A DNA stretch of 64,000 nt from Planctomycetota bacterium (GTDB lineage: Bacteria; Planctomycetota; UBA1135; UBA2386), in the NCBI GenBank assembly GCA_965223545.1, contig OZ245006.1:5312001-5376000 (forward strand), given 5' to 3'. Within the stretch, counting starts at the first letter, position 1. Each line of letters begins with the position of its first letter. The notes beneath the pieces were generated by a model. The model did no database searches and was not told the origin of the DNA. It was given only the letters and a program-made list of their open reading frames with translations. Both the position numbers and the translations under genes were made by a program. Shown in pieces: positions 1-64,000 of this stretch.

Positions 1-2
1 TC

Positions 3-305
3 GACTACGCGCGCGGTCGGAGTGCGGAGAAGCGAGGCGGTGGCAGAAGCCGCGAGGCGGACTCTGCTGCGGCTGCCGTGGCGCATCGCGACCAAGGCGA
101 CCTGCCGGAGCGATTGCGCGCCGCGGTCGACCGCTTGCGCGAGCACCACCCGCGCGCGGCCGAGGTGGCGCGGTTGCGCATCTTCGAGCCGGTCACTTTG
201 ACCGAGATCGCCGAGCGCATCGGAGCCGCCCTGCGCACCGTGCAAAAGGACTGGCGCTTTGCCTGGAGCTGGCTCGAGCGCGAGCTCGAGCTCCGCCCGC
301 GATGA
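3..305 (+). CDS. ECF RNA polymerase sigma factor (TIGR02999-like, kinase-associated), 5'-truncated by the window edge
   Basis: Frame from nt 3 reads DYARGRSAEKRGG...LRIFEPVTLTEIAERIG..RTVQKDWRFAWSWL, typical of this ECF group. Stop overlaps the kinase start (ATGA). Confidence 0.85.
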   Translation, partial: DYARGRSAEKRGGGRSREADSAAAAVAHRDQGDLPERLRAAVDRLREHHPRAAEVARLRIFEPVTLTEIAERIGAALRTVQKDWRFAWSWLERELELRPR

Positions 306-2656
306 CCGACCGGCGCTTCCAGCGCCAGCTGCGCGAGTGGTTCGACCGGATCGAAGCGGCGCAGCGGAGCGAGTGGCCTGACTTGCTCGAGCGCGCCGAG
401 TGCGACGCCGCCGGGTTGCGTGCGGAGCTCGAGGCGCTGCTGCCGGTCGACGCGCTGCCGGACGCCATCGGCGGCTACCGCGTGCTCGGTCTGCTCGGGC
501 GGGGCGGGTTCAGCTCGGTCTACCGCGCGGCACAGGAGCACCCGGTGCGCCGCGAAGTCGCCATCAAGGTGCTTGACCGCGGATCCGATCCCGCTGCCCT
601 GCGGCGGCTGCTTTCGGTCGAGCGCGCGGCGCTCGAGCAGCTCGATCACCCGGGCGTGGCCAAGATTCTCGACGTCGGTGAGACCGAAGCCGGCCAACCG
701 TTCTTGGTCATCGAGTACGTCGAGGGCGACAGTCTCGTCGAGCACTGCCGTCGCCGTGGAATCGATCTACGCCAGCGCATCGCGCTGATGCTGGAGGTCG
801 CCGAGGTCGTGCGCCACGCGCACAGCGCGGAGGTCATCCACCGGGATCTCAAGCCGACCAACATCATGGTGCGCGCCGTCGACGGCTCGCCGGTCGTGCT
901 CGACTTCGGCATCGCCAAGCACCTGACCAAGCCGTCGACCGGGATGACCGGCCAGCTGCTGCTCGGCACGCTGGGCTACATGGCGCCGGAGCAAGTGTTG
1001 GGCCAGCCCGCGCGCACCGCGGTCGACGTCTACGGGCTCGGGGCGACGCTGTTCGAGTTGGCGGCCGGGCGGCCGCCGGTCGCCGGCCGGTCGGACCTCG
1101 ACGTCGCGCACTCCGTGTTGCACGAACCCGCGCCGCGGTTGGCCCGGTCGGCGGCGACGCCCTGGTTGGCCTCGGCGCCCGCCGCCCTGCGGCGCGATCT
1201 CGACATCGTGCTACAGACCGCATTGGCCAAGGAGCCCGAGCGGCGGTACGAGACGGTCGCCGCGTTTGCCGCCGATCTGCGCCAGTTGCTGGCAGCCGCG
1301 CCGGTCGCCGCCCATCCGCCCAGCTGGCAGTACCAGCTGCGCTGTTTTGCGCGCCGGCACCGCGCCGTCGTGCTCGCGGCCGCCGCGGTGGTGATCGCCG
1401 TGGTGGGGGGCGTCAGCGCGTTGGTGTACGGGTTGGGCCAGGCGCGTGCCGAGCGTCGCGATCAACAGGCGATCAACGCGTTCTTGTTCGAAGACGTGCT
1501 GGCCCCGGTGTCCATGGACCGTCTCGGCCCCAGGGTGACCGGCCTCGACCTGATGCGGCAGGCCGGTGCGCGCATCGACCAGCGGTTCTCCGCCTCGCCC
1601 CATCTCGCGCGGCGGCTGCACCTGACCTTTGCCGAGCTGATGACCGAGATGCAGGCGTTCACCGCGGCGGACGAGCACCTCGACGGTGCGGCGCGGCTGC
1701 CGGCGGTGGATGCGGCGGATCGTCTCCGGCTGCCGGTCGCCCGCGCCGGGCTGATGTTGCAGCGCGAACAGAACCAGCAGGCCCTGGCGCGGCTGCCGGG
1801 CTTGGTCGAGGAGTGTGTGCAGGCGTTGGGCGAGCTCCACTCGCTGTCGCGGCGCGCGCTGCTGGCCCACGCGCAGGCTCGGCTGGCGGTCGACGAGTTC
1901 GCTGCAGCCGAGGAGCTCGCCGGGCGTGCGCTCGCCCTCCATGGCCGAGTGGGCGATGCACCCATCGCGGAAGTCCGCGCCGCCGGGGTGTTGGCATGGG
2001 CGACGGGGGGCAGGGGCGACACCGCTGCCGAGATCGGCTTGCTCGAAGAGGCGCTGGCGCGCGTCGATGCGCTGGCGACGCCGGCGCGGGGGTTGCTGAC
2101 CGAGATCTCGCACAACTTGGGCGTGACGCATTTGGCGGCCGGAGAGGTCGACCGTGCCGTTCCCCATCTGCAGCGCGCCGCGGAGGTCGCGGCAGAGATC
2201 TTGCCGGCGCAGCACGGCAGCCGGATTGCCATCGAGGATGCCCTGGCGGGCGTGCTGTTCGCGCGCCGCGACTACGCCGAAGCCGCCGCGCTGCGGCGCC
2301 GCCTGGTGGTCGAGCGCACCGCGTTGCTGGGGGCGACCGCCGAGCCGACGCTGCGCACCCGGCTCAACTTGGGCCTCTCGCTGCAGGCCGCCGGTGAGGC
2401 GGCGGCGGCGATCGACTGCCTGGAGGAGGCGTTGGCCGCCGCGCGCGGGGTCGAGGCGCCACCGGTCTTGGTCGCCAGGCTGGAGAACGGCCTGGCGCAC
2501 GCGCTGGTCGACCAGGACCGGGACGCCGAGATCGTCGGTCTCCTGGTGTCGGCTGTGCCGGTGCTGCGGCGCTATCTCGATGCCACGCATCCGACCGTGG
2601 TGGCCGCCGTGCGGCTCGCGGCGCGCTATCCGGAGACTGGCATCGGCGGACCCTGA
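302..2656 (+). CDS. Ser/Thr protein kinase with TM segment and C-terminal TPR-like helical repeats
   Basis: Motifs GRGGFSSVY, VAIK, HRDLKPTN, DFG, GTLGYMAPEQ; hydrophobic stretch after the kinase domain; TPR-like repeats. Confidence 0.93.
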   Translation: MTDRRFQRQLREWFDRIEAAQRSEWPDLLERAECDAAGLRAELEALLPVDALPDAIGGYRVLGLLGRGGFSSVYRAAQEHPVRREVAIKVLDRGSDPAALRRLLSVERAALEQLDHPGVAKILDVGETEAGQPFLVIEYVEGDSLVEHCRRRGIDLRQRIALMLEVAEVVRHAHSAEVIHRDLKPTNIMVRAVDGSPVVLDFGIAKHLTKPSTGMTGQLLLGTLGYMAPEQVLGQPARTAVDVYGLGATLFELAAGRPPVAGRSDLDVAHSVLHEPAPRLARSAATPWLASAPAALRRDLDIVLQTALAKEPERRYETVAAFAADLRQLLAAAPVAAHPPSWQYQLRCFARRHRAVVLAAAAVVIAVVGGVSALVYGLGQARAERRDQQAINAFLFEDVLAPVSMDRLGPRVTGLDLMRQAGARIDQRFSASPHLARRLHLTFAELMTEMQAFTAADEHLDGAARLPAVDAADRLRLPVARAGLMLQREQNQQALARLPGLVEECVQALGELHSLSRRALLAHAQARLAVDEFAAAEELAGRALALHGRVGDAPIAEVRAAGVLAWATGGRGDTAAEIGLLEEALARVDALATPARGLLTEISHNLGVTHLAAGEVDRAVPHLQRAAEVAAEILPAQHGSRIAIEDALAGVLFARRDYAEAAALRRRLVVERTALLGATAEPTLRTRLNLGLSLQAAGEAAAAIDCLEEALAAARGVEAPPVLVARLENGLAHALVDQDRDAEIVGLLVSAVPVLRRYLDATHPTVVAAVRLAARYPETGIGGP

Positions 2657-2724
2657 CCGGCCGGGCGCCGTGGCGCCAAGGGTCTCCCCTTGTGCCGCGC
2701 GCGTCGATCGCCACGATCACGGCC

Positions 2725-3906
2725 ATGGACCGGATCTGCATCGTCGGGGCCTGCCGGACGCCGATCGGCAAGTTTTTGGGCACGTTGTCGCCGCTCGGTG
2801 CCGTCGATCTCGGTGCCGCCGCGGTGCGCGCCGTCTGCGATCGCGCCGGCGTGCCGGCGGCCGACGTCGACGAGGTCATTCTCGGCCAGGCGCGTCAGCT
2901 GGGCTCTGGCCCCAACCCCGCTCGGCAGGTGGCGATCCGCGCCGGCGTGCCCGAGACCGCGCCGGCGATGACCATCAACAAGGCGTGCGGCTCGAGTCTC
3001 AAGGCCGTCGACCTCGCCCGCGCAGCGCTGCTGTTGGACGGCCGGCGCATGGTGGTGGCGGGCGGCATGGAGAGCATGACCAACATCCCGTTCCTGTTGC
3101 CGCAGATGCGCCACGGCTACCGGCTGGGGCACGCGCGCGCGGTGGACGGCAACTACCGGGATGGCTTCACCTGCGGCATCCTCGACGAGCCGATGGGGAT
3201 GACGGCCGAGTACTTGGCCGACGACTACGGCATCGACCGGGACGAGCAGGATCGCTACGCGGTGCGCAGCCAGCAGCGCGCGGAGGCGGCGCAGAAGGCC
3301 GGCGCGTTCGCCGCCGAGATCGTGCCGATCGAGGTGCCCGGCCGGCGCGGCGCGGTGACGACGCTGGCGCACGACGAGCACGTGCGCCACGGCGCCACCG
3401 CCGAGGGCATGGCCAAGCTGCCGCCGGTGTTTCGCGCCGAAGGCGGCACGGTGCACGCCGGCAATTCCTCCGGCATCACCGACGGCGCCGCCGCGCTGTT
3501 GCTGACGACCGAGGCCGAAGCCGAGCGCCGCGGGCTGACGCCGCTGGCGTTCGTCGGTGCCTCGGCGGTCGCCGGGGTCTCGCCGCGCATCATGGGAATC
3601 GGCCCGGTGCCGGCGGTGCGCGCGCTGTGTGAGAAGAGCGGGCGCGCGCTGGCCGATTTCGACTTGATCGAGCTCAACGAGGCGTTCGCGGCCCAGGTGA
3701 TCGCCTGTGACCGCGACCTGGGCCTCGATGCCGACAAGCTCAACGTGCACGGCGGGGCGATTGCCCTGGGCCACCCGATCGGCGCCACCGGCGCGCGCAT
3801 CGTCGTCACTTTGCTGCACGCGATGAAGCGTCACGACGCGCGGCACGGCCTGGCCACCCTTTGTATGAGCGGTGGAATGGGGATGGCGGTCGCGTTCGAG
3901 CGCTGA
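2725..3906 (+). CDS. Acetyl-CoA C-acetyltransferase (thiolase)
   Basis: Motifs INKACGS, NEAFAAQ, GGAIALGHPIGATG, CMSGGMG; ATG at 2725. Confidence 0.95.
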   Translation: MDRICIVGACRTPIGKFLGTLSPLGAVDLGAAAVRAVCDRAGVPAADVDEVILGQARQLGSGPNPARQVAIRAGVPETAPAMTINKACGSSLKAVDLARAALLLDGRRMVVAGGMESMTNIPFLLPQMRHGYRLGHARAVDGNYRDGFTCGILDEPMGMTAEYLADDYGIDRDEQDRYAVRSQQRAEAAQKAGAFAAEIVPIEVPGRRGAVTTLAHDEHVRHGATAEGMAKLPPVFRAEGGTVHAGNSSGITDGAAALLLTTEAEAERRGLTPLAFVGASAVAGVSPRIMGIGPVPAVRALCEKSGRALADFDLIELNEAFAAQVIACDRDLGLDADKLNVHGGAIALGHPIGATGARIVVTLLHAMKRHDARHGLATLCMSGGMGMAVAFER

Positions 3907-4033
3907 AGTCCTCGCCGGCGTTGAGGCGGTCGCCGTGCCGCCCTACATTGGCCCGCGCCGGAGCCGTGGCCGAGGCTGGTGCTCGGTCGGAGGCTTCGAT
4001 TCTGCCCTGTCGAGGGCATGGTCGAGGGCACTG

Positions 4034-4981
4034 ATGATTTTGCCGATGAACACATTCTGCAGCTTGGTGGTCGCCGCGGTCGCGGCGGCCGGTCTCTCCG
4101 GGCAAGACGCCGTCAAGGCGACGTTGAGCCCCGTCACTGAAGTGCTGTCCGTGGGGCAAACCGCGGAGTTCGTCTTGCGCGTCGAAGTGCTGGAGGACAC
4201 CGAGCTCAGCGCGACGGTGTTGTCGGGCATGCAGCTCGAAGTCGTGGTCGGGGATGCCGCGCCGGCGATGATCGGCCGCGCCCTCGACGGCACGGTGAAG
4301 GTCGCGGCGGGCACCGTCGTCGAGCGTCGGCTCGCGGTGGACGTGCCCGCGCCGGCGGAGGCGGGCACCGGCTTGACGCGGGTCGGGGTCACCTGGCCCG
4401 GAATCTCCGGGGCGACCACTTCGCTGCGCATCGCGCCCGACCAGAGTGGCATCGACGTCGAGACGCTCGACCTCGAGAAGACCCAGGTCCTGCTGGTGAC
4501 CAATTTCGGCAGCATGACCGTCGGCTTCTTGCCGGACGACGCGCCGAACCACTCCAAGAACTTCATCAAGCTGGCGAAGTCCGGCTTCTACGACGGCACG
4601 CGGTTCCACCGCGTGATGCGCGGCTTCATGATCCAGGGCGGTTGTCCCAACACCAAGGAGGGCGCGACCGGAACGCCCGGTACCGGCAACCCCGGCTACA
4701 CCATCGATCGCGAGGTCAGCGATGTCCGCCACAACCGGGGCGTGCTGTCGATGGCGCGCGGGCCGGACCCGAACTCCGCCGGCAGCCAGTTCTTCGTCCT
4801 GCACGGGGCGGCGCCGTGGCTCGACGGCGAGTACTCCGCGTTCGGCAAGTTGGCGGCGGGCGAGGACACGCTCGACAAGATCGCCGACGTTCCCGTCACC
4901 GCAAGTCCCACCGGTGAGGCATCGGTGCCGACCGTGGCCGTCCATCTGCACCGCGCGATCGTGTTGCCGGTCGCCAAGTGA
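4034..4981 (+). CDS. Secreted cyclophilin-type peptidyl-prolyl isomerase with N-terminal extra domain
   Basis: Signal peptide ending LSG-Q; motifs FHRVMRGFMIQGG, GVLSMAR, SAGSQFF, WLDGEY. Start could be 4034 or 4046. Confidence 0.9.
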   Translation: MILPMNTFCSLVVAAVAAAGLSGQDAVKATLSPVTEVLSVGQTAEFVLRVEVLEDTELSATVLSGMQLEVVVGDAAPAMIGRALDGTVKVAAGTVVERRLAVDVPAPAEAGTGLTRVGVTWPGISGATTSLRIAPDQSGIDVETLDLEKTQVLLVTNFGSMTVGFLPDDAPNHSKNFIKLAKSGFYDGTRFHRVMRGFMIQGGCPNTKEGATGTPGTGNPGYTIDREVSDVRHNRGVLSMARGPDPNSAGSQFFVLHGAAPWLDGEYSAFGKLAAGEDTLDKIADVPVTASPTGEASVPTVAVHLHRAIVLPVAK

Positions 4982-4995
4982 AGCAGGAGCGATTG

Positions 4996-5570
4996 ATGAT
5001 CGATCTCGACAATCACGACCTCGGCACTCTCGAGGCCGTGTTCGCCACCGACAAGGGTGAGCTGGTGTTCGGCTTCTACCCCGAGCAAGCGCCGGGGCAC
5101 GTCAAGAACTTCCTCGAGCTCGCGCAGAAGGGCTTCTACGACGGGCTCGCCTTCCACCGCGTGGTGCGCAACTTCATGGTGCAGGGCGGATGTCCCAACA
5201 CACGTGAGGGAGAGGGCGGCATGCCCGGCACCGGGGGGCCCGGCTACCAGATCGATGCGGAGTTCAGCGACCTGCCGCACCATCGCGGGGTGCTGTCGAT
5301 GGCGCGCAGCCGCGATCCCAACTCGGCGGGCAGCCAGTTCTTCATCGTCCACGCCGAGCACGCCACCCACCTCGATGGCCAGTACACGGTGTTCGGCTTC
5401 ATGAAGGACGGCCACGACGTGCTCGACGAGTTGGCGGGCGTCGACGTCGACTTCGGTCCCGGCGGCGAGCGCAGCGTGCCCAAGGAGCGCATCGGCCTGC
5501 AGTCGGTATCGGTGCGCGAGGCGCCGGCCGAGGCACCCGCCGACGGCGGAGCGACTGAGGGGGAGCAGTC

Positions 5571-5574
<4 letters not shown>
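4996..5574 (+). CDS. Cytoplasmic cyclophilin-type peptidyl-prolyl isomerase
   Basis: Motifs FHRVVRNFMVQGG, SAGSQFF, HLDGQYTVFG; AGGAG RBS before ATG 4996. Confidence 0.92.
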
Positions 5575-6337
<763 letters not shown>

Positions 6338-6356
<19 letters not shown>

Positions 6357-7561
6357 GCAGCGACGGCGGGCCCTCGCCGTTCGGCGAGCTCGTCGCGGCG
6401 CCATCGGGATCTCCGCTGGCGTTGCTGCACTCCGGCGGCCGTGGACCCAGCCACCTGTTCGTCGACCCCGTCGAGGCGCTGACGGTGGTGGCGGCCGATT
6501 GGCCGATCGCATGGGAGCAGCTCGAGGCGTTTCTCGCGCGTCACGCGCAGCGGGCTTGTGTCGGCTATCTCGGCTACGACCTGCGCGATGCGGTCGAGCC
6601 GCTGCCGCGGTCGATCGAGGAGGACTTCGAAGTGCCGGTGTTGCACTTCGCCGCTTACGACGGCCGTCGAACCTGGCCCGCCGCGCCGGTCCCCGCGCCG
6701 GCGTCGACGGGCGATTCCGCGCATGACGTGCGCCCGCATACGAGCCGCGCGGACTACGAGCGGCGGGTTGCCCGCGTCGTCGAGCACATCCGCGCCGGCG
6801 ACTTGTTCCAGGCCAATCTGACCCAACCGTTCTCCGGCGAGTACCGCGGCGACGCACGCCAGCTGTTTTGGCGACTCTGCGCCGCGAGCCCGGCACCCCA
6901 GGCGGTCTACCTCGAGACCGGCACCGGGGTGGCGGTGCTGTCGTCGTCGCCGGAGGAGTTCTTGCACCTCGACGGCCGGGCGGTGCGCACCCGGCCGATC
7001 AAGGGGACGCGGCCGCGCGCCGCCGACCCCGCGCGCGATGCGGCCCTGCTGGCGGCGCTGCGCCGCAGCGAGAAGGACCAGGCGGAGCTCGCGATGATCG
7101 TCGACCTGATGCGCAACGACCTGGGCAAGGTGGCGGAGATCGGCTCGGTGCGCGTCGGTCCGTTCCCCGAGCACGACACGTTTGCCCAGGTGCACCACCT
7201 GTTCGCCACGGTCTCGGCGACGCTGCGCAAAGACGTCGGCATCGTCGACTTGCTGCGCGCGACGTTCCCGCCCGGCAGCATCACCGGGGCGCCCAAGCTG
7301 CGGTGCATGGAGCTGCTCGAGGAGCTCGAGCTGGTGCGGCGCGGGGTCTACACCGGCGCGATTGGTTGGATCGGTCCGGGTGCGAGGCTGCACCTCAACG
7401 TCGCCATCCGGACGATGGTGGTCCGCGAGGGGCGGGTGCGCTTCAACGTCGGCGGTGGGATCACCGCCGACAGCGACCCCGCATCCGAGTACGAGGAGAC
7501 GCTGCACAAGGCCGCCGGCATGCTGCGCGCGCTGGGGTGCGAGCCCGAGGGGGTGGAGTGA
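6338..7561 (+). CDS. pabB: Aminodeoxychorismate synthase component I (chorismate-binding, PabB/TrpE family)
   Basis: Motifs SSSPEEFL, RPIKGT, AELAMIVDLMRNDLG, FPPGSITGAPK, LNVAIRT; next to an aminotransferase IV gene. The GTG start at 6338 is inferred. Confidence 0.85.
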
Positions 7562-8385
7562 GTGTCGCCGCACGCCGTGTGTGGCTCGACGGCGTGTGGG
7601 TTCCCGCTGGTACCCCCGGCGTCCCGGTCGACGACCCCGGCTTCTGCCTCGGGCTCGGCCTGTTCGAGACGATGGGCGCCGAGGGCGGAGAGCTGCCGCT
7701 GTGGGAGGCCCACTGTCGGCGGCTGGCGGCGAGCGCGGCGGTGTTCGGCTTGCCGCCGGAGTTTCCGGCCGAGCTGCGCGTGGCCGCTGCCGCGCTGCTG
7801 CGACACAACGGCCACGAAGACGGCATCCTGCGGTTGTCGCTGGCGGGTGCGGCCGGCGGCGGGGCGCGCTGGTCGATGACGACCCGCGACCGCTCGCGGC
7901 GGCCGGCGCCGGTGCGGCTCAGCGCGGTGCGCACCGGGCGTTCGCCGGCCGACCCGACCTTGGCGCACAAGTGCGCTTCGCGCGCAGCCCTGGTCATTGC
8001 CCAGCGGCGCGCCCTCGCGCGCGGCGCCGACGACGCGCTGCTCCTCGATACGAAGGGCCGCGTCCTGGAGGCGGGCAACGGCAACGTGTTCTGGATCGGA
8101 GTCGACCGCGTGCTGCGCACGCCGCAGGCCGACGGTGCGCTGCTGCCGGGCATCGCTCGCGGTGTGCTGCTGTCTGCCTGGGCGGGAGACGGCGGCGATG
8201 TCGAAGAGGTCGACAGCGGAATGGATGATCTGGATCGGGCCGACGTGATCTTGGTCACCAACGCGGTCTACGGCCCGCGGATTGCCGTGCTCGGCGACGG
8301 TGCCGCGCCGACCGAGCGCGGGGCGGAAGCCGCCGAGCGCGCCGCGGTGCTGTGGCGTCGCCGTCTGGATGCGGAGTCGCGGTAG
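7558..8385 (+). CDS. Aminotransferase class IV (PabC / 4-amino-4-deoxychorismate lyase-like)
   Basis: Motifs GLFETM, HCRRL, AHK, EAGNGNVF, LLPGIAR, TNAVYG; GTGA overlap with pabB. Confidence 0.85.
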   Translation: MSVAARRVWLDGVWVPAGTPGVPVDDPGFCLGLGLFETMGAEGGELPLWEAHCRRLAASAAVFGLPPEFPAELRVAAAALLRHNGHEDGILRLSLAGAAGGGARWSMTTRDRSRRPAPVRLSAVRTGRSPADPTLAHKCASRAALVIAQRRALARGADDALLLDTKGRVLEAGNGNVFWIGVDRVLRTPQADGALLPGIARGVLLSAWAGDGGDVEEVDSGMDDLDRADVILVTNAVYGPRIAVLGDGAAPTERGAEAAERAAVLWRRRLDAESR

Positions 8386-8451
8386 CGCATCGGTTGGCCG
8401 CGCACGCCGGTTCACTCAACCTGGAGCCGGCAAAGCGCCGATGGCGTCGGC

Positions 8452-9033
8452 ATGGCGAAGACGGCGCAACGGATCGAGACTCCCTCTCCCTCTCCGACCG
8501 CTCCCCGCGAGCGTCGGCCCTTCGCGCGACTCGAGCCGACCACCGGCTCGGCCGCGCTGCCCGGTGAGCTGCACCAGGGCCTCACCAATCTCGAGCTCTG
8601 TGTCGGCACGCAGATCGCGATGCTGACCCGAGCGCTCGTCACCTACACCCTGACGGCCGGTCGGGCCGACACCATCGGCCGTCGCACGCCGCCGACGATC
8701 AGCGTGCTCAACCGCCGCCGCCGCGCCGCACGCCTCTGGATCCAAGCGATCCTCGCCGGCCGCGTCGACGACGACACCCGGCACACGGTCGCCACCTCGT
8801 TGATGCCCAAGCTGATCGGTTGCGGCCCCGAGATCCACCGCGCCGAGCGCGCGGGCGAGCTCCTCGTCGAGTACGTGCGCGGCGCCATGCACGCGGCCAT
8901 CCTCGATCGTCCAGCGGCCAACCTGGTCCCCGAAGCGGCGGCCATCCACGCCCTGGACACCGTGCTGGCCAACCACCTCGACGCCTTCGTCCAAACCGCG
9001 CGCGCCCGCCGCCAGGCGGCGCACACCGAGTAG
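8452..9033 (+). CDS. Hypothetical protein (mostly helical)
   Basis: 193-aa ORF with host-like GC3 bias, followed by a terminator. Confidence 0.7.
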   Translation: MAKTAQRIETPSPSPTAPRERRPFARLEPTTGSAALPGELHQGLTNLELCVGTQIAMLTRALVTYTLTAGRADTIGRRTPPTISVLNRRRRAARLWIQAILAGRVDDDTRHTVATSLMPKLIGCGPEIHRAERAGELLVEYVRGAMHAAILDRPAANLVPEAAAIHALDTVLANHLDAFVQTARARRQAAHTE

Positions 9034-9061
9034 CGCGCAACCCAAACCCCGAGGCCCGTCC

Positions 9062-9108
9062 CGGCGCGCGGCCCCCCCGGGCGGTGGGGGCCGCGCGCCG
9101 TTTCTTTC
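9062..9108 (+). terminator. Rho-independent terminator
   Basis: 15-bp stem CGGCGCGCGGCCCCC / GGGGGCCGCGCGCCG followed by TTTCTTTC. Confidence 0.75.
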
Positions 9109-9163
9109 GCCGCCTCGCCCTTGCGGCGACGGTGGGGCACGCCTAGAGTTCCCCGCCCCCTGC

Positions 9164-9240
9164 GTACCGGTAGCTCAATTGGATAGAGCACCTGACTACG
9201 GATCAGGAGGTTGGGGGTTCAAGTCCTCCCCGGTACGCCA
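9164..9240 (+). tRNA. tRNA-Arg (anticodon ACG)
   Basis: Cloverleaf: acceptor GTACCGG/CCGGTAC, D-arm GCTC/GAGC, anticodon arm CCTGA-CTACGGA-TCAGG, T-loop TTCAAGT, encoded CCA; 77 nt. Confidence 0.97.
9195..9240 (+). repeat. att core, tRNA-side copy (46 bp)
   Basis: ACTACGGATCAGGAGGTTGGGGGTTCAAGTCCTCCCCGGTACGCCA, identical to 27024-27069. Confidence 0.95.
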
Positions 9241-9307
9241 CTCCAAGTGCCGGTGACATCGAAGGTTGTCGCCGGTCCTTGTTGAGTCTCGGTCCAGTGC
9301 TTCAGCG

Positions 9308-9330
9308 GCTGAGGTAGGGAATAGGTAGGT
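9308..9330 (+). repeat. Putative integrase arm-type binding sites (AGGTAGG repeats)
   Basis: GCTGAGGTAGGGAATAGGTAGGT matches 26893-26915 at 22 of 23 positions. Confidence 0.65.
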
Positions 9331-9388
9331 TGTCCGCGATTCTACCTGGTGGCGTCCCGTCCTGCGACGATCCCGCGCCGACCGCCGC

Positions 9389-9976
9389 ATGGATGCGCAG
9401 CGCGGGGTAGCGTTGCGTATGAGGGGAAACCGCAATGAACGGTCGGGAACGGTCGCCGGTGAACGGTGGGCACGGCACTACGTCAGCCGGAGCGAGGCGC
9501 TGGACGTGATCAGCAGGCGCGGCGACAACCTCGCCTTGCCGCGCTGCGTCGCCGAGGACCCCGACGAGTGGGCGGGCGTTGTCAACCCGTCGCGCGAGTT
9601 CGTCGCCGCGTTCTACAGGGCCGCCACCGACGTGCTAGAGAACGAGATCGCCGAGGAGATGATCTTCGCGGGGATCCCGCACGAGGGTTTGTGGGTCACC
9701 AGTCTTGACCGCGCCTGGATCCGGCCAGAACGTGCGGCCGAGGCGGTAGCCTGGCTCCGCGAGCGCGGCGTCCGTCCGCGCAAGGGCAAGTTCAAGAGCC
9801 GAGAACTCGGCCGGGCCCTGCGCCGGCTCGGCGTGGACTTCGCCGACGACCCCGTTCTGTGGTCTGACGGTGCCTTGTTCGAGATCGACTCGCGTCTCAG
9901 AGTGAGCCGAAAAACTCACAACCCGGGCCGTCGCCTGGTGGCCCGTTCCGACCCGGGCTATAATCAAAGAAACTAG
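9389..9976 (+). CDS. Hypothetical protein, first gene of the element
   Basis: 195-aa ORF with plausible codon usage; start uncertain (9389 or 9419). Confidence 0.6.
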   Translation: MDAQRGVALRMRGNRNERSGTVAGERWARHYVSRSEALDVISRRGDNLALPRCVAEDPDEWAGVVNPSREFVAAFYRAATDVLENEIAEEMIFAGIPHEGLWVTSLDRAWIRPERAAEAVAWLRERGVRPRKGKFKSRELGRALRRLGVDFADDPVLWSDGALFEIDSRLRVSRKTHNPGRRLVARSDPGYNQRN

Positions 9977-10114
9977 TTGCAGCCCGGGCCTGCCTCGCCC
10001 GGGTGATCGCGAGCAAGTGGAACGAGCGGGCGGCGATGGCGTCGCAAAAGGCCGCTCTTAGTTGGGGCTTCGATGTAGCGGCTCGTGGCAGAAACCTGAG
10101 AAGGAATCTGTCAG

Positions 10115-10339
10115 ATGAACCGTTCCGAGAACGCTGTCGCCCGATGGGTGGCGACAAAGGCTGCCGCGACATACGTCGGTCTGCACGAAGACACGCTTAG
10201 AAAACTCCGCCGCACGGGCGGCCCGCGCTACGCGCGCGTCGGGGGCGCAATCCGGTATGACATCCGCGAGTTGGACGCCTGGATGGGCGAGCAAACGTTC
10301 GCCAGCACCGCCGAGGAAGCGGCAGGGGGTGCCAAGTGA
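10115..10339 (+). CDS. Excisionase/AlpA-like helix-turn-helix protein
   Basis: TKAAATYVGLHEDTLRKLR..GGPRYARVGGAIRYDIRELDAWM fits the MerR-like Xis pattern; GTGA-coupled to the primase. Confidence 0.85.
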   Translation: MNRSENAVARWVATKAAATYVGLHEDTLRKLRRTGGPRYARVGGAIRYDIRELDAWMGEQTFASTAEEAAGGAK

Positions 10340-12951
10340 GCGACCTCGAAGAAAGGGACGACGCCGCACAGGCCGGGAATGACCTGCGCGACGCCACGGG
10401 TTCCATTGAGCAGGATAGGCCAATTGAGACCGGGTCTCAAGGGCGAGAGGAAGCGCCGAAAACCGCGGCTGGCGACGCCGCTGACGCCGGTAGCGCGCTG
10501 AAGACCGACACCATCGCTGCGGTTGACTTCTTGCAGCAGTTCCGCCCCGGGGGACCGTGGCTGCTGTGCGCGTTCCACGAGAGCCGGCCGGAGATGCCGG
10601 CGCGCGAGTTCGGTCCGGACGAGGTCGAGGCGATGGTCCGGTGGATCGAGGAGTGGAACGCCGCCGAGTTCAACGTCTACTTCCACGTCAACAGCACGCG
10701 CCCGAGGCTCAGCAAGAAGGCCGAGAAGGCCGACGTGGTCAGCATCGACTGGTTCCACGTCGACGTTGACCCCGAGGACGGCAAGGACCTGAACGAGGAG
10801 CGTGCTCGGATCCTCAAGGACCTGCGCGAGGACTTCGCGAGCATGGGCCTGCAGCGCCCGTCGGCCATCGTCTTCTCGGGCGGGGGGTATCAAGCCTTTT
10901 GGAGGCTTGATACGCCGATCGAGGTCCGCGGCGACATCAAGGCCATCGAGCAGGCCGAGCGCTACAATCGCCAGATCGAGGGACTGCTGGGCGCGGACAA
11001 CTGCCACAATGCCGACCGCATCATGCGAGTGCCAGGGACGACGAACTGGCCGAACGCGAAGAAGCGCAAGCGCGGGCAGGAGCCAGAGCTGGCCGAGGTC
11101 GTCGAGTTCGAGGACGCCGCCTACGAGCTGTCGAAGTTCGTGCAGGCCGTCGACCGCCAGGAGCGCGGCGCGTCGATCGGCGGCGGCATGAACCGCCCGA
11201 CGGTCGAGCTACCGTCCGGAAACGTGAAGCGGATCCCGCCCGAGTTCCTGCTGGACGCGCTCAAGCATTACGGGATCAGCGACGAGGACAACATTGGCCG
11301 CGTGATCCGCGACGGTGAGGACACCGAGGCGCCGCCGGTGCCTGGCGCCGACCGCTCGCGCTCGGGCTGGTTCCTGCACGCGGTCTGCGAGCTGGTCCGG
11401 CACAACGTGCCCGACGAGCTGATCTACGCCATCGTCACCGACCCGGCCTACGACATCAGCCAGCACCCGATCGGCCAGGGCCGCGGGCGCGACCGCGCGG
11501 TGAAGCGCGCGCTGGTGAAGGCCAAGGAGTCGGTGGAGTCCGACGACTTGGCGATGCTCAACGACGGCTACGCCTTTATCGAGTCCGTGGGCGGCCGGGC
11601 CCGTATCATGTGCGAGCGGGCGAACGAGGCCAGCGGCAGGCGCGAGATCGAGTTCCTGCTGCCCGACGGCTTCAAGATGATGTGGAACAACCGCAAGGTG
11701 ATCCTGGTTGTCGGCAAGGACGAGAAGGGCAACAACAAGTACGACGAGGTGCCGCTGGGCAAGTTCTGGCTCGGCCACAAGCACCGTCGCACCTACCGCG
11801 GCGTGACGTTCTGGCCCGGGCGCGAGTTCGAGCAGGAGCTGAACCTGTGGCGCGGCTTCAACGTCGACGCGGTGCCCGGCGACTGCGACCTGTTTCTGGC
11901 GCACGTCCGCGACAACATCTGTCGCGGCAACGAGGAGCACTACGACTACCTGCTGCACTGGATGGCGAACGCCGTGCAAGACCCCGGCCAGCCCGGCCAG
12001 GTCGCGATCGTGCTACGCGGCGGGCAGGGCACCGGCAAGGGCGTGTTCGCGCACACCCTCGGGCACCTGTTCGGGATCCACTACAAGCACGTCGTGAACC
12101 CCGACCACATCATGGGGCAATTCAACAGCACCCTGCGCGACGCCGCGTTGGTGTTCGCCGACGAGTGTTTCGTGGCCGGCGACCGCCGGCAGGAATCCGC
12201 GCTCAAGACCCTGATCACCGAGGACCGGCTGCGCACCGAGGCCAAGGGCCTCGACTCCGTGGAAACCCGTAATTGCGTGCACCTGATCATGGCCACCAAC
12301 CAGGACTGGTCGATCAGCGTCGACTGGGACGACCGCCGCTTCTTCGCCCTCAACGTCGGCGACGACCGGAAGCAAGACACGGCGTACTTCAGGGCGATCC
12401 ACGAGCAGATGAAAGCCGGCGGCTACGAGGCCCTGATGCACCGACTGCTGACCATGGACCTGCGCGATTTCAACGTCCGCCAGTGCCCGAAGACGGACGA
12501 GCTGCGGCGGCAGCAGGTGAACTCCCTGGACGGCACCCTGGAAGGGGAGTGGCTGGAGTGCTTGATCCGTGGCGAGCTACCGACCGGCGACATCGACGCG
12601 CGCGGCTTCGTCACGATCGAGACCGGGAAGCTGCTCGCTGCGTGGGAGCTGCGGATCGGCAACAAGGCGGCGAAGGCCAACGCTCTTCGGGCGCTGCTGC
12701 ACGCGCCGCAGGGCAATCACGTCAAGGACGACGAGGATGACGAAGGGAACACGGGCATGGGCTTCAAGAGGGTCACGACCAGCCCCCGAGGGTACGTCAT
12801 CCCCCCGCTGGCCGAGGCGAGGCGGCGCTACGACGAGCGCCGTTGGCGGATCCAGTGGGACGACGGTGATAAGTGGGCAGTGGTCGAGATCGACGGGCAG
12901 CGCCAGCGGTCGGTCATCGTGCGGGCCGAGCGCGAGGGCGAGGCGTTCTAA
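10336..12951 (+). CDS. Primase-helicase fusion (RepB-like AEP primase N-terminus, SF3/DUF5906-like helicase C-terminus)
   Basis: N-terminal HVDVD, SGGGYQAFW, RIMRVPGT; C-terminal Walker A GGQGTGKG, Walker B LVFADE, motif C MATN, DRRF. Confidence 0.88.
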   Translation: MSDLEERDDAAQAGNDLRDATGSIEQDRPIETGSQGREEAPKTAAGDAADAGSALKTDTIAAVDFLQQFRPGGPWLLCAFHESRPEMPAREFGPDEVEAMVRWIEEWNAAEFNVYFHVNSTRPRLSKKAEKADVVSIDWFHVDVDPEDGKDLNEERARILKDLREDFASMGLQRPSAIVFSGGGYQAFWRLDTPIEVRGDIKAIEQAERYNRQIEGLLGADNCHNADRIMRVPGTTNWPNAKKRKRGQEPELAEVVEFEDAAYELSKFVQAVDRQERGASIGGGMNRPTVELPSGNVKRIPPEFLLDALKHYGISDEDNIGRVIRDGEDTEAPPVPGADRSRSGWFLHAVCELVRHNVPDELIYAIVTDPAYDISQHPIGQGRGRDRAVKRALVKAKESVESDDLAMLNDGYAFIESVGGRARIMCERANEASGRREIEFLLPDGFKMMWNNRKVILVVGKDEKGNNKYDEVPLGKFWLGHKHRRTYRGVTFWPGREFEQELNLWRGFNVDAVPGDCDLFLAHVRDNICRGNEEHYDYLLHWMANAVQDPGQPGQVAIVLRGGQGTGKGVFAHTLGHLFGIHYKHVVNPDHIMGQFNSTLRDAALVFADECFVAGDRRQESALKTLITEDRLRTEAKGLDSVETRNCVHLIMATNQDWSISVDWDDRRFFALNVGDDRKQDTAYFRAIHEQMKAGGYEALMHRLLTMDLRDFNVRQCPKTDELRRQQVNSLDGTLEGEWLECLIRGELPTGDIDARGFVTIETGKLLAAWELRIGNKAAKANALRALLHAPQGNHVKDDEDDEGNTGMGFKRVTTSPRGYVIPPLAEARRRYDERRWRIQWDDGDKWAVVEIDGQRQRSVIVRAEREGEAF

Positions 12952-13023
12952 CGCGACCTCGTGGCGACCTGGCCGGAAGGTCGAGTGCGCTGAAACCCCC
13001 GATTCTCGCTCGTTCTCGGGGGT

Positions 13024-13204
13024 CTACTCAACCTGCGCACCCTGCGCGCCCGGCTCGCGCGAGTTGCCCGAGAATCGGGAGGCCCCCTCTCTACCAACCC
13101 CCTCTATTTGATTGAGTAGGTTGAGTAGGCTGAGCAGGCGGCTGAATTCGCAGTCCTCAGGGCCTCTCGCGCCCCTCAACCTGAGCGCAACCTGCTCGAC
13201 CTGG
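13024..13204. repeat. Iteron-like 9-bp repeat cluster, putative origin of replication
   Basis: TTGAGTAGG-TTGAGTAGG-CTGAGCAGG at 13112-13138; inverted, degenerate copies at 13024-13050 and 13174-13204; lies right after the primase-helicase. Confidence 0.6.
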
Positions 13205-13801
13205 CCGCCCTTGGCGTTGCCGTTCTCTTGGGCAACCAGGGCTTCCGCGCGGCCCAAGGGTCAGCAAGCGCGACCTGAGACACGGCCGCGGAGGTTTGAG
13301 ACGACTTGGAGCCACGCGGCTGCCCAGGACCCAACCAGCTGCCGACACGGTGTGAACCGTCATCGGCGTCGTAGATGACCGCGCGGGCGCGCTACGGCGC
13401 CGCAGGTACGCGCTGCACGGGCGCGAGGCTGCAGATGCCGTGGTTTCGAGCCACAACCACAGCGCTGTCCCGCGCCCTGCGTCCCGCCCTGGCACCTAGT
13501 CCACATTCCACCGCCAGAATCCAACAGAGCGCCATACAGCACCTTTCTGGGCGACGCTACAGCGCCGCACCCCGGGCCCCGTCCGTCGTTTCGCGTGGGA
13601 CACACTACCGACACCTTCACCGAGCCGCCGGCGCGGCGTGTGAACCGCGCGCGGTCGCCCCGCTCGACCACAGCGAACGTCTCACCCCGAGCCACGACTG
13701 CCGCGCCGGACCGTCCAACACCACCGACCCGTCAAGCGCGCCGCCGAGTTCATTCCGTAGAATGGGTCCGCACGGCGCCACACGCGGCGGTAGTTTTCCG
13801 C

Positions 13802-14479
13802 ATGGGGAACGACACTGCATTCGCCTACTGCCGGGTGTCCGGCACCGGCCAGCTCGACGGGCACGGCCTGGAGCGCCAGGAGGACGCCGTGAGGCGCTTC
13901 GCGCGCTCGCGGGGCCTCGGCATCGTCGAGGTGTTCCAAGACGCTCACACGGGCACAGAGGCGGACAGGCCGGCCTTCAGCGCGATGCTCGCCGCCCTCC
14001 GCGCCAACGGCACCAAGACGGTGATCGTCGAGTCCATGGACCGCGTCGCCCGCTCGCTGTCCGTGCAGATGGCGCTGATCGCCGCGCTGGAGAGCGAGGG
14101 CGCGGCCCTGATCTCGGCTACCACCGGGCAGGACGTGGTCGCCGAGGTCCGCGACGACCCGATGCGCGAGGCCATGGTCCTCATGCAAGGCGTGTTCGCC
14201 CAGGTCGACCGCAAGATGACCGTGCGCAAGCTGCGGGCTGCGCGCGATCGAAAGCGTGAGGCCGAGGGGCGCTGTGAGGGCGTCAAGCCCTACGGCACGA
14301 TGCCCGGCGAGGACGAGGCCATGGCCATCATCCGCAGGGGCAGGCGGGCCCGGCGCTCGTGGTCCCGCATCGCCGAGGACCTGAACGCAGCCGGCCACCA
14401 CACCCGCGGACGCAAGCACAGCCCTCCGCGCCCATGGACCGCCGACGACGCGCGCGGCGTGTGGCGGCGGCGGCGCTAG
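13802..14479 (+). CDS. Serine recombinase (resolvase family) with C-terminal DNA-binding domain
   Basis: Catalytic motif AYCRVSGTGQ, plus LERQ, DRPAF and VESMDRVAR. Confidence 0.9.
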   Translation: MGNDTAFAYCRVSGTGQLDGHGLERQEDAVRRFARSRGLGIVEVFQDAHTGTEADRPAFSAMLAALRANGTKTVIVESMDRVARSLSVQMALIAALESEGAALISATTGQDVVAEVRDDPMREAMVLMQGVFAQVDRKMTVRKLRAARDRKREAEGRCEGVKPYGTMPGEDEAMAIIRRGRRARRSWSRIAEDLNAAGHHTRGRKHSPPRPWTADDARGVWRRRR

Positions 14480-14480
14480 C

Positions 14481-14610
14481 GTCGACCGAGACAACCTAGA
14501 TCCCGACACCGCGCGCTGCGCAAGGGCAGCAAGGAGCGCGGCACCGAGCCCGGCGCACTGTTCGTACCCGTCAACCGCGGCGGTCGGGTGCGCTCTGGGG
14601 CGCTCAGACC
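14481..14610 (+). pseudogene. Tyrosine recombinase internal fragment
   Basis: Reads VDRDNLDPDT then (shifted) LRKGSKERGTEPGALFVPVNRGGRV. The KGxKER and EPGxLFxPVNRGG boxes are fused by a deletion. Confidence 0.6.
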
Positions 14611-14643
14611 GCGGCGTTCTGGCGCGTCGGCTTGGTCACTCTA

Positions 14644-14663
14644 GACAGAAGACACCTTCTGTC
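14644..14663. promoter_or_regulatory. Dyad site GACAGAAG-acac-CTTCTGTC (possible recombinase binding site)
   Basis: Perfect 8-bp inverted repeat with a 4-nt spacer beside the recombinase relic. Confidence 0.4.
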
Positions 14664-14826
14664 AGGTCTGAATCCCCACGGTTAGTCGTTCATGGGAGGA
14701 CAGCCTCTCCGGCGATACCGGACCGCCCACAAGTCTCATTTCTTCGCGTATGCCCGGCTCGCCCGACGTCGCCACGACGCCCCCTCGTCGGAACGCCCTT
14801 CAAGAAGAAGTGTTCCAGCCAGAGTC

Positions 14827-15175
14827 CTAGCTCGTACCGGATTGCCGTTGTTCCCCCTTCGGAGAGAACACAGTGAACTGAATCCGAGAGATGGTCTCCT
14901 GCCTAGCTTCTTTTGAGGCCCTCCGCGCCCGCGCCAATACCCAGGACTGTGAGGCCCGCCTTACCCTCTTTGCCCGTGGTATTGGACACCGTCACCGCGA
15001 TGTCAAACCGAATGTCACCCATCATCTCTCGCATCTCGCTGTTGGCGAGTTCTTCGACCTGGCGGCTATCGACTCCCTGTGCGTCCTCTTCACGAAAGAA
15101 GACCTCCTCTGCGTGTTCCTCGATGGCCATCCGCACTTGAGAAAGGGCGCTGCGAACGAACTCTCTGAGTTCCAT
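14827..15175 (-). pseudogene. Trypco2-like small protein with a 1-bp frameshift
   Basis: MELREFVRSALSQV...IRFDIAVT..GKAGLTVLGIGAG; removing one base near 14920 continues as SKEARQETISRIQFTV, the expected C-terminus. Confidence 0.65.
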
Positions 15176-15326
15176 TCGGACTACTACAGCATTCGCCGGC
15201 CGCGTACGCGAGTGGGAATCCCCGTGCGCTGGCCCCGCTCATCCACAGCTGCGTCAAACCGTACGGCACCTTCGAACTTCGAACTCAACATGAAGAAGCG
15301 GTTGCCTCATGACCTGCCAGTAGAGC

Positions 15327-15527
15327 TTGCTGCTGGTCCCACGACAACTGCACCCGCACGCCCTGCGGCACGCATTCGCCGTCGGGCTGACCCGCGAGGG
15401 TCACTCGATGCCCGCCGTGCAGCGCCAACTCGGGCACGAGCACCTGAACACCACCGCGACCTACCTGGCGTCCCTGGGCGAGGACGAGGCCGCCGAGGCC
15501 GTGGCGCGGCGGGCGTGGTCGCTGTAG
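15327..15527 (+). pseudogene. Tyrosine recombinase C-terminal fragment
   Basis: HPHALRHAFA...VQRQLGHEHLNTTATYL carries the HxxR, H and Y catalytic residues; the N-terminal part is missing. Confidence 0.8.
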
Positions 15528-15601
15528 GGCCGTCGCCAAGGTGCTCTGGCCAGGCCAAATTCGCTCCAGTCCTACACGCAGATTGACCGAACGCACTTCG
15601 C

Positions 15602-16381
15602 ATGCCGGCAACTCGCGCTGTGGTCCTCTTCTCGCTGCTCTTCGCGCCCGGGTGCCACCTGCTGTCCTCGGTGCAGCCAACGGAGGAGCAGCTGGCGACC
15701 GCCGACTTCGGGCCCGCCCCAACGGCTCAGGAGACGGTCGACGCGATCCGTTTCGACGTTCGCACCTTCCGCAAGTTCGAGGGCGTGCCGATCACCTCCC
15801 TTCGAGTGGATCATGACGAGCCCGAGCAGGCGTGGGTCGGTGAACGCCCGATTGGCGCCGCCGACCACGAGTTTCGGTTTGGTTGGCGCGTCAACGCGAC
15901 CATCTCGTCGCCGTCCTACACACTGACGAGGTCCTTCCTCCTAGCCAAGCGCCCTCACGGCTTCGGCGCGCTCGCACGCGGGCAGGAGGGCCGCTGGTGT
16001 TTCTCTCCGTACATCGAGAACCTCAACCGAGAGTTGGCAGCGCGAGGCCCCGCGGACTCAGAGTTCGCGTCCGCCGACTTTGGCTCAACGCCGAGTGGTT
16101 ACGAACAGCACCTCACCGGCGCGATCAAAGGCCAGTTGAAAGACCCCGATTCGGCTCGCATCAGATTCGCCGCACCTCGAAAGACCTGGGGCCGAGTGGT
16201 CGGAGTCGAAGGGACTGAGTTCGGTTGGAGTGTGACGGCCTTAGTCAACGCCAAGAACAGCTACGGCGGTTACGTCGGCGAGAAGCCGTGGTCGTTCATG
16301 TTCCGCGACGGTCGAGTGGTGTCTGCGACTCCGCTCGGCAGCGGTTTTGAACTGGGCCACGCTGCCGCGCCCGCGCGGTAG
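15602..16381 (+). CDS. Lipoprotein with two related domains
   Basis: Lipobox-like APGC; repeat ATADFGPAP / ASADFGSTP; C-terminal LKDPDSAR...VNAKNSYGGYVG. Confidence 0.8.
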   Translation: MPATRAVVLFSLLFAPGCHLLSSVQPTEEQLATADFGPAPTAQETVDAIRFDVRTFRKFEGVPITSLRVDHDEPEQAWVGERPIGAADHEFRFGWRVNATISSPSYTLTRSFLLAKRPHGFGALARGQEGRWCFSPYIENLNRELAARGPADSEFASADFGSTPSGYEQHLTGAIKGQLKDPDSARIRFAAPRKTWGRVVGVEGTEFGWSVTALVNAKNSYGGYVGEKPWSFMFRDGRVVSATPLGSGFELGHAAAPAR

Positions 16382-16392
16382 ACGGCGGCGAC

Positions 16393-16836
16393 CTACAGCT
16401 CCAGGCGCGTGATCTGCCGCAAGCACTCGCAGAAGCAGTCGTCATTCCGCCACACCAGGTCGCGCACCGCGGCCCGGCGATCGCGCCGGAAGTGCACGGC
16501 CGCGTGCAGGTCGACGTAGCGCGCCAGGTCTCCGGGCGTGACGCGACCCCTTTGCATGATGCCGTCGATCATCGTCATGACATGGAGATCACCCAACTTC
16601 ACGGGCGGCGCTCGATCGGCCACGTTCACGCCAGCAGCGAGCAACAGTAGCCCCTCGAAGTCGGCGTCGCGCTCGTCGAGCAGGGACAAGAACGCGCGCT
16701 CGGTGCAACCGTCGTGGAAGTCGGTCGCCACGGCGTCGACGAGTTCGCGGAACGCGCCGGGTGGATTCCCCGTCGGCCGGAACTCCAGCGCCGCCCTGGC
16801 GCTGGCGCGAGCCTCAAGACACCTTCTGGTCACCAA
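16393..16836 (-). CDS. Hypothetical protein
   Basis: 147-aa ORF overlapping the stop of the upstream HTH gene; start uncertain. Confidence 0.5.
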   Translation of the reverse strand: MVTRRCLEARASARAALEFRPTGNPPGAFRELVDAVATDFHDGCTERAFLSLLDERDADFEGLLLLAAGVNVADRAPPVKLGDLHVMTMIDGIMQRGRVTPGDLARYVDLHAAVHFRRDRRAAVRDLVWRNDDCFCECLRQITRLEL

Positions 16837-17215
16837 GTTCCCGAAACTCCTCTAAGGCGCGACGCAGCACTTCGCGCTGCGCGGCAGTCATATCACACGG
16901 GCGAACCCTGTCAGGGACGTTTGGCACCCGCTCCAGCCCAACGGCTCGCGCCGCGAGTTCGAGCCGCCCGGTCCGGCGCAAGGCGACGCAGAACGCCTCG
17001 ATCTGGGCATCCGACAGCGCCAACGGGTCACGGTTCGACCGCGCCGTTGCTTCCTGCGCTGCTTGCACCAGCGCCCAGAAGTCCGGGTCCGAGTCGGCAA
17101 GGCGGTAAACGTGCGGTCGGTGGAGCCCTGCGGCTCGCGCCGCCGCGACCATCGTGGCGCCGTTACGCAACTCCCTTAGCAAGACCTGCTTCTGCTCCTC
17201 TTTCGAAATAGCCAT
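16814..17215 (-). CDS. HTH protein resembling terminase small-subunit N-termini (two HTH-like units)
   Basis: LLRELRNGATMVAAARAAGLHRPHVYRL..SDPDF, then FCVALRRTGRLELAARAVGL. Confidence 0.6.
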   Translation of the reverse strand: MAISKEEQKQVLLRELRNGATMVAAARAAGLHRPHVYRLADSDPDFWALVQAAQEATARSNRDPLALSDAQIEAFCVALRRTGRLELAARAVGLERVPNVPDRVRPCDMTAAQREVLRRALEEFRELGDQKVS

Positions 17216-17228
17216 TTGAGAAAAGGTC

Positions 17229-17373
17229 CCGCCGCCGCGCCCCAGAAACACACGCGGCGGCGGAACAACTAACCAGTCCTAGAGATTATTGGCCAAACCC
17301 GTGCCGGCTTTCAAATCACCTGCAATCAGAAAACTTCAGGTGATTTGTTTTTCAGGTGTCGTTTGGGCGACAC
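17229..17373. promoter_or_regulatory. Divergent control region with inverted repeats
   Basis: AT-rich gap; CAAATCACCTG (17312-17322) / CAGGTGATTTG (17337-17347); 11-bp GC hairpin at 17229-17263; GTGTCG/CGACAC at 17356-17373. Confidence 0.55.
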
Positions 17374-17379
17374 TCCAAC

Positions 17380-18129
17380 ATGCGAACGAAGACAGAGCGT
17401 AGCACCGTGGCATTGAAGGCTGCCTATCTCGAACTGCTCCAGCGCGGCGCGACCACCACCAGCGCCGCACAGACCCTCGGAATCGCCAAGTCGCTGCCGG
17501 CCACCTGGGCGTGCCGGGACGAAGTTTTCAAAATCGAGCGTGACCGGCTCATTGAGCGAAACAAGTCAGGCGTGCCGGATGCCGAACAAGTCGCCTCCTG
17601 GCACGCGGAGCTGGAGCAACTGGGCGCCGAGCGGCTTGAAGTCGAGGCCACCCGCGTCGCACTGGCATTGCCCGCCAAGATGGGCGACGCCCAGGCACAG
17701 CGCAGGATGGACGCCGCCCAGCAGCGCCTCTCCCAGATCGACGAGGCGGCAGACGGGCTGAAAGTCGTGCTTGCCGGCGCCGACCGCGCGATGGCTGCTG
17801 CCCGGGCTGAGGCCGAGGCCCGCGCCGTCGAGGAAGCGCGCGCTGAGGCGGCCGCGATTCGCGCCAAGCGCCACGCCAACGCTCAGCGCTTCGACGCGCT
17901 CGTCGCCGAGCTGGGCGAGATCGTCCAGCGAGAGCGCGAACTTGGCGGGCAAGAGCAGTCATTCGCTCGCAAGGCGGGTTACCGCACCGCTCCGACGAAT
18001 CAGGCGCAGTTCCAGCAGGCCGTTCTGGCATGTTCACTCGATCTTGCCGATGCCATCGGCATCCCGAGGAGCCAGCGCACCAGAACCATCCGGCCCCTTG
18101 CGGCCTCGATGCAACCGAGGGCGTCGTGA
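17380..18129 (+). CDS. HTH plus coiled-coil protein
   Basis: N-terminus KAAYLELLQRGATTTSAAQTLGI...W..RDEVF, then a long Ala/Glu/Arg/Gln-rich helical region. Confidence 0.7.
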   Translation: MRTKTERSTVALKAAYLELLQRGATTTSAAQTLGIAKSLPATWACRDEVFKIERDRLIERNKSGVPDAEQVASWHAELEQLGAERLEVEATRVALALPAKMGDAQAQRRMDAAQQRLSQIDEAADGLKVVLAGADRAMAAARAEAEARAVEEARAEAAAIRAKRHANAQRFDALVAELGEIVQRERELGGQEQSFARKAGYRTAPTNQAQFQQAVLACSLDLADAIGIPRSQRTRTIRPLAASMQPRAS

Positions 18130-18467
18130 AGACCTTGCGCGACATCGAGGCCATGAGGGACCAAGCCCGGCGGACGCCCGGCCCGGAGGGCAGCAAGCTG
18201 CTCGATGAGGCAGCGGTGCACTTGTCGGACCTCGCCGAGCAGATGAGCACCATCCGATCCGCGGCGCTCCTGGAATGCGCGCACTGCCGCCACGAGATTG
18301 AAGAGCGCTTGATCGGCCCAGACCCCGTTACGGCCCTCCAGCGCTACCTCGTGGGCATGGCGCGAGTTCACGGCATCTCTACGCGCGAAATGCTGATCTT
18401 GGCGCTGCAGAACGGCGACGAGCTGCTTGCCGAACTCTCGCTGCACGCGTGGGGCCTGGCGCTGTGA
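18126..18467 (+). CDS. Hypothetical protein (CxxC)
   Basis: GTGA overlaps with both neighbours; contains CAHC. Confidence 0.65.
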   Translation: MKTLRDIEAMRDQARRTPGPEGSKLLDEAAVHLSDLAEQMSTIRSAALLECAHCRHEIEERLIGPDPVTALQRYLVGMARVHGISTREMLILALQNGDELLAELSLHAWGLAL

Positions 18468-18760
18468 GTGCACACCTCGAAGCCCTCGCGTCAGTGATTC
18501 AGGCGCGTCGCGCTGGGCGACCGTGGAGCGCTCGGCGCATTGCCGAGGCCACGATCCGATACATCCGCGGCGAATGCCGCGACTCGGGTGTCGACGTCAG
18601 CGATTGGGCTGACGGCTGGCTCCGTGGCGACGAACAGCCGCGCGCTCGCCTGGACATCCTTCGAACATTTCATGACGAACTTAGCTTCGCAACAAGGACT
18701 GACACCAATGGACGAAACCACCATCATCAAGCGCGCGCGAGCGCTAATCTCGACCACTGA
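18464..18760 (+). CDS. Hypothetical protein
   Basis: GTGA-coupled ORF in the small-gene operon. Confidence 0.55.
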   Translation: MSAHLEALASVIQARRAGRPWSARRIAEATIRYIRGECRDSGVDVSDWADGWLRGDEQPRARLDILRTFHDELSFATRTDTNGRNHHHQARASANLDH

Positions 18761-19127
18761 CAACTCCTCCGGGCTGACGCACCACGACATCGACCGGGCG
18801 ATGGAATCGCTGGCGAAACACTCTGCCCGCGCAGGTGAGACCGCAGCCAAAGCCTACGTGCGACTCCTGCTCGACCAGCCCGACGACGACATGACCACGC
18901 TGGCCAAGGCGCGCGAGATGCTCGCGCCAAATGCTCCGAGCGCCCCCGAGGCGCTCGTCGCTGACGCGGAAGCCGAACTCGACGCCTATATCGGCTCGGT
19001 CGCCCGGGCTGGCGAGACAGCGGGCCAAACGATGGCGCGACTCGAAAAAGCCCGCGATGGCGGTTTTGAGCGCCGCTACACCTTGCTGGCGGACGCCCGA
19101 CGCCACGCCCTGCGGAACCGGCGATGA
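18708..19127 (+). CDS. Hypothetical protein with internal ARAGETA repeat
   Basis: AAGGA RBS; SARAGETAAKAY and VARAGETAGQTM. Confidence 0.7.
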   Translation: MDETTIIKRARALISTTDNSSGLTHHDIDRAMESLAKHSARAGETAAKAYVRLLLDQPDDDMTTLAKAREMLAPNAPSAPEALVADAEAELDAYIGSVARAGETAGQTMARLEKARDGGFERRYTLLADARRHALRNRR

Positions 19128-19362
19128 CGACCACCGAAGCAGAGCGGGAACGCCGTCGCCATTACGACATGCTCTACCACGCCCAGGCTGCGGGCCAGAA
19201 GTGGGCCGCACCGGCGCGCTGTGGGAGTTCGCCGGCGACATCGCCATCACGCTCGGCGAGGGGCGCGACCCAGCGGCACTGTGGCGCCGCATCGGTGGCG
19301 AGCCGTACCGCGAGCGCGACTACGTCGTGGAGTTCCTCCGTGCCGCGATGGCCACCACCTGA
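19124..19362 (+). pseudogene. Small hypothetical gene with an apparent 1-bp frameshift near 19207
   Basis: MTTTEAERERRRHYDMLYHAQAAGQKWA, after which the GC3-rich frame switches to RTGALWEFAGDI...VEFLRAAMATT-stop. Confidence 0.5.
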
Positions 19363-19373
19363 CCGAACAACAA

Positions 19374-19423
19374 GCCGCTCGCCGGGGGTTCTTTTCTTCG
19401 TTCTGTTTGACCCGGCGGGCGGC
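19374..19423. terminator. Hairpin closing the small-gene operon
   Basis: 13-bp stem GCCGCTCGCCGGG / CCCGGCGGGCGGC (one G-U pair) with a T-rich loop. Confidence 0.45.
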
Positions 19424-19620
19424 ACATTTCTCGCTTACCGCCGGCATCGACGAGCGCGTCCTGCCCGACAGGTGGGACGGGGAGGCTGCTGGCCCTCACG
19501 GAGTCCGCGTGGAGCCATGGAATCGAGCGCGCCATGCTGCGCGGGCGCGAGCCGATTGACCCCGCCAGCACACGCACACGTCGCCGCAGTCCGCGAACTC
19601 CGTGGATGGTGATCGAACGG

Positions 19621-21030
19621 TCAACTCGCCGGAGACTCCTCGTCCCCGTCACCACAGAGCTGCGCGACGATCTCGCGGGCGGTCTGGACGGCGTCGCCGT
19701 CCTCGTAATCGATCCTGATCGGGAACGCGGTGACCGCGGGCTCCGACAGGTTGCTGGCCGTGACCCTGCACGTGATCGTGCCACCGGTCACGTCCCGCTC
19801 GGCGAACACCAAGAAACGGAACAGCGTGGGCTCGACTCGGTGCCGAAGCACCTCGCATTCCAGCACGTGTCGGGCGTCGCGATCATTAGGCACGGGCTTG
19901 TAGTAGAAGTTGTGCGGGTCCCTTCTTTCTTGCTGAAACGAATTGAGGGCGGCCAACGCGCGTGGAGAGGGGTGGGGGTCAAAGAGCGATCTCAATTGAT
20001 CGTAGGTCGATCTGACCGCAGGCGGCACGGGAGGACTTGGCAGAGAGCTTGACGCCATGCGTCGCTGAGCCTTGTCGAGGGGATAGAGAAACACCAAGCC
20101 GTCGGACAGCCAGAACTCCAGTTGCGATTCTCTCGCGGGCGCGCCACCGGTGTTCTCGATCTCGATCGTGATTTCCGCGCATCGAGTCTTCGCGCTCAGT
20201 TGCTTCGGGAGGCTCGTTAAGCGCCGCTCGATCGACTGGACCCACTCGGGGTACTTGCTGCCCTGGTACTCTTCGATCTCACTCGACGACGGCGGCTGGA
20301 ACTTGCCAAGTTCCCAGAGCGCACCGACGGAGCGGGCATCGTGGAAGTCGAGCTTGACCGGGAACCGCCTCTTCACGTGTTCGACCAGCTCTGCGATCAG
20401 CGCGTCGGGGAGCGTGGCGTGTCTCACGACGTGAATCGTGGCACGCTCCGTTCTCAGCGCGATCTGGATCGCCGGCGAGGCGCCTTCAAGCAGCCGCACG
20501 CGGCGCTCCAATCGCGCGACCTGTTTCTGGTGCGAGTCGGGTTCCGGCTCCGCGAGCCAGCCGTCGGGGATGCGCAGCCACTTCAAACCCTGAGCGTTGG
20601 CTGTGTGCAACGCCACGGTGTCGTGGCTGAAGAACGTCAGTTCGTCATCTCGCCCGTGCGCGATCGCCTCAGCGACGATCCGGTCATCGGGGTGCGCTAG
20701 GTCTAGGTCCGGCGCCGGAACGGGGCGCGCGCCGGACAGTACCACATCGACTCTCGGTCCCGACTCGCGTAGAACGACGGGCTGGCCCGCGGCTTCGAGT
20801 AGTTGTCTGAACAGCCCGGAACTCAGATTCCGCGCCCGCCTGTTTCGTCGCCCCTTACCGTCGGACTTGAAGCGGTCCACCTCCCTGACGACGCTCCGCC
20901 CGAGCACGATTTGCACATGCCCTCCATGGCTGGGCAACTCGCGCCATGGCAGTTCTGGGAGGCTTCTGCACTCCATCAGGAAGTTGGTGTCGGGGAACAG
21001 GGCTAGCATCCGCGAAGGCTGTTCCGCCAC
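19621..21030 (-). CDS. PIN-domain protein with long C-terminal extension
   Basis: PIN acidic motifs FPDTNFL, VVREVDRFK, PDDRIVA, FSHDT, then a coiled coil and a beta-rich region. Start may be ATG 21009. Confidence 0.82.
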   Translation of the reverse strand: MAEQPSRMLALFPDTNFLMECRSLPELPWRELPSHGGHVQIVLGRSVVREVDRFKSDGKGRRNRRARNLSSGLFRQLLEAAGQPVVLRESGPRVDVVLSGARPVPAPDLDLAHPDDRIVAEAIAHGRDDELTFFSHDTVALHTANAQGLKWLRIPDGWLAEPEPDSHQKQVARLERRVRLLEGASPAIQIALRTERATIHVVRHATLPDALIAELVEHVKRRFPVKLDFHDARSVGALWELGKFQPPSSSEIEEYQGSKYPEWVQSIERRLTSLPKQLSAKTRCAEITIEIENTGGAPARESQLEFWLSDGLVFLYPLDKAQRRMASSSLPSPPVPPAVRSTYDQLRSLFDPHPSPRALAALNSFQQERRDPHNFYYKPVPNDRDARHVLECEVLRHRVEPTLFRFLVFAERDVTGGTITCRVTASNLSEPAVTAFPIRIDYEDGDAVQTAREIVAQLCGDGDEESPAS

Positions 21031-21117
21031 CTAGCGCTGGACCATCGTTCGGTATAAATGAGTTCTCCATATGGGTTTATGGAGAATCCTCGCTCTGCTG
21101 GGCTCAAGGGGGTGCCC

Positions 21118-21156
21118 TTGACATGTCGACAGGTTTGTTGTATATTCTTGTCAACA
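21118..21156 (+). promoter_or_regulatory. Sigma70-type promoter with overlapping operator-like dyads
   Basis: TTGACA (21118-21123), 17-nt spacer, TATATT (21141-21146); TGTCGACA at 21124-21131 and TGTCAACA at 21149-21156; AAGGAG RBS before ATG 21185. Confidence 0.8.
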
Positions 21157-21184
21157 CGCAAATGCAACTACCAAGGAGCCCACG

Positions 21185-21550
21185 ATGACCCGATTCGGAT
21201 CGCTTCTCCGGGACCACCGGCGGCGGGTCGGGCTGACGCTCAGGGCGTTCGCCGCCGATACCAACCTCGACCCGGCCTACGTCTCTCGCATCGAGCGCGG
21301 CGTGATCTCGCCGCCGAAGGACGACCTGAAGGTCGCGCTGCTAGCCGAGGCTGTCGGCTTGAACGAGGGTAGCGCCGAGTGGCAGGAGTTCAAGGATGCT
21401 GCGGCGCTGGACGCGGGTCGCTTGCCATCGGATCTCGCCTCGGACGAGGCGCTGCTGAACAAACTGCCCATCCTATTCCGCACGGCGCGCGGCGAGCGGC
21501 CAACCCGCCAGGAGCTGACCGACTTGTACGAGTTCCTGAAGGACAAGTGA
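21185..21550 (+). CDS. XRE-family HTH transcriptional regulator
   Basis: FGSLLRDHRRRVGLTLRAFAADTNLDPAYVSRIERG. Confidence 0.92.
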   Translation: MTRFGSLLRDHRRRVGLTLRAFAADTNLDPAYVSRIERGVISPPKDDLKVALLAEAVGLNEGSAEWQEFKDAAALDAGRLPSDLASDEALLNKLPILFRTARGERPTRQELTDLYEFLKDK

Positions 21551-22179
21551 GCTACCAGCGCCGCGACTACGACGAGCTGCGCCGAATCGTCGATCAGTTC
21601 CTGGAAAAGCACCACCCGAGCGGGCGCCTCCCGATCCCCATCGAGGAGATCGTCGAGTTCCAGCTAGAACTCGATATTGTGCCCATTCCCGGGCTGCGCG
21701 ACCGGTGTCAGTCGGAGGCGAACGGTTTTCTCGCTCGTGGGCGTGACGCGATCTTCGTGGACCAGTTTGTCGCCCAGCAGCGCGAGAACCGCTACCGGTT
21801 CACGCTGGCGTATGAAGTGGGGCGCTACCTGCTCCAGGAGTCGATCGTTGGCACGTGCAAGATCCATAGCCTGGAGTCGTACTTGGAGTGGCACGAGAAC
21901 TTGCCCGACTCCGTGTGGAAGAATGCGAAGTTCGAGTGCTACGACTTCGCAGGGCTCCTGCTCGTCCCGACGCCGCACCTCAACCGGGAAGCGCGGCACG
22001 CGCGCGACCGGGCTTTTGAGCGTCTGCGAGTCGCTGGCCGCGAACCCGAGGAGCACCTGGCGACGATCTGGTCGAGCGTCACCGCCTATCTTGCCGACAG
22101 CGTTTTCCAGGTGTCGAGCGAAGCGATGAAGCGAAGGCTTCGACGTGAGAACCTGATCCCTGCGGACCTGGAGCTGTAA
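21547..22179 (+). CDS. ImmA/IrrE (peptidase M78)-like protein with degenerate zinc site
   Basis: Family scaffold LPIPIEEI, RYRFTLA, FAGLLLVP, FQVS..AM..RL; the HExxH position reads YEVGR. Confidence 0.82.
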   Translation: MSYQRRDYDELRRIVDQFLEKHHPSGRLPIPIEEIVEFQLELDIVPIPGLRDRCQSEANGFLARGRDAIFVDQFVAQQRENRYRFTLAYEVGRYLLQESIVGTCKIHSLESYLEWHENLPDSVWKNAKFECYDFAGLLLVPTPHLNREARHARDRAFERLRVAGREPEEHLATIWSSVTAYLADSVFQVSSEAMKRRLRRENLIPADLEL

Positions 22180-22195
22180 TCACGTCCGCGCTGAA

Positions 22196-22366
22196 TGGCA
22201 GCCGGCTGTGTCGTGGTTTGTGGAGACTCGCGCCTGACAAAGCTCGTCACGTCCTCCGCTACCTGGCCGGCGACTGCTGGACGAGGTAGTCCGGCCCGAC
22301 CTGTGCGCTCGGCGGGGCGATGATCAGGCCCGCGAGAACCACAACGGCACGACACTCGGCTTGCCA
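22196..22366. ncRNA. Candidate structured RNA (long bulged stem enclosing internal hairpins)
   Basis: Six nested complementary blocks: TGGCA/TGCCA, GCCG/CGGC, GTGTCGTG/CACGACAC, TTGTGG/CCACAA, CTCGCG/CGCGAG, CCTGA/TCAGG. Inner pairs CTACCT/AGGTAG and CCGA/TCGG. Confidence 0.5.
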
Positions 22367-22448
22367 GCGAGCCTGATTCGCCTGCGACGAGCGAGAGGGT
22401 AGCAATCCTCATTCGAGGCGTCGGCGGCCGACTGTCGATAGTGGTGGC

Positions 22449-23117
22449 ATGGGGAACACGACCGATCCGGCTGTTGGCGACGAGTTGTGCCTCATGAGCG
22501 GCCACTTCGTCGCCGCGGCTCGCCAACATCTCGACAGTGTGAAGAAGTGTGAGGGGGCGAAGCAAGCGCTGGACCAGGAGCGATTTGCGCTCAGCGGCAT
22601 CATCTGCGCGGCGAGTGCGTTAGATGCAGTGATGACCGAGGCCAAGGCGCTGCGCCGACTGGACGCCCCCCACGGCATCGCGCCGGCGATCGTTGCTCTG
22701 AACGATCAACCGGCTAAGCCGGTTCTCGGGCTGCTCAAGTTTGTGCCCGAGGCTGATCAGCCGAACCCGGGCGACAGGCAATTCCGCGAGGTGTGCGCCG
22801 CGTACTTCCTCCGAAACAAGTTCGTCCACTGGGACGCCGTCTGGGCGCGGCCGTGGCCGCAACGCCTACACGACCTGGGCGTCGACTGGAAGGCCCGCGA
22901 CCCTCTCTATCGAGCAGCAACAGGCAAACCGGCTCCCTCGCGCCCCGTCTTCCCCGACGACGTGCTGTGCAGCGAGGGCGTCGCGTGGGCCATCGACGCC
23001 TGCACCGCATTCCTGCGCTGGTGGTCCTCGATGGCACGCACAAAGCCGTGGTGGGAAGGCGGGATAGTGCCCGCCAAGGTGATGATTGCCCGGGTGTCAC
23101 GCCGCCCGTCTCTGTAG
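22449..23117 (+). CDS. HEPN-like protein (RxxxxH)
   Basis: Helical protein with SGIICAASALDA and LRNKFVH (R at 22812, H at 22827). Confidence 0.6.
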   Translation: MGNTTDPAVGDELCLMSGHFVAAARQHLDSVKKCEGAKQALDQERFALSGIICAASALDAVMTEAKALRRLDAPHGIAPAIVALNDQPAKPVLGLLKFVPEADQPNPGDRQFREVCAAYFLRNKFVHWDAVWARPWPQRLHDLGVDWKARDPLYRAATGKPAPSRPVFPDDVLCSEGVAWAIDACTAFLRWWSSMARTKPWWEGGIVPAKVMIARVSRRPSL

Positions 23118-23602
23118 CAGGTCCGCGGTGGACAGCGAACTAGTTGGCGACCTTCTGATGCAGCCTGTTGTTTGCCTTCGGAGGTCACCCCACGTCGCGC
23201 TTACGCTTCACGCCCGCCTTCTCCAGGAGCAGGTCCGCGATCTTCTCCACGCAATCGCGCAGGTGGTCCAGCGAAGGGTGAACGTAGGTGCGCGTGCTGT
23301 TGCCGCGCGCCTTGGGCTTGGTGTGGTTCATCAGGATCGCCAGGTCGATCTCGCGCAGGAACGCCTCGTGCCCTGCGGTGGCGAACGTGTGCCGCAGCCG
23401 GTGGGGGCTCGGCAGGGATGGCAGCTTCTTGCCGGCTGCGTCGTAGCGTTGTGCGCGGGCGTCTTGCACGCAAGTGACTTGCCCCGTGCGGTTGCGCGTG
23501 GGGAACACGAAACCGCCATCGCCGTCGGTGAACAGCACTTGGTTTGTAAGCGTCCGGTGACGCCATGGCGGCCAGCGGTTGAAGAGCGACCGCCGACGCG
23601 TC

Positions 23603-25156
23603 TCAGCAGGACTGGCCGGCAGCGCGTGCCTTCGCCCAGCCCCAGGGCGTGAGTTCGGCGATGCGCGACGACGGCGTGGTGGCGACAGCGACCAAGACGT
23701 CCTCGAGGTAGCGCTCGACGTTGACCTTCGCCAGCTTGCAGCTGAGCACGATCGAGTAGAGGCGAGCTGCCACGTTGCCACCCTTCTCGCTGGCGAGCGT
23801 CATCCAGTTCTTCCGGCCCGTCACGACGTGGCGCAGGTCACGTTCGGTGTCGTTGTTGTGGATCGGCAGCCGGCCGTCGTCGAGGTGCGCGAGCAACGGG
23901 TCCCGCTGCCGGATGGCGTAGCTCACCGCCTTGCGAAGCAGTTCGTTGCCCGCGGTCGCCGGATCCTCCTGGAGGCCGAACACGATCTCGTAGAGGCTGT
24001 GGAGCACCGCTTTGGATCTGCGGCTACGAACGGTCTCACGCAGTTCGATGAGGGCTTCACGGGTCAGGTTCCGATCCTTCGCTCGGGACAGTACGGCGCG
24101 CTCGATCCAGAAAAGCCTCTGGATCGGTCGCAGCGCCAAACCAGCCCGTGATGCACCAGCAGTGAGCGCATCCCGAAACTTCCGACGGGCGTGCGCCCAG
24201 CAGCCAGCCCGCGTGATCGCGTTCTGCTGCGCTTTCGGGTTCACACCGTCGTAGCCATCGGTCAACAATGTCCCGGACCACGCGCCGAGAAAAGCGTTGG
24301 GCCCCTTCGCGGATCGATTGTCCCTGAAGTCGGCCACGACCATCTCGTTGGGGCTGCCGCGAGCGTTCCGCCAGGCCCAGAGCACACCGCGCCGGGTGCC
24401 CTTCTGGCCTTCCAGTCGCACCCTGATCGGGGTCTCGTCGGCTTGAAGAACATCTTCTTGAAGCAGCTGGCGCCGCATCTCGGCCAGGATCGGACGCGCC
24501 GCGATCTCGTCGAAGCGCGCCAGCATGTCCCACATGGTCTGCTTCGGGACGTGCGCCCCGAAGCGGCGGAAGATCCCCTGCAGGCGGTTCAGCGGCAGGT
24601 GGTCGCCGTACTTCGCTGTGACAAGATGCGCGTAGACGGAGGGCTCGTACTTCGCCTTCTCGACGACGCCGGCAGGCATCGACGCCATCTTCATCCTGTG
24701 CCCGTGCGGGCACGCGTACTTGTTGCGCACGTAGCGCTTCACGACCAACCGCGCTGGGATGATGTGGCCACGCTCGGTGACGTCAGTCCCGATGCAGTGC
24801 ATGGCCTCGCCGCACTCGGGGCAGCAGCGCTCCGCTTCCGGCACGTCGACCTCGACGACATGCCGATCCAGGTGCTCGGCGAACTGACCGCGACCGTGAC
24901 CGCGCTTCCGCTTCTTCTTCGGGTCAGGCTTCGCGAGTTCGCTCGACTGCTCCGCTTCCTGCGCCTGCTTCTGCAGCTCTTCGAGCTGCGCGACGCCGGC
25001 CTCGAACAACAGCAGTTGGTTCGGATTGATGTGCTCGCGGCGCCGTCCGAACGTGCGCTGCTTCATCAGTTCGAGCTGCCCGCGAAGGCGCTCGATCTCG
25101 GCGCGCAGCTTGACGATCGTCGAGTTGGCTTCGTCGAGGTCCGTGAGCGGCGTCAC
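23603..25156 (-). CDS. tnpC: IS66 transposase TnpC
   Basis: Leucine zipper, CPECG zinc finger, HLPLNR, ADET, TDGY, CWAHARRKF, NNDTERDLR, GRKNW. Confidence 0.96.
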   Translation of the reverse strand: MTPLTDLDEANSTIVKLRAEIERLRGQLELMKQRTFGRRREHINPNQLLLFEAGVAQLEELQKQAQEAEQSSELAKPDPKKKRKRGHGRGQFAEHLDRHVVEVDVPEAERCCPECGEAMHCIGTDVTERGHIIPARLVVKRYVRNKYACPHGHRMKMASMPAGVVEKAKYEPSVYAHLVTAKYGDHLPLNRLQGIFRRFGAHVPKQTMWDMLARFDEIAARPILAEMRRQLLQEDVLQADETPIRVRLEGQKGTRRGVLWAWRNARGSPNEMVVADFRDNRSAKGPNAFLGAWSGTLLTDGYDGVNPKAQQNAITRAGCWAHARRKFRDALTAGASRAGLALRPIQRLFWIERAVLSRAKDRNLTREALIELRETVRSRRSKAVLHSLYEIVFGLQEDPATAGNELLRKAVSYAIRQRDPLLAHLDDGRLPIHNNDTERDLRHVVTGRKNWMTLASEKGGNVAARLYSIVLSCKLAKVNVERYLEDVLVAVATTPSSRIAELTPWGWAKARAAGQSC

Positions 25157-25186
25157 TCCCTCTGATTAACACAAACCGGAGACGGA

Positions 25187-25567
25187 TCAAGTCACGGCCA
25201 GTCGTTGCAGCACCTGATCGCGAACTTCTCTGCGTCGCGCGCCACGGAGGTCGATGCCGTCCAACAAGAGCGCGAGATCGCTACTCGCAATCTCGAATCG
25301 GCTGTTGTTCTCAGCCGAGCGATCGAAGACCTGAAAGCGGCCGCTCGTCAGTCGCTTCGCCAGCACCCAGTAACCGGACGGCTCCCACACCAGTGCCTTC
25401 ATCATGGTCCGGCGCTTGTTGAAGAAGAGGAAGAGGTGACCAGATTGCGGGTCGTGGTCGACCACGTCGATGACCGCACCGGACAGACCACTGAAGCTCT
25501 TCCTCATGTCCACCGGCTTCCGGCAAACGAAGATCTTGACTTGCGGCGAGGGCGGAAAGCTCAGCAT
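25187..25567 (-). CDS. tnpB: IS66 accessory protein TnpB
   Basis: PVDMRKSFSGL, LFLFFNKRR, KRL..GRF, LLLDGIDL. Confidence 0.95.
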   Translation of the reverse strand: MLSFPPSPQVKIFVCRKPVDMRKSFSGLSGAVIDVVDHDPQSGHLFLFFNKRRTMMKALVWEPSGYWVLAKRLTSGRFQVFDRSAENNSRFEIASSDLALLLDGIDLRGARRREVRDQVLQRLAVT

Positions 25568-25905
25568 GGCAGCAAGACTCCGAGCAGCCGTCGGAGCGTC
25601 GCCTCGTCGAAGTCGCGCTGCACATCGACAACCGCGCCCGACGGCACCCGCAACTCAATGGCCGCTGCTCGTCGCGGCGATGGGGCCGCAGCGACCACCA
25701 GCTCCCCGAAGTCCGACACCGCCGGCGCGGACGTGGGCGCCGCCGCAGCTCGGGCTTGCCGCCTTGCCCAGTAGATGCGGTTTGCGTTGACTCCACGCCG
25801 GCGCGCGAACTCGGCGACCGTCACGCCTGAGTTGTCCAGCTCTTGAAGCAGCTCGCGCATCTCCGCCCGAGCCCACACGGGGATTCTCTTCGTCATCCGC
25901 CGCAT
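25561..25905 (-). CDS. tnpA: IS66 accessory protein TnpA (HTH)
   Basis: SGVTVAEFARRRGV...YWAR and IELRVPSGAVV; located inside the IRs. Confidence 0.88.
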   Translation of the reverse strand: MRRMTKRIPVWARAEMRELLQELDNSGVTVAEFARRRGVNANRIYWARRQARAAAAPTSAPAVSDFGELVVAAAPSPRRAAAIELRVPSGAVVDVQRDFDEATLRRLLGVLLPC

Positions 25906-26892
25906 CCTGCCGATCCGCCAGCGGCTTTCGAGATGCCTTCACCGGACGCTTACCTTGGTTTTCCTCTTCGCGGCGGCGAAGTATGTCCAACACGAACTCG
26001 CACACCGGCACCGTGAACGCCTTCCGCGCGCCGCCCTTGGGGTTCGGCCGGAACACCGTGCCGGCGTTCAGGTCCAGGTGCTCCCACCGAACCGACTTGC
26101 CGTCGTTCCGGCGCAGCCCCGTGAACAGGTAGAACAGCTGCAGGTCGCGCAGCACCGGGTTGCGCATCTCGTTGACCGCGGCCCACCACGCGGGCAGGTC
26201 ATCCCAGGCGATCGGGTCGTCCCGCTCGCGTTCCTGGTGGAACACGACGGCCTTCACCGGGTTGCGAGGAGGGACGTGTTCGTGGATCCGCGCGGCGGTG
26301 TTCCAAGCAGCCCGAACGTGGCGCAGCACTCGGTTGGCGATGTAGATGCCGTGCGCCTTGGTCAGGCTCTTGTGGATGCTCCGGCAGGCCGTGCCGTCGA
26401 GGTCGAGCAACGGGCGCCGCATCCGGTCGGACAGGTATTTCTCCGTTTCGTGCTCCATGTGCCCGATCGACACCGGCGACCGCTCCTTCGCGCGCATGTC
26501 TTCCAGGTGCAGATTCACGGCGTCGCCCAGCGTGATGGCTTGCTGCTCCGCGACCCGGGCGGCGTCGCGCGCGCTACGCTTGGCCTCGTTGGGGTTTTCC
26601 CCGGTGTCCATGTCGACTTTCAGCGCCCGGGCGCGCTTGCGGGCCTGATCGACCGTCCAGGGTCCGTAGCGGCCGATGGTGACCTTCACGGACTTGCCGT
26701 GCAGGTCACGCTGGAGGATGAAGGTCGCGTTGATCTGGCCAGGTCGGCGGGGGTGCCGAACGCGGATGCCAAGCCCGGCTTCCAACGTGTCCCAGAACAC
26801 GATTTCGCGCTTTCCGGGCGCGGGTGGATCCAACCTCCTGATGGAGGCGTCAGAGAGTTTGAGGCGGCGGGCGAGGTAGGTCATAGGTAGGC

Positions 26893-26915
26893 GCTGAGGT
26901 AGGGAATCGGTAGGT
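26893..26915 (+). repeat. Putative integrase arm-type binding sites
   Basis: GCTGAGGTAGGGAATCGGTAGGT; further AGGTAGG copies overlap the int start codon region. Confidence 0.65.
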
Positions 26916-27023
26916 GATGGCGTCCCGCTTGAACCCGCGGGAACACTCGCCACTCCACCTATCCCTTTGTCCTCGGTCGCCTTAGCACGTCGGGACCCGC
27001 AGCCGCCCGCTCCTGGTCGTCCA

Positions 27024-27069
27024 ACTACGGATCAGGAGGTTGGGGGTTCAAGTCCTCCCCGGTACGCCA
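27024..27069 (+). repeat. att core, distal copy (displaced 3' half of tRNA-Arg)
   Basis: Identical to 9195-9240; the 5' half of the tRNA is absent here. Confidence 0.95.
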
Positions 27070-27169
27070 ACATCAGCTGGCTAAAGCCAGCAGATGTTGT
27101 CGTTCCGGTGAGGACTTGTTCTCGCCGGCCGGCGCCGCTTCGCGGCTTGTTCGGCGAGTTCAAGTCCTC
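27068..27169. terminator. Two hairpins, probably the original tRNA-downstream structures
   Basis: CAACATC-A-GCTGGCT / AGCCAGC-A-GATGTTG at 27068-27099; GAGGACTTG..CTCGCCG / CGGCGAG..CAAGTCCTC at 27110-27169. Confidence 0.45.
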
Positions 27170-27225
27170 GCGCGATCGCGGGCTACGGTATGTACGGTGT
27201 CTGACTCGATTTTCTCGCTTGCGCG

Positions 27226-28992
27226 ATGGCGATGCGTGTCTTCCTGCTCTTCTCGATCCTGGTTCCGCTCCTCGCGTGCTCGCCACACGCGCAGGACGAG
27301 GCCGAGTCCGTCAGTCTGTCGGTGGATGAGATCTACGGCCGCGTGGCTTCGGTCAGGTCGGTCGAACTCGATCGGGATGTGACCGCGACGGTCGCGTATG
27401 GCCGCGGGCTGAGGCTGGACTGTGCGGCGAACGGGGTCGGGATCGCGGCCGTGGTGATCTGCTTCGCGGAGGATGGGCAGGTGTGGATCGCGGCGCGGGA
27501 TACCGACGGCTACGCGATCGAGCGCAGCAGCAGCCGGTATCGGAAGGTGGACGCGCTGCTCTACCAGCTCGGGCGCACGCCGGTGCTCGTGGTGGCGCGG
27601 TGGACTTGGTCCGAGGACGGCGCGGCGCTGACGATTCGGGTTTCGACGGATCTCGCGTTCAATGCCGAGCGGCGCGCGTGGGCGCGCGCGCGGAGAAGCG
27701 AGGGGGCGAACACGGCGATCCTCTTCCGCAACAGTGCGCCGGTGGCGGCGGCGGAGCTCTCGGAGGACGAGCGGGTTGCGGGGTTCTGCCGGCTGTGGAG
27801 CGAGGTGAAGTACAACTTCGCGTTCTTCGACCAAGTCCCGGAGCTCGACTGGGACTCGGTCTTGCTCGAGACGCTGCCCGCGGTGCGGGCGGCGCGCACC
27901 GCACCTGAGTACTACGCGGTTCTCGAACGGTGCGTCGCGCGGCTGCGCGACGGGCACACCAGTGTGTACGGGCCCGGCGTCGGGGTGCGCGGCGATGCTC
28001 GTCTGCCGCTGACGCTCGCGTTCGACTCCGAGGGAAAGCTGCGTATCGACCGCGTCGTGGCCCTCGAGGATGTGAAGGGCGAGGAGATGCGCGGTGAGAT
28101 CGAGGCCGCGGCGCTGCGGCGCGGCGCGGTGATCACGCATTGGGACGGCCGTCCGGTCGAGCAGCTGCTCGACGACGAGGTGCGCCCGCGGATCTGCGCC
28201 TCGACACCGCAGAGTCGGGACGTCGAGGCAGCCATTCGCCTCTCGGCCGGGGAGTACGGATCGCGCGTGGCGCTGCGCGTCCTCGATGTGGGCGCGGAAA
28301 CTGCCCGCGAAGTGGTCTTGCGGCGAGCGCGCTATCCGGTGGCGCGCAGCGGCACCGATCGGTTCGTCGTTCGCGAGCTCGAGCGCGGCGTGCTCTACGT
28401 CAACCTGCCATCGTTCGGTTCGCGGCAGGTGGTCGAGCAGTTCGAGCAAGAGCTGCCCCGCATCCGCGCGGCCCGGGCTCTGATCCTGGATGTGCGCGCC
28501 AACGGTGGTGGCAACTCCAGCCACGGTTGGAGCATCGTCAGCCACTTGATCGACGCGCCGATCCCGACCACCGCGTGGCGGACGCGGATGCACCGGCCGG
28601 CCTTTCGCGCGTGGGGTCGCGCGCCGGAGTGGCACCGCGGGGAGCCCGGGCGCATCCAAGCAGCGAGCGACCCCTTTCTCGGTCCAGTCGCCGTGCTGAC
28701 CGGTCCGCGGACGTTCAGCGCGGCCGAGGACTTCGTCGCCGTGCTCCACGCCGCCGCGCGCGCGACCGTCGTCGGTCGCCCGACCGCGGGTTCGACCGGC
28801 CAGCCGATGCGGATCGAGCTTCCCGGGGGTGGCGGTGCGCGCATCTGTACGAAGCGGGACGCCTACCCCGACGGTCGTGAGTTCGTCGGTGTCGGTATCC
28901 TTCCCGACGTTGTCGTCGACCCACTGCTCACGCCCGAGCGCGACGACCCGGAGCTCGCCCGCGCGCTGCGGGTCGTCCTCGCGGCGCTATAG
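27226..28992 (+). CDS. S41-family peptidase, secreted
   Basis: Signal peptide; LRDGHT, LILDVRANGGG, TFSAAEDF, VGRPTAGSTG, GILPDV. Confidence 0.9.
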   Translation: MAMRVFLLFSILVPLLACSPHAQDEAESVSLSVDEIYGRVASVRSVELDRDVTATVAYGRGLRLDCAANGVGIAAVVICFAEDGQVWIAARDTDGYAIERSSSRYRKVDALLYQLGRTPVLVVARWTWSEDGAALTIRVSTDLAFNAERRAWARARRSEGANTAILFRNSAPVAAAELSEDERVAGFCRLWSEVKYNFAFFDQVPELDWDSVLLETLPAVRAARTAPEYYAVLERCVARLRDGHTSVYGPGVGVRGDARLPLTLAFDSEGKLRIDRVVALEDVKGEEMRGEIEAAALRRGAVITHWDGRPVEQLLDDEVRPRICASTPQSRDVEAAIRLSAGEYGSRVALRVLDVGAETAREVVLRRARYPVARSGTDRFVVRELERGVLYVNLPSFGSRQVVEQFEQELPRIRAARALILDVRANGGGNSSHGWSIVSHLIDAPIPTTAWRTRMHRPAFRAWGRAPEWHRGEPGRIQAASDPFLGPVAVLTGPRTFSAAEDFVAVLHAAARATVVGRPTAGSTGQPMRIELPGGGGARICTKRDAYPDGREFVGVGILPDVVVDPLLTPERDDPELARALRVVLAAL

Positions 28993-28996
28993 TGGT

Positions 28997-29139
28997 GGAC
29001 GCTGGTCGGCAAGCTTGCCGATCCTCGACTTGGCTGGTGCTCCAGAACGTCCCCGTCCTCGTGCAGGCCGTGTTGGACCCAACGCGCTTCGCCTCGCGCC
29101 GATCTCATGCCGCCCGTGCTCCTTACGCCCGGCCGATGA
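28997..29139 (+). pseudogene. Eroded 3' end of an ELWxxDGT-gene paralog
   Basis: Aligns at DNA level with ~32253-32396 (GGACGCTGGTCGGC..GTCCTCGTGCAGGCCGTGTT..CGCGCCGATCTCA..GGCCG-stop) with indels. Confidence 0.8.
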
Positions 29140-29315
29140 GTCTGCCGGGACCGCCCGAGTTCGGTTGAGCGCATCTCGGCATGACGGCAGGTTCGCCAGG
29201 ATCTGTGAGACAGTGCCATCCAGCCAACACATGGGGACACCACGGGTCTGCTTCTCATCGCCTCACTGCTCGGTGCAGTTCGTCCGCGAAGCGAGAACAA
29301 GGATCGGAGGTGCCC

Positions 29316-32300
29316 ATGCTTGCCAACCAATCGTCTCCGTTCGGGTGTCGTTTCGCTCGAGTTCTGCTCGCGCTCGGGTTGAGTGGGTGCCCACTCGCAG
29401 GTCAAGTCGGTCCTCGGGTTCTGCTCGACCTCAACCCCGTCCCGGTTGGCGTCCAGAGGTCGTCGGCGCCCGCAGAGTTCGCTTCGTTGGGTAGTTGGGC
29501 CTATTTCAGGGCGCGCAACCCGGGCCTCGGGACCGAGCTCTACCGCACTCTCGGCGTGCCGGGAAGCACGGTGTTGGCGGGAGACCTGGTGCCGGGAAGC
29601 GGCAGCTCGTCACCCAGCTCGTTGACGGTCGTGGGCTCGCGGCTGTACTTCGCGGCAGGTTCCGGCCAAGGCAACGAGCTCTGGAGCACGGATGGGCAGT
29701 CCACTCCCGTGATCGTCGCTGACATTCACCCCGGCCCGAGTTCGAGCCGCCCAGCCAACCTGGCTCGTGCGGGGGGTGCGTTGTTCTTCTCCGCCGACGA
29801 TGGCGTGAGTGGGAGAGAGCTGTGGCGGTCGGATGGGACGTCTCGCGGGACATGGCTCGTGCGAGACATCGCGCGTGGGTCCCTTGGCTCGGACCCCGCT
29901 CCCCTCGCCGAGCTCGGGGGGAAGCTGATGTTCTATGCGACGACGGGTTCGCTTGGCCGAGAGCTCTGGGTGTCTGACGGCACCGCGCGGGGTACGTCGC
30001 TCGTCCGTGACATTCGCCCGGGACCGGCGACATCGACACCGGTCATTGGCAATGCTGTCGTCCTCGGCAGCCGGATGCTGTTCGTGGCCAACGACGGTGC
30101 TGCCGGCTCGGAACTGTGGCACACGGATGGAACCACGGCCGGAACGTCGCTCGTGCGCGACATCAACCCGGGAGCCGGATCGTCGTCGAACCCGACGGAC
30201 TTGGCGGTGGTCGGCCGCCACGTCTTCTTCACTGCGAGTGATGGAGTGAACGGTCGTGAGCTATGGCGGACGGATGGGACCGCGATGGGCACCGTGATGG
30301 TGGCCGACTTGGTGCCGGGCAAGGGCGGCTCCACCCCCTCGTCGCTAGTGGCGCTCGGCGCCTCGGTTCTGTTCGTCGCGCGGGAGGCCAGCACCGGCAC
30401 CGAGTTGTGGATCAGCGACGGGACCGCCGCCGGGACACGGTTGGTGGTCGACTTGGCCCCAGGGGTTGCTGGCTCCGCGCCGAGTTCGCTGACCGTTGTC
30501 GGCAACCTCGCGTTCTTCCGAGCCGACGACAGGTCGGGTCAGGGCCAGGAGATGTGGGTGACCGATGGCACTGCTCGAGGGACCACTTCGCTCGGCGACC
30601 TCCACCCCGGCCAGAGATCCTCGACGCCCGACCAGTTGCATGCGCACGGTCAGTTTCTCCTCTTCGCAGCGCAGGACGGAGTCGCGGGCCTCGAGCCTTG
30701 GGCGTCGGATGGAACGGCGATGGGTACGAGGCAGATCGCAGACCTCTCCACCGCTGGTTCCGCGAGCTCCATGGTGACCTCCGCGGTCGCACTGAATGGT
30801 CGAACCTACTTCGGGGCCGACGATGGGGCCACCGGTTCCGAGCTGTGGACGACGGATGGCACCGCGGCCGGCACGGTGCTCGTGCGGGACATCAGCCCCG
30901 GTAGCGCCGGGTCGCGACCCGCGTCGCTCGTGCGCGTCGACGATGTCTTGTTCTTCAGTGCGCTCGATCCCGTCGTTGGCCGTGAGCTGTGGGTCAGCGA
31001 CGGAATCGGTGCCGGGACTCGGTTGGTGGCCGACCTGGTGCCGGGTAGTGCCGGGGCCAGCCCGACGAACCTGCTCGCATTGCGCGGGCGTCTTTTGTTC
31101 AGTGGAGAGACTCCGGCGAGCGGCCGCGAGCTTTGGGTCAGCGACGGCACGGCGATCGGTACGCAGCTTCTCGCCGATGTCTACCCGGGATCGGGCAGCA
31201 GTGTCCCGAGCGAGCTCGCTGCGATCGGAGACCTGGTGTACTTCGCCGCGAGCACGCCGGCCGAGGGCACCGAGGCCTGGGTCAGTGATGGGACCCCGGG
31301 GGGCACGGCTCTACTCCGGGACGTGCTTTCGGGCCCATACGGTTCTGCTCCCGCTGGGTTCACTCGTGCGGGACGCTGGGTCGTGTTTGCGGCGCACGAT
31401 CTCGCCAGTGGTCGAGAGCTATGGAGGACCGACGGTAGCGCTGCCGGTACGACGCGGGTCGCCGACCTCGTCCCCGGGTTCTTCTCGAGCTCGCCCGAGT
31501 CGATCGTGCGCATGGGGGACCGCGCGGTTTTCACCGCAACGGTCCCCCTCGGTGATCGGGAGCTGTGGATCACCGATGGAACCGCCGCCGGGACCTCGCG
31601 CGTCGCCGATATCCGGCCGGGTCTGGTGGGAAGTGATCCCGCGATGCTGACCCGGTTGGGTCATCGCGTCGTGTTCGTTGCGGACGATGGGGTCTCCGGC
31701 GCCGAGTTGTGGATCTCGGATGGCACCGCTGCCGGAACTCGATTGGTGTCGGATATCAACCCCGGAGTCGCGGGCGCCGGTATCGCGAACCTGACCGCGA
31801 TCGGCGAGCGATGGGTCTACTTCTCGGCGCACGACGCGAGGGGTGATCGAGAGTTGTGGATCTCCGACGGGAGTGCTGCCGGGACCAGGAAGTTCGATCT
31901 CTTGCCGCTCGGATCGTCTGCGCCGCGCGAATTCGTCCTGGCCGGCGATCACGTGTTCTTCAGTGCGACGGACGCCAACTTCGGCGACGAACCGTTCGTG
32001 CACGCCGTCTCCGGCACGGCGCAGATTCTGCCGAGCTCATGTGGCGCCAGCGGCCGTTCACCAACGCTCTATGCGACTCCGCCAATCCTCGGCAAGACGC
32101 TCTCGCTCACCGGACACGACACGGTTGCGAACGGCGCGGGAGCCGTCCTCATCTCCGCGCCGGGTCCCACCATCACGCTGGCCGGTGGCTGTTCGACGCG
32201 GCTGCATCCCCTGACCATGGCGGTCGTGGCGACGCCGTCGACGGACATCGCCGGACGCTGGTCGGCGAGCTTGGCGATCCCCAACTTGGCTGTGCTCCAG

Positions 32301-32396
32301 AGCGTCCCGGTCCTCGTGCAGGCCGTGTTTGGGCCCAGCACGGCCCCGCCCCGCGCCGATCTCACGCCCCCCGTCCTGCTCATCCTGGGCCGCTGA
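29316..32396 (+). CDS. Secreted ELWxxDGT-repeat (beta-propeller-like) protein, copy 1
   Basis: GGAGG RBS; signal peptide ending LAG-Q; about 16 E-x-W-x-x-D-G repeats; two-Cys C-terminal domain. Confidence 0.92.
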   Translation: MLANQSSPFGCRFARVLLALGLSGCPLAGQVGPRVLLDLNPVPVGVQRSSAPAEFASLGSWAYFRARNPGLGTELYRTLGVPGSTVLAGDLVPGSGSSSPSSLTVVGSRLYFAAGSGQGNELWSTDGQSTPVIVADIHPGPSSSRPANLARAGGALFFSADDGVSGRELWRSDGTSRGTWLVRDIARGSLGSDPAPLAELGGKLMFYATTGSLGRELWVSDGTARGTSLVRDIRPGPATSTPVIGNAVVLGSRMLFVANDGAAGSELWHTDGTTAGTSLVRDINPGAGSSSNPTDLAVVGRHVFFTASDGVNGRELWRTDGTAMGTVMVADLVPGKGGSTPSSLVALGASVLFVAREASTGTELWISDGTAAGTRLVVDLAPGVAGSAPSSLTVVGNLAFFRADDRSGQGQEMWVTDGTARGTTSLGDLHPGQRSSTPDQLHAHGQFLLFAAQDGVAGLEPWASDGTAMGTRQIADLSTAGSASSMVTSAVALNGRTYFGADDGATGSELWTTDGTAAGTVLVRDISPGSAGSRPASLVRVDDVLFFSALDPVVGRELWVSDGIGAGTRLVADLVPGSAGASPTNLLALRGRLLFSGETPASGRELWVSDGTAIGTQLLADVYPGSGSSVPSELAAIGDLVYFAASTPAEGTEAWVSDGTPGGTALLRDVLSGPYGSAPAGFTRAGRWVVFAAHDLASGRELWRTDGSAAGTTRVADLVPGFFSSSPESIVRMGDRAVFTATVPLGDRELWITDGTAAGTSRVADIRPGLVGSDPAMLTRLGHRVVFVADDGVSGAELWISDGTAAGTRLVSDINPGVAGAGIANLTAIGERWVYFSAHDARGDRELWISDGSAAGTRKFDLLPLGSSAPREFVLAGDHVFFSATDANFGDEPFVHAVSGTAQILPSSCGASGRSPTLYATPPILGKTLSLTGHDTVANGAGAVLISAPGPTITLAGGCSTRLHPLTMAVVATPSTDIAGRWSASLAIPNLAVLQSVPVLVQAVFGPSTAPPRADLTPPVLLILGR

Positions 32397-32506
32397 CCGA
32401 AGCTCGTCGATGGCGACGGGTTCGCTGCTGGTCGCGCTACAGATCGTCCTCGAAGCGCTATAATGGCGCCGTTCCGCACGACGCGGAACGGAACGAGGAG
32501 TTGCCC

Positions 32507-32881
32507 ATGCCCACAGACCTCCCGATCGTTCCCGATCGTTGGCTCCCACGCGCGGTTCTCGCGCTCGGATTCTGGTCGTCCGCGCTCACCGCGCAAGTTC
32601 CCCCCAAGCTCCTGCTCGACCTCTATCGCACGCTCGGCACGCCTGGGAGCACGGTCCTCGCCGCAGACTTGGTGCCCGGCATGAACAGCTCGTCGCCGAG
32701 GGCATTGATTGCGGCCGGCTCGCAATTGTTCTTCCTTGTCGATCACCCACAGTACGGAGTCGAGCTGTGGGCGACGGATGGGCAGTCCACTCCGACGATG
32801 CTCCCGCTGTCGCCCACGTTCCGAGTTTGTCGCCAACAGTCGCGCGCCATGCCGAGCGACGCATTGACTCGTTGCCCGTGA
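32507..32881 (+). pseudogene. Truncated 5' fragment of an ELWxxDGT paralog
   Basis: GAGGAG RBS, signal peptide, QVPPKLLLDL-YRTLG (108-bp in-frame deletion relative to copy 1) and one ELWATDG; homology ends near 32800. Confidence 0.8.
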
Positions 32882-35800
32882 ATGCCTCGTCTGCGCCTCG
32901 CCGCGTCCTGGTCCAAGCGCTTCTCGCGCTCGGTGTCGCTGAGTGCCCGCTCAGCGGGCAAGTCGCTCCCCGGCTCTTGCTCGACCTGAACCAATCTCCT
33001 GTCGGCGTTCCGGGGTCGTCGTCACCGGCTGACTTCGCGCAGCTGGGAAGCTGGGTCTTTTTCCGGGCGCACAACCCGCTCGTTGGCGACGAGCTGTACA
33101 GAACTCTCGGTGTGTCCGGAAGCTCGGTCTTGGCGGCAGACCTCGATCCTGGAGTGGGCAGTTCCTCACCGATCTCTCTGACAGTTTCCGGTGCACGGCT
33201 GTACCTCGCGGCGACTTCTCCGCAGAACGGCAACGAGCTCTGGAGTACGGATGGGCAATCGGCTCCGGCAGTCGTTTCCGATATCTACGTCGGCTCGGGC
33301 TCGAGCCAACCGGCGGATCTGATCTCTGCGGGCGGCGCGTTGTTCTTCTCCGCGGACGACGGTGTCAGCGGCAGAGAGCTGTGGAGATCGGACGGCACGG
33401 CACAGGGGACCTGGCTGGTGCGCGACATTGGCCGCGGTTCACTCGATTCGGATCCCAGCCCGCTCGGCGAGCTCGGCGGAAGGCTGCTCTTCTACGCGTT
33501 TTCGAGTGCGACCGGCAACGAGCTTTGGACTTCTGATGGCACCGCGAGGGGGACGTCGCTCGTCCGTGATATCAATCCCGGCACTGCCTCGTCGAACGGC
33601 GGCGATGCCGCCGCCCTGGGCAGCTTGCTTTTGTTCTCCGCCGACGATGGCTCCGCTGGTCGCGAGCTGTGGGGCTCTGACGGCACGACCGCCGGCACGT
33701 TCTTGGTGCGCGACATCCGTCCCGGAATAGGGTCTTCGTCGAGCCCTGCGGGTCTGACACGGGTCGGCAATCGCGTGTTCTTCAGTGCCTTTGATGGGGT
33801 GAGCGGGCGTGAGCTGTGGTCTACGGACGGTACCGCTGCGGGTACGAGCATGGTTGCCGACATCGCTCCTGGAACTTCCCATTCCAACCCCGCGTGGTTC
33901 GCTGCCCTGAACACGTCGGTGCTGTTCGCCGCGTGGGGAGCCTCTACTGGCAACGAGCTGTGGATCAGCGACGGAACTGCCGCTGGGACCCGGATGGTGG
34001 TCGATCTGAGACCGGGAACCGTCAGTTCGCGCCCGACGCGAATGACCACGGTGGGAAACCGCGTGTTCTTCCGAGCAGATAGTGGCGCCGGCCAGGGGGG
34101 AGAGTTGTGGGTGACCGACGGCACGGCTGCCGGCACGGTTTCTCTCGGTGATCTGCGCCCTGGCGCTACGTCGTCTTCGCCCGACAATCTTTTCGCGTAC
34201 GGTCAGCGTCTTCTGTTTTCCGCCAATGACGGCGTGAGCGGCACCGAGCTTTGGGGATCAGACGGCACCGCCGCGGGAACGAATCAGGTCGATGACCTTT
34301 CCACCGTCGGGACCGCGAGTGCGCGGATCTCCGACGCGGTCGCTTTGCACGGCCGAACCTACTTCAGCGCCGACGATGGTGTGGTCGGCTCCGAGCTGTG
34401 GGCGACGGATGGAACCGCAGCCGGAACGACGCTGGTGCGGGACATCGTTGTGGGCAGTGGTGGAGCGAGTCCCAGCTCCTTCACGCGCGTCGACGACGTG
34501 TTCTACTTCGCCTCGTCCGATCCGCTCCTCGGCCCAGAGCTCTGGGTCAGCGACGGGACCGGGGCCGGGACTCGGTTGGTCGCCGACCTGGTGCCGGGAT
34601 CCGGTGGGGCGCGGCCAACCGATCTCGTTGCTTTGCGCAGCCGTGTGCTGTTCAGCGGAACGACACCGGGAGCCGGCAGGGAGCTGTGGATCAGCGACGG
34701 CACTGCGGTCGGTACCCAGATGCTGGGCGATTTGAACCCGGGCCCGGGCGACAGTGTGCCCAGCGGGTTGGCGGCCATTGGCGGCTTGGTGTACTTCGTC
34801 GCGACCACGCCTACAGGGGGGGGCGAGCCTTGGGTCACCGACGGCACTCCGGCGGGCACGGTCCCCCTGCTCGACATCTTGGCTGGTTCGGGGAGTTCTG
34901 CGCCCGATGGGTTCACGCGGGCCGGGCGCTGGGTCGTGTTCGCCGCGCACGACCTTGTCGGCGGCCGAGAGCTCTGGCGGACCGACGGCACGGTGGCGGG
35001 TACGACCCGGGTCGTGGACCTGGTTGCCGGTTTCTTCTCCAGTTCACCGCAATCGATCGTCCGCGTCGGTGAACGCGCGTTCTTCACCGCAACGGTGCCG
35101 CTCGGAGATCGAGAGCTTTGGATCACGGACGGGACTGCGGCAGGAACCTCGCGGGTCGCCGACATTCGTCCTGGGCCCAGCGGCAGCAACCCGGCCAAGC
35201 TGGTGCGACTGGGCAGTCGCGTGGTGTTTGTCGCCGACGACGGTGTCTCCGGCGCCGAGCTGTGGGTTTCCGACGGCACTGCTGCTGGCACTCGCATGGT
35301 CTTGGATATCAACCCCGGCGTCGCGGGCTCTGGGATCGGAGGGTTGACTCCGATCGGCGAGCGGTGGGTCTACTTCACTGCGACGGATGCCAGCGGCGAG
35401 AGTGAGCTCTGGATTTCCGACGGCACGGCGGCCGGCACCACGACGTACGATCTCTCCACGTTGGGGTCCTCGCGTCCGCGTGGTTTTGTCCCAGCTGGTG
35501 ACTACGTCTTCTTCAGTGCACAAGACGCCGCCTTCGGCGACGAACCGTTCGTGCACGACGTCTCCGGCACCGCGCAGGTCCTGCCGAGCTCGTGTGCCGT
35601 CAATGGTCGCGCGCCGACGCTGTACGCGACGCCACCGATTCTAGGGTCCATCGTCGCGATCGCAGGGCATGACACCGTCGCAAGCGGGGGAGGAGTGCTC
35701 CTCCTCTCCGCGCCGAGCCGCGCCATCACGCTGGCGGGCGGTTGCTCCGTGCGGCTCGACCCCGCCACCATGGCCGTGGTGGCGATGCCGACCACCGACC

Positions 35801-35949
35801 CCGCCGGTCGCTGGTCGGCGATGCTGCCGATCCCCAACCTATCGATCCTGCAAACGGTGCCGGTGCTCTTGCAGGCCGCATTCGGGCCCAGCACGGCGCC
35901 GCCGGGCGCCGACCTGACCCCGCCCGTCCTCCTCACCCTGGGCCGCTAG
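32878..35949 (+). CDS. Secreted ELWxxDGT-repeat protein, copy 2
   Basis: Collinear with copy 1; GTG start inferred from the signal peptide ending LSG-Q. Confidence 0.9.
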   Translation: MNASSAPRRVLVQALLALGVAECPLSGQVAPRLLLDLNQSPVGVPGSSSPADFAQLGSWVFFRAHNPLVGDELYRTLGVSGSSVLAADLDPGVGSSSPISLTVSGARLYLAATSPQNGNELWSTDGQSAPAVVSDIYVGSGSSQPADLISAGGALFFSADDGVSGRELWRSDGTAQGTWLVRDIGRGSLDSDPSPLGELGGRLLFYAFSSATGNELWTSDGTARGTSLVRDINPGTASSNGGDAAALGSLLLFSADDGSAGRELWGSDGTTAGTFLVRDIRPGIGSSSSPAGLTRVGNRVFFSAFDGVSGRELWSTDGTAAGTSMVADIAPGTSHSNPAWFAALNTSVLFAAWGASTGNELWISDGTAAGTRMVVDLRPGTVSSRPTRMTTVGNRVFFRADSGAGQGGELWVTDGTAAGTVSLGDLRPGATSSSPDNLFAYGQRLLFSANDGVSGTELWGSDGTAAGTNQVDDLSTVGTASARISDAVALHGRTYFSADDGVVGSELWATDGTAAGTTLVRDIVVGSGGASPSSFTRVDDVFYFASSDPLLGPELWVSDGTGAGTRLVADLVPGSGGARPTDLVALRSRVLFSGTTPGAGRELWISDGTAVGTQMLGDLNPGPGDSVPSGLAAIGGLVYFVATTPTGGGEPWVTDGTPAGTVPLLDILAGSGSSAPDGFTRAGRWVVFAAHDLVGGRELWRTDGTVAGTTRVVDLVAGFFSSSPQSIVRVGERAFFTATVPLGDRELWITDGTAAGTSRVADIRPGPSGSNPAKLVRLGSRVVFVADDGVSGAELWVSDGTAAGTRMVLDINPGVAGSGIGGLTPIGERWVYFTATDASGESELWISDGTAAGTTTYDLSTLGSSRPRGFVPAGDYVFFSAQDAAFGDEPFVHDVSGTAQVLPSSCAVNGRAPTLYATPPILGSIVAIAGHDTVASGGGVLLLSAPSRAITLAGGCSVRLDPATMAVVAMPTTDPAGRWSAMLPIPNLSILQTVPVLLQAAFGPSTAPPGADLTPPVLLTLGR

Positions 35950-36110
35950 CAGGCCGTTGAGAACGTGCTTCGTCTCGCAACCCGGTGATTCTCGATGCGG
36001 GTCGGTGCGCGAGAACGCAGGCGAACCAGTGGATTCGGCGAGGCTTTCGCGTGCCGAGCCGCGCGGGCAGCGCCGGGTTGTGGGGCGAATCACCTTTTCA
36101 ACCGCCTGCT
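35948..36110. mobile_element. Possible MITE / IS-end remnant (163 bp)
   Basis: Imperfect terminal IRs AGCAGGCCGTTGAGAA / TTTTCAACCGCCTGCT (14 of 16); left end sits in CTAG; no coding capacity. Confidence 0.5.
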
Positions 36111-36158
36111 GATCGAACCAAGCTGGTTTTTCTCGCAACGCGCGCCGCGGAGCGGCAC

Positions 36159-39100
36159 ATGACGGTGAGTATGCTCGCGATCCTCTCGTTACGGCACACC
36201 GTGTTCTCGGCGCGGCTCCTTATCGGATTCGGCGTGGTCGGCGGCACGCTCGCCGCGCAGGTCCCCCCCCCGGCTCCTCCTCGACGTCAACCCGACCCCG
36301 CTCGAAGTCTGGAGATCGTCTACACCCTCTCCGTACGTTTCGGCGGGCAGCTGGGCCTACTTCGCGGCGAACAACTCGAAGGTGGGCACCGAGCTCTACC
36401 GCACGCTCGGGGTCCCCGGCAGCACGTTCCTGGTGGGTGACTTGGTTCCCGGTGCAGGCGGCTCGCATCCCAGGTCTCTGACGACGGTCGGTTCTCGGCT
36501 GTACTTCGCGGCGGATTCCGCTCAGCTCGGAACCGAGCTCTGGAGCACCGATGTCCCGACCGGTCCGGCGATGATCGCCGACATTCGTCCGGGCGCGGGG
36601 TCGAGCCTGCCGACCGACCTGTTCTCGGTGGGGAACGTGCTGTTCTTCGCCGCGGACGACGGCTCGACCGGGCGGGAGCTGTGGAGATCGGACGGCACCG
36701 CGTCAGGCACGGGGTTGGTGCGGGATATCGCGCGCGGAACTCTCGATGCGAATCCCGTTCCACTCGCGGAGCTGGGCGGGAGGTTGATGTTCTACGCGGA
36801 AGCGAGCGCGACCGGCAGCGAGCTCTGGGTCTCCGACGGCACCTCGGTGGGAACCTCGCTCGTCCGCGATATCAATCCTGGCCCGGAATCATCGAATGGC
36901 GGGGAAGCCGCTGCCTTCAATGGCGTGGTGCTGTTCGTCGCGGACGATGGCGTCGTCGGTGCCGAGTTGTGGGTTTCGGATGGGACCGCAGCCGGCACGT
37001 CCCTGGTGCGCGACATCGATCCGCGAACCGGCTCCTCATCGAGTCCCCAGGACCTCACCGTCGCCACCAACCGGGTTTTCTTCAGTGCCGATGATGGGGT
37101 CAACGGCCGCGAGCTGTGGTGTACGGATGGCACCCGCGCCGGCACGCGAATGGTCGCGGACGTGGCTCCGGGACCGTCATCCGCGACGCCCAAGTGGCTG
37201 GTGGCGATGGGATCGTCGGTTCTGTTCGCGGCTGCGAACCCTGGTAGCGGGACCGAGCTGTGGATCAGCGATGGTACCGCGGTGGGCACGCGGCAGATCA
37301 CCGACTTGAACCCTGGACCTCCTGACTCCAACCCGACCCGGATGACCGTCGTGGGCAACCGCGTGTTCTTTCGCGCGGACAATGGCGGGGGCCAGGGCGA
37401 GGAATTGTGGGTGACCGACGGCACCGCCACCGGGACCGTGTCGCTGGGCGACATCCACCCCGGCAACCAGACGTCGTCAGCAACGCGTCTGCACGCGCAC
37501 GGCAGGCTCCTGCTGTTTTCTGCGAACAACGGCCTGACAGGGAAGGAGCCTTGGGTGTCGGACGGCACGATCGCGGGAACGGAGCAGGTCGCGGACCTCA
37601 GTACGACGGGGTCGGCGCACTCCGGAGCGACCGGTGGCATCGCGATGCACGGGCGCAGCTACTTCACTGCCGACGATGGCCGCGTTGGAATGGAGCTCTG
37701 GGCCACCGACGGCAGCGCGGGTGGCACGGCGCTCGTGCGTGATATCAACTTGGGCGTCGGTGGGGCGCATCCTTCGGGCTTCACGCGCGTCGGCGACGCG
37801 TTCTACTTTGGTGCGACGGGTCTGCGCAGTGGCACGGAGCTCTGGGTCAGCGATGGGACCACGGCCGGGACCCAAATGGTTGTCGATTTGGTGCCCGGCA
37901 CCGGTGGGTCGAGCCCCACTGAGATCGTTGCAATGCGGGGGCGTGTTCTCTTCAGCGCCGAGACCGCGGCGACGGGTCGCGAGTTGTGGGGAAGCGATGG
38001 CACGGCAGGCGGAACGCAGTTGCTCAGCGACATCGACCCGGGGCCGGGCCACGGCGCGCCCGACGAGCTGGTGGCCATCGGGGATCGGGCGTACTTCTCC
38101 GCGACCACTCCCGCCGGGGGTAGGGAGCCATGGGTTACCGATGGCACGCAGGGCGGCACGACGCGACTGGTCGACGTCTTCGGCGGCTTAGGCAGCTCGG
38201 ACCCCGCTGGCTTTACGCGCGCCGGGCGATGGGTGGTCTTCGCCGCGCTCGACTGGCAGGGGGGGCGGGAGCTTTGGCGAACCGATGGTACTCCGAGCGG
38301 CACGGCACGCGTCGTCGACCTCGCGCCCGGCGTGTTCTCGAGTGGGCCTCGGTCGATGGTCCGCCTCGGGGACCGGGCGGTCTTCACCGCGGAGGCTCCC
38401 CTGGGTGATCGGGAGCTGTGGATCACCGACGGAACGGCGGCTGGAACTGCGCGGGTTGCCGACATTCGCCCAGGCCCGGCAGGAAGTGACCCCACGGCGC
38501 TGGTGCGGCTGGGGAGTCGCGTCGCGTTCGTCGCTGACGACGGGGTATCGGGCGCCGAGCTCTGGGTCTCCGACGGCACTTCTGCGGGGACGCGAATGGT
38601 CCTGGATCTGAATCCAGGCGGCGCGGGCGCGGGCATCGCGTCTCTGACGCCGATCGGTGAGCGATGGGTCTACTTCAGCGCGGACGACGGCAGCGGAGAT
38701 CGGGAGCTGTGGGTCTCGGATGGCAGCGCCACCGGGACGGCGAAGTTCGATCTTTCGGCGCTGGCGTCCTCGAACCCGCGTGGGTTCGTCCTCGCCGGCA
38801 ACCACGTGCTGTTCAGCGCCATCGATGCGATGGCCGGCCACGAACCGTTCGTGCATGCCGTCTCCGGCACGGTGCAGACACATGCCAGCTCGTGTGGTGC
38901 AAGCGGCCGGTCACCGACGCTCTATGCGACGCCGCCGATCCTCGGCACGACCTCCGCGCTGACCGGACACGACACCGTCGCGAACGGCGCCGGAGCCCTG
39001 CTGCTCTCCGCGCGGGGTCGTGCCATCACGCTGGCGGGTGGCTGCTCCACGCGCCTGGACCCCGCGACCATGGCTGTCGTGGCGACGGCGACGACGGACG

Positions 39101-39249
39101 CCACCGGTCGCTGGTCGGCAGTTCTGCCAATCCCCAACCTGGCGGTGCTGCACAGCGTCCCCGTCGTGGTGCAGGCCGCGTTCGGACCCAGCGCGGCCCC
39201 CCCGCGCGCCGACCTCACGCCGCCCGTCCTCCTCACCCTAGGCCGATAA
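36159..39249 (+). pseudogene. ELWxxDGT-repeat protein, copy 3, +1 frameshift at a C9 tract
   Basis: The signal peptide (to TLAA-Q) is out of frame with the repeat body; C8 at 36263-36271 would restore QVPPRLLLDVNP...GTELYRTLG. Confidence 0.85.
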
Positions 39250-39285
39250 ACTGAAGGTACGGAGCCAGGCTCCGTACCTTCAGTT
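39249..39285. repeat. Perfect 18-bp inverted repeat between convergent genes
   Basis: AACTGAAGGTACGGAGCC-A-GGCTCCGTACCTTCAGTT. Confidence 0.85.
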
Positions 39286-39966
39286 GCGTTGGATCTGGAC
39301 GAGGCGGATCTTGGTGTCGTTGCTGCATTCTTCGACGAGGCCGACGCCCGGGGCGTAGAGGATGATGTCGTCGTCCTCGGGGTCGTCCGGGTTCTCGTGC
39401 AGGCGTAGGCATCCGGAGAACGTGCCCGCCGGCGTGTTGGCCGTCACGTTGGTCGCCAGGATCACGAACTCTTCTGGCCCCGAGGCGCCCCAAGCGGCGA
39501 TGCGCGCGCCCGCGCGGGGAATGGCGGGCAGCACGGGCCATGGCAAGCCGCCGCCGATGCCCGCGATCCACCACTCGTTGCCCGTCGGTGTGCCGTTGCT
39601 TGCCAACTCGAGCGTCTCCTCCCCGTACTTCCACACCAAACCGCTCCGGTCCGGCGCGAACCACTCGACTGTGATCTCGCGCAGGGCGTTGTCGAGGAAG
39701 ATGCGCTGGACCAGGCCGACACAGGTCGTGCCCATGATCTCGCGGGGGTGGGGGTGGAGCTCCACCTCGTCGCGGCGGAACCGACCCGCATCGACGCCCT
39801 CGTACACCCGGGTCACGCCCAGCTCGAGTGGGAAGTAGGACGAGCTGGCCGTGGAGATCACTCCGCCGCTGCGGCTCGCGGCTTCTGGCTCAGAGGCGTG
39901 GTTGCAGCCGGTGGCGGCCAGCAGCGCGCCGAAAACGGCCAAGCGAGGGTTTTGTATCAGCATCAT
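39280..39966 (-). CDS. Lipoprotein, hypothetical
   Basis: AAAGGAG RBS; lipobox LAATGC; YFPLELG, VWKYGEE, YAPGVGLV. Confidence 0.8.
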   Translation of the reverse strand: MMLIQNPRLAVFGALLAATGCNHASEPEAASRSGGVISTASSSYFPLELGVTRVYEGVDAGRFRRDEVELHPHPREIMGTTCVGLVQRIFLDNALREITVEWFAPDRSGLVWKYGEETLELASNGTPTGNEWWIAGIGGGLPWPVLPAIPRAGARIAAWGASGPEEFVILATNVTANTPAGTFSGCLRLHENPDDPEDDDIILYAPGVGLVEECSNDTKIRLVQIQRN

Positions 39967-41488
39967 GGTCTCCTTTGGAGCGCGTGGTGTGGTCCTCGAA
40001 CCGGGCGGCGGAAGAAGCGGGCGACGTGGGGCCGGTGAGGCGCACGACGAAGACGTCGTCCGCGCGTGACGTGAACTCGAGCTGCAACTGCAGGAGCCTG
40101 CACAGGGCTGCAACCAAAGCCAAGCCCAACCCGGCGTGCTCGCCCGGCGAACGCGCGGGATCCGCGCGCCAAAACGGCTCGGTGACCCGGTCTAGGTCGG
40201 CGCCGATGGCTTGCTCGCTGTGGTTGGTGATCTCCAGCCGAAAGCGACGCCCGCCGGCCGATTGGACGTGCGTGGCGGTGACGTGGACCACCGTTCCGGG
40301 GCGAGAGTGGCTGACCGCGTTGTGCAGCAGATTGGTGAGCACCAACTCGAGCTTGCCGCGATCGATGTAGAGCTGAAGATCCGCTGGCAGCTCTGCCGCG
40401 AACCTCAGCTCACGCCGCGTCGCCGCCTCCTCGAAACGCGACCAGACTGTGTGGATCATCGAAGGAAGCGCGACCGCATCGGCCTTGGTGTGCTCGACGC
40501 CGGCTTCGCAGCGAGCCAACAACATCAAGTCGCGGATGCAGCTCTCCATGCGGCTGGCGACCGCGCCGACGTCGCCGAAGTAGCCGACGACGGCGTCGCG
40601 GTCGTCTGGCCAGCGCCGCCCGACGGCGGCAAGGGACCGCAGCTCGGCGATCGGCGTGCGCAGCTCGTGGGCGACATTGCCCGAGAAGCGTCGTTCACGC
40701 TGAAACGCCGCCTCCAGCCGCTGCAACAGCTCATTGAGGCGCTCGGCCACCGGCGCGAGCTCGCGTGGCGCGGTGGTCGGGTCGAATCGGTGTGCCAGGT
40801 CGTGCGCGTCGATGTTCTCGACCTCGCGCGCGATCGACACCAGCGGCTTCAGGCCGCGGATCAGCGCCCAAGTCACGAAGGCGAAGCTGGCCAGCAACGT
40901 CAAAGCGACCATTCCCGCAATCGCGGCGCGTGTCGTGGTGAGCAGCGCGGCAAGCGATTCGCGGCCGCGCGCCAGCACCAGGACCAGCGCCCGCTCGGGG
41001 GCCGACGCCCCACTGGCTTCCACCGAGTCCTCGTCATCGCCGGGGTCGGGCGTCGAGTTCGGAAAGTACGCGAGCTGCGCCACTCGCCCGGCGCGACCGT
41101 CCGGCAGGACCGCGTCGACCCAGTGCATCGCGTCCAAGTCGCTCGGCCGGACCGGTAGGTCGACGTCCGCCGGGAGGCTGTTCGAACGCAGCAGCATCGA
41201 GCCGTCGTCGAGCCAGAACTGGAAGTACTCGCGCGGCGGTCCGCTGCCGTTGTCCTCGTCGAACTCCGGCATCGACCCCGGCACGTAGTCGAACTCGATC
41301 TGGCCGTTCTCTTGCTCGGTCAGCGAGGCGAGGGCGCGCAGCTTGGCACCCAGCGTCGCGTCGAACTCCGCGGCGAGATGGCGGCGCATCGCGCCGTCGA
41401 GGACGACACCACAGGCGCCCAGCAAGAGACCGATGCCGACGGTCAGGGAGACCTGCAGGCGACGGCGGATCGAGGCGGACGGCGTCAC
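39890..41488 (-). CDS. Sensor histidine kinase (HAMP, HisKA, HATPase)
   Basis: Two TM segments; AHELRTP, NLLHNA, FWRAD, GLGLALV. Confidence 0.93.
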   Translation of the reverse strand: MTPSASIRRRLQVSLTVGIGLLLGACGVVLDGAMRRHLAAEFDATLGAKLRALASLTEQENGQIEFDYVPGSMPEFDEDNGSGPPREYFQFWLDDGSMLLRSNSLPADVDLPVRPSDLDAMHWVDAVLPDGRAGRVAQLAYFPNSTPDPGDDEDSVEASGASAPERALVLVLARGRESLAALLTTTRAAIAGMVALTLLASFAFVTWALIRGLKPLVSIAREVENIDAHDLAHRFDPTTAPRELAPVAERLNELLQRLEAAFQRERRFSGNVAHELRTPIAELRSLAAVGRRWPDDRDAVVGYFGDVGAVASRMESCIRDLMLLARCEAGVEHTKADAVALPSMIHTVWSRFEEAATRRELRFAAELPADLQLYIDRGKLELVLTNLLHNAVSHSRPGTVVHVTATHVQSAGGRRFRLEITNHSEQAIGADLDRVTEPFWRADPARSPGEHAGLGLALVAALCRLLQLQLEFTSRADDVFVVRLTGPTSPASSAARFEDHTTRSKGDHDADTKPSLGRFRRAAGRHRLQPRL

Positions 41489-42150
41489 GACACGGAGTAC
41501 CCCAGTCCGCGGTGCGTTCGGATCAGGTCGCGCGTGCCCGAGCCGTCCAGCTTCTTGCGCACCTGATGCACGAAGACCTCGACTGCGTTCTCCGTGCCAT
41601 GTCCCGCGCCTCCGTAGAGATGGTCGAGAAGCTCGGTCTTGGCCACGATGCGGCCGCGCCGCACCACCAAGTACTCCAGCACGGAGAACTCGTTGCGCGT
41701 CAACGCGATCTCCCGATCACCGTGATGCAGTGTGCGCCGTGCCGTGTCCATCGCCAGCGCCCCCACCCGCTGCACGGGGTTCTTGGTCGCGTACTTGCGG
41801 CGCACCAGTGCGCGCAGCCGAGCCACCAGCTCGCCGAAATCGAAGGGCTTGGTCAAGTAATCGTCGGCGCCGTGCTCGAGCCCCTCGATGCGTTCCTCCA
41901 CGCGCTCCTTCGCCGAGAGGATCAGCACGTGCTGTTGGATGCAGTGTCGGCGCAAAGCACGCAGGACACTCAACCCGTCGCGCTTGGGCAGCATCAGGTC
42001 GAGGACGATGGCGTCGTAGCACCCGTGCCGCGCGTACTCCAGGCCCTCCTCGCCGTCACCGACGACGTCCACTGCGAATCCCGATCGCTGCAGGCCGTGG
42101 GCAAGCGAGCGGCGCAGGCGTTCCGAGTCCTCGATGACCAGGATCTTCAT
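41485..42150 (-). CDS. OmpR/PhoB-family response regulator
   Basis: ILVIED, LDLMLP, GADDYLTKPF, LTRNE, IRTHRGLGY. Confidence 0.96.
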   Translation of the reverse strand: MKILVIEDSERLRRSLAHGLQRSGFAVDVVGDGEEGLEYARHGCYDAIVLDLMLPKRDGLSVLRALRRHCIQQHVLILSAKERVEERIEGLEHGADDYLTKPFDFGELVARLRALVRRKYATKNPVQRVGALAMDTARRTLHHGDREIALTRNEFSVLEYLVVRRGRIVAKTELLDHLYGGAGHGTENAVEVFVHQVRKKLDGSGTRDLIRTHRGLGYSVS

Positions 42151-42170
42151 CGATCGAAGGGTCCCACCCC

Positions 42171-42190
42171 AATCTTAGGGAATCCTGAGG
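42171..42190. promoter_or_regulatory. Tandem direct repeat, possible response-regulator box
   Basis: AATCTTAGGG-AATCCTGAGG in the divergent gap. Confidence 0.35.
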
Positions 42191-42304
42191 AAGTCAGTTC
42201 GCCCGAGTAGGCCCTGACCCTCAGGGACGCCAAAGGAGCGTGCTCCAGGATGGCGCGAGTTCTGACAGTCAGAACCCCGTGAACCCCAAACCAAGGAGCA
42301 AACG

Positions 42305-43045
42305 ATGATCGACATCAAGCGACTCTCCCCCTTCTTCCTGACTCCCCTGGCGCTGTCTTGGGCGTTCCCCGCGCCGGAGACGCGTGGCACCGAGGTCCCC
42401 CTGGCGGACGCGGCCGTGTTCATCGAGTTCAACTCGACCGACGGCGACTTCGGCATCCAGTTCTTCTGGGACGGTGACCCGTGGGATCGGATGACGGTCG
42501 TCGATCCCAGCGGGAAGAACGCGCTCAAGGTCAAGATCAACCATGGCCTCCAACGGCAGGGGCTGACCGAGGGGTTCTTCGAGAGCGCGGAGCCACCCAC
42601 CTCGGTGCTGTCGATGGCGCAGTTCCTGCAGCGATTCCCCGAGGGGGACTACGACTTCGCCGGCGCCACACTTACCGGCGAGCGGCTCGTCGGCGAGGCG
42701 GAGTTCACGCACGTCATGCCGGCGCCTCCCGCCAACCTGAGTCCCGGCGAGGGTGCCGCAGTGTCAGCGACGGCGCCGTTGGTGCTGTCGTTCGATGCGG
42801 TGATCGCCGACCTGAACGGTGCGCCGCTACAGCCGGAGTACTACGAGGTCATCCTGCAGAACGAGGACTCCGGCCGCACCATGACGGTCGAACTCGACGG
42901 CGACGTTGCCAGCCCGATGGTGATCGTGCCTCCGGGCTTCGTCAGCGCAGGCACGGAGTACAAGTTCGAGGTGATCGTGGAGGAGGAGAGCGGCAATCGG
43001 ACCATCTCCGAGGTCGCGTTCACAACCGCTGCGAGCTCACCGTGA
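42305..43045 (+). CDS. Secreted acidic hypothetical protein
   Basis: AAGGAG RBS; signal-like N-terminus; IEFNSTDGD, FFESAEP. Confidence 0.8.
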   Translation: MIDIKRLSPFFLTPLALSWAFPAPETRGTEVPLADAAVFIEFNSTDGDFGIQFFWDGDPWDRMTVVDPSGKNALKVKINHGLQRQGLTEGFFESAEPPTSVLSMAQFLQRFPEGDYDFAGATLTGERLVGEAEFTHVMPAPPANLSPGEGAAVSATAPLVLSFDAVIADLNGAPLQPEYYEVILQNEDSGRTMTVELDGDVASPMVIVPPGFVSAGTEYKFEVIVEEESGNRTISEVAFTTAASSP

Positions 43046-43566
43046 CCGGAGGTGCCCGAGCCGTGGTCGCACTCGCGGTCGCAATGCTCGTCGTCGGGGG
43101 TCTGCAAGTCAGTGCTGGGGGCAGCGAAGACGTGCCTACCGCTGTCGCTGGGGCGGGTCTCGCGCGGGGCGCGCCGACCGGATGGACCCCATCGGGGAGC
43201 GTGCCGTCACCTGCGCCACGGCAGATCGTGACGCGTCGCTCGCAAAGGGCGGTAGTCGTGGATCTGCCGGCTGCCCTTGGACGGGTGGTGCACGTGCGCG
43301 GCGTCGCCCGCCGCGGGGGCCTTCCCGCGACCCTGACCGAGATCTGCTTAGTGCCCGCGGGGGACGGTGGCGATGGGCTCCAGCGGAGTGCCGACTGGGA
43401 CCTGACCGACGCGCAGGGGCAGTACGACGTGAGGCTGCGACCTGGAGACTACATCCTGTGTGCCGAAGGGTCGGTCGACCGGCGACTGGTGTCGATCGAC
43501 GTGCCCCTCGTGGGCTCAGCGGATGGTGTCAGCCAGGACATCGATCTCAGCGCGGGCCGGCAGTGA
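43042..43566 (+). CDS. Hypothetical exported protein with carboxypeptidase-regulatory-like beta domain
   Basis: GTGA overlap; hydrophobic N-terminus; TDAQGQYDVRLRPGDY. Confidence 0.6.
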   Translation: MTGGARAVVALAVAMLVVGGLQVSAGGSEDVPTAVAGAGLARGAPTGWTPSGSVPSPAPRQIVTRRSQRAVVVDLPAALGRVVHVRGVARRGGLPATLTEICLVPAGDGGDGLQRSADWDLTDAQGQYDVRLRPGDYILCAEGSVDRRLVSIDVPLVGSADGVSQDIDLSAGRQ

Positions 43567-44394
43567 AAGCTCGACGAGCACCGGATGGTGGTCCGAAGGA
43601 AACCGGCCCTCGATGCGACCGTTGTCGATGATGGCCGAGTGCAGCGCGAACCCTTCGGTGCACAGGATGTGGTCGATGCGCTTGCTTCCCTGTGAGTCGA
43701 AGCCGTTGAAGGTGCCCTCGCCCGATCGGTCGGGGTGCACCTCGCCATAGCAGTCGCGGAAGCCGGCGGCCTCGAGCGCGCGCAGCGGCGGCGCGGTTTC
43801 TGTTGCGTTGAAGTCGCCGAGCAGGATCAACGGCAGGGCGCGCTGTTCCGTCCACCGCTGCAGCAGGCGCGCGCTCTCGAGCCGCGCCCGCTCACCGCGG
43901 TGGTCGAAATGAACGTTGGCGACGACCAGGCGTGCACCGGAGCGGCGGTCGCGCACGCGTGCCCACGTACAGATGCGGGTCAGCGCAGCGTCCCAGCCCA
44001 CTGCCCCCGGGACCTCCCGGTCCGGCGCCAGCCAAAACGTGCCGTGTTCTTCGACCTTGAGGCGGTCCTTGCGCACGAACAGAGTGCACGCCTCGCCACC
44101 ACCGTCGGCATCCCGGCCGCGGCCGTGCGCGACGAACTCCGGCAGCGCAGCCTGCAGCTCACTGGCTTGGAACGGCAGGACCTCTTGTGTGCCGAGGATG
44201 TCCGGCGCGTGCCCGCGAATGCTCGCGATCACTCGCGCCCCACGCATCTGCCAGTGATCCTCCCCGTCGGCGGCAGTGCCGTAGCGGATGTTGAACGTCA
44301 TCACCCGCAGCCGCTCGCCCTCCTGCGCACACCCCGCCAACGCCAACAGAACGTACGGAGTCAGGCTCGATTTTCTCGCTACCGCGTTCCTCAT
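43516..44394 (-). CDS. Endonuclease/exonuclease/phosphatase family lipoprotein
   Basis: LAGC lipobox; MTFNIRY, GTQE, NVHFDH, LGDFN, RIDHI, PSDHHPV. Confidence 0.92.
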   Translation of the reverse strand: MRNAVARKSSLTPYVLLALAGCAQEGERLRVMTFNIRYGTAADGEDHWQMRGARVIASIRGHAPDILGTQEVLPFQASELQAALPEFVAHGRGRDADGGGEACTLFVRKDRLKVEEHGTFWLAPDREVPGAVGWDAALTRICTWARVRDRRSGARLVVANVHFDHRGERARLESARLLQRWTEQRALPLILLGDFNATETAPPLRALEAAGFRDCYGEVHPDRSGEGTFNGFDSQGSKRIDHILCTEGFALHSAIIDNGRIEGRFPSDHHPVLVELSLPARAEIDVLADTIR

Positions 44395-44417
44395 GCTGCA
44401 TCCAACCCCGGCGCTGC

Positions 44418-46397
44418 TTAGCGCACCCGCAGTGACCAAGTGTTCGACGTTCCCGCGACCCCGCCAGGTGCGCGAGTGTCGAGAACGACGCTTGCGGTGT
44501 GCAGAGCGATTCCGCGCAGGGCAGCAAGCGGTGGCACGGTCAACGCGGGCGAGGCGTTGCCGCCGCCGTCGAGGACCGCCACATAGCCCGACAGGATCGG
44601 AGACGTCGCCCCGAGAGTCGCCGCCAGCAAGGCGTCGGCATCGAGCCTCAGCAAATGCGGTCCCCATAGCAAGGGGCCGAGCCCGAGCGATGTCCCGGTG
44701 ATCGCGAGCTTGCCGGCATAGGCGCGTGCGTGGAGCGCGAAGCCGACCGGTGCACCCGGCGCCGGCGCGTCGCCGCCCTCGAGCCGCACGGCGCGGCGCA
44801 GCTCGAGCACGCTCAGGTAGCCGAACCCGGGGTTGCTGGTCCCGCTGCTCACCTCCAACGCCAACACTCCGCGAGCGTCGGGTTGAACGTCGGTGAAGGT
44901 CAACACCAGGTTGAGGTTGTGGGCGGCGTCGAGAGTCTGGGCGGCGAGAGTGCGCACCCCGCGGACGCCGTAGGTTCCCACTCGGGGGTAGGTCGTCGAC
45001 TCGCGCGTGCCGTGCACGATCAGGTCGTAGCGAGCGCTCGGGTCGAGACCGCGCAGCTCGAGCGTACCGCGAGGGTCATCATAGCCGGCGCCGCGCCCGA
45101 CCAAGAATCCGTCGCGCTGCGCGCGCACGTCGTAGAGCGATCCACTGATGTTGACCGCGCCGATGAACCCTCCGTTGGCGCCCCCTCCCGTCGCGCCGGC
45201 GAACGCGTCGACGACCGCCACCTCGATCCCCGTCGGTCGGTTCTCGGTGTCGCGCGCATCCCGCACGCGGCCCGCGGCCGGATCGGCAATCGTGTTGTAG
45301 TGCCGCCCGGCAACCGGCCGCTGCTCGGGACCGACGAGTGGACCGGCCAGGTCGGAGAAGTCGACCAGGACCGCGGATGGCGGAAGCTGTGGGGGTTGGG
45401 CGACCGGCGGCGCAGCCAGCACCTGGTCTGCCCAAGCTGTCAGCTGCGTGCTCTCCGCGCCGGTCACGCCGATCGCCGCGGCGACCGGCTGCAGAACGCC
45501 GCTCGCCGCCAAGCGCTGGGTATCGGCGTCGCCGTAGAGCGTGCCGTAGATGGTCAACGCCGTGAGCAAGTCGCCGCGGCTGCTGGCGTGATAGTGATCG
45601 GCGGCGTAGAGATTGCCGAAGCCACGCCCCCAGTCGGCCGCCTGCCACGCGTCCCCGACCGGCGCGATCAGGGCGCCGGCCGACGGTGCCCGCCGCTCGA
45701 TGAGTCGCTGGGCCTCGTCGTAGCTGCTCCGCACTTCCTCGGCCATCGCGGCCGGACCCGCGAACAGAGGGCCAAGCGTCCAGTTGGCGACCCCGATGGC
45801 GATGTTGTGGCCCGCCGTGTGCGGCGAAGACACGTCGTAGAACCAGTGGTCGGGTTGCCGCGCCCACGCTTGGTAGAGCACCGGCACGACGCCGGGATGT
45901 TTGGATGTGTGGTTGGTCGCGCCGTCGCGCACCTCGTCGAACAACCGCCACGAGTTCTCTTGGTGCAGCCGCGGATTCCCGGTGTATGGGTGCTGCGTCG
46001 AACGCGTGCTGAAGCCCTGCAGGACGACGTAGTCCCAGCTCTCGCCCTCCAGCGCGGGCTCGTCGATGTGCCCCAGCGAAGCCGCGTTCGCCGACAGGTG
46101 GTGGTCGAGGCCGCGATTGAGGTGATAGACGTTCTTGACGAACGGTGCCGGGTGACCTGCGGCGATGGCGATCTGACGCACCAGCTCCGGAACGCCGCGC
46201 GCGCCGCCCCAAGCCGGCGAGTGCACCGCCGGGTTGGACGAGCTGATGGTGTAGCTGTTGCCGAAGAAGAGGACGTTGATGCCCGCGGTGGACGCCGCGG
46301 ATTGCGGCGAGACGAAGGCACCTGGGTTGACGACCTGAGCGGTCACATCGAGCGTTGGCCAGACGGCAGCCGCCAGCCAGAGGGCATGCACGCGCAC
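44418..46397 (-). CDS. Secreted SGNH-hydrolase-like protein (DUF4886-like) with beta-sandwich and C-terminal domain
   Basis: Signal peptide ending VTA-Q; FFGNSYT, WDYVVLQ, APVGDAW, DHYH. Confidence 0.8.
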   Translation of the reverse strand: MRVHALWLAAAVWPTLDVTAQVVNPGAFVSPQSAASTAGINVLFFGNSYTISSSNPAVHSPAWGGARGVPELVRQIAIAAGHPAPFVKNVYHLNRGLDHHLSANAASLGHIDEPALEGESWDYVVLQGFSTRSTQHPYTGNPRLHQENSWRLFDEVRDGATNHTSKHPGVVPVLYQAWARQPDHWFYDVSSPHTAGHNIAIGVANWTLGPLFAGPAAMAEEVRSSYDEAQRLIERRAPSAGALIAPVGDAWQAADWGRGFGNLYAADHYHASSRGDLLTALTIYGTLYGDADTQRLAASGVLQPVAAAIGVTGAESTQLTAWADQVLAAPPVAQPPQLPPSAVLVDFSDLAGPLVGPEQRPVAGRHYNTIADPAAGRVRDARDTENRPTGIEVAVVDAFAGATGGGANGGFIGAVNISGSLYDVRAQRDGFLVGRGAGYDDPRGTLELRGLDPSARYDLIVHGTRESTTYPRVGTYGVRGVRTLAAQTLDAAHNLNLVLTFTDVQPDARGVLALEVSSGTSNPGFGYLSVLELRRAVRLEGGDAPAPGAPVGFALHARAYAGKLAITGTSLGLGPLLWGPHLLRLDADALLAATLGATSPILSGYVAVLDGGGNASPALTVPPLAALRGIALHTASVVLDTRAPGGVAGTSNTWSLRVR

Positions 46398-46451
46398 GGG
46401 ACCTCCTCGAGGGTGGAGTGAGCTGCCGCCAACTTACACCCTGCGCGGCTG

Positions 46452-48149
46452 CTACGGGGGCGTCAGCTCCATCAGGTCCCAGTCCGGCGTGTAGACCTCG
46501 TTCAGCTCCTCACGCAGTGCCGAAAGCACGAGCCGGCCGAACTCGCGGCGCAGCGGCCGGAGGAACTCGGCGCCGGTGCCGTCGTCGATCGCGGTCTGGA
46601 ACTCGGACGGAGCCTCGGGCAGCAGCTCGCGCCAGCGTGTGTGGAACGCCTTGCGCTCCGCCGCGTTGTACGTCCGCTGCGGCTTGACCGGCTGCTGTGC
46701 GAAGCCGAAGTGATCCTCTTTGACCGGGTTGTGCTCCGGCTTGTAGGAGCAGACCTTGTAGCCCCCCTCCGGCGGTTTCACCTTGCGATAGCAGTGCGCG
46801 AACATCTCGTTGGCCGCGGCGGACATCAGCGCGAACCGCAGCCAGAACGTGTAGCCACCGGGTGGCACGAAGTCGTGCTCCGGATCGGCGAGCAGCAGCG
46901 CCAGCTCGGTGAAGCAAAACGCGTTGACCCCGTTCGGCCCGCCGTAGCAGTGGAACGCCGTCGCCTGGCCCGAGCCGAACATGCCGAACCAGTCGCGCAG
47001 CTTTCCCCGCGCGGACGTGGTCGAGCCGGTGAGTAGCCAGGTATGCATTCCGCGTCCGATCTGGCGCACGGCGTCGTCGACTCCCAGCCCGACGAGGTCC
47101 AGCGGCTTCGTGTCCTCGAGCGCGTTGACGGCGGGGCCGTCGCGTCCCTTGTCCTTGGCGTCTTTCCAGCCATCGTCGTAGGCGATTGCGCGTCGCCAAT
47201 ACTGGCGGCTGACGACCACCGCGACGTTGCGAAACGCGGGCCGATCACTGGCCGGCACCAGCTCTTCGAGCGAGTTTTCGTCGACCGTGAGGAGCAGACG
47301 GTGTGCACGCCGGTGCCGCTCACCCTTGCCGGACCGGCTCGCCCACCGGTCGCGCAACGCCACGATGTCCTTGGCGGTGATCTTGCCAAAGTGGCGAATG
47401 AGGGCACCTCTGTCCCGCCACTGAAACCAGTACGGCATGCGGACGTAATGGGGATCGTCCGCGTCGAACTCCCGGCTGTCTGGAGAACGCAGAAGGAAGC
47501 TCCGCGATGCCACGTGCGGTGGGTCGCCGGTGAAGTCAACCTCCAACTGGACGATCGCTGGCAGCGGATCAGTGGGGCGCAGGATGACCACATTGCTCTG
47601 GTTGATTCCAGAAGAGATGGGTATCCCGTCCAGTGATCGCACGTCGATTATCGAAGTCCGCGTTGGGCTGAACGCGATCGCGATCCCCTCGATCTCCGCT
47701 TCCTGGGGGAACCCCTCCGTCTTGGCGGTGCTGATCGCGTAGACGCAAGTGGTCGCGCAGCGAATCGAGATCCAACACTCGCAGTCCTCGTCGCCGCTCG
47801 CCGGCCACGAATAGCCGTCACCGTCTCGCCAGTGGCCCACCTCCCCGGTCGAGTCGACCGACTTCGATTGCGTCAGCGTGAACGACAAGTCTCCGACAAC
47901 CAGAACCTTGTCGGCTGGCGACCACGTGACGTCCGAACTGTCCAGCAGGGCCACCGCCGACGCGACGAGGTCGCCAAAACGGTCGGGTAGTTGGTCGCGG
48001 TTGCGCTGGTCGCAATACTCCGCGATCGTCGCTTCCGGTAGACCGCCGATGACTTCGTTGATCTTCTCGATCAAGTCCTCCAGCAGCGGCCGATCCGCGC
48101 ACGTGGCGGAATCACAAGTGTCGGTCACGATTTCGGCGATGAGGGTCAT
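46452..48149 (-). CDS. Hypothetical protein, Cys-rich, no recognised family
   Basis: 565-aa ORF with GGAG RBS, 24 nt downstream of the kinase stop. Confidence 0.75.
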   Translation of the reverse strand: MTLIAEIVTDTCDSATCADRPLLEDLIEKINEVIGGLPEATIAEYCDQRNRDQLPDRFGDLVASAVALLDSSDVTWSPADKVLVVGDLSFTLTQSKSVDSTGEVGHWRDGDGYSWPASGDEDCECWISIRCATTCVYAISTAKTEGFPQEAEIEGIAIAFSPTRTSIIDVRSLDGIPISSGINQSNVVILRPTDPLPAIVQLEVDFTGDPPHVASRSFLLRSPDSREFDADDPHYVRMPYWFQWRDRGALIRHFGKITAKDIVALRDRWASRSGKGERHRRAHRLLLTVDENSLEELVPASDRPAFRNVAVVVSRQYWRRAIAYDDGWKDAKDKGRDGPAVNALEDTKPLDLVGLGVDDAVRQIGRGMHTWLLTGSTTSARGKLRDWFGMFGSGQATAFHCYGGPNGVNAFCFTELALLLADPEHDFVPPGGYTFWLRFALMSAAANEMFAHCYRKVKPPEGGYKVCSYKPEHNPVKEDHFGFAQQPVKPQRTYNAAERKAFHTRWRELLPEAPSEFQTAIDDGTGAEFLRPLRREFGRLVLSALREELNEVYTPDWDLMELTPP

Positions 48150-48173
48150 GGTTTCACTCTCCGTAGCGAACAA

Positions 48174-50657
48174 CTATTCAAAGCTCGAGCGCGCGCACCG
48201 GAACCCGACGCCCGTCGGTCGGAACGCCGGTCCGATGCGCATGCTCTGCAAGTGGCTGAGATTCTCTTCTCGATCTCGAACGGTCCAGTCGCCGCCCGCC
48301 ACCAGGCGCGCGGCGAGGCTGCGCACCTCGCCGCTGTCGGGCTTGCCGCTGGGGGTCTCGGTCCACTCGGCGACGTTTCCCAGCATGTGGTGCAGCCGCG
48401 CCGGGCCGCTGGTCATCAGCTCGGGATGGCTGCGGACCGGCAGCGTGTGGGCGAGGTAGTCATCCACCGCTTCGCCGAGGGTCTCGGGCATGGGATCGCG
48501 GTAGCCCGGCGGCACCCACGGAAACGTGCGCCGCTCGTTGCCGTTGCGGGCCACCCAGCACCACTCGCCAATCGTCGGGAGGCGCGCACCGCGCCATTCT
48601 GCGTAGGCCCGCGCCTGCTCCCAGCTGATGCCGGCGACGGGCAGCTGATCTCCGGCGCTGCCGGCACTGATCCGCGACCAGTACTCGGGCTGCTCCCCGT
48701 CCGGGTTCTCGGCGAGATACGCCCGATAGTCGGCATTGCTCACCTCGGCTTCGTCGATGAAGAAGTCGGCGACGGCGTAGTCGGTGACCGGCACGTCGGT
48801 CAGCGAACGTGTCGGGTCGAGGTCGAAGCGGCCGCCCGCGACGCGCACCATGCCGTCGAGCAGCCGGGCCGCGTCGGGCAACGGCTGGCGGATCGCGTGC
48901 CGCGTGAGCGGCAGTAGGTTGCGCGTGAACTCGTGGTGCACTCCGCCAGTGGTCGTCACCACGATGCGCGCGTAGCCGGGGGCCACCGGAGTGTCGCCGA
49001 GCGGCAGCGCGCCCACCGCTCGCGCAGGCCCGGGCTCGTTGGTGACGGGATCGATGTAGCGGATCGAAACCTGACCGCCGACGGCGGCGCCGGCATCGGT
49101 CAACGCGACCGTCACCCTGGGGTCGAGGTCTTCGAGGACGATGTCGCGGTCCGCATCGGACAGGATCGAGGCGGTCCGCACTCGCAGCCGCATGGCTTCG
49201 ACCACTGCGCCGAGATCGAGGTCTTGGCGCAGCTCGCTGTTGCCGAGCCGCTGTGCGCCGGCCAGGGTTTGGCGGATGCGCTCGTCGGCCCCCGTCGCGT
49301 ATGCCTCGATCTTGTCTCGCACTTGAACCGCGAGTGCGCGGTGTCGGCGCGGCAGGTCCCGTTGTGCGGCGCGCAGGGCCCGCACCAGGGTGACTGTGTC
49401 GAACGTGTCGAGCTCCTCCGCGGCCGCGACCCGCTGCAACAGGTCGACCGTGCGCCGCACATCCTCTGCCGCCGCCGCCCGTTCCTTGAAGAAGACCGTG
49501 GCGAGCATGGTCAGGACGACCAGGGCAGCGGTGGTCACCGCGACGCGATGTCTGGCCACCCACGCGGCAGCGCGCTGGCGCCAGCTCGGCAAGCGCGCGA
49601 GCACGGCCTCGTGGCGCAGAAAGCGCGAAAGGTCGGCGGCAAACTCGCCGGCGGTGGCGTAGCGATCGGCGGGTCGCGCGCTCATCGCCTTGCGGCAAAC
49701 CGCGGCCAGGTCGCGCGGAACGGCCCCGTTGCGCGTGCGCAAATCCGGTGGGTTGCCCTCGCGGATCTTGCTCAGCACGTCGACCGACGTCGCGCCGTCG
49801 TACGGCCGGGTCGCGGTCAACATCTCGTAGAGCACGACTCCCGCGGAGTAGAGGTCGGTGCGGTGGTCGACCGGATGCTGGACCAGCCGCGCCTGTTCCG
49901 GGCTCATGTACGGCAGCGAGCCCATGAGCTCGCCGGTCCGCGTCATCGTGCCCATGCTCGAGTCCCGGGCGATGCCAAAGTCCACCAGGAGGGCGCGGCC
50001 GTTGGGCTGGACCAGGATGTTGCTCGGCTTGACGTCTCGATGCACGACGCCGTGCTCGTGCGCATGGCCGAGGGCCTCGACGACCTCGGCCAGGATGCGT
50101 GCCGCGGCGGTCACGTGCCCCGGCGTCCCGGGGCGCGGGACGACGTCGTCGTGCGCATGCATGCCGCGCATCCGCCGCGCCAGGTCGCGGCCGGCGATGA
50201 GGTCCATGGCGAACCAGTGCGTCGAGCCCTCCACCCCCTCGGCCAACACACGCACGATTCCCGGATGTGACAGGCGTGCCACTGCCCGGGCTTCGCGGTG
50301 GAAGCGCTCGAGCACTGTCGCCGGCGTCAGCACGCTCTCGGTCATCAGCTTGACCGCGACTTCGCGGTCGAGCGACAGCTGGCGCGCCCGGAAAACGATG
50401 CCCATTCCGCCGCGCCCGATCTCGTCGCCGAGGAGGAAGTCGCCGAGTCGCATGCCGGGGGCGATCGGCTCTTGGCTCACCGGTTGCAGGAAGCTGCTGC
50501 CGGCGCGCGCATCGGATGCGAGGAGCTGTTCGACTTCTCGCTGCAGCTCGTGATCGTCGCCGCAGGCCTCGCGCAACGCGGCCAGCCGTTCCGCCGGCGA
50601 CAGCCCCACGACGCGGTTGAAGACCGCACGTACTCGTTGCCAGTCGGGACGGGTCAC
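48174..50657 (-). CDS. Ser/Thr kinase fused to a C-terminal FGE-sulfatase (SUMF1)-like domain
   Basis: GRGGMGIV, HRDVKPSN, DFG, YMSPEQ; TM segment; EVSNADY, RLPTIGEW, MLGNVAEW, GFRCAR. Confidence 0.92.
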   Translation of the reverse strand: MTRPDWQRVRAVFNRVVGLSPAERLAALREACGDDHELQREVEQLLASDARAGSSFLQPVSQEPIAPGMRLGDFLLGDEIGRGGMGIVFRARQLSLDREVAVKLMTESVLTPATVLERFHREARAVARLSHPGIVRVLAEGVEGSTHWFAMDLIAGRDLARRMRGMHAHDDVVPRPGTPGHVTAAARILAEVVEALGHAHEHGVVHRDVKPSNILVQPNGRALLVDFGIARDSSMGTMTRTGELMGSLPYMSPEQARLVQHPVDHRTDLYSAGVVLYEMLTATRPYDGATSVDVLSKIREGNPPDLRTRNGAVPRDLAAVCRKAMSARPADRYATAGEFAADLSRFLRHEAVLARLPSWRQRAAAWVARHRVAVTTAALVVLTMLATVFFKERAAAAEDVRRTVDLLQRVAAAEELDTFDTVTLVRALRAAQRDLPRRHRALAVQVRDKIEAYATGADERIRQTLAGAQRLGNSELRQDLDLGAVVEAMRLRVRTASILSDADRDIVLEDLDPRVTVALTDAGAAVGGQVSIRYIDPVTNEPGPARAVGALPLGDTPVAPGYARIVVTTTGGVHHEFTRNLLPLTRHAIRQPLPDAARLLDGMVRVAGGRFDLDPTRSLTDVPVTDYAVADFFIDEAEVSNADYRAYLAENPDGEQPEYWSRISAGSAGDQLPVAGISWEQARAYAEWRGARLPTIGEWCWVARNGNERRTFPWVPPGYRDPMPETLGEAVDDYLAHTLPVRSHPELMTSGPARLHHMLGNVAEWTETPSGKPDSGEVRSLAARLVAGGDWTVRDREENLSHLQSMRIGPAFRPTGVGFRCARSSFE

Positions 50658-50813
50658 TTTGCGCGGCGTTGGATCTTGGCGGATGCACGGCGGCGTGCCA
50701 AACGCCGCTCTTGGCAGTGAACCCCCGAGCGGCGACGAGGCCGCAATGATTTTGCACGATGTTGTCGCGGTCCAACGGCACCTGCGTTGCACCGCAAAGG
50801 GAAGCCGCGCGGG

Positions 50814-52793
50814 TCAGCGGTCGCTGGTGTCGGTGCGGCGCAGCCAGACTGCCATCGAGCCGTCGTCACGGTTGCTCCACGCGAAGTACGGCACCAACTG
50901 GAGTTCGTGGGGCCTGCGCCCGTCCGCGGTGTCCTCGGCGGCGACGAGGCGGACGCGGGGCAAACCTCGCAGTGGTCCGTCGTCGATCTGGAAGATCTCG
51001 GCGTCTCTCGCGGCGGCGATCGGGTCGACCGAGAAGCGCTGCACCGCACCCCCGCCGTTGTCGACGGCCTCGGCGCAGAGCAGCAGTGGCCCGCGAGTGA
51101 ACGCGACGCGGCCGCGGTTGGCCTCGACCTCGGGAATGCTCTGATGGGCCACCACCGGCATCGGCAGCTGCAGCTCGATGTGATCACCGGCGCGCCACTC
51201 CCTGCGCAGGAACACGAAGCCGTTTTGCGGCGCGATGTCGACCGCCTCGCCGTTGACCGCGAGATGCGGCGGGGGCGCGCTGACGAGTGGCTCGTACAAG
51301 CGGCTCGGCAGGAAGCTCCGCCGTGCCCAGTGAGGGATGCGCACGGCGAGCTCGAACGCGACCGGCGTCTCTGGCGAGACGCGCAAGCTGATGCGGCCGT
51401 CGAACGGATAGGCCGTTTCCTGCGCCAGCTGCACCGCGGTGTCGCCGATGCGCAGCGTCGCGCGGTTGGCTGCATAGAGCAGGCAGTAGACCGTCGTGCC
51501 CCCGCGCGCGTAGCAGGATCCGGGTACTTGCGGCAACAGTCGGGCCAGATTGGAGGGACAGCACGCCGTGCCGAACCAGGCCGCGCGCATCGGGTGGCCG
51601 GCGTCGGCCTCGAGCGGATTGGGGTAGAAGAAGCTGGCGCCGTCGAGGCCGAGCCCGGCCAGGCAGTGGTTGAGCAGCGCGACCTCGGCGACGTCGACGT
51701 AGCGTGTCTCGGCGGTGGCGGTGAACATGCGCATGTTGAACAGCACGTTGCCGACGGCCGCGCAGGTCTCGAGATAGGCGCCCGCGTTCGGCAACACGCA
51801 GGGCGGACCGAAGCCTTCGATCCCGCCGACGGCGCCGAGACCACCGGAGATGTGCATCTTGCCGTCGACGAGATCGCGCCAAATCGCGTCGAGGGCGCGG
51901 GCGTAGTCGGTGCGGCCGGTGCACGCGACGACCTCCGCCATCGCGGCGTACATGTAGGTGGCGCGGACCGCGTGGCCAACGGCTTGCGTCTGCTGGACCA
52001 CCGGCAGGTGCTGCTGCGCATAGGTGGCGGCGTTGACGCCCTCGCCGTCCGGCCGAAACGTCACTCCGCGGATGTCGAGGAAGCGTTGGGCCAGCTGCAG
52101 GTAGCGCGGTTCGCCGGTGTGGTGATAGAGCTTCAAGAGCCCCAGCTCGATCTGCTGATGACCGGGCGCCTGCTGCACGGGAGCCCCGCCGTTGTAGGCG
52201 GGGTCGCCGTCGAAGAACACGCGCTCGACGTGCCGTGCGTTCTTCTCGGCGACGCGCAGCAGCCGATCGTCGCCGGTGGTGCGGGCGATGGCGACGGCGG
52301 CCTCGTACAGGTGGCCGACGTTGTAGAGCTCGTGGCTGTGCAGCACGTACGAGTACGGCCGCTCGCCCATCTCGCCGGCGCGGATCGAGCCGGTGATGTG
52401 CGGCACGTACAGGTAGCCGTCGTCCTGTTGGGCACGGGCGATCCAATCGATCGCCCGATCCATGCGGGCGCGGAGCTCGGGGTCGGGGCGGATGCGCAAC
52501 AGCAGGGCGCCGGCCTCGAGGACCTTGTACAGGTCGGAGGTGTTGTAGCGGTGTGGCTCGGGCAGCGGCCCGCCGCCGTTCTCGCGGAACTCGGCGCAGA
52601 GGCGCAATCGTTCGCGCGCTGCCCGCGTGTTCTCGAACGCATGTGGCAGCGTGCGCGCGGCGAGCTGCTCGGTCCGCGGCTGCCAGATGGGATCGGCCAA
52701 CTGCACGCTGTCGTACGGCAGGAGCTCGATCCGCGCCGGCGGCTGTGGACCGGCGCCCTGCAGCAGGCACGAGACGATCAGTGTCGCGATCAT
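50814..52793 (-). CDS. Glycoside hydrolase family 127 (beta-L-arabinofuranosidase-like)
   Basis: SDLYKVLEA, HELYNVGH, GHAVRA, YLETCA, FFYPNPL, ACCPSN, YPFDG. Confidence 0.93.
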   Translation of the reverse strand: MIATLIVSCLLQGAGPQPPARIELLPYDSVQLADPIWQPRTEQLAARTLPHAFENTRAARERLRLCAEFRENGGGPLPEPHRYNTSDLYKVLEAGALLLRIRPDPELRARMDRAIDWIARAQQDDGYLYVPHITGSIRAGEMGERPYSYVLHSHELYNVGHLYEAAVAIARTTGDDRLLRVAEKNARHVERVFFDGDPAYNGGAPVQQAPGHQQIELGLLKLYHHTGEPRYLQLAQRFLDIRGVTFRPDGEGVNAATYAQQHLPVVQQTQAVGHAVRATYMYAAMAEVVACTGRTDYARALDAIWRDLVDGKMHISGGLGAVGGIEGFGPPCVLPNAGAYLETCAAVGNVLFNMRMFTATAETRYVDVAEVALLNHCLAGLGLDGASFFYPNPLEADAGHPMRAAWFGTACCPSNLARLLPQVPGSCYARGGTTVYCLLYAANRATLRIGDTAVQLAQETAYPFDGRISLRVSPETPVAFELAVRIPHWARRSFLPSRLYEPLVSAPPPHLAVNGEAVDIAPQNGFVFLRREWRAGDHIELQLPMPVVAHQSIPEVEANRGRVAFTRGPLLLCAEAVDNGGGAVQRFSVDPIAAARDAEIFQIDDGPLRGLPRVRLVAAEDTADGRRPHELQLVPYFAWSNRDDGSMAVWLRRTDTSDR

Positions 52794-52848
52794 GGCGAGG
52801 CGGCAGCGGGAATCGATGCGGGTGAACGGCAGCCATTATGCTGCCGGA

Positions 52849-55137
52849 ATGCGAATGTCGCGCCGCAGTACGGCTCTCCGCGGACTTGGCGGTCTGCTCT
52901 GCGCGGCCGCCGCCGGTTGCGGCGCCGAGGGCGAGGCACCGCGTCCCGCGGGGGCCGGCGTGGCGGCGATCGGGCCGGGTGGCGGTCTGGATCTCTTGCT
53001 CGACGCGGAGTCGTGGACCTGGCGCCGCCGCGCTCTACACGTGGCCGACGAGGCGACGGTCGCGGCGCAGCAGCGGCGAGCCGTGCGGGTCTTCGACGAG
53101 GAGCTGCCGGTAGGCGGGTGGGTGCAGCTGACCCCGGCGTTGCTGGAACGTACGGGCCAGTCCGTCGAGGACGGCGCCGCGCTTTGGATCGCCGGCACGA
53201 GGAAGAAGATCGATTCGAGGCACGGGTTTGCCGCCGCCGCCGTCCGCGATCCCGGCCGTACACTGCGCCGTCGGGAGGACGCGGGTGCGCGTTGGCGCGC
53301 CGGTGAGTACGCCGTGTCGGCCTCGGGCGTGGGCGTGGCGCTGCCGGTCGGTGAGGTGCCGGGTACCGGCTTGCGCGTCGACTACCCGATCGCTCCCGTG
53401 GACCTGGCGGCGACGGTCGTCGATCTGCGCCGGCTACAGAGCGGCAGCCCGGAGGTTTGCGCGGTGACGATCGGTTCCGATCAGCGCCCGGCGCTGGTGC
53501 TGGCGACGCGCGCGATCGCCGAGCGCTCGCTGCGCCTGCCGGAGGGCGCGGTCCTCGAACTCGCGCTGTGCGTTCCGTCTCGGTTGGCGTCGAGCGACGG
53601 CTGGTTGCATCGGGATCCGGAGCCGCCCAACGGCCTGGGTCTGCGAGTTTGGTTCTCCACGGGCGATGGTCCGCGCCAGCTGTGTGCCGAGCACGAGATG
53701 GCGGCCGGCGCGGTCGATCGCTACGTCGACGTGCGGGTCGATCTCGGTGCGCGCGGTGGTCAGACCGGTGCTCTTGCCTTCGAGGTGTACGCACTCGATG
53801 CCGGTGCCGGGGTCCCGTCGCGCGGCGACCTGCTGTTCGTCGCCGGTGCTCGGGTGGCGAGTGCGACGGCAGCGGTGGGTGGCAGCGCGCTCGTCCTGCT
53901 CTTGGACACGCTGCGCGCGGATGCGCTCGGCTGCTATGGGCAGGAGCTCGCGATCAGCCCGTGGCTCGACGCGTTCGCGGCCAGCGGAGTGCGCTTCGCG
54001 CAGGCGCGCAGCTCGAGCTCGTGGACCCTGCCCGCGCACGCCTCGCTGTTCACCGCCATGCACCCGAGCGAGCACGGAGTGTGCGTGGCGACGGATCGGC
54101 TGGAGCGCGGCTTCACCACCTTGGCGGAGGTGCTGCGCGCCGCGGGGTGGCGCACCGCGGCGTTTACCGACGGTGGCTACGTGGCGCCGAGCTTCGGTTT
54201 GGGGCAGGGCTTTCAGCGGTTCGATTCGGGCGGCGGTGGGGTGCAGGGCGTGTTGGCCGAAGCCCGCGCTTGGATCGATGCGGGGACCGGGCCGTACTTC
54301 GCGTTCGTGCAGACCTACGAGGTGCACGATCCATACGACCCCCCCGAGGACCTGCGGCGGCGGTGGGTGGAGCCGTACGACGGCCCGTTGCCGGAGCGCG
54401 TGCACTTCCTCGACTTGGTGCGGCTCTTGGAGAGCGGCGAGGCGTCCGCCGCCGATGCGCGCTACGCGCACCAGCTGTACTTGGCCGAGGTGGCGTACAC
54501 CGACGGGGTCGTGGGGTCCCATCTGGATGCTCTGCGCGCGGCGCCGGGCGCCGATGACTTGCTGTTGGTGGTGGCCTCCGATCACGGTGAGGAGTTTCTC
54601 GAGCACGGTGGATTCGGGCATCGCGAGACCCTGTACGAAGAGCAGTTGTGGATCCCGCTCTTGCTACACCATCCGCAGCACTTCGCGTCCGGCGCCGTGG
54701 TCTCGGAACCCGTGCTTCTGCTGGATGTCGCGCCGACCGTGCTCGAAGTGCTGGGGGTGGCGGCGCCGGTCGAATGGAGTGGCATCTCGCTGACCCGGCC
54801 AGCGACGCCCCGCGCCCTGTTCTGGACGCTGGAGCACTCGATCCGGCCCGAGCTCACACCGTGTCAGAGCGTGATCTGGGGCACGCAGAAGTGGATCACG
54901 GCACCGGACGGGTTCCACCAGCCCTGGCGCGCGACCGCAGGCGGCGACGAGTTGTACGACCTCGACACCGATCCCGGCGAGCGCAGCGACCGCTGGCGCG
55001 CTGAGCACACCGACGACTGGCGCTCGCGGCTCGAAGCCATGCTGGCGCGATTCCCGGATCGGCGCACCGGGGAGGGTGGTGGAGAGGCGACGCCGAGTCC
55101 CGCCGAGGTCGAGCGGTTGAAGGGGCTGGGCTACTGA
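52849..55137 (+). CDS. Sulfatase-family lipoprotein
   Basis: AAGC lipobox; DTLRAD, SWTLPAHASLFT, HDPY, SDHGEEF, ELYDL. Confidence 0.88.
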   Translation: MRMSRRSTALRGLGGLLCAAAAGCGAEGEAPRPAGAGVAAIGPGGGLDLLLDAESWTWRRRALHVADEATVAAQQRRAVRVFDEELPVGGWVQLTPALLERTGQSVEDGAALWIAGTRKKIDSRHGFAAAAVRDPGRTLRRREDAGARWRAGEYAVSASGVGVALPVGEVPGTGLRVDYPIAPVDLAATVVDLRRLQSGSPEVCAVTIGSDQRPALVLATRAIAERSLRLPEGAVLELALCVPSRLASSDGWLHRDPEPPNGLGLRVWFSTGDGPRQLCAEHEMAAGAVDRYVDVRVDLGARGGQTGALAFEVYALDAGAGVPSRGDLLFVAGARVASATAAVGGSALVLLLDTLRADALGCYGQELAISPWLDAFAASGVRFAQARSSSSWTLPAHASLFTAMHPSEHGVCVATDRLERGFTTLAEVLRAAGWRTAAFTDGGYVAPSFGLGQGFQRFDSGGGGVQGVLAEARAWIDAGTGPYFAFVQTYEVHDPYDPPEDLRRRWVEPYDGPLPERVHFLDLVRLLESGEASAADARYAHQLYLAEVAYTDGVVGSHLDALRAAPGADDLLLVVASDHGEEFLEHGGFGHRETLYEEQLWIPLLLHHPQHFASGAVVSEPVLLLDVAPTVLEVLGVAAPVEWSGISLTRPATPRALFWTLEHSIRPELTPCQSVIWGTQKWITAPDGFHQPWRATAGGDELYDLDTDPGERSDRWRAEHTDDWRSRLEAMLARFPDRRTGEGGGEATPSPAEVERLKGLGY

Positions 55138-55149
55138 TGCCGGCCAGCG

Positions 55150-56682
55150 TCAACGCCGCGCACTCAGGCTGTCGCGCACGCCTTCGACCGGACTGCCGTC
55201 GGCTGCGGTGAGCCGCGCTTTGAAGTGCGCGAAGTAGCCGGTGTTCTCCACCTTCAGCAACAGCAGGTTGGCGCCCGCGCGCAGCGACAACGGCACCCGC
55301 GTGTGGTCGTCGCCGCTGTAGTCGTGGTGGTGGGAACCGCCGCAAGGACGGCCGTCGAGGTAGGCGGCGAAGCCGTCGTCGCTGCCGACCCAGATTGCCG
55401 CGTCGGTGGCCGCGTCGGCATGCAAGTAGACCGCCGCATAGAACGCGCACCACGTGCCGCCGCCAGTCGTCAGCAGCAGGTCGACGTCGTCGCTGTCGGT
55501 GTCGTGCACGCGCCAGCGCTTGCCGCCGGCGCGTTGTCCGTCGCGCGGGCGGAGGCCGCGCAGGCTGAAGTGCGGGGTCTCCAGCATGTCGTCCTCGCCC
55601 GGTTTCGAGAGGTACGGCCCGGCGACGAGCCAGCGCCGCAAGAACGGCGCGGTCGGGTCCGGGACCGACCGTTTCGCCTGGGGCGCGGCCACCGCGTCTG
55701 CCGCGGCCGGACGCGTCCGGTCGCGCGGCGCGCTGAACACCGCGCGGCGCAAGAACAACACGGCGAAGGCGGTCTCCGCCAGCGCACCCCAGCTGCCGTT
55801 GGCTTGCTGCCGTTCGAGGAGGGCCTCGGCGCCCTCGCGGTACCAGTCGCGATCGCCGATGCGCGGCAGGCCGTACAGCTGCGCGTAGCGCATCATCCCC
55901 CACATGTAATAGTAGAAGTAGCCGCTGTGGTGGCCTTTGCCGTGCGGGTTGTGTGCGACGGTGAAGCGGTCGGTGCACCACTGCATGGCGGCGTCCGTCG
56001 CACGGCGCAGGGTAGCCGTCGGCCTGCCGCCGCGCGCGTCGGCAGCCAAGTGCAGTGCGATCAGCGCGGCGTGCGTCATCGATCCGGTCGACAGCACGTC
56101 GGGCAGGTTGCGATAGCGGAACGAGCCGTCCTCGTGCTGCAGCCGCAGCACTCCTTCGATCACCTCGCTCCACGTTGCACGCGGCACGCGTGCTCCGTGG
56201 CGTTGGCCGATGTGCAGCCCGAGCACTGCGAACTGCGTGTTGGAGAGGTCGGCCGGCGCGGCCGGGTAGCCCCACAGGCCGCTGCCGGCATCGAACCAGT
56301 CCAGCAGGCGCGCGGTCAGCGCTCGGATGGTGTCGCTGTGCTGCGGTCCGAGCGAGTCGAGGAACAGCAGTAGGCAGCCGGTTTCGTAGGTGCTGCGGAC
56401 GGCGAAATCGCGGCTGTGCAGGAACTCGAGTGCTTTCCGCACCGGAGCATCCTCGATCCGGTAGCCGGCGTGCACCAACGCGTAGCCGCAGAGCGCGGTG
56501 CGGCCGAGGGGGTGGCTGGCGTCGTCCCGCTGCCATGAGCCGTCGTCGGCCTGCTGCTCGATCAGCCACGCGCTGCTGCGCGCCAGCGCGTCATTCGCGC
56601 GCCGGGCCAGCGACGGAACTTCGCCGGCGCCCGCGGCTTGCGGGACCAGCAGGCAAAGCAGTCCGAAGCCCAACGCCGGCAT
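55150..56682 (-). CDS. Prenyltransferase/squalene-cyclase-repeat protein with C-terminal PA14-like domain
   Basis: QW repeats QQADDGSW, QHEDGSF, QQANGSW; DLSNTQFA; GSDDG..YLDG, GANLLLLK. Confidence 0.8.
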   Translation of the reverse strand: MPALGFGLLCLLVPQAAGAGEVPSLARRANDALARSSAWLIEQQADDGSWQRDDASHPLGRTALCGYALVHAGYRIEDAPVRKALEFLHSRDFAVRSTYETGCLLLFLDSLGPQHSDTIRALTARLLDWFDAGSGLWGYPAAPADLSNTQFAVLGLHIGQRHGARVPRATWSEVIEGVLRLQHEDGSFRYRNLPDVLSTGSMTHAALIALHLAADARGGRPTATLRRATDAAMQWCTDRFTVAHNPHGKGHHSGYFYYYMWGMMRYAQLYGLPRIGDRDWYREGAEALLERQQANGSWGALAETAFAVLFLRRAVFSAPRDRTRPAAADAVAAPQAKRSVPDPTAPFLRRWLVAGPYLSKPGEDDMLETPHFSLRGLRPRDGQRAGGKRWRVHDTDSDDVDLLLTTGGGTWCAFYAAVYLHADAATDAAIWVGSDDGFAAYLDGRPCGGSHHHDYSGDDHTRVPLSLRAGANLLLLKVENTGYFAHFKARLTAADGSPVEGVRDSLSARR

Positions 56683-56685
56683 GCG

Positions 56686-57696
56686 TCAGCGGCGATCGCC
56701 GTCGCCGCGCAGGCGGAACGCGGCGCGCAGCGGAAGGGGATGTCCATCGAAAGCCATGTGTTGCGGCGGCACGCCCATCCATTGCAAGACGGTCGGTGTC
56801 ACGTCGTAGAGGGTCGCCGCTTCGGTTGTCCAGACTTCGCCGCGAGCGTCGCCGCCGATCCAGAACGGCACCGTGTAGACCTGCGGGTCTGAGTTGTCAC
56901 CGTGCGAGGTCTGTCCGTCGGGGCCGCCATGGTCGGCGGTGACCAGTACCAACCAATCCTCCTCGTCGCGCGATGTTCGGGCGGCGACCGCGTCGAGGAT
57001 CGCGCCCACCAGCGCATCCGTGTTCTCGATCGCCGTCCGGTACTCGGCGGCGTCGTAGCCGTGCGCGTGGCCCGCCGCGTCGACTTGGCTCAGGTGAACG
57101 AACAACACGTCGGGGTTGGCGCCAGCGAAAGCGCCGGTGCCCGTCAAGGCGTCGACGACCGCTGCGGTGGTGCGGTCGTCGCGTGCCGCTGCCGGTGCCG
57201 AGCCGCCCGGACAGAAGTGGTGGTCGATGGCGCTTGCGCTCGCCTGCAGCACGGTGCCGGGGCCGATGCCAATGCCGGGCCAGGTGTGGAACACCGCGGT
57301 CTCCACGCCGGCGCCGCGCATCCGCAGGTGGCCGAACAACGAGCGCACGCTGCCGAGCGCCGCCGTGTCGTCGGCGATGGCGTGGCGGGCGTCGCCGTTT
57401 GCCTCGAGACCGGTGCGCGCCGGGCTCACGCCGGTCAGCAGCACGCCCCAGTTGGTGGCGCTGTCGCCGTTCCACGCGCGCTCGGCGGTCCACGCATTGG
57501 TGCCGGTGCGGGGGATGGCGCCGTTGGCGGTGATCGTGTCGAGCGCCGGAGTGGCGGCTTGGCCGGCTTGGTCGGCCCGCAGGCCGTCGATACCGATGAT
57601 CAGCGCTTTGCGCGCGCGCTGTGGCGTCGACGGCGGCGTCGCACAGGCGGCGAAGACGACGGGGAGGAGGGAGCAGACGGCGGCTCGGATTCGCAT
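56686..57696 (-). CDS. Alkaline phosphatase superfamily (nucleotide pyrophosphatase-like) lipoprotein
   Basis: FAAC lipobox; IGIDGLR, VDAAGH, TADHGG, DVTPT. Confidence 0.88.
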   Translation of the reverse strand: MRIRAAVCSLLPVVFAACATPPSTPQRARKALIIGIDGLRADQAGQAATPALDTITANGAIPRTGTNAWTAERAWNGDSATNWGVLLTGVSPARTGLEANGDARHAIADDTAALGSVRSLFGHLRMRGAGVETAVFHTWPGIGIGPGTVLQASASAIDHHFCPGGSAPAAARDDRTTAAVVDALTGTGAFAGANPDVLFVHLSQVDAAGHAHGYDAAEYRTAIENTDALVGAILDAVAARTSRDEEDWLVLVTADHGGPDGQTSHGDNSDPQVYTVPFWIGGDARGEVWTTEAATLYDVTPTVLQWMGVPPQHMAFDGHPLPLRAAFRLRGDGDRR

Positions 57697-57710
57697 GGCG
57701 GTCGGCCAAG

Positions 57711-58601
57711 CTACGCGTCCGGGGCCGCTGGCGCGACCCGTCGCGCCAGCGCGATCATGCCGGAGTCGAGCGATGGCAGCCACCGGCTCAGCGCGACCGT
57801 CAACGGCTTGCGGTTTGGCTTCAGCGAGCCGCGCAGCAGCAGCACCTCGAAGCCGTGACGGATCAGCGTGTGCCGCAATACGGTCGGCGTGAAGTAGAAG
57901 ATGTGGTGCTTGGTGTGGTAGTGGTTGCCTCGGCGCCGCGCGCGCAGGCCTGCGCGCGCGACCGTGGTCTTCAGCCGGTTGGCGACGGAACCGATGTTGG
58001 GCACTCCGACGAACAAGAGGCCGTCCGGCCGCAGCAGCCGGTGCGCCGCCTGCAAGTAGCTCCCCGGGTCGGTCAGGTGCTCCAAGACCTGGTCCATGAA
58101 CACCGCGTCGAACCAGCCGTCCGGCCGATCGAGCTGCTCGAGATCCCCGTCGTGCACCGGCACACCGAATCTGGCCTCCACCTCGGCCGTGGTGGCCGGG
58201 TCGATGTCGTACCCCTCCGGCGTCCAGCCCAGTTCTTGCGCCACGTCGAGCTCGAGCCCATCGCCGCAGCCAATCGACAGCAGGCGTCCGGGCGCGATGT
58301 GCTCCGCCAGCAGGGACAGCGATCGGCGCTTTGCCTCGCGGCGGACCGCCGGTTGGCGAAAGTGCGAGCCACCCTCGCGGTCCTGATCGTCGACGGAGAT
58401 GTAGCTGGAATAGAAGCGGTGCAGGTGGGCTTGGCTGTACTGCGGGTTCATCAGCAGCACGCGGCAATCGGCGCACCGACCGATCCGGCGACCGTGGTGG
58501 TCGTGGTCGTAGGGCTGCAGGCGGCCGTCGCACAAGGGGCAGTCGGCCAGCGGAGGATCGAAGTCGTCGCGCGGCGCCGGCCGAGGGGCCGCCGCGCTCA
58601 T
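57711..58601 (-). CDS. Class I SAM-dependent methyltransferase with N-terminal CxxC pairs
   Basis: CPLC, CADC, LLSIGCGDG, VLEHL, LRPDG, VPN. Confidence 0.9.
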   Translation of the reverse strand: MSAAAPRPAPRDDFDPPLADCPLCDGRLQPYDHDHHGRRIGRCADCRVLLMNPQYSQAHLHRFYSSYISVDDQDREGGSHFRQPAVRREAKRRSLSLLAEHIAPGRLLSIGCGDGLELDVAQELGWTPEGYDIDPATTAEVEARFGVPVHDGDLEQLDRPDGWFDAVFMDQVLEHLTDPGSYLQAAHRLLRPDGLLFVGVPNIGSVANRLKTTVARAGLRARRRGNHYHTKHHIFYFTPTVLRHTLIRHGFEVLLLRGSLKPNRKPLTVALSRWLPSLDSGMIALARRVAPAAPDA

Positions 58602-59320
58602 CCGTGGTCCTCGCGCTGGTCGAGGACGTGGCGGGTGAAGTAGTGGTGCTCGAAGTCCTGGCGCGGAATGATCGCGTCGCCGCGGCCGCCGGGCGTCAGG
58701 TCCAGCAGGTTCCACATCGGCCAGAAGGAGTCGACGTGCCGCGGGTGGCCGTTGTCCATCGGCCGGCGGAGCAGCTCGGATCCCCAAGTGTGGAACACGC
58801 CGTCTTCGGTCTTGGCGAAGACATTCATGATCGATGCCATCGCCGGGTCCTCGACTTCCGGGTGGCCGACGTAGTCGAGGATGTAGCTGCTGTCTCCCGC
58901 CGAGAACAACGGGATGGTCCAGCCACGGCGCTTTGCCCAAGCGGCCAGCTGCTCGGCGCCGGCGGCAGAGACCACCGCGATTGCCGAGTTTTGCTCGACG
59001 GCGTACCAGGCGACGTTCATCGCGTCGACGATCGAGGTGCACGATGGGCACGGCGCGTCCCACTTGGCGCCGAACATCATCGTGTACAGCAGCAACGTCT
59101 CGTGCTTGCCGAACAGGGTCGCGAACGGGACCTCGCGCACTGTCCCGCCATCGGACTGCTGGAACACGTAGTCATCGCCGAGCCGCCCGCCGAGCGGCAG
59201 CGCGCGGCGCTGTTCCGCCACGGCCTCGCCCTGCGCGCGGAGAGCCACCTCGCTGTCGAGCAGCGCGTCGCGTTGCGCGCGGTACTCGTCGGATTCGTTG
59301 GGGAAGCGGAACGCGGACAT
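58598..59320 (-). CDS. DUF899 family (thioredoxin-like) protein
   Basis: RRALP, CPSCT, VFHTW, WNLLDLTPGGR. Confidence 0.9.
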   Translation of the reverse strand: MSAFRFPNESDEYRAQRDALLDSEVALRAQGEAVAEQRRALPLGGRLGDDYVFQQSDGGTVREVPFATLFGKHETLLLYTMMFGAKWDAPCPSCTSIVDAMNVAWYAVEQNSAIAVVSAAGAEQLAAWAKRRGWTIPLFSAGDSSYILDYVGHPEVEDPAMASIMNVFAKTEDGVFHTWGSELLRRPMDNGHPRHVDSFWPMWNLLDLTPGGRGDAIIPRQDFEHHYFTRHVLDQREDHG

Positions 59321-59370
59321 GTCATGCTCCTCGATTCACGGGGGTCGAGACGCGGCGATGCGCGCGGCGA

Positions 59371-60630
59371 TTACTGCGCGATCCGCCGCAGCTCGTCGAG
59401 CAACCGCTCGACTTCGTCGAGAGTGTTGTAGTGCAGCAGTCCGGCGCGGACGACGCCCTGTTCGCGTCCGAGCACTTCGGCGAGGCGCATGGCGTAGCTG
59501 TGACCGGGCCAGACGAACACGCCGCGGTCGGCGAGTCGCTGGGCGACCTCCGGCGGGGAGACGTCTCTTGTGGTGACGCCGACCGTCGGCGTGCGCGCAC
59601 CGGCTTCGGCGGGATCGGCGAGGCCCCAGACCCGCCAGCCCGGCATCTCCTGCAAGCCGCTCAGCAGCCGCTCGCCGAGTGACCGCTCGTGCGCGGCAAT
59701 GGCCGCAAAGGCGGCCTCGAGCGCGGCACGGCGCGCGAGGTCTTCGCCGCTGACTTCGCGGCCGAGATCGGCGATGTATTCGATCGCCGCCGCCGTTCCG
59801 GCGATCGCCTCGTGGCTCTGGGTGCCGGTCATCCAGCGGTGCGGCGTGGCATCCGAGGCGGGGCGCACCTTGTGCACCGGGAGCGTCGCCATCCGCTGGC
59901 TGCGCCCCCACAGCACGCCGAGGTGGGGGCCGAAGAACTTGTACGGCGAGCACGCGACGTAGTCGCAGCCCCAGCCTTCGACGTCGATGGCGCGGTGCGG
60001 AGCGTAGTGCACGGCGTCGACGAAGACCTCGGCTCCGGCTGCCTTGGCCCGTTCGGTGAGGGTGGCGACCGGGTTGATCGTGCCGACGAGATTGCTCGCC
60101 GCGCCGAGGGCCACCAACCGGGGGTGCCCCTTCAGCGCGCGTTCGAACGAACCCTCGTCGAGGGTGCAGCGCTCGGCGTCGATGCCGACTTCGATCACCT
60201 CGGCGCCAGCGCTCGCCGCCGCCCGCGTCCAGGGCGTGATGTTGGCGTCGTGGTCCAGGCTGGTCACCACGATGCGGTCGCCCGCCTGCCACTCGCGCGC
60301 CAGTGATCGCGCCAGCGCGAACGTCAGCGTGGTCATGTTGGGGCCGAAGACGACGCCGTCGCGGTCGGTCGTGCCGAGGAAATCCGCACACGCCGTGCGC
60401 GTCGCGTCGAGCATGGCGTCGGTCTCGCGCGCGGTGGCGAATGCGCCGCCGGTGTTGGCGTTGGAGTGCAGCAGGTAGTCGCGGACCGCGTCGGCGACGA
60501 CACGCGGCACCTGACTGCCACCCGGGCCGTCACAGAACAGGGCGGGGCGGCCGTCGACGCGGCGGGCCAGTCCGGGAAAGCGGGCCCGGATCGAATCGAG
60601 AGGCAGGGAGCGGTGATGCACGGTGGTCAC
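59371..60630 (-). CDS. Cysteine desulfurase-like protein (aminotransferase class V)
   Basis: DGPGGSQVP, LDHDAN, VDAVHYAPH, SPYKFFGPH, HYNT. Confidence 0.93.
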   Translation of the reverse strand: MTTVHHRSLPLDSIRARFPGLARRVDGRPALFCDGPGGSQVPRVVADAVRDYLLHSNANTGGAFATARETDAMLDATRTACADFLGTTDRDGVVFGPNMTTLTFALARSLAREWQAGDRIVVTSLDHDANITPWTRAAASAGAEVIEVGIDAERCTLDEGSFERALKGHPRLVALGAASNLVGTINPVATLTERAKAAGAEVFVDAVHYAPHRAIDVEGWGCDYVACSPYKFFGPHLGVLWGRSQRMATLPVHKVRPASDATPHRWMTGTQSHEAIAGTAAAIEYIADLGREVSGEDLARRAALEAAFAAIAAHERSLGERLLSGLQEMPGWRVWGLADPAEAGARTPTVGVTTRDVSPPEVAQRLADRGVFVWPGHSYAMRLAEVLGREQGVVRAGLLHYNTLDEVERLLDELRRIAQ

Positions 60631-60646
60631 GCGCGCGGATCATAGC

Positions 60647-61804
60647 TCAGCGACGCTCGCCGTCGCCTTCGTCGTCCGGCGTAAAGCCGCGGTGGCGCAG
60701 GTAGCAGAGGGCGCTCTCGTCGCCCGCACAGGCGTACAGCAGCCGGGTGTCGTGCACGACGGCGAACATCCAGACGCCAGGCACGTCGATCTCCAACAGC
60801 TCCACCGGTCGGCCGTCCGCCAGTCGGCCGCGCGCGACCGTCTGGTCGACCGTGCCGCCGAGGAGGGCACAGGCCTCCTCCAGGGGCATGCCGATGCGCA
60901 GTCCGCGGCCCAGCCGGCGGTGGTCGATGGGCTCGGTCTCGGCGCCGCGCCGTGCCTCGATGAGGCGCGCGGTGACGCGGCGCTGTGGAGCGTCGGGGTG
61001 CCAGGCCTCGATGCTGAGCACGCCCGCCGCCAGCAGCAGGGGTGCGCGCTTGAAGGTGAACAGCACGCGCCCGTCGAGGGCCGGCTCGCCGTTGGCGTCG
61101 ATCGCCACCGCTTGCCAAACCGCGGGCACTTGGCCGAGCGGGGTGTCTTGCTGGAAGACCGTCCGCTCTTCGCGGGGGGGCCACTGCACGGCGACCTCGA
61201 CCCGGCCGAGCCGCCGGATGACCGAGCCGATGCTGGGCTTGCGGATCACGTCCAGGAGTCGGTCGAACACGCACTCCGCGCGCAGCAGTGAAGCGACCAC
61301 TTCGTTGACGCCCAGCAGGAGTGTGTCGTCGACCTTGGCCTGGTGCAGGTTGGCGGTGGTGACCTGTGAGAAGACGCTGTGCTCTCGCCGACCGTCGGGA
61401 CGCGACACTTCGACGCGCACCGTGGCTTCGCCGAAGTGGTGCAAGACCTGTCGCGGGGCCCATTGGTAGCGCCACGTCGCACGGTCGCAGATCACCCAGC
61501 CGTGGATGGGGTGGGGGTCGACCGCGGACTGGCGGGGTTCGGGCAGGGCCTCGATCGACAGCGCGAACTCGTAGCGTTCGCTCTCGCCATGGGCGTCGAC
61601 GACGATCTCGTAGACCACCCGGTCGCCGACTCGCCAGCACGCTGCCGCGTCCAGGGGCTCGGCCGGCCGCGCCGTGCTCCACGCGCTCGCCGGCGCGTCG
61701 GGCAGGGCGTGCCAGTCGTCGCGGCGCTCGACGCTGCCGCAGGCGACCGCGAGCACCGAGGCGGCAACGATCGCTCTCGAGTGGGAGGGCGCAATCCGCT
61801 CCAT
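60647..61804 (-). CDS. Hypothetical lipoprotein
   Basis: ATG 61804, LAVAC lipobox; GLRIGM motif near the C-terminus. Confidence 0.65.
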   Translation of the reverse strand: MERIAPSHSRAIVAASVLAVACGSVERRDDWHALPDAPASAWSTARPAEPLDAAACWRVGDRVVYEIVVDAHGESERYEFALSIEALPEPRQSAVDPHPIHGWVICDRATWRYQWAPRQVLHHFGEATVRVEVSRPDGRREHSVFSQVTTANLHQAKVDDTLLLGVNEVVASLLRAECVFDRLLDVIRKPSIGSVIRRLGRVEVAVQWPPREERTVFQQDTPLGQVPAVWQAVAIDANGEPALDGRVLFTFKRAPLLLAAGVLSIEAWHPDAPQRRVTARLIEARRGAETEPIDHRRLGRGLRIGMPLEEACALLGGTVDQTVARGRLADGRPVELLEIDVPGVWMFAVVHDTRLLYACAGDESALCYLRHRGFTPDDEGDGERR

Positions 61805-61874
61805 CGCGCCGAATGCTACGGGGTCGCGGGCGGGCGCCAAGCGCGGCCAATGCTCAACTGCTACAACAGGGGCG

Positions 61875-63425
61875 TTGTCTGCCGCTGTCCCGAATCCGGC
61901 TGCCGTCGGCCGTCGTGTGCGATGGCGCACCGCGCTGGTGTCCGTGACGGTCGGCCTGGCCGCGCTCGAGCTGTTGCTGCAGGCCGAGCACTGGCTGCGG
62001 TGGCGAAACACCGGCCAGCGACCGGTCGGCCCGCCGGCGGCCGACGCCCCCATCCTCTGCGTCGGGGGTGACGTCCCCTTCGGCCTGGGGTTGCGCCGGG
62101 ATGCTTCGTTTCCCGCGCAACTGCAGAATGCGTTGCACGCTCGCGGTCGCCGGTGGCGCGTCGTCAACGGGGCCGACCCCGGGCGCAACTCCGAGGACGT
62201 TCTCCGTCGATTGGGCTGGCAGCTCGCCGAGCTGCGGCCCCGCGTCGTGATCGTCACCGTGGACGGCGCCGACCTCGAGCGGCCGGCCGCCGCGGTGGAT
62301 CGCCGAGAGCTGCCGGTCCGCGCCGGGGCGTGCCCCGTCGGTTGGCGTCTGCCGGCGGTGATCGGCAAGCTGTGGAAGAGCTCGTGGTCCGCGCCGACCG
62401 GCATGGATGCGACTTCCCCTCCCTTCGTCGGCACCTGGCACGCCGGTGGGCTCGAGGTGGAGCTGGCGGTGGACGGCAGTGGCAGGATCGGCCTGGACCC
62501 GATCGCGTGGCAGCAACATGGCCAGCGGCTGTTGTTGCACGGTGCCGCCGGTCGCTACGACCTGCAATGGCAGATGCGCAGCGGGCAGCTCGAGGTGAGT
62601 GGCGCGCCGCTGGGGGTGCTCCGTCTGCGGGCTGGGGCGGCATCGCAGTCTGCGTTGGCATCCGCCGTCGACGCGCTGCGGCGGCGGGACTTCGACGAGG
62701 CGCGCTGGTTGCTCGAGGTGGCGCGCCACGCGTCCGATGCGCCGCCGCAGGTGGATGCAATCTGGCGCTTGCTGGAATGGTGGGAGCGCGGCGTCGGCGG
62801 GGGCGATCCGCTGCGCGGTCAGCTCGTGTCCGCCGCTTCCTCCGATGCCGCTTCGGGGCTGTGGCAATTGTTGGTGGGTGGGCGCTGGACCGACGCCGAG
62901 CGCCGCCAGCTGGCCCGCGGTCTGGGCGATGGGGCGGTGGCGTCGGCCCTGCAGGCGTGGGCGGCGCCAGCGGGATCGCCGGACGCCGAACGCGCGGCGG
63001 TCGCCGCGATCGCGGCCGGCGGGCAGGGGTTGCCGCTGCCGCCGGACGCCTGGCCGCTCGCCGCCGCCGTTCTCGACGCGCACCTCACGGCCCTCGGTGT
63101 CGGCCCCTCCGGGCGCGCCACGGTGCGGACCGCCGCCGCCGCCGAGCGCGAGGCGCAGGGCGCCGCGCTCGCGGCGCTGCGCTCCAATCTGAGCTGCATG
63201 GTCGCGTTGGTGCGGGCCTGGGGAGCCGAGGTCCGCCTCGCGGTGGCCCCTGCAGCACCTTCCACCGTGCGAGCCGTGGTCGAAGAGGCCGCTGGCGCCG
63301 CTGGCGCGCTGGTGTTCGGACCGCCGCCCTCTGATCGTCTTTGGCGGTGCCCCGACGTCTGGCCCGAGCGCGTGCACCGTGAGGTCGCAGAGCACCTCGC
63401 CGCGCACTTGGAGGCCGTACGATGA
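61875..63425 (+). CDS. SGNH/GDSL-like membrane-anchored protein with degenerate catalytic motifs
   Basis: TM segment with ALELLLQ; ILCVGGDVPFG, SFPAQLQ, VVNGADPGRNS. Start uncertain. Confidence 0.65.
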   Translation: MSAAVPNPAAVGRRVRWRTALVSVTVGLAALELLLQAEHWLRWRNTGQRPVGPPAADAPILCVGGDVPFGLGLRRDASFPAQLQNALHARGRRWRVVNGADPGRNSEDVLRRLGWQLAELRPRVVIVTVDGADLERPAAAVDRRELPVRAGACPVGWRLPAVIGKLWKSSWSAPTGMDATSPPFVGTWHAGGLEVELAVDGSGRIGLDPIAWQQHGQRLLLHGAAGRYDLQWQMRSGQLEVSGAPLGVLRLRAGAASQSALASAVDALRRRDFDEARWLLEVARHASDAPPQVDAIWRLLEWWERGVGGGDPLRGQLVSAASSDAASGLWQLLVGGRWTDAERRQLARGLGDGAVASALQAWAAPAGSPDAERAAVAAIAAGGQGLPLPPDAWPLAAAVLDAHLTALGVGPSGRATVRTAAAAEREAQGAALAALRSNLSCMVALVRAWGAEVRLAVAPAAPSTVRAVVEEAAGAAGALVFGPPPSDRLWRCPDVWPERVHREVAEHLAAHLEAVR

Positions 63426-64000
63426 GACCTGCGCGCGCGCGCGTGTCGGGCGTCGTGTTCTTGGTGGTCATCGCACTCGGCCCGCTCGGCTATTGGCTGC
63501 TGCCGCCCGGACCGTTGCCGGTCGGAGCGGAATGGCCGGTCTTCGGCGCGGAGTCGGTCCGGCGCGGGGCGTGGGCCGGCGCCGTCGGCGACCAGCTCCG
63601 GCTGCGGTGGCCGCTGACCCGCTACTTCCGCGGTGCCCACAACGAGCTGCGCGCGCGGCTCGGCGTGTTCGACGCGGCAAATGTCGTCGAGGGCCGCGGG
63701 GGCTGGTGCTTTGCACGCGAGACCGTGGACGATCGCGTGGCGGCGTGGCGGCGCTGCTTGCCGGAGCTGCGCCGCTGGCTCGCGACGGTGCGCGCCCGGA
63801 GCGCCGCGGCCGGGGTGCGCGTCGCGGCCGCCCCGGCGCCCAACAAGGTGTGCGTCTACGGCGATCGGCTGCCCGGTGGGGCGCCCGCGTGGCCGCGCCG
63901 GCAGTACGCGGACCTGCTGGACGAGCTGCGCGCGGCGGGCCTCGAGGTGGTCGATCTGCTGGCGTGTCTCGATCAGCGCCGCGCCGAGCGGCCGGACCTC
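63422..64000 (+). CDS. AlgX/AlgJ-like O-acetyltransferase component, 3'-truncated by the window edge
   Basis: Not in the ORF track because it has no stop. ATGA overlap; N-terminal TM, VVEGRGGWCF, PAPNKVCVY, GLEVVDL. Confidence 0.8.
   Translation, partial: MRPARARVSGVVFLVVIALGPLGYWLLPPGPLPVGAEWPVFGAESVRRGAWAGAVGDQLRLRWPLTRYFRGAHNELRARLGVFDAANVVEGRGGWCFARETVDDRVAAWRRCLPELRRWLATVRARSAAAGVRVAAAPAPNKVCVYGDRLPGGAPAWPRRQYADLLDELRAAGLEVVDLLACLDQRRAERPDL

Follow-up and report, generated by a model that had tools for sequence, protein, structure and literature searches.

Gene content of the element

The window, which is the entire 64,000-nucleotide stretch of DNA analysed here, contains a tRNA-Arg gene that is the integration site of a satellite-like element of 17.8 kb, and all of the genes under study are housed within this element. 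The relevant features are as follows.

9195..9240 (+): attL, the 3′ part of tRNA-Arg(ACG) (tRNA at 9164-9240); left end of the element
10115..12951 (+): replication module, an excisionase/AlpA-like HTH protein plus primase-helicase (HTH_17, DUF5906, TIGR01613 P4-family primase C-terminus, PHROG primases)
19621..21009 (−): PIN_4-domain protein of 462 aa, C-terminal part unannotated, predicted RNase (Pfam PIN_4, E 2e-5, above the cut-off)
21063..21086 (no strand): inverted repeat of 24 nt in the divergent intergenic region, seen in the sequence
21118..21146 (+): sigma70-type promoter of the xre operon, TTGACA-17-TATATT
21136..21156 (no strand): predicted XRE operator over the -10 box, with a clade-specific right half-site, GTCAAC, replacing TACAAC
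21185..21550 (+): XRE repressor, CapH/DdrO-like (HTH_31, E 4e-11)
21547..22179 (+): pseudopeptidase of the IrrE/ImmA (M78) fold, 210 aa (M78, E 0.008; PADLOC capP, E 5e-9)
22196..22366 (+): imperfect hairpin (rod) of 171 nt, from folding, marginal
22449..23117 (+): HEPN-fold protein of 222 aa with R122-N-K-F-V-H127, predicted to be an RNase and to belong to a small family without a name (motif and structure matches)
23185..26953 (−): tyrosine integrase of the element, split by IS66 (domain and profile matches)
27024..27069 (+): attR, second copy of the direct repeat; marks the element's right end

The two ends form a perfect direct repeat of 46 nt (9195-9240 and 27024-27069). The tRNA att repeats, integrase, excisionase/AlpA, primase-helicase, a size in the range of ~10-20 kb, and an incomplete virion set are characteristic of phage satellites of the PICI/P4-like type, and agree with the preliminary description, in which the genes were regarded as cargo of such an element. 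A search for satellite hijack genes (Psu, Sid, and delta; PICI terS/capsid) gave a sole match, of an HTH to a terminase small subunit PHROG over 54 residues. The integrase is interrupted by an IS66 copy (23546-25953) with an 8-bp target duplication. Sequencing runs from three other studies contain just scattered, near-identical pieces, and among the runs listed there was no RNA data set.

The ImmA/IrrE-like protein

Pairs of XRE and M78 proteins activate prophages, ICEs, DNA repair, and immune operons, and the mechanism is assumed to be irreversible cleavage of the repressor. The pair in the window is of this type, as originally noted, and has HTH_31, M78, and capP matches. The start of the second gene overlaps the stop of xre (GTGA). 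The structural model of its product (pLDDT 91.6) lacks a GAF domain, the end of the chain being formed by helices, and has the IrrE-type zincin fold, with CapP (7t5t; Z 13.0) as the best match, followed by IrrE (3dti; Z 11.9); Foldseek gave E 5e-5.

The active site is another matter. In place of HExxH the protein has YEVGR, and the downstream Glu ligand is a Lys. Substitution thus extends to every one of the three zinc ligands and to one more conserved His (His to Tyr89, His to Arg93, His to Gln97, and Glu to Lys128), while the catalytic Glu90 is retained. Judging from these residues the protein cannot bind zinc in the canonical manner, which bears out the earlier suspicion that the peptidase is unable to do so, and this dead peptidase is the new part of the locus.

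The substitutions are not peculiar to the window. YExxR together with K128 occurs in 7/7 close members of the clade, and YExxRxxxQ extends to three remoter members (49, 41, and 37% identity), that is, to all ten, each of which also retains Glu90. The remotest member, P0144, does not retain K128, E130, and D133; its residue at the position of K128 is Gln. HExxH is found in 113 of the 119 parsed family hits and in 141 of the 145 new representatives, and a quick tree places the YExxR proteins as one clade (support 99) nested inside the HExxH proteins. Within the clade dN/dS is 0.16-0.22 (about 0.2), at dS >1.4, and the codons for Y89 and R93 change synonymously with the residues kept. The loss of the zinc ligands has a single origin within an active HExxH family and is under purifying selection. 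A further residue, R82, is invariant (78/78) and lies seven residues N-terminal of the first ligand, as does the ssDNA-binding R90 of CapP. The clade is rare, occurring in 2/339 genomes of the class; its nearest relative to the window protein, P0001, shows 89% identity, and no relatives were found in the viral contigs and PLSDB plasmids searched. The host possesses, in addition, a separate XRE-M78 fusion with an intact HExxH, adjoining a small gene.

The XRE repressor, its promoter, and its predicted operator

The profile of the XRE protein matches the structures of DdrO and CapH. It adjoins the ImmA-like gene and carries a C-terminal hydrophobic-Arg cleavage site within a conserved LPxxF-R-T motif; for the active family, cleavage is predicted between F98 and R99. 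R99 is invariant (31/31) and occupies the same position as the F82-R83 site of CapH and the L106-R107 site of DdrO. The YExxR loci that could be read are the window, L005, and L006, the surroundings of P0001 and of all HEPN relatives being left out; the F-R-T site is present in all three of the linked XREs, and those of L005 and L006 (same gene pair) are 75 and 62% identical to the window copy.

The consensus-type promoter described previously before xre is confirmed as an 11/12 match (a single occurrence, where shuffled sequences average 0.5), and its -35/-10 cores are spaced identically in L005 and L006. Upstream of XRE the exact pattern GTTGTA-N7-TACAAC was found in 30 of 47 non-YExxR loci versus 0/50 coding controls, whereas the GTCAAC half-site occurs in 3/3 readable YExxR loci and in 0/47 others. 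Across the host genome the operator-like pattern is not enriched (90 matches versus 94 for the control), and a genome-wide XRE regulon was consequently rejected. The 24-nt inverted repeat was not found in L005 or L006.

The predicted RNase genes and the spacer

Both of the flanking genes had been described as predicted RNases, and this stands. In the PIN protein the acidic residues D7/E43/D108/D109/D130 are invariant in 5/5 aligned proteins, which together with the PIN_4 match makes it a probable RNase; its C-terminal part matches just unnamed clusters in the protein atlas, and the profile finds members in 2/339 class genomes. The product of the downstream gene is likewise probably an RNase, going by its RxxxxH motif (RNKFVH, invariant in 6/6 relatives) and its modelled fold. 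The top eight structural matches are all HEPN-fold proteins (Z 9.1-6.3), although the best of these (Z 9.1, rmsd 3.8, 122 aligned residues) is low for a helical bundle and the model has a pLDDT of 66.7. With Foldseek, HEPN toxins lead at E >0.3 throughout. The protein has no match among the Pfam, PADLOC, NCBIfam, and PHROG families or the PDB sequences; PADLOC, run as had been proposed, recognised the ImmA-like reading frame (as capP) and offered no family for this one. The homolog P0122 lies near unnamed clusters of the atlas, with HEPN/HepT leading the structural matches below the bar for naming. The HEPN profile found its own genome alone among 401 of the phylum (0/400 others) and window-derived loci alone among 103 loci, and relatives were absent from the viral contigs, PLSDB plasmids, and INPHARED phages searched. 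No protein antitoxin adjoins the gene. Both genes, PIN and HEPN, can be added to the defence candidates that lack a name, and they constitute the routine part of the locus.

Between the pseudopeptidase and HEPN genes no terminator-like site was found on the plus strand. The spacer had been called structured. A rod does exist, ending 82 nt upstream of the HEPN gene on the same strand, and with hand-picked ends it gives z -3.16; the whole spacer gives z -1.15, and after correction for the choice of window 4/150 shuffles fold equally well (p ~0.03). Of the 36 sliding windows folded over both strands, the best reaches z -2.4, an inverted repeat as good is present in 23/238 ordinary 268-nt windows (~10%), and folding is equal on both strands and as DNA. 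Rfam has no match inside the spacer, and homologs of the hairpin in 339 genomes are limited to short chance matches. The hairpin is barely above chance, and, marginal and unique, it is all that speaks for the RNA-assisted step that was formerly envisaged. An attC-like or MITE identity was rejected, as it is present in a single copy in the genome.

Conservation of gene arrangement

L005 and L006 each possess XRE plus pseudo-ImmA and are without PIN, HEPN, or a homolog of the spacer. Their neighbours, a DNA methylase-Mrr in L005 and, in L006, a prohead protease/capsid gene that is divergently oriented and flanked by IS91-like transposases, are unrelated to each other and to those in the window. 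Conversely, 6/6 other PIN loci are without the XRE/pseudo-ImmA pair: the PIN gene travels independently of it. In the wider family, defence-type genes are among the nearest ORFs in 12/31 loci. The five-part unit of the preliminary description is unsupported because the pair is found without PIN, HEPN, or spacer and the PIN relatives are found without the pair; the co-occurrence check suggested at that time yielded, beyond the window, loci with at most the XRE pair or a lone PIN gene. In close kin, pseudo-ImmA and HEPN may nonetheless be linked.

Proposed mode of action

The reading that we favour, tentatively, is that a CapH/DdrO-like repressor controls its own promoter and is countered by an anti-repressor acting stoichiometrically and without cleavage; the RNases, with a putative anti-phage activity, would be independently acquired cargo, the HEPN gene possibly being gated. 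The core would be a mobile cassette of two genes, XRE and its co-translated zinc-less IrrE/ImmA-fold partner. XRE is predicted to occupy the operator over its own -10 box. Since the zinc residues have been lost yet the protein is conserved, the repressor is likely to be switched off by binding and not by cutting; the pseudo-ImmA likely clasps the XRE monomer via the C-terminal dimerisation helix, as do active CapP, IrrE, and Rir, and repression would be lifted reversibly on a trigger, probably a signal of DNA damage or infection. Read-through from the xre operon is likely to reach the HEPN gene, which has the same orientation and may thus be gated by the switch, and PIN and HEPN would be separately acquired defence-type RNase genes on either side of the cassette. 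Of the non-proteolytic switch over the nucleases that was postulated before, the non-proteolytic part is thereby strengthened by substitutions that are fixed and selected clade-wide; control of the divergent PIN gene finds no support. A precedent is provided by Rir, which, in the passages of PMC12828697 cited here, blocks the dimerisation of Crh with cleavage undetected, and another by PrpR, whose IrrE fold is devoid of the HEXXH residues. Several facts weigh against an anti-repressor: one that is co-translated 1:1 would depend on a trigger, yet the protein lacks the GAF domain by which ssDNA sensing is aided in CapP and IrrE (the same passages have GAF-less ImmA and Rir unstimulated by ssDNA); Glu90, needless in a purely dead enzyme, is kept in all ten members; the neighbours in the three readable YExxR loci differ and so define no regulated target; and the operator-like pattern is not enriched elsewhere in the host genome.

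The pseudo-ImmA may instead be a PrpR-like co-repressor or ligand sensor, in which the ligand of a rebuilt pocket (Y89, R93, K128, E130, D133) would be a small molecule, nucleic acid, or phage peptide, and the protein would strengthen the hold of XRE on DNA or guard it against the active ImmA-type proteases of incoming elements. Replacements that are specific and fixed rather than random would suit such a role, as would 1:1 translational coupling and the host's intact fusion, and PrpR itself, in the portion of PMC6765138 drawn upon, is a CoA-binding regulator with an IrrE fold devoid of the HEXXH residues (Z 11.9). The ligand cavity of PrpR, however, requires the GAF domain that is missing here, three of the pocket residues are lost in P0144, and the characterised separate M78/XRE pairs are all anti-repressor pairs; we regard this alternative as rather unlikely. 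The retention of Glu90 while every ligand has been swapped, two of them for cationic residues, along with the F-R-T site, could also point to a metal-free protease, in which R93 and K128 polarise in place of Zn2+ and Glu90, as general base, has XRE cut at F98-R99. The part played by Glu90 may be no more than a salt bridge to R93, P0144 has Gln in place of K128, the F-R-T site lies within the dimerisation helix, where conservation is expected regardless, and a literature search found no such conversion, all of which render the idea decidedly improbable. Its elaboration, a metal-free zincin whose cleavage of XRE makes a switch immune to zinc status and frees a HEPN RNase held by the RNA hairpin, is highly improbable.

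Other explanations concern the surroundings of the pair. The hairpin and HEPN gene may make up a separate toxin-antitoxin unit of a type III-like kind, one that does not depend on the XRE pair and is compatible with the anti-repressor model, following the logic of AbiF/AbiFr, in which a HEPN toxin is restrained by a cis ncRNA (PMC12737573, in the part cited). The position of the rod and the lack of a protein antitoxin would fit; its marginal p value, the ordinary windows that reach its repeat score, the strand-indifferent folding, and the want of homologs do not, and we consider such a unit distinctly unlikely. AbiF is absent among the structural and sequence matches listed for the HEPN-like protein, which speaks neither way. 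A five-part defence module, with an RNA-helped switch controlling both nucleases, could draw on the compactness of the locus, whose divergent gene recalls those of CapH/CapP loci, on parts that are every one intact, and on a known association of COG2856-Xre with PIN (passages in PMC2701414); against it stand the missing second locus, an operator that overlies the xre promoter alone, at a distance of 127 nt from the start of PIN, and the confinement of the HEPN profile to window-derived loci, which leave it very improbable indeed. That the element has become immobile and its ImmA-like gene is decaying as a relic, as the split integrase and the rarity of the clade might imply, is largely refuted and scarcely credible given full-length frames and the same replacements across 37-89% identity at the dN/dS noted above.

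Relationship to known systems

The closest system is CapH/CapP (Lau et al., bioRxiv 10.1101/2022.04.27.489752; PMC13228613; PDB 7t5t, 7t5u), likewise an XRE with an M78-fold partner near defence genes, which shares the repressor's C-terminal F-R site and the Arg seven residues before the first ligand as well as providing the best structural match. It differs in its zinc ligands, all three of which are replaced here, and in the GAF domain, absent here; nor is our pair attached to CBASS, DISARM, or another fixed operon, its divergent gene, where readable, being PIN in the window and prohead protease/capsid in L006. ImmR/ImmA and DdrO/IrrE, as far as the cited portions of PMC12828697 and PMC2701414 describe them, resemble it as a mobile-element gene pair with an operator over the promoter, ImmA also being GAF-less; unlike these, the pseudo-ImmA is no canonical zinc peptidase, and the pair lies away from the element's integrase promoter and replication genes. 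Rir/Crh of Streptococcus thermophilus shares a GAF-less M78-family protein whose binding blocks repressor dimerisation, with no cleavage seen in those passages of PMC12828697, whereas the YExxR clade has fixed, selected replacements of all ligands, Rir being compared by its published description. PrpR/RamB of Mycobacterium tuberculosis (PDB 6d2s, 6cyy) also places an IrrE fold without HEXXH in XRE-type regulation, but according to the same part of PMC6765138 it is a single fused HTH-IrrE-GAF metabolic activator that binds CoA and 4Fe-4S, while the present proteins are encoded by two separate genes on a mobile element, and the pseudo-ImmA is GAF-less and arose independently from an active family.

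The HEPN-like protein shares the four-helix fold and RxxxxH with HEPN RNases (HepT-like, 1ufb, 2hsb, 7ae2) but has no MNT partner and no sequence match to the Pfam or PADLOC HEPN families. Its likeness to AbiF/AbiFr is loose, a hairpin upstream of a HEPN gene, whose role as RNA antitoxin is only a candidate one. In the three-component COG2856-Xre-PIN toxin-antitoxin system (Makarova 2009) the PIN toxin shares an operon with a COG2856-Xre whose HExxH is intact; the 462-aa PIN protein of the window is encoded divergently, and its relatives lack the pair.

Rir hints that binding alone may suffice for XRE/M78 switching. The YExxR clade, in which the ligands have been swapped with selection kept, alongside a repressor and a shifted operator, is a natural test of whether cleavage is dispensable. 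It also tests how a protease turns into a reversible sensor or a metal-free enzyme, with its close, active sister family as the control.

Components of the locus

The preliminary description placed five parts in this region, and all of them are present, the structured spacer only marginally so:

19621–21009, minus strand, PIN-domain gene
21118–21550, promoter and XRE gene
21547–22179, plus strand, ImmA-like gene (pseudo-ImmA)
22196–22366, spacer hairpin
22449–23117, plus strand, HEPN-like gene

The PIN protein (462 aa) scores above the Pfam PIN_4 cut-off, and five acidic residues are retained in 5/5 aligned proteins. Of the 12 consensus bases, 11 are present in the promoter, and the XRE and ImmA-like genes share a GTGA overlap. 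The last gene gave no family match in family-profile searches. The motif RNKFVH is invariant in all six relatives of its product (50–74% identity), and the top eight structural matches to its model (pLDDT 66.7) among 48,161 chains are all HEPN-fold, the best Z of 9.1 being modest for a helical bundle. Motif and structural ranking together make it likely that this is a HEPN-fold protein.

The 171-nt spacer rod folds with a z of −3.16 when its ends are hand-picked, the entire spacer with −1.15. With the choice of window allowed for, 4/150 and 12/500 shuffles fold as well as the rod, and its inverted-repeat score is equalled in 23 of 238 ordinary windows. Rfam offers no match for the rod, and homologs are absent from 339 class genomes, short chance matches aside. 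The rod is real but marginal.

Loss of the zinc site

The ImmA-like model (pLDDT 91.6) resembles CapP (Z 13.0) and IrrE (Z 11.9). The zinc ligands of CapP are reported as His96, His100 and Glu129 (bioRxiv 10.1101/2022.04.27.489752); profile alignment places Y89, R93 and K128 at these three positions, so that the canonical site is indeed missing, as had been proposed. A fourth His, kept in 139/141 active relatives, is replaced by Q97.

Among the 120 matches listed (of 134), 113 carry HExxH, six YExxR and one could not be parsed; the six YExxR proteins are the nearest of these (57–89% identity). In an exhaustive profile search (best 150 of 1,643) three more distant YExxRxxxQ proteins were found, with identities of 49%, 41% (a fragment) and 37%, and both His residues are retained in 141 of 145 new rows. 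Glu90 is retained in 10/10 YExxR members, and K128, E130 and D133 in 8/9 full-length ones. A tree built quickly with IQ-TREE from 82 rows, none of them the three distant members, places its eleven YExxR rows on a single branch (support 99) within the HExxH family. A separate catalytic loss, HKxxH (Glu to Lys) with ligands intact, occurs in another M78 protein (L011:5195–5776).

Repressor and predicted operator

In the three YExxR loci (window, L005, L006), and in the active-family loci too, the M78 gene is preceded by an XRE gene, always of one family. Upstream of XRE, an exact GTTGTA-N7-TACAAC palindrome is found in 30/47 non-YExxR loci versus 0/50 coding controls, whereas GT(T/C)GTA-N7-GTCAAC is present in 3/3 YExxR loci and 0/47 others, ten duplicate or partial loci being skipped. 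As there are only three such loci, all related, a single inherited event may account for the shifted half-site. The palindrome, a predicted operator, overlaps the −10 box, and the sequences argue for an autoregulated XRE/pseudo-ImmA cassette. The XRE profile matches DdrO and CapH structures; its motif LPxxF-R-T (R99 invariant in 31/31) carries an F-R resembling the cleavage sites of CapH (F82|R83; PMC13228613) and DdrO (L106|R107; PMC12828697).

The mobile element

The five parts lie within an element 17.8 kb long, with a perfect direct repeat of 46 nt at its ends:

9195–9240, element end, 3′ part of tRNA-Arg(ACG)
27024–27069, element end, the same sequence

The element encodes an excisionase-like HTH protein, a primase-helicase, a resolvase and a tyrosine integrase, the last interrupted by IS66 (23546–25953, 8-bp target duplication). 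Seven further near-full-length IS66 copies and several partial ones occur elsewhere in the host genome. Gene content, ends and the split integrase suggest a satellite-like element that is probably immobilised in cis.

Three copies of a 23-nt repeat (family D5; 9308–9330 and 26870–26915) near the ends are probably integrase arm-type sites. The attR 3′ end and adjacent host sequence form a 34-bp inverted repeat (88%; 27049–27118), which produces spurious miRNA-like Rfam matches. A tyrosine-integrase C-terminal fragment (15327–15527) and a serine resolvase (13595–14479) suggest nested acquisitions. A probable lipoprotein with a duplicated motif (15602–16381) matches four PHROGs of unknown function and is a candidate superinfection-exclusion cargo. 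A near-identical contig from run X4, which may be where this DNA came from, has one base more at 19205, so the window probably has an assembly indel splitting the small ORF at 19124–19362. Just beyond the element (29181–35949) two host genes, each of about 1,100 aa and composed of ELWxxDGT-type repeats, lie in tandem.

Gene neighborhoods

The neighbor scan comprised 102 proteins (100 of 115 picked plus two added) and 31 family loci, many active-family loci having a flank of only 1.5 kb. Defence-type genes (restriction-modification, Schlafen helicase, E1/E2/JAB, HEPN, PIN, Zeta, Uma2) are among the nearest ORFs in 12 of the 31 and recA in three; the neighbors of the pair vary freely. A DNA methylase-Mrr gene lies downstream in L005 (388 nt upstream and 4.4 kb downstream readable), and the neighbors in L006 (10 kb each side) include IS91-like transposases and, in divergent orientation, a prohead protease/capsid gene. 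PIN relatives adjoin a tRNA and restriction-modification genes in one class genome (G142) and, on five plasmid records, lie near AbiEii, type I restriction, RT/ATPase-S8 and ABC-three-component genes. XRE, M78 and HEPN profiles matched nothing in these six PIN loci, and among 103 loci the HEPN profile matched only window-derived ones. The co-occurrence test covered loci other than those of the pseudo-ImmA relatives P0001–P0004 and of all HEPN relatives, so pseudo-ImmA and HEPN genes may yet be linked among close kin.

Active pairs beside recA (three loci), dprA or uvrC (L014, L020, L037, L029, L007), many in Patescibacteria-type records and with a strongly conserved operator, represent a possible LexA-independent DNA-damage regulator. 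Another active pair (L069:3033–10406), upstream of and co-oriented with an exonuclease gene and a primase-like gene, has an ImmR/ImmA-like setting.

Proposed mechanism

Decay of the ImmA-like gene is extremely improbable: dN/dS is 0.16–0.22 (NG86) between the window, L005 and L006 genes, approximate values given saturated dS (1.6–3.1), and the codons for Y89 and R93 change synonymously while the residues stay the same, a pattern that argues for selection on a rebuilt pocket. The proposal of a single five-part module is very doubtful as well, the parts failing to travel together: the neighbors of L005 and L006 differ, and all six other PIN loci are without the pair. The suggested non-proteolytic switch fares better, given the selected ligand-less clade and its precedents. 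CapP is predicted to use a hydrophobic surface that mimics the CapH dimer interface for binding a CapH monomer (PMC13228613), IrrE lacking peptidase activity still heterodimerises with DdrO, and the GAF-less Rir blocks Crh dimerisation with cleavage not detected (both PMC12828697). From these precedents, a ligand-less M78 protein co-translated with XRE most simply keeps binding and drops the cut. Pseudo-ImmA would thus bind XRE without cutting it, giving a reversible switch, a reading that we hold tentatively, at nearly an even chance. As for a possible trigger, the invariant R82 of pseudo-ImmA occupies the position of CapP R90, reported to bind ssDNA (PMC13228613), but the protein lacks a GAF domain.

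Pseudo-ImmA might instead act as PrpR does, sensing a ligand or serving as a co-repressor, a role that we regard as rather unlikely; the IrrE-like domain of PrpR is described as being without the HEXXH residues (PMC6765138). It is quite unlikely that pseudo-ImmA is a metal-free protease in which Glu90 works together with Arg93 and Lys128. That the hairpin is a separate RNA antitoxin, akin to that of AbiF (PMC12737573), is unsupported and improbable. No terminator-like site occurs between the XRE/pseudo-ImmA pair and the HEPN gene, so the reversible switch may gate the HEPN gene in this element.

Relation to known systems

A 2009 paper described COG2856-Xre pairs and their association with PIN toxins (PMC2701414). 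Elsewhere the host has a fused XRE-M78 gene with HExxH intact, and a 156-aa ORF lies directly after it (L053:988–2597; G000:C1 near 12.3–13.9 kb). The product of this ORF resembles a DUF4411-type PIN protein, which would make a classical triad in the same genome. A term search of a review of pseudo-metallopeptidases (PMC11266112) found no mention of M78, ImmA or IrrE, and a full-text literature search covering titles and abstract openings, with supplements and most subscription papers outside its scope, gave no description of the YExxR clade. What is new is a selected and apparently single-origin clade of ImmA/CapP-family pseudopeptidases with its own repressor and predicted operator, small in numbers and cheap to test.
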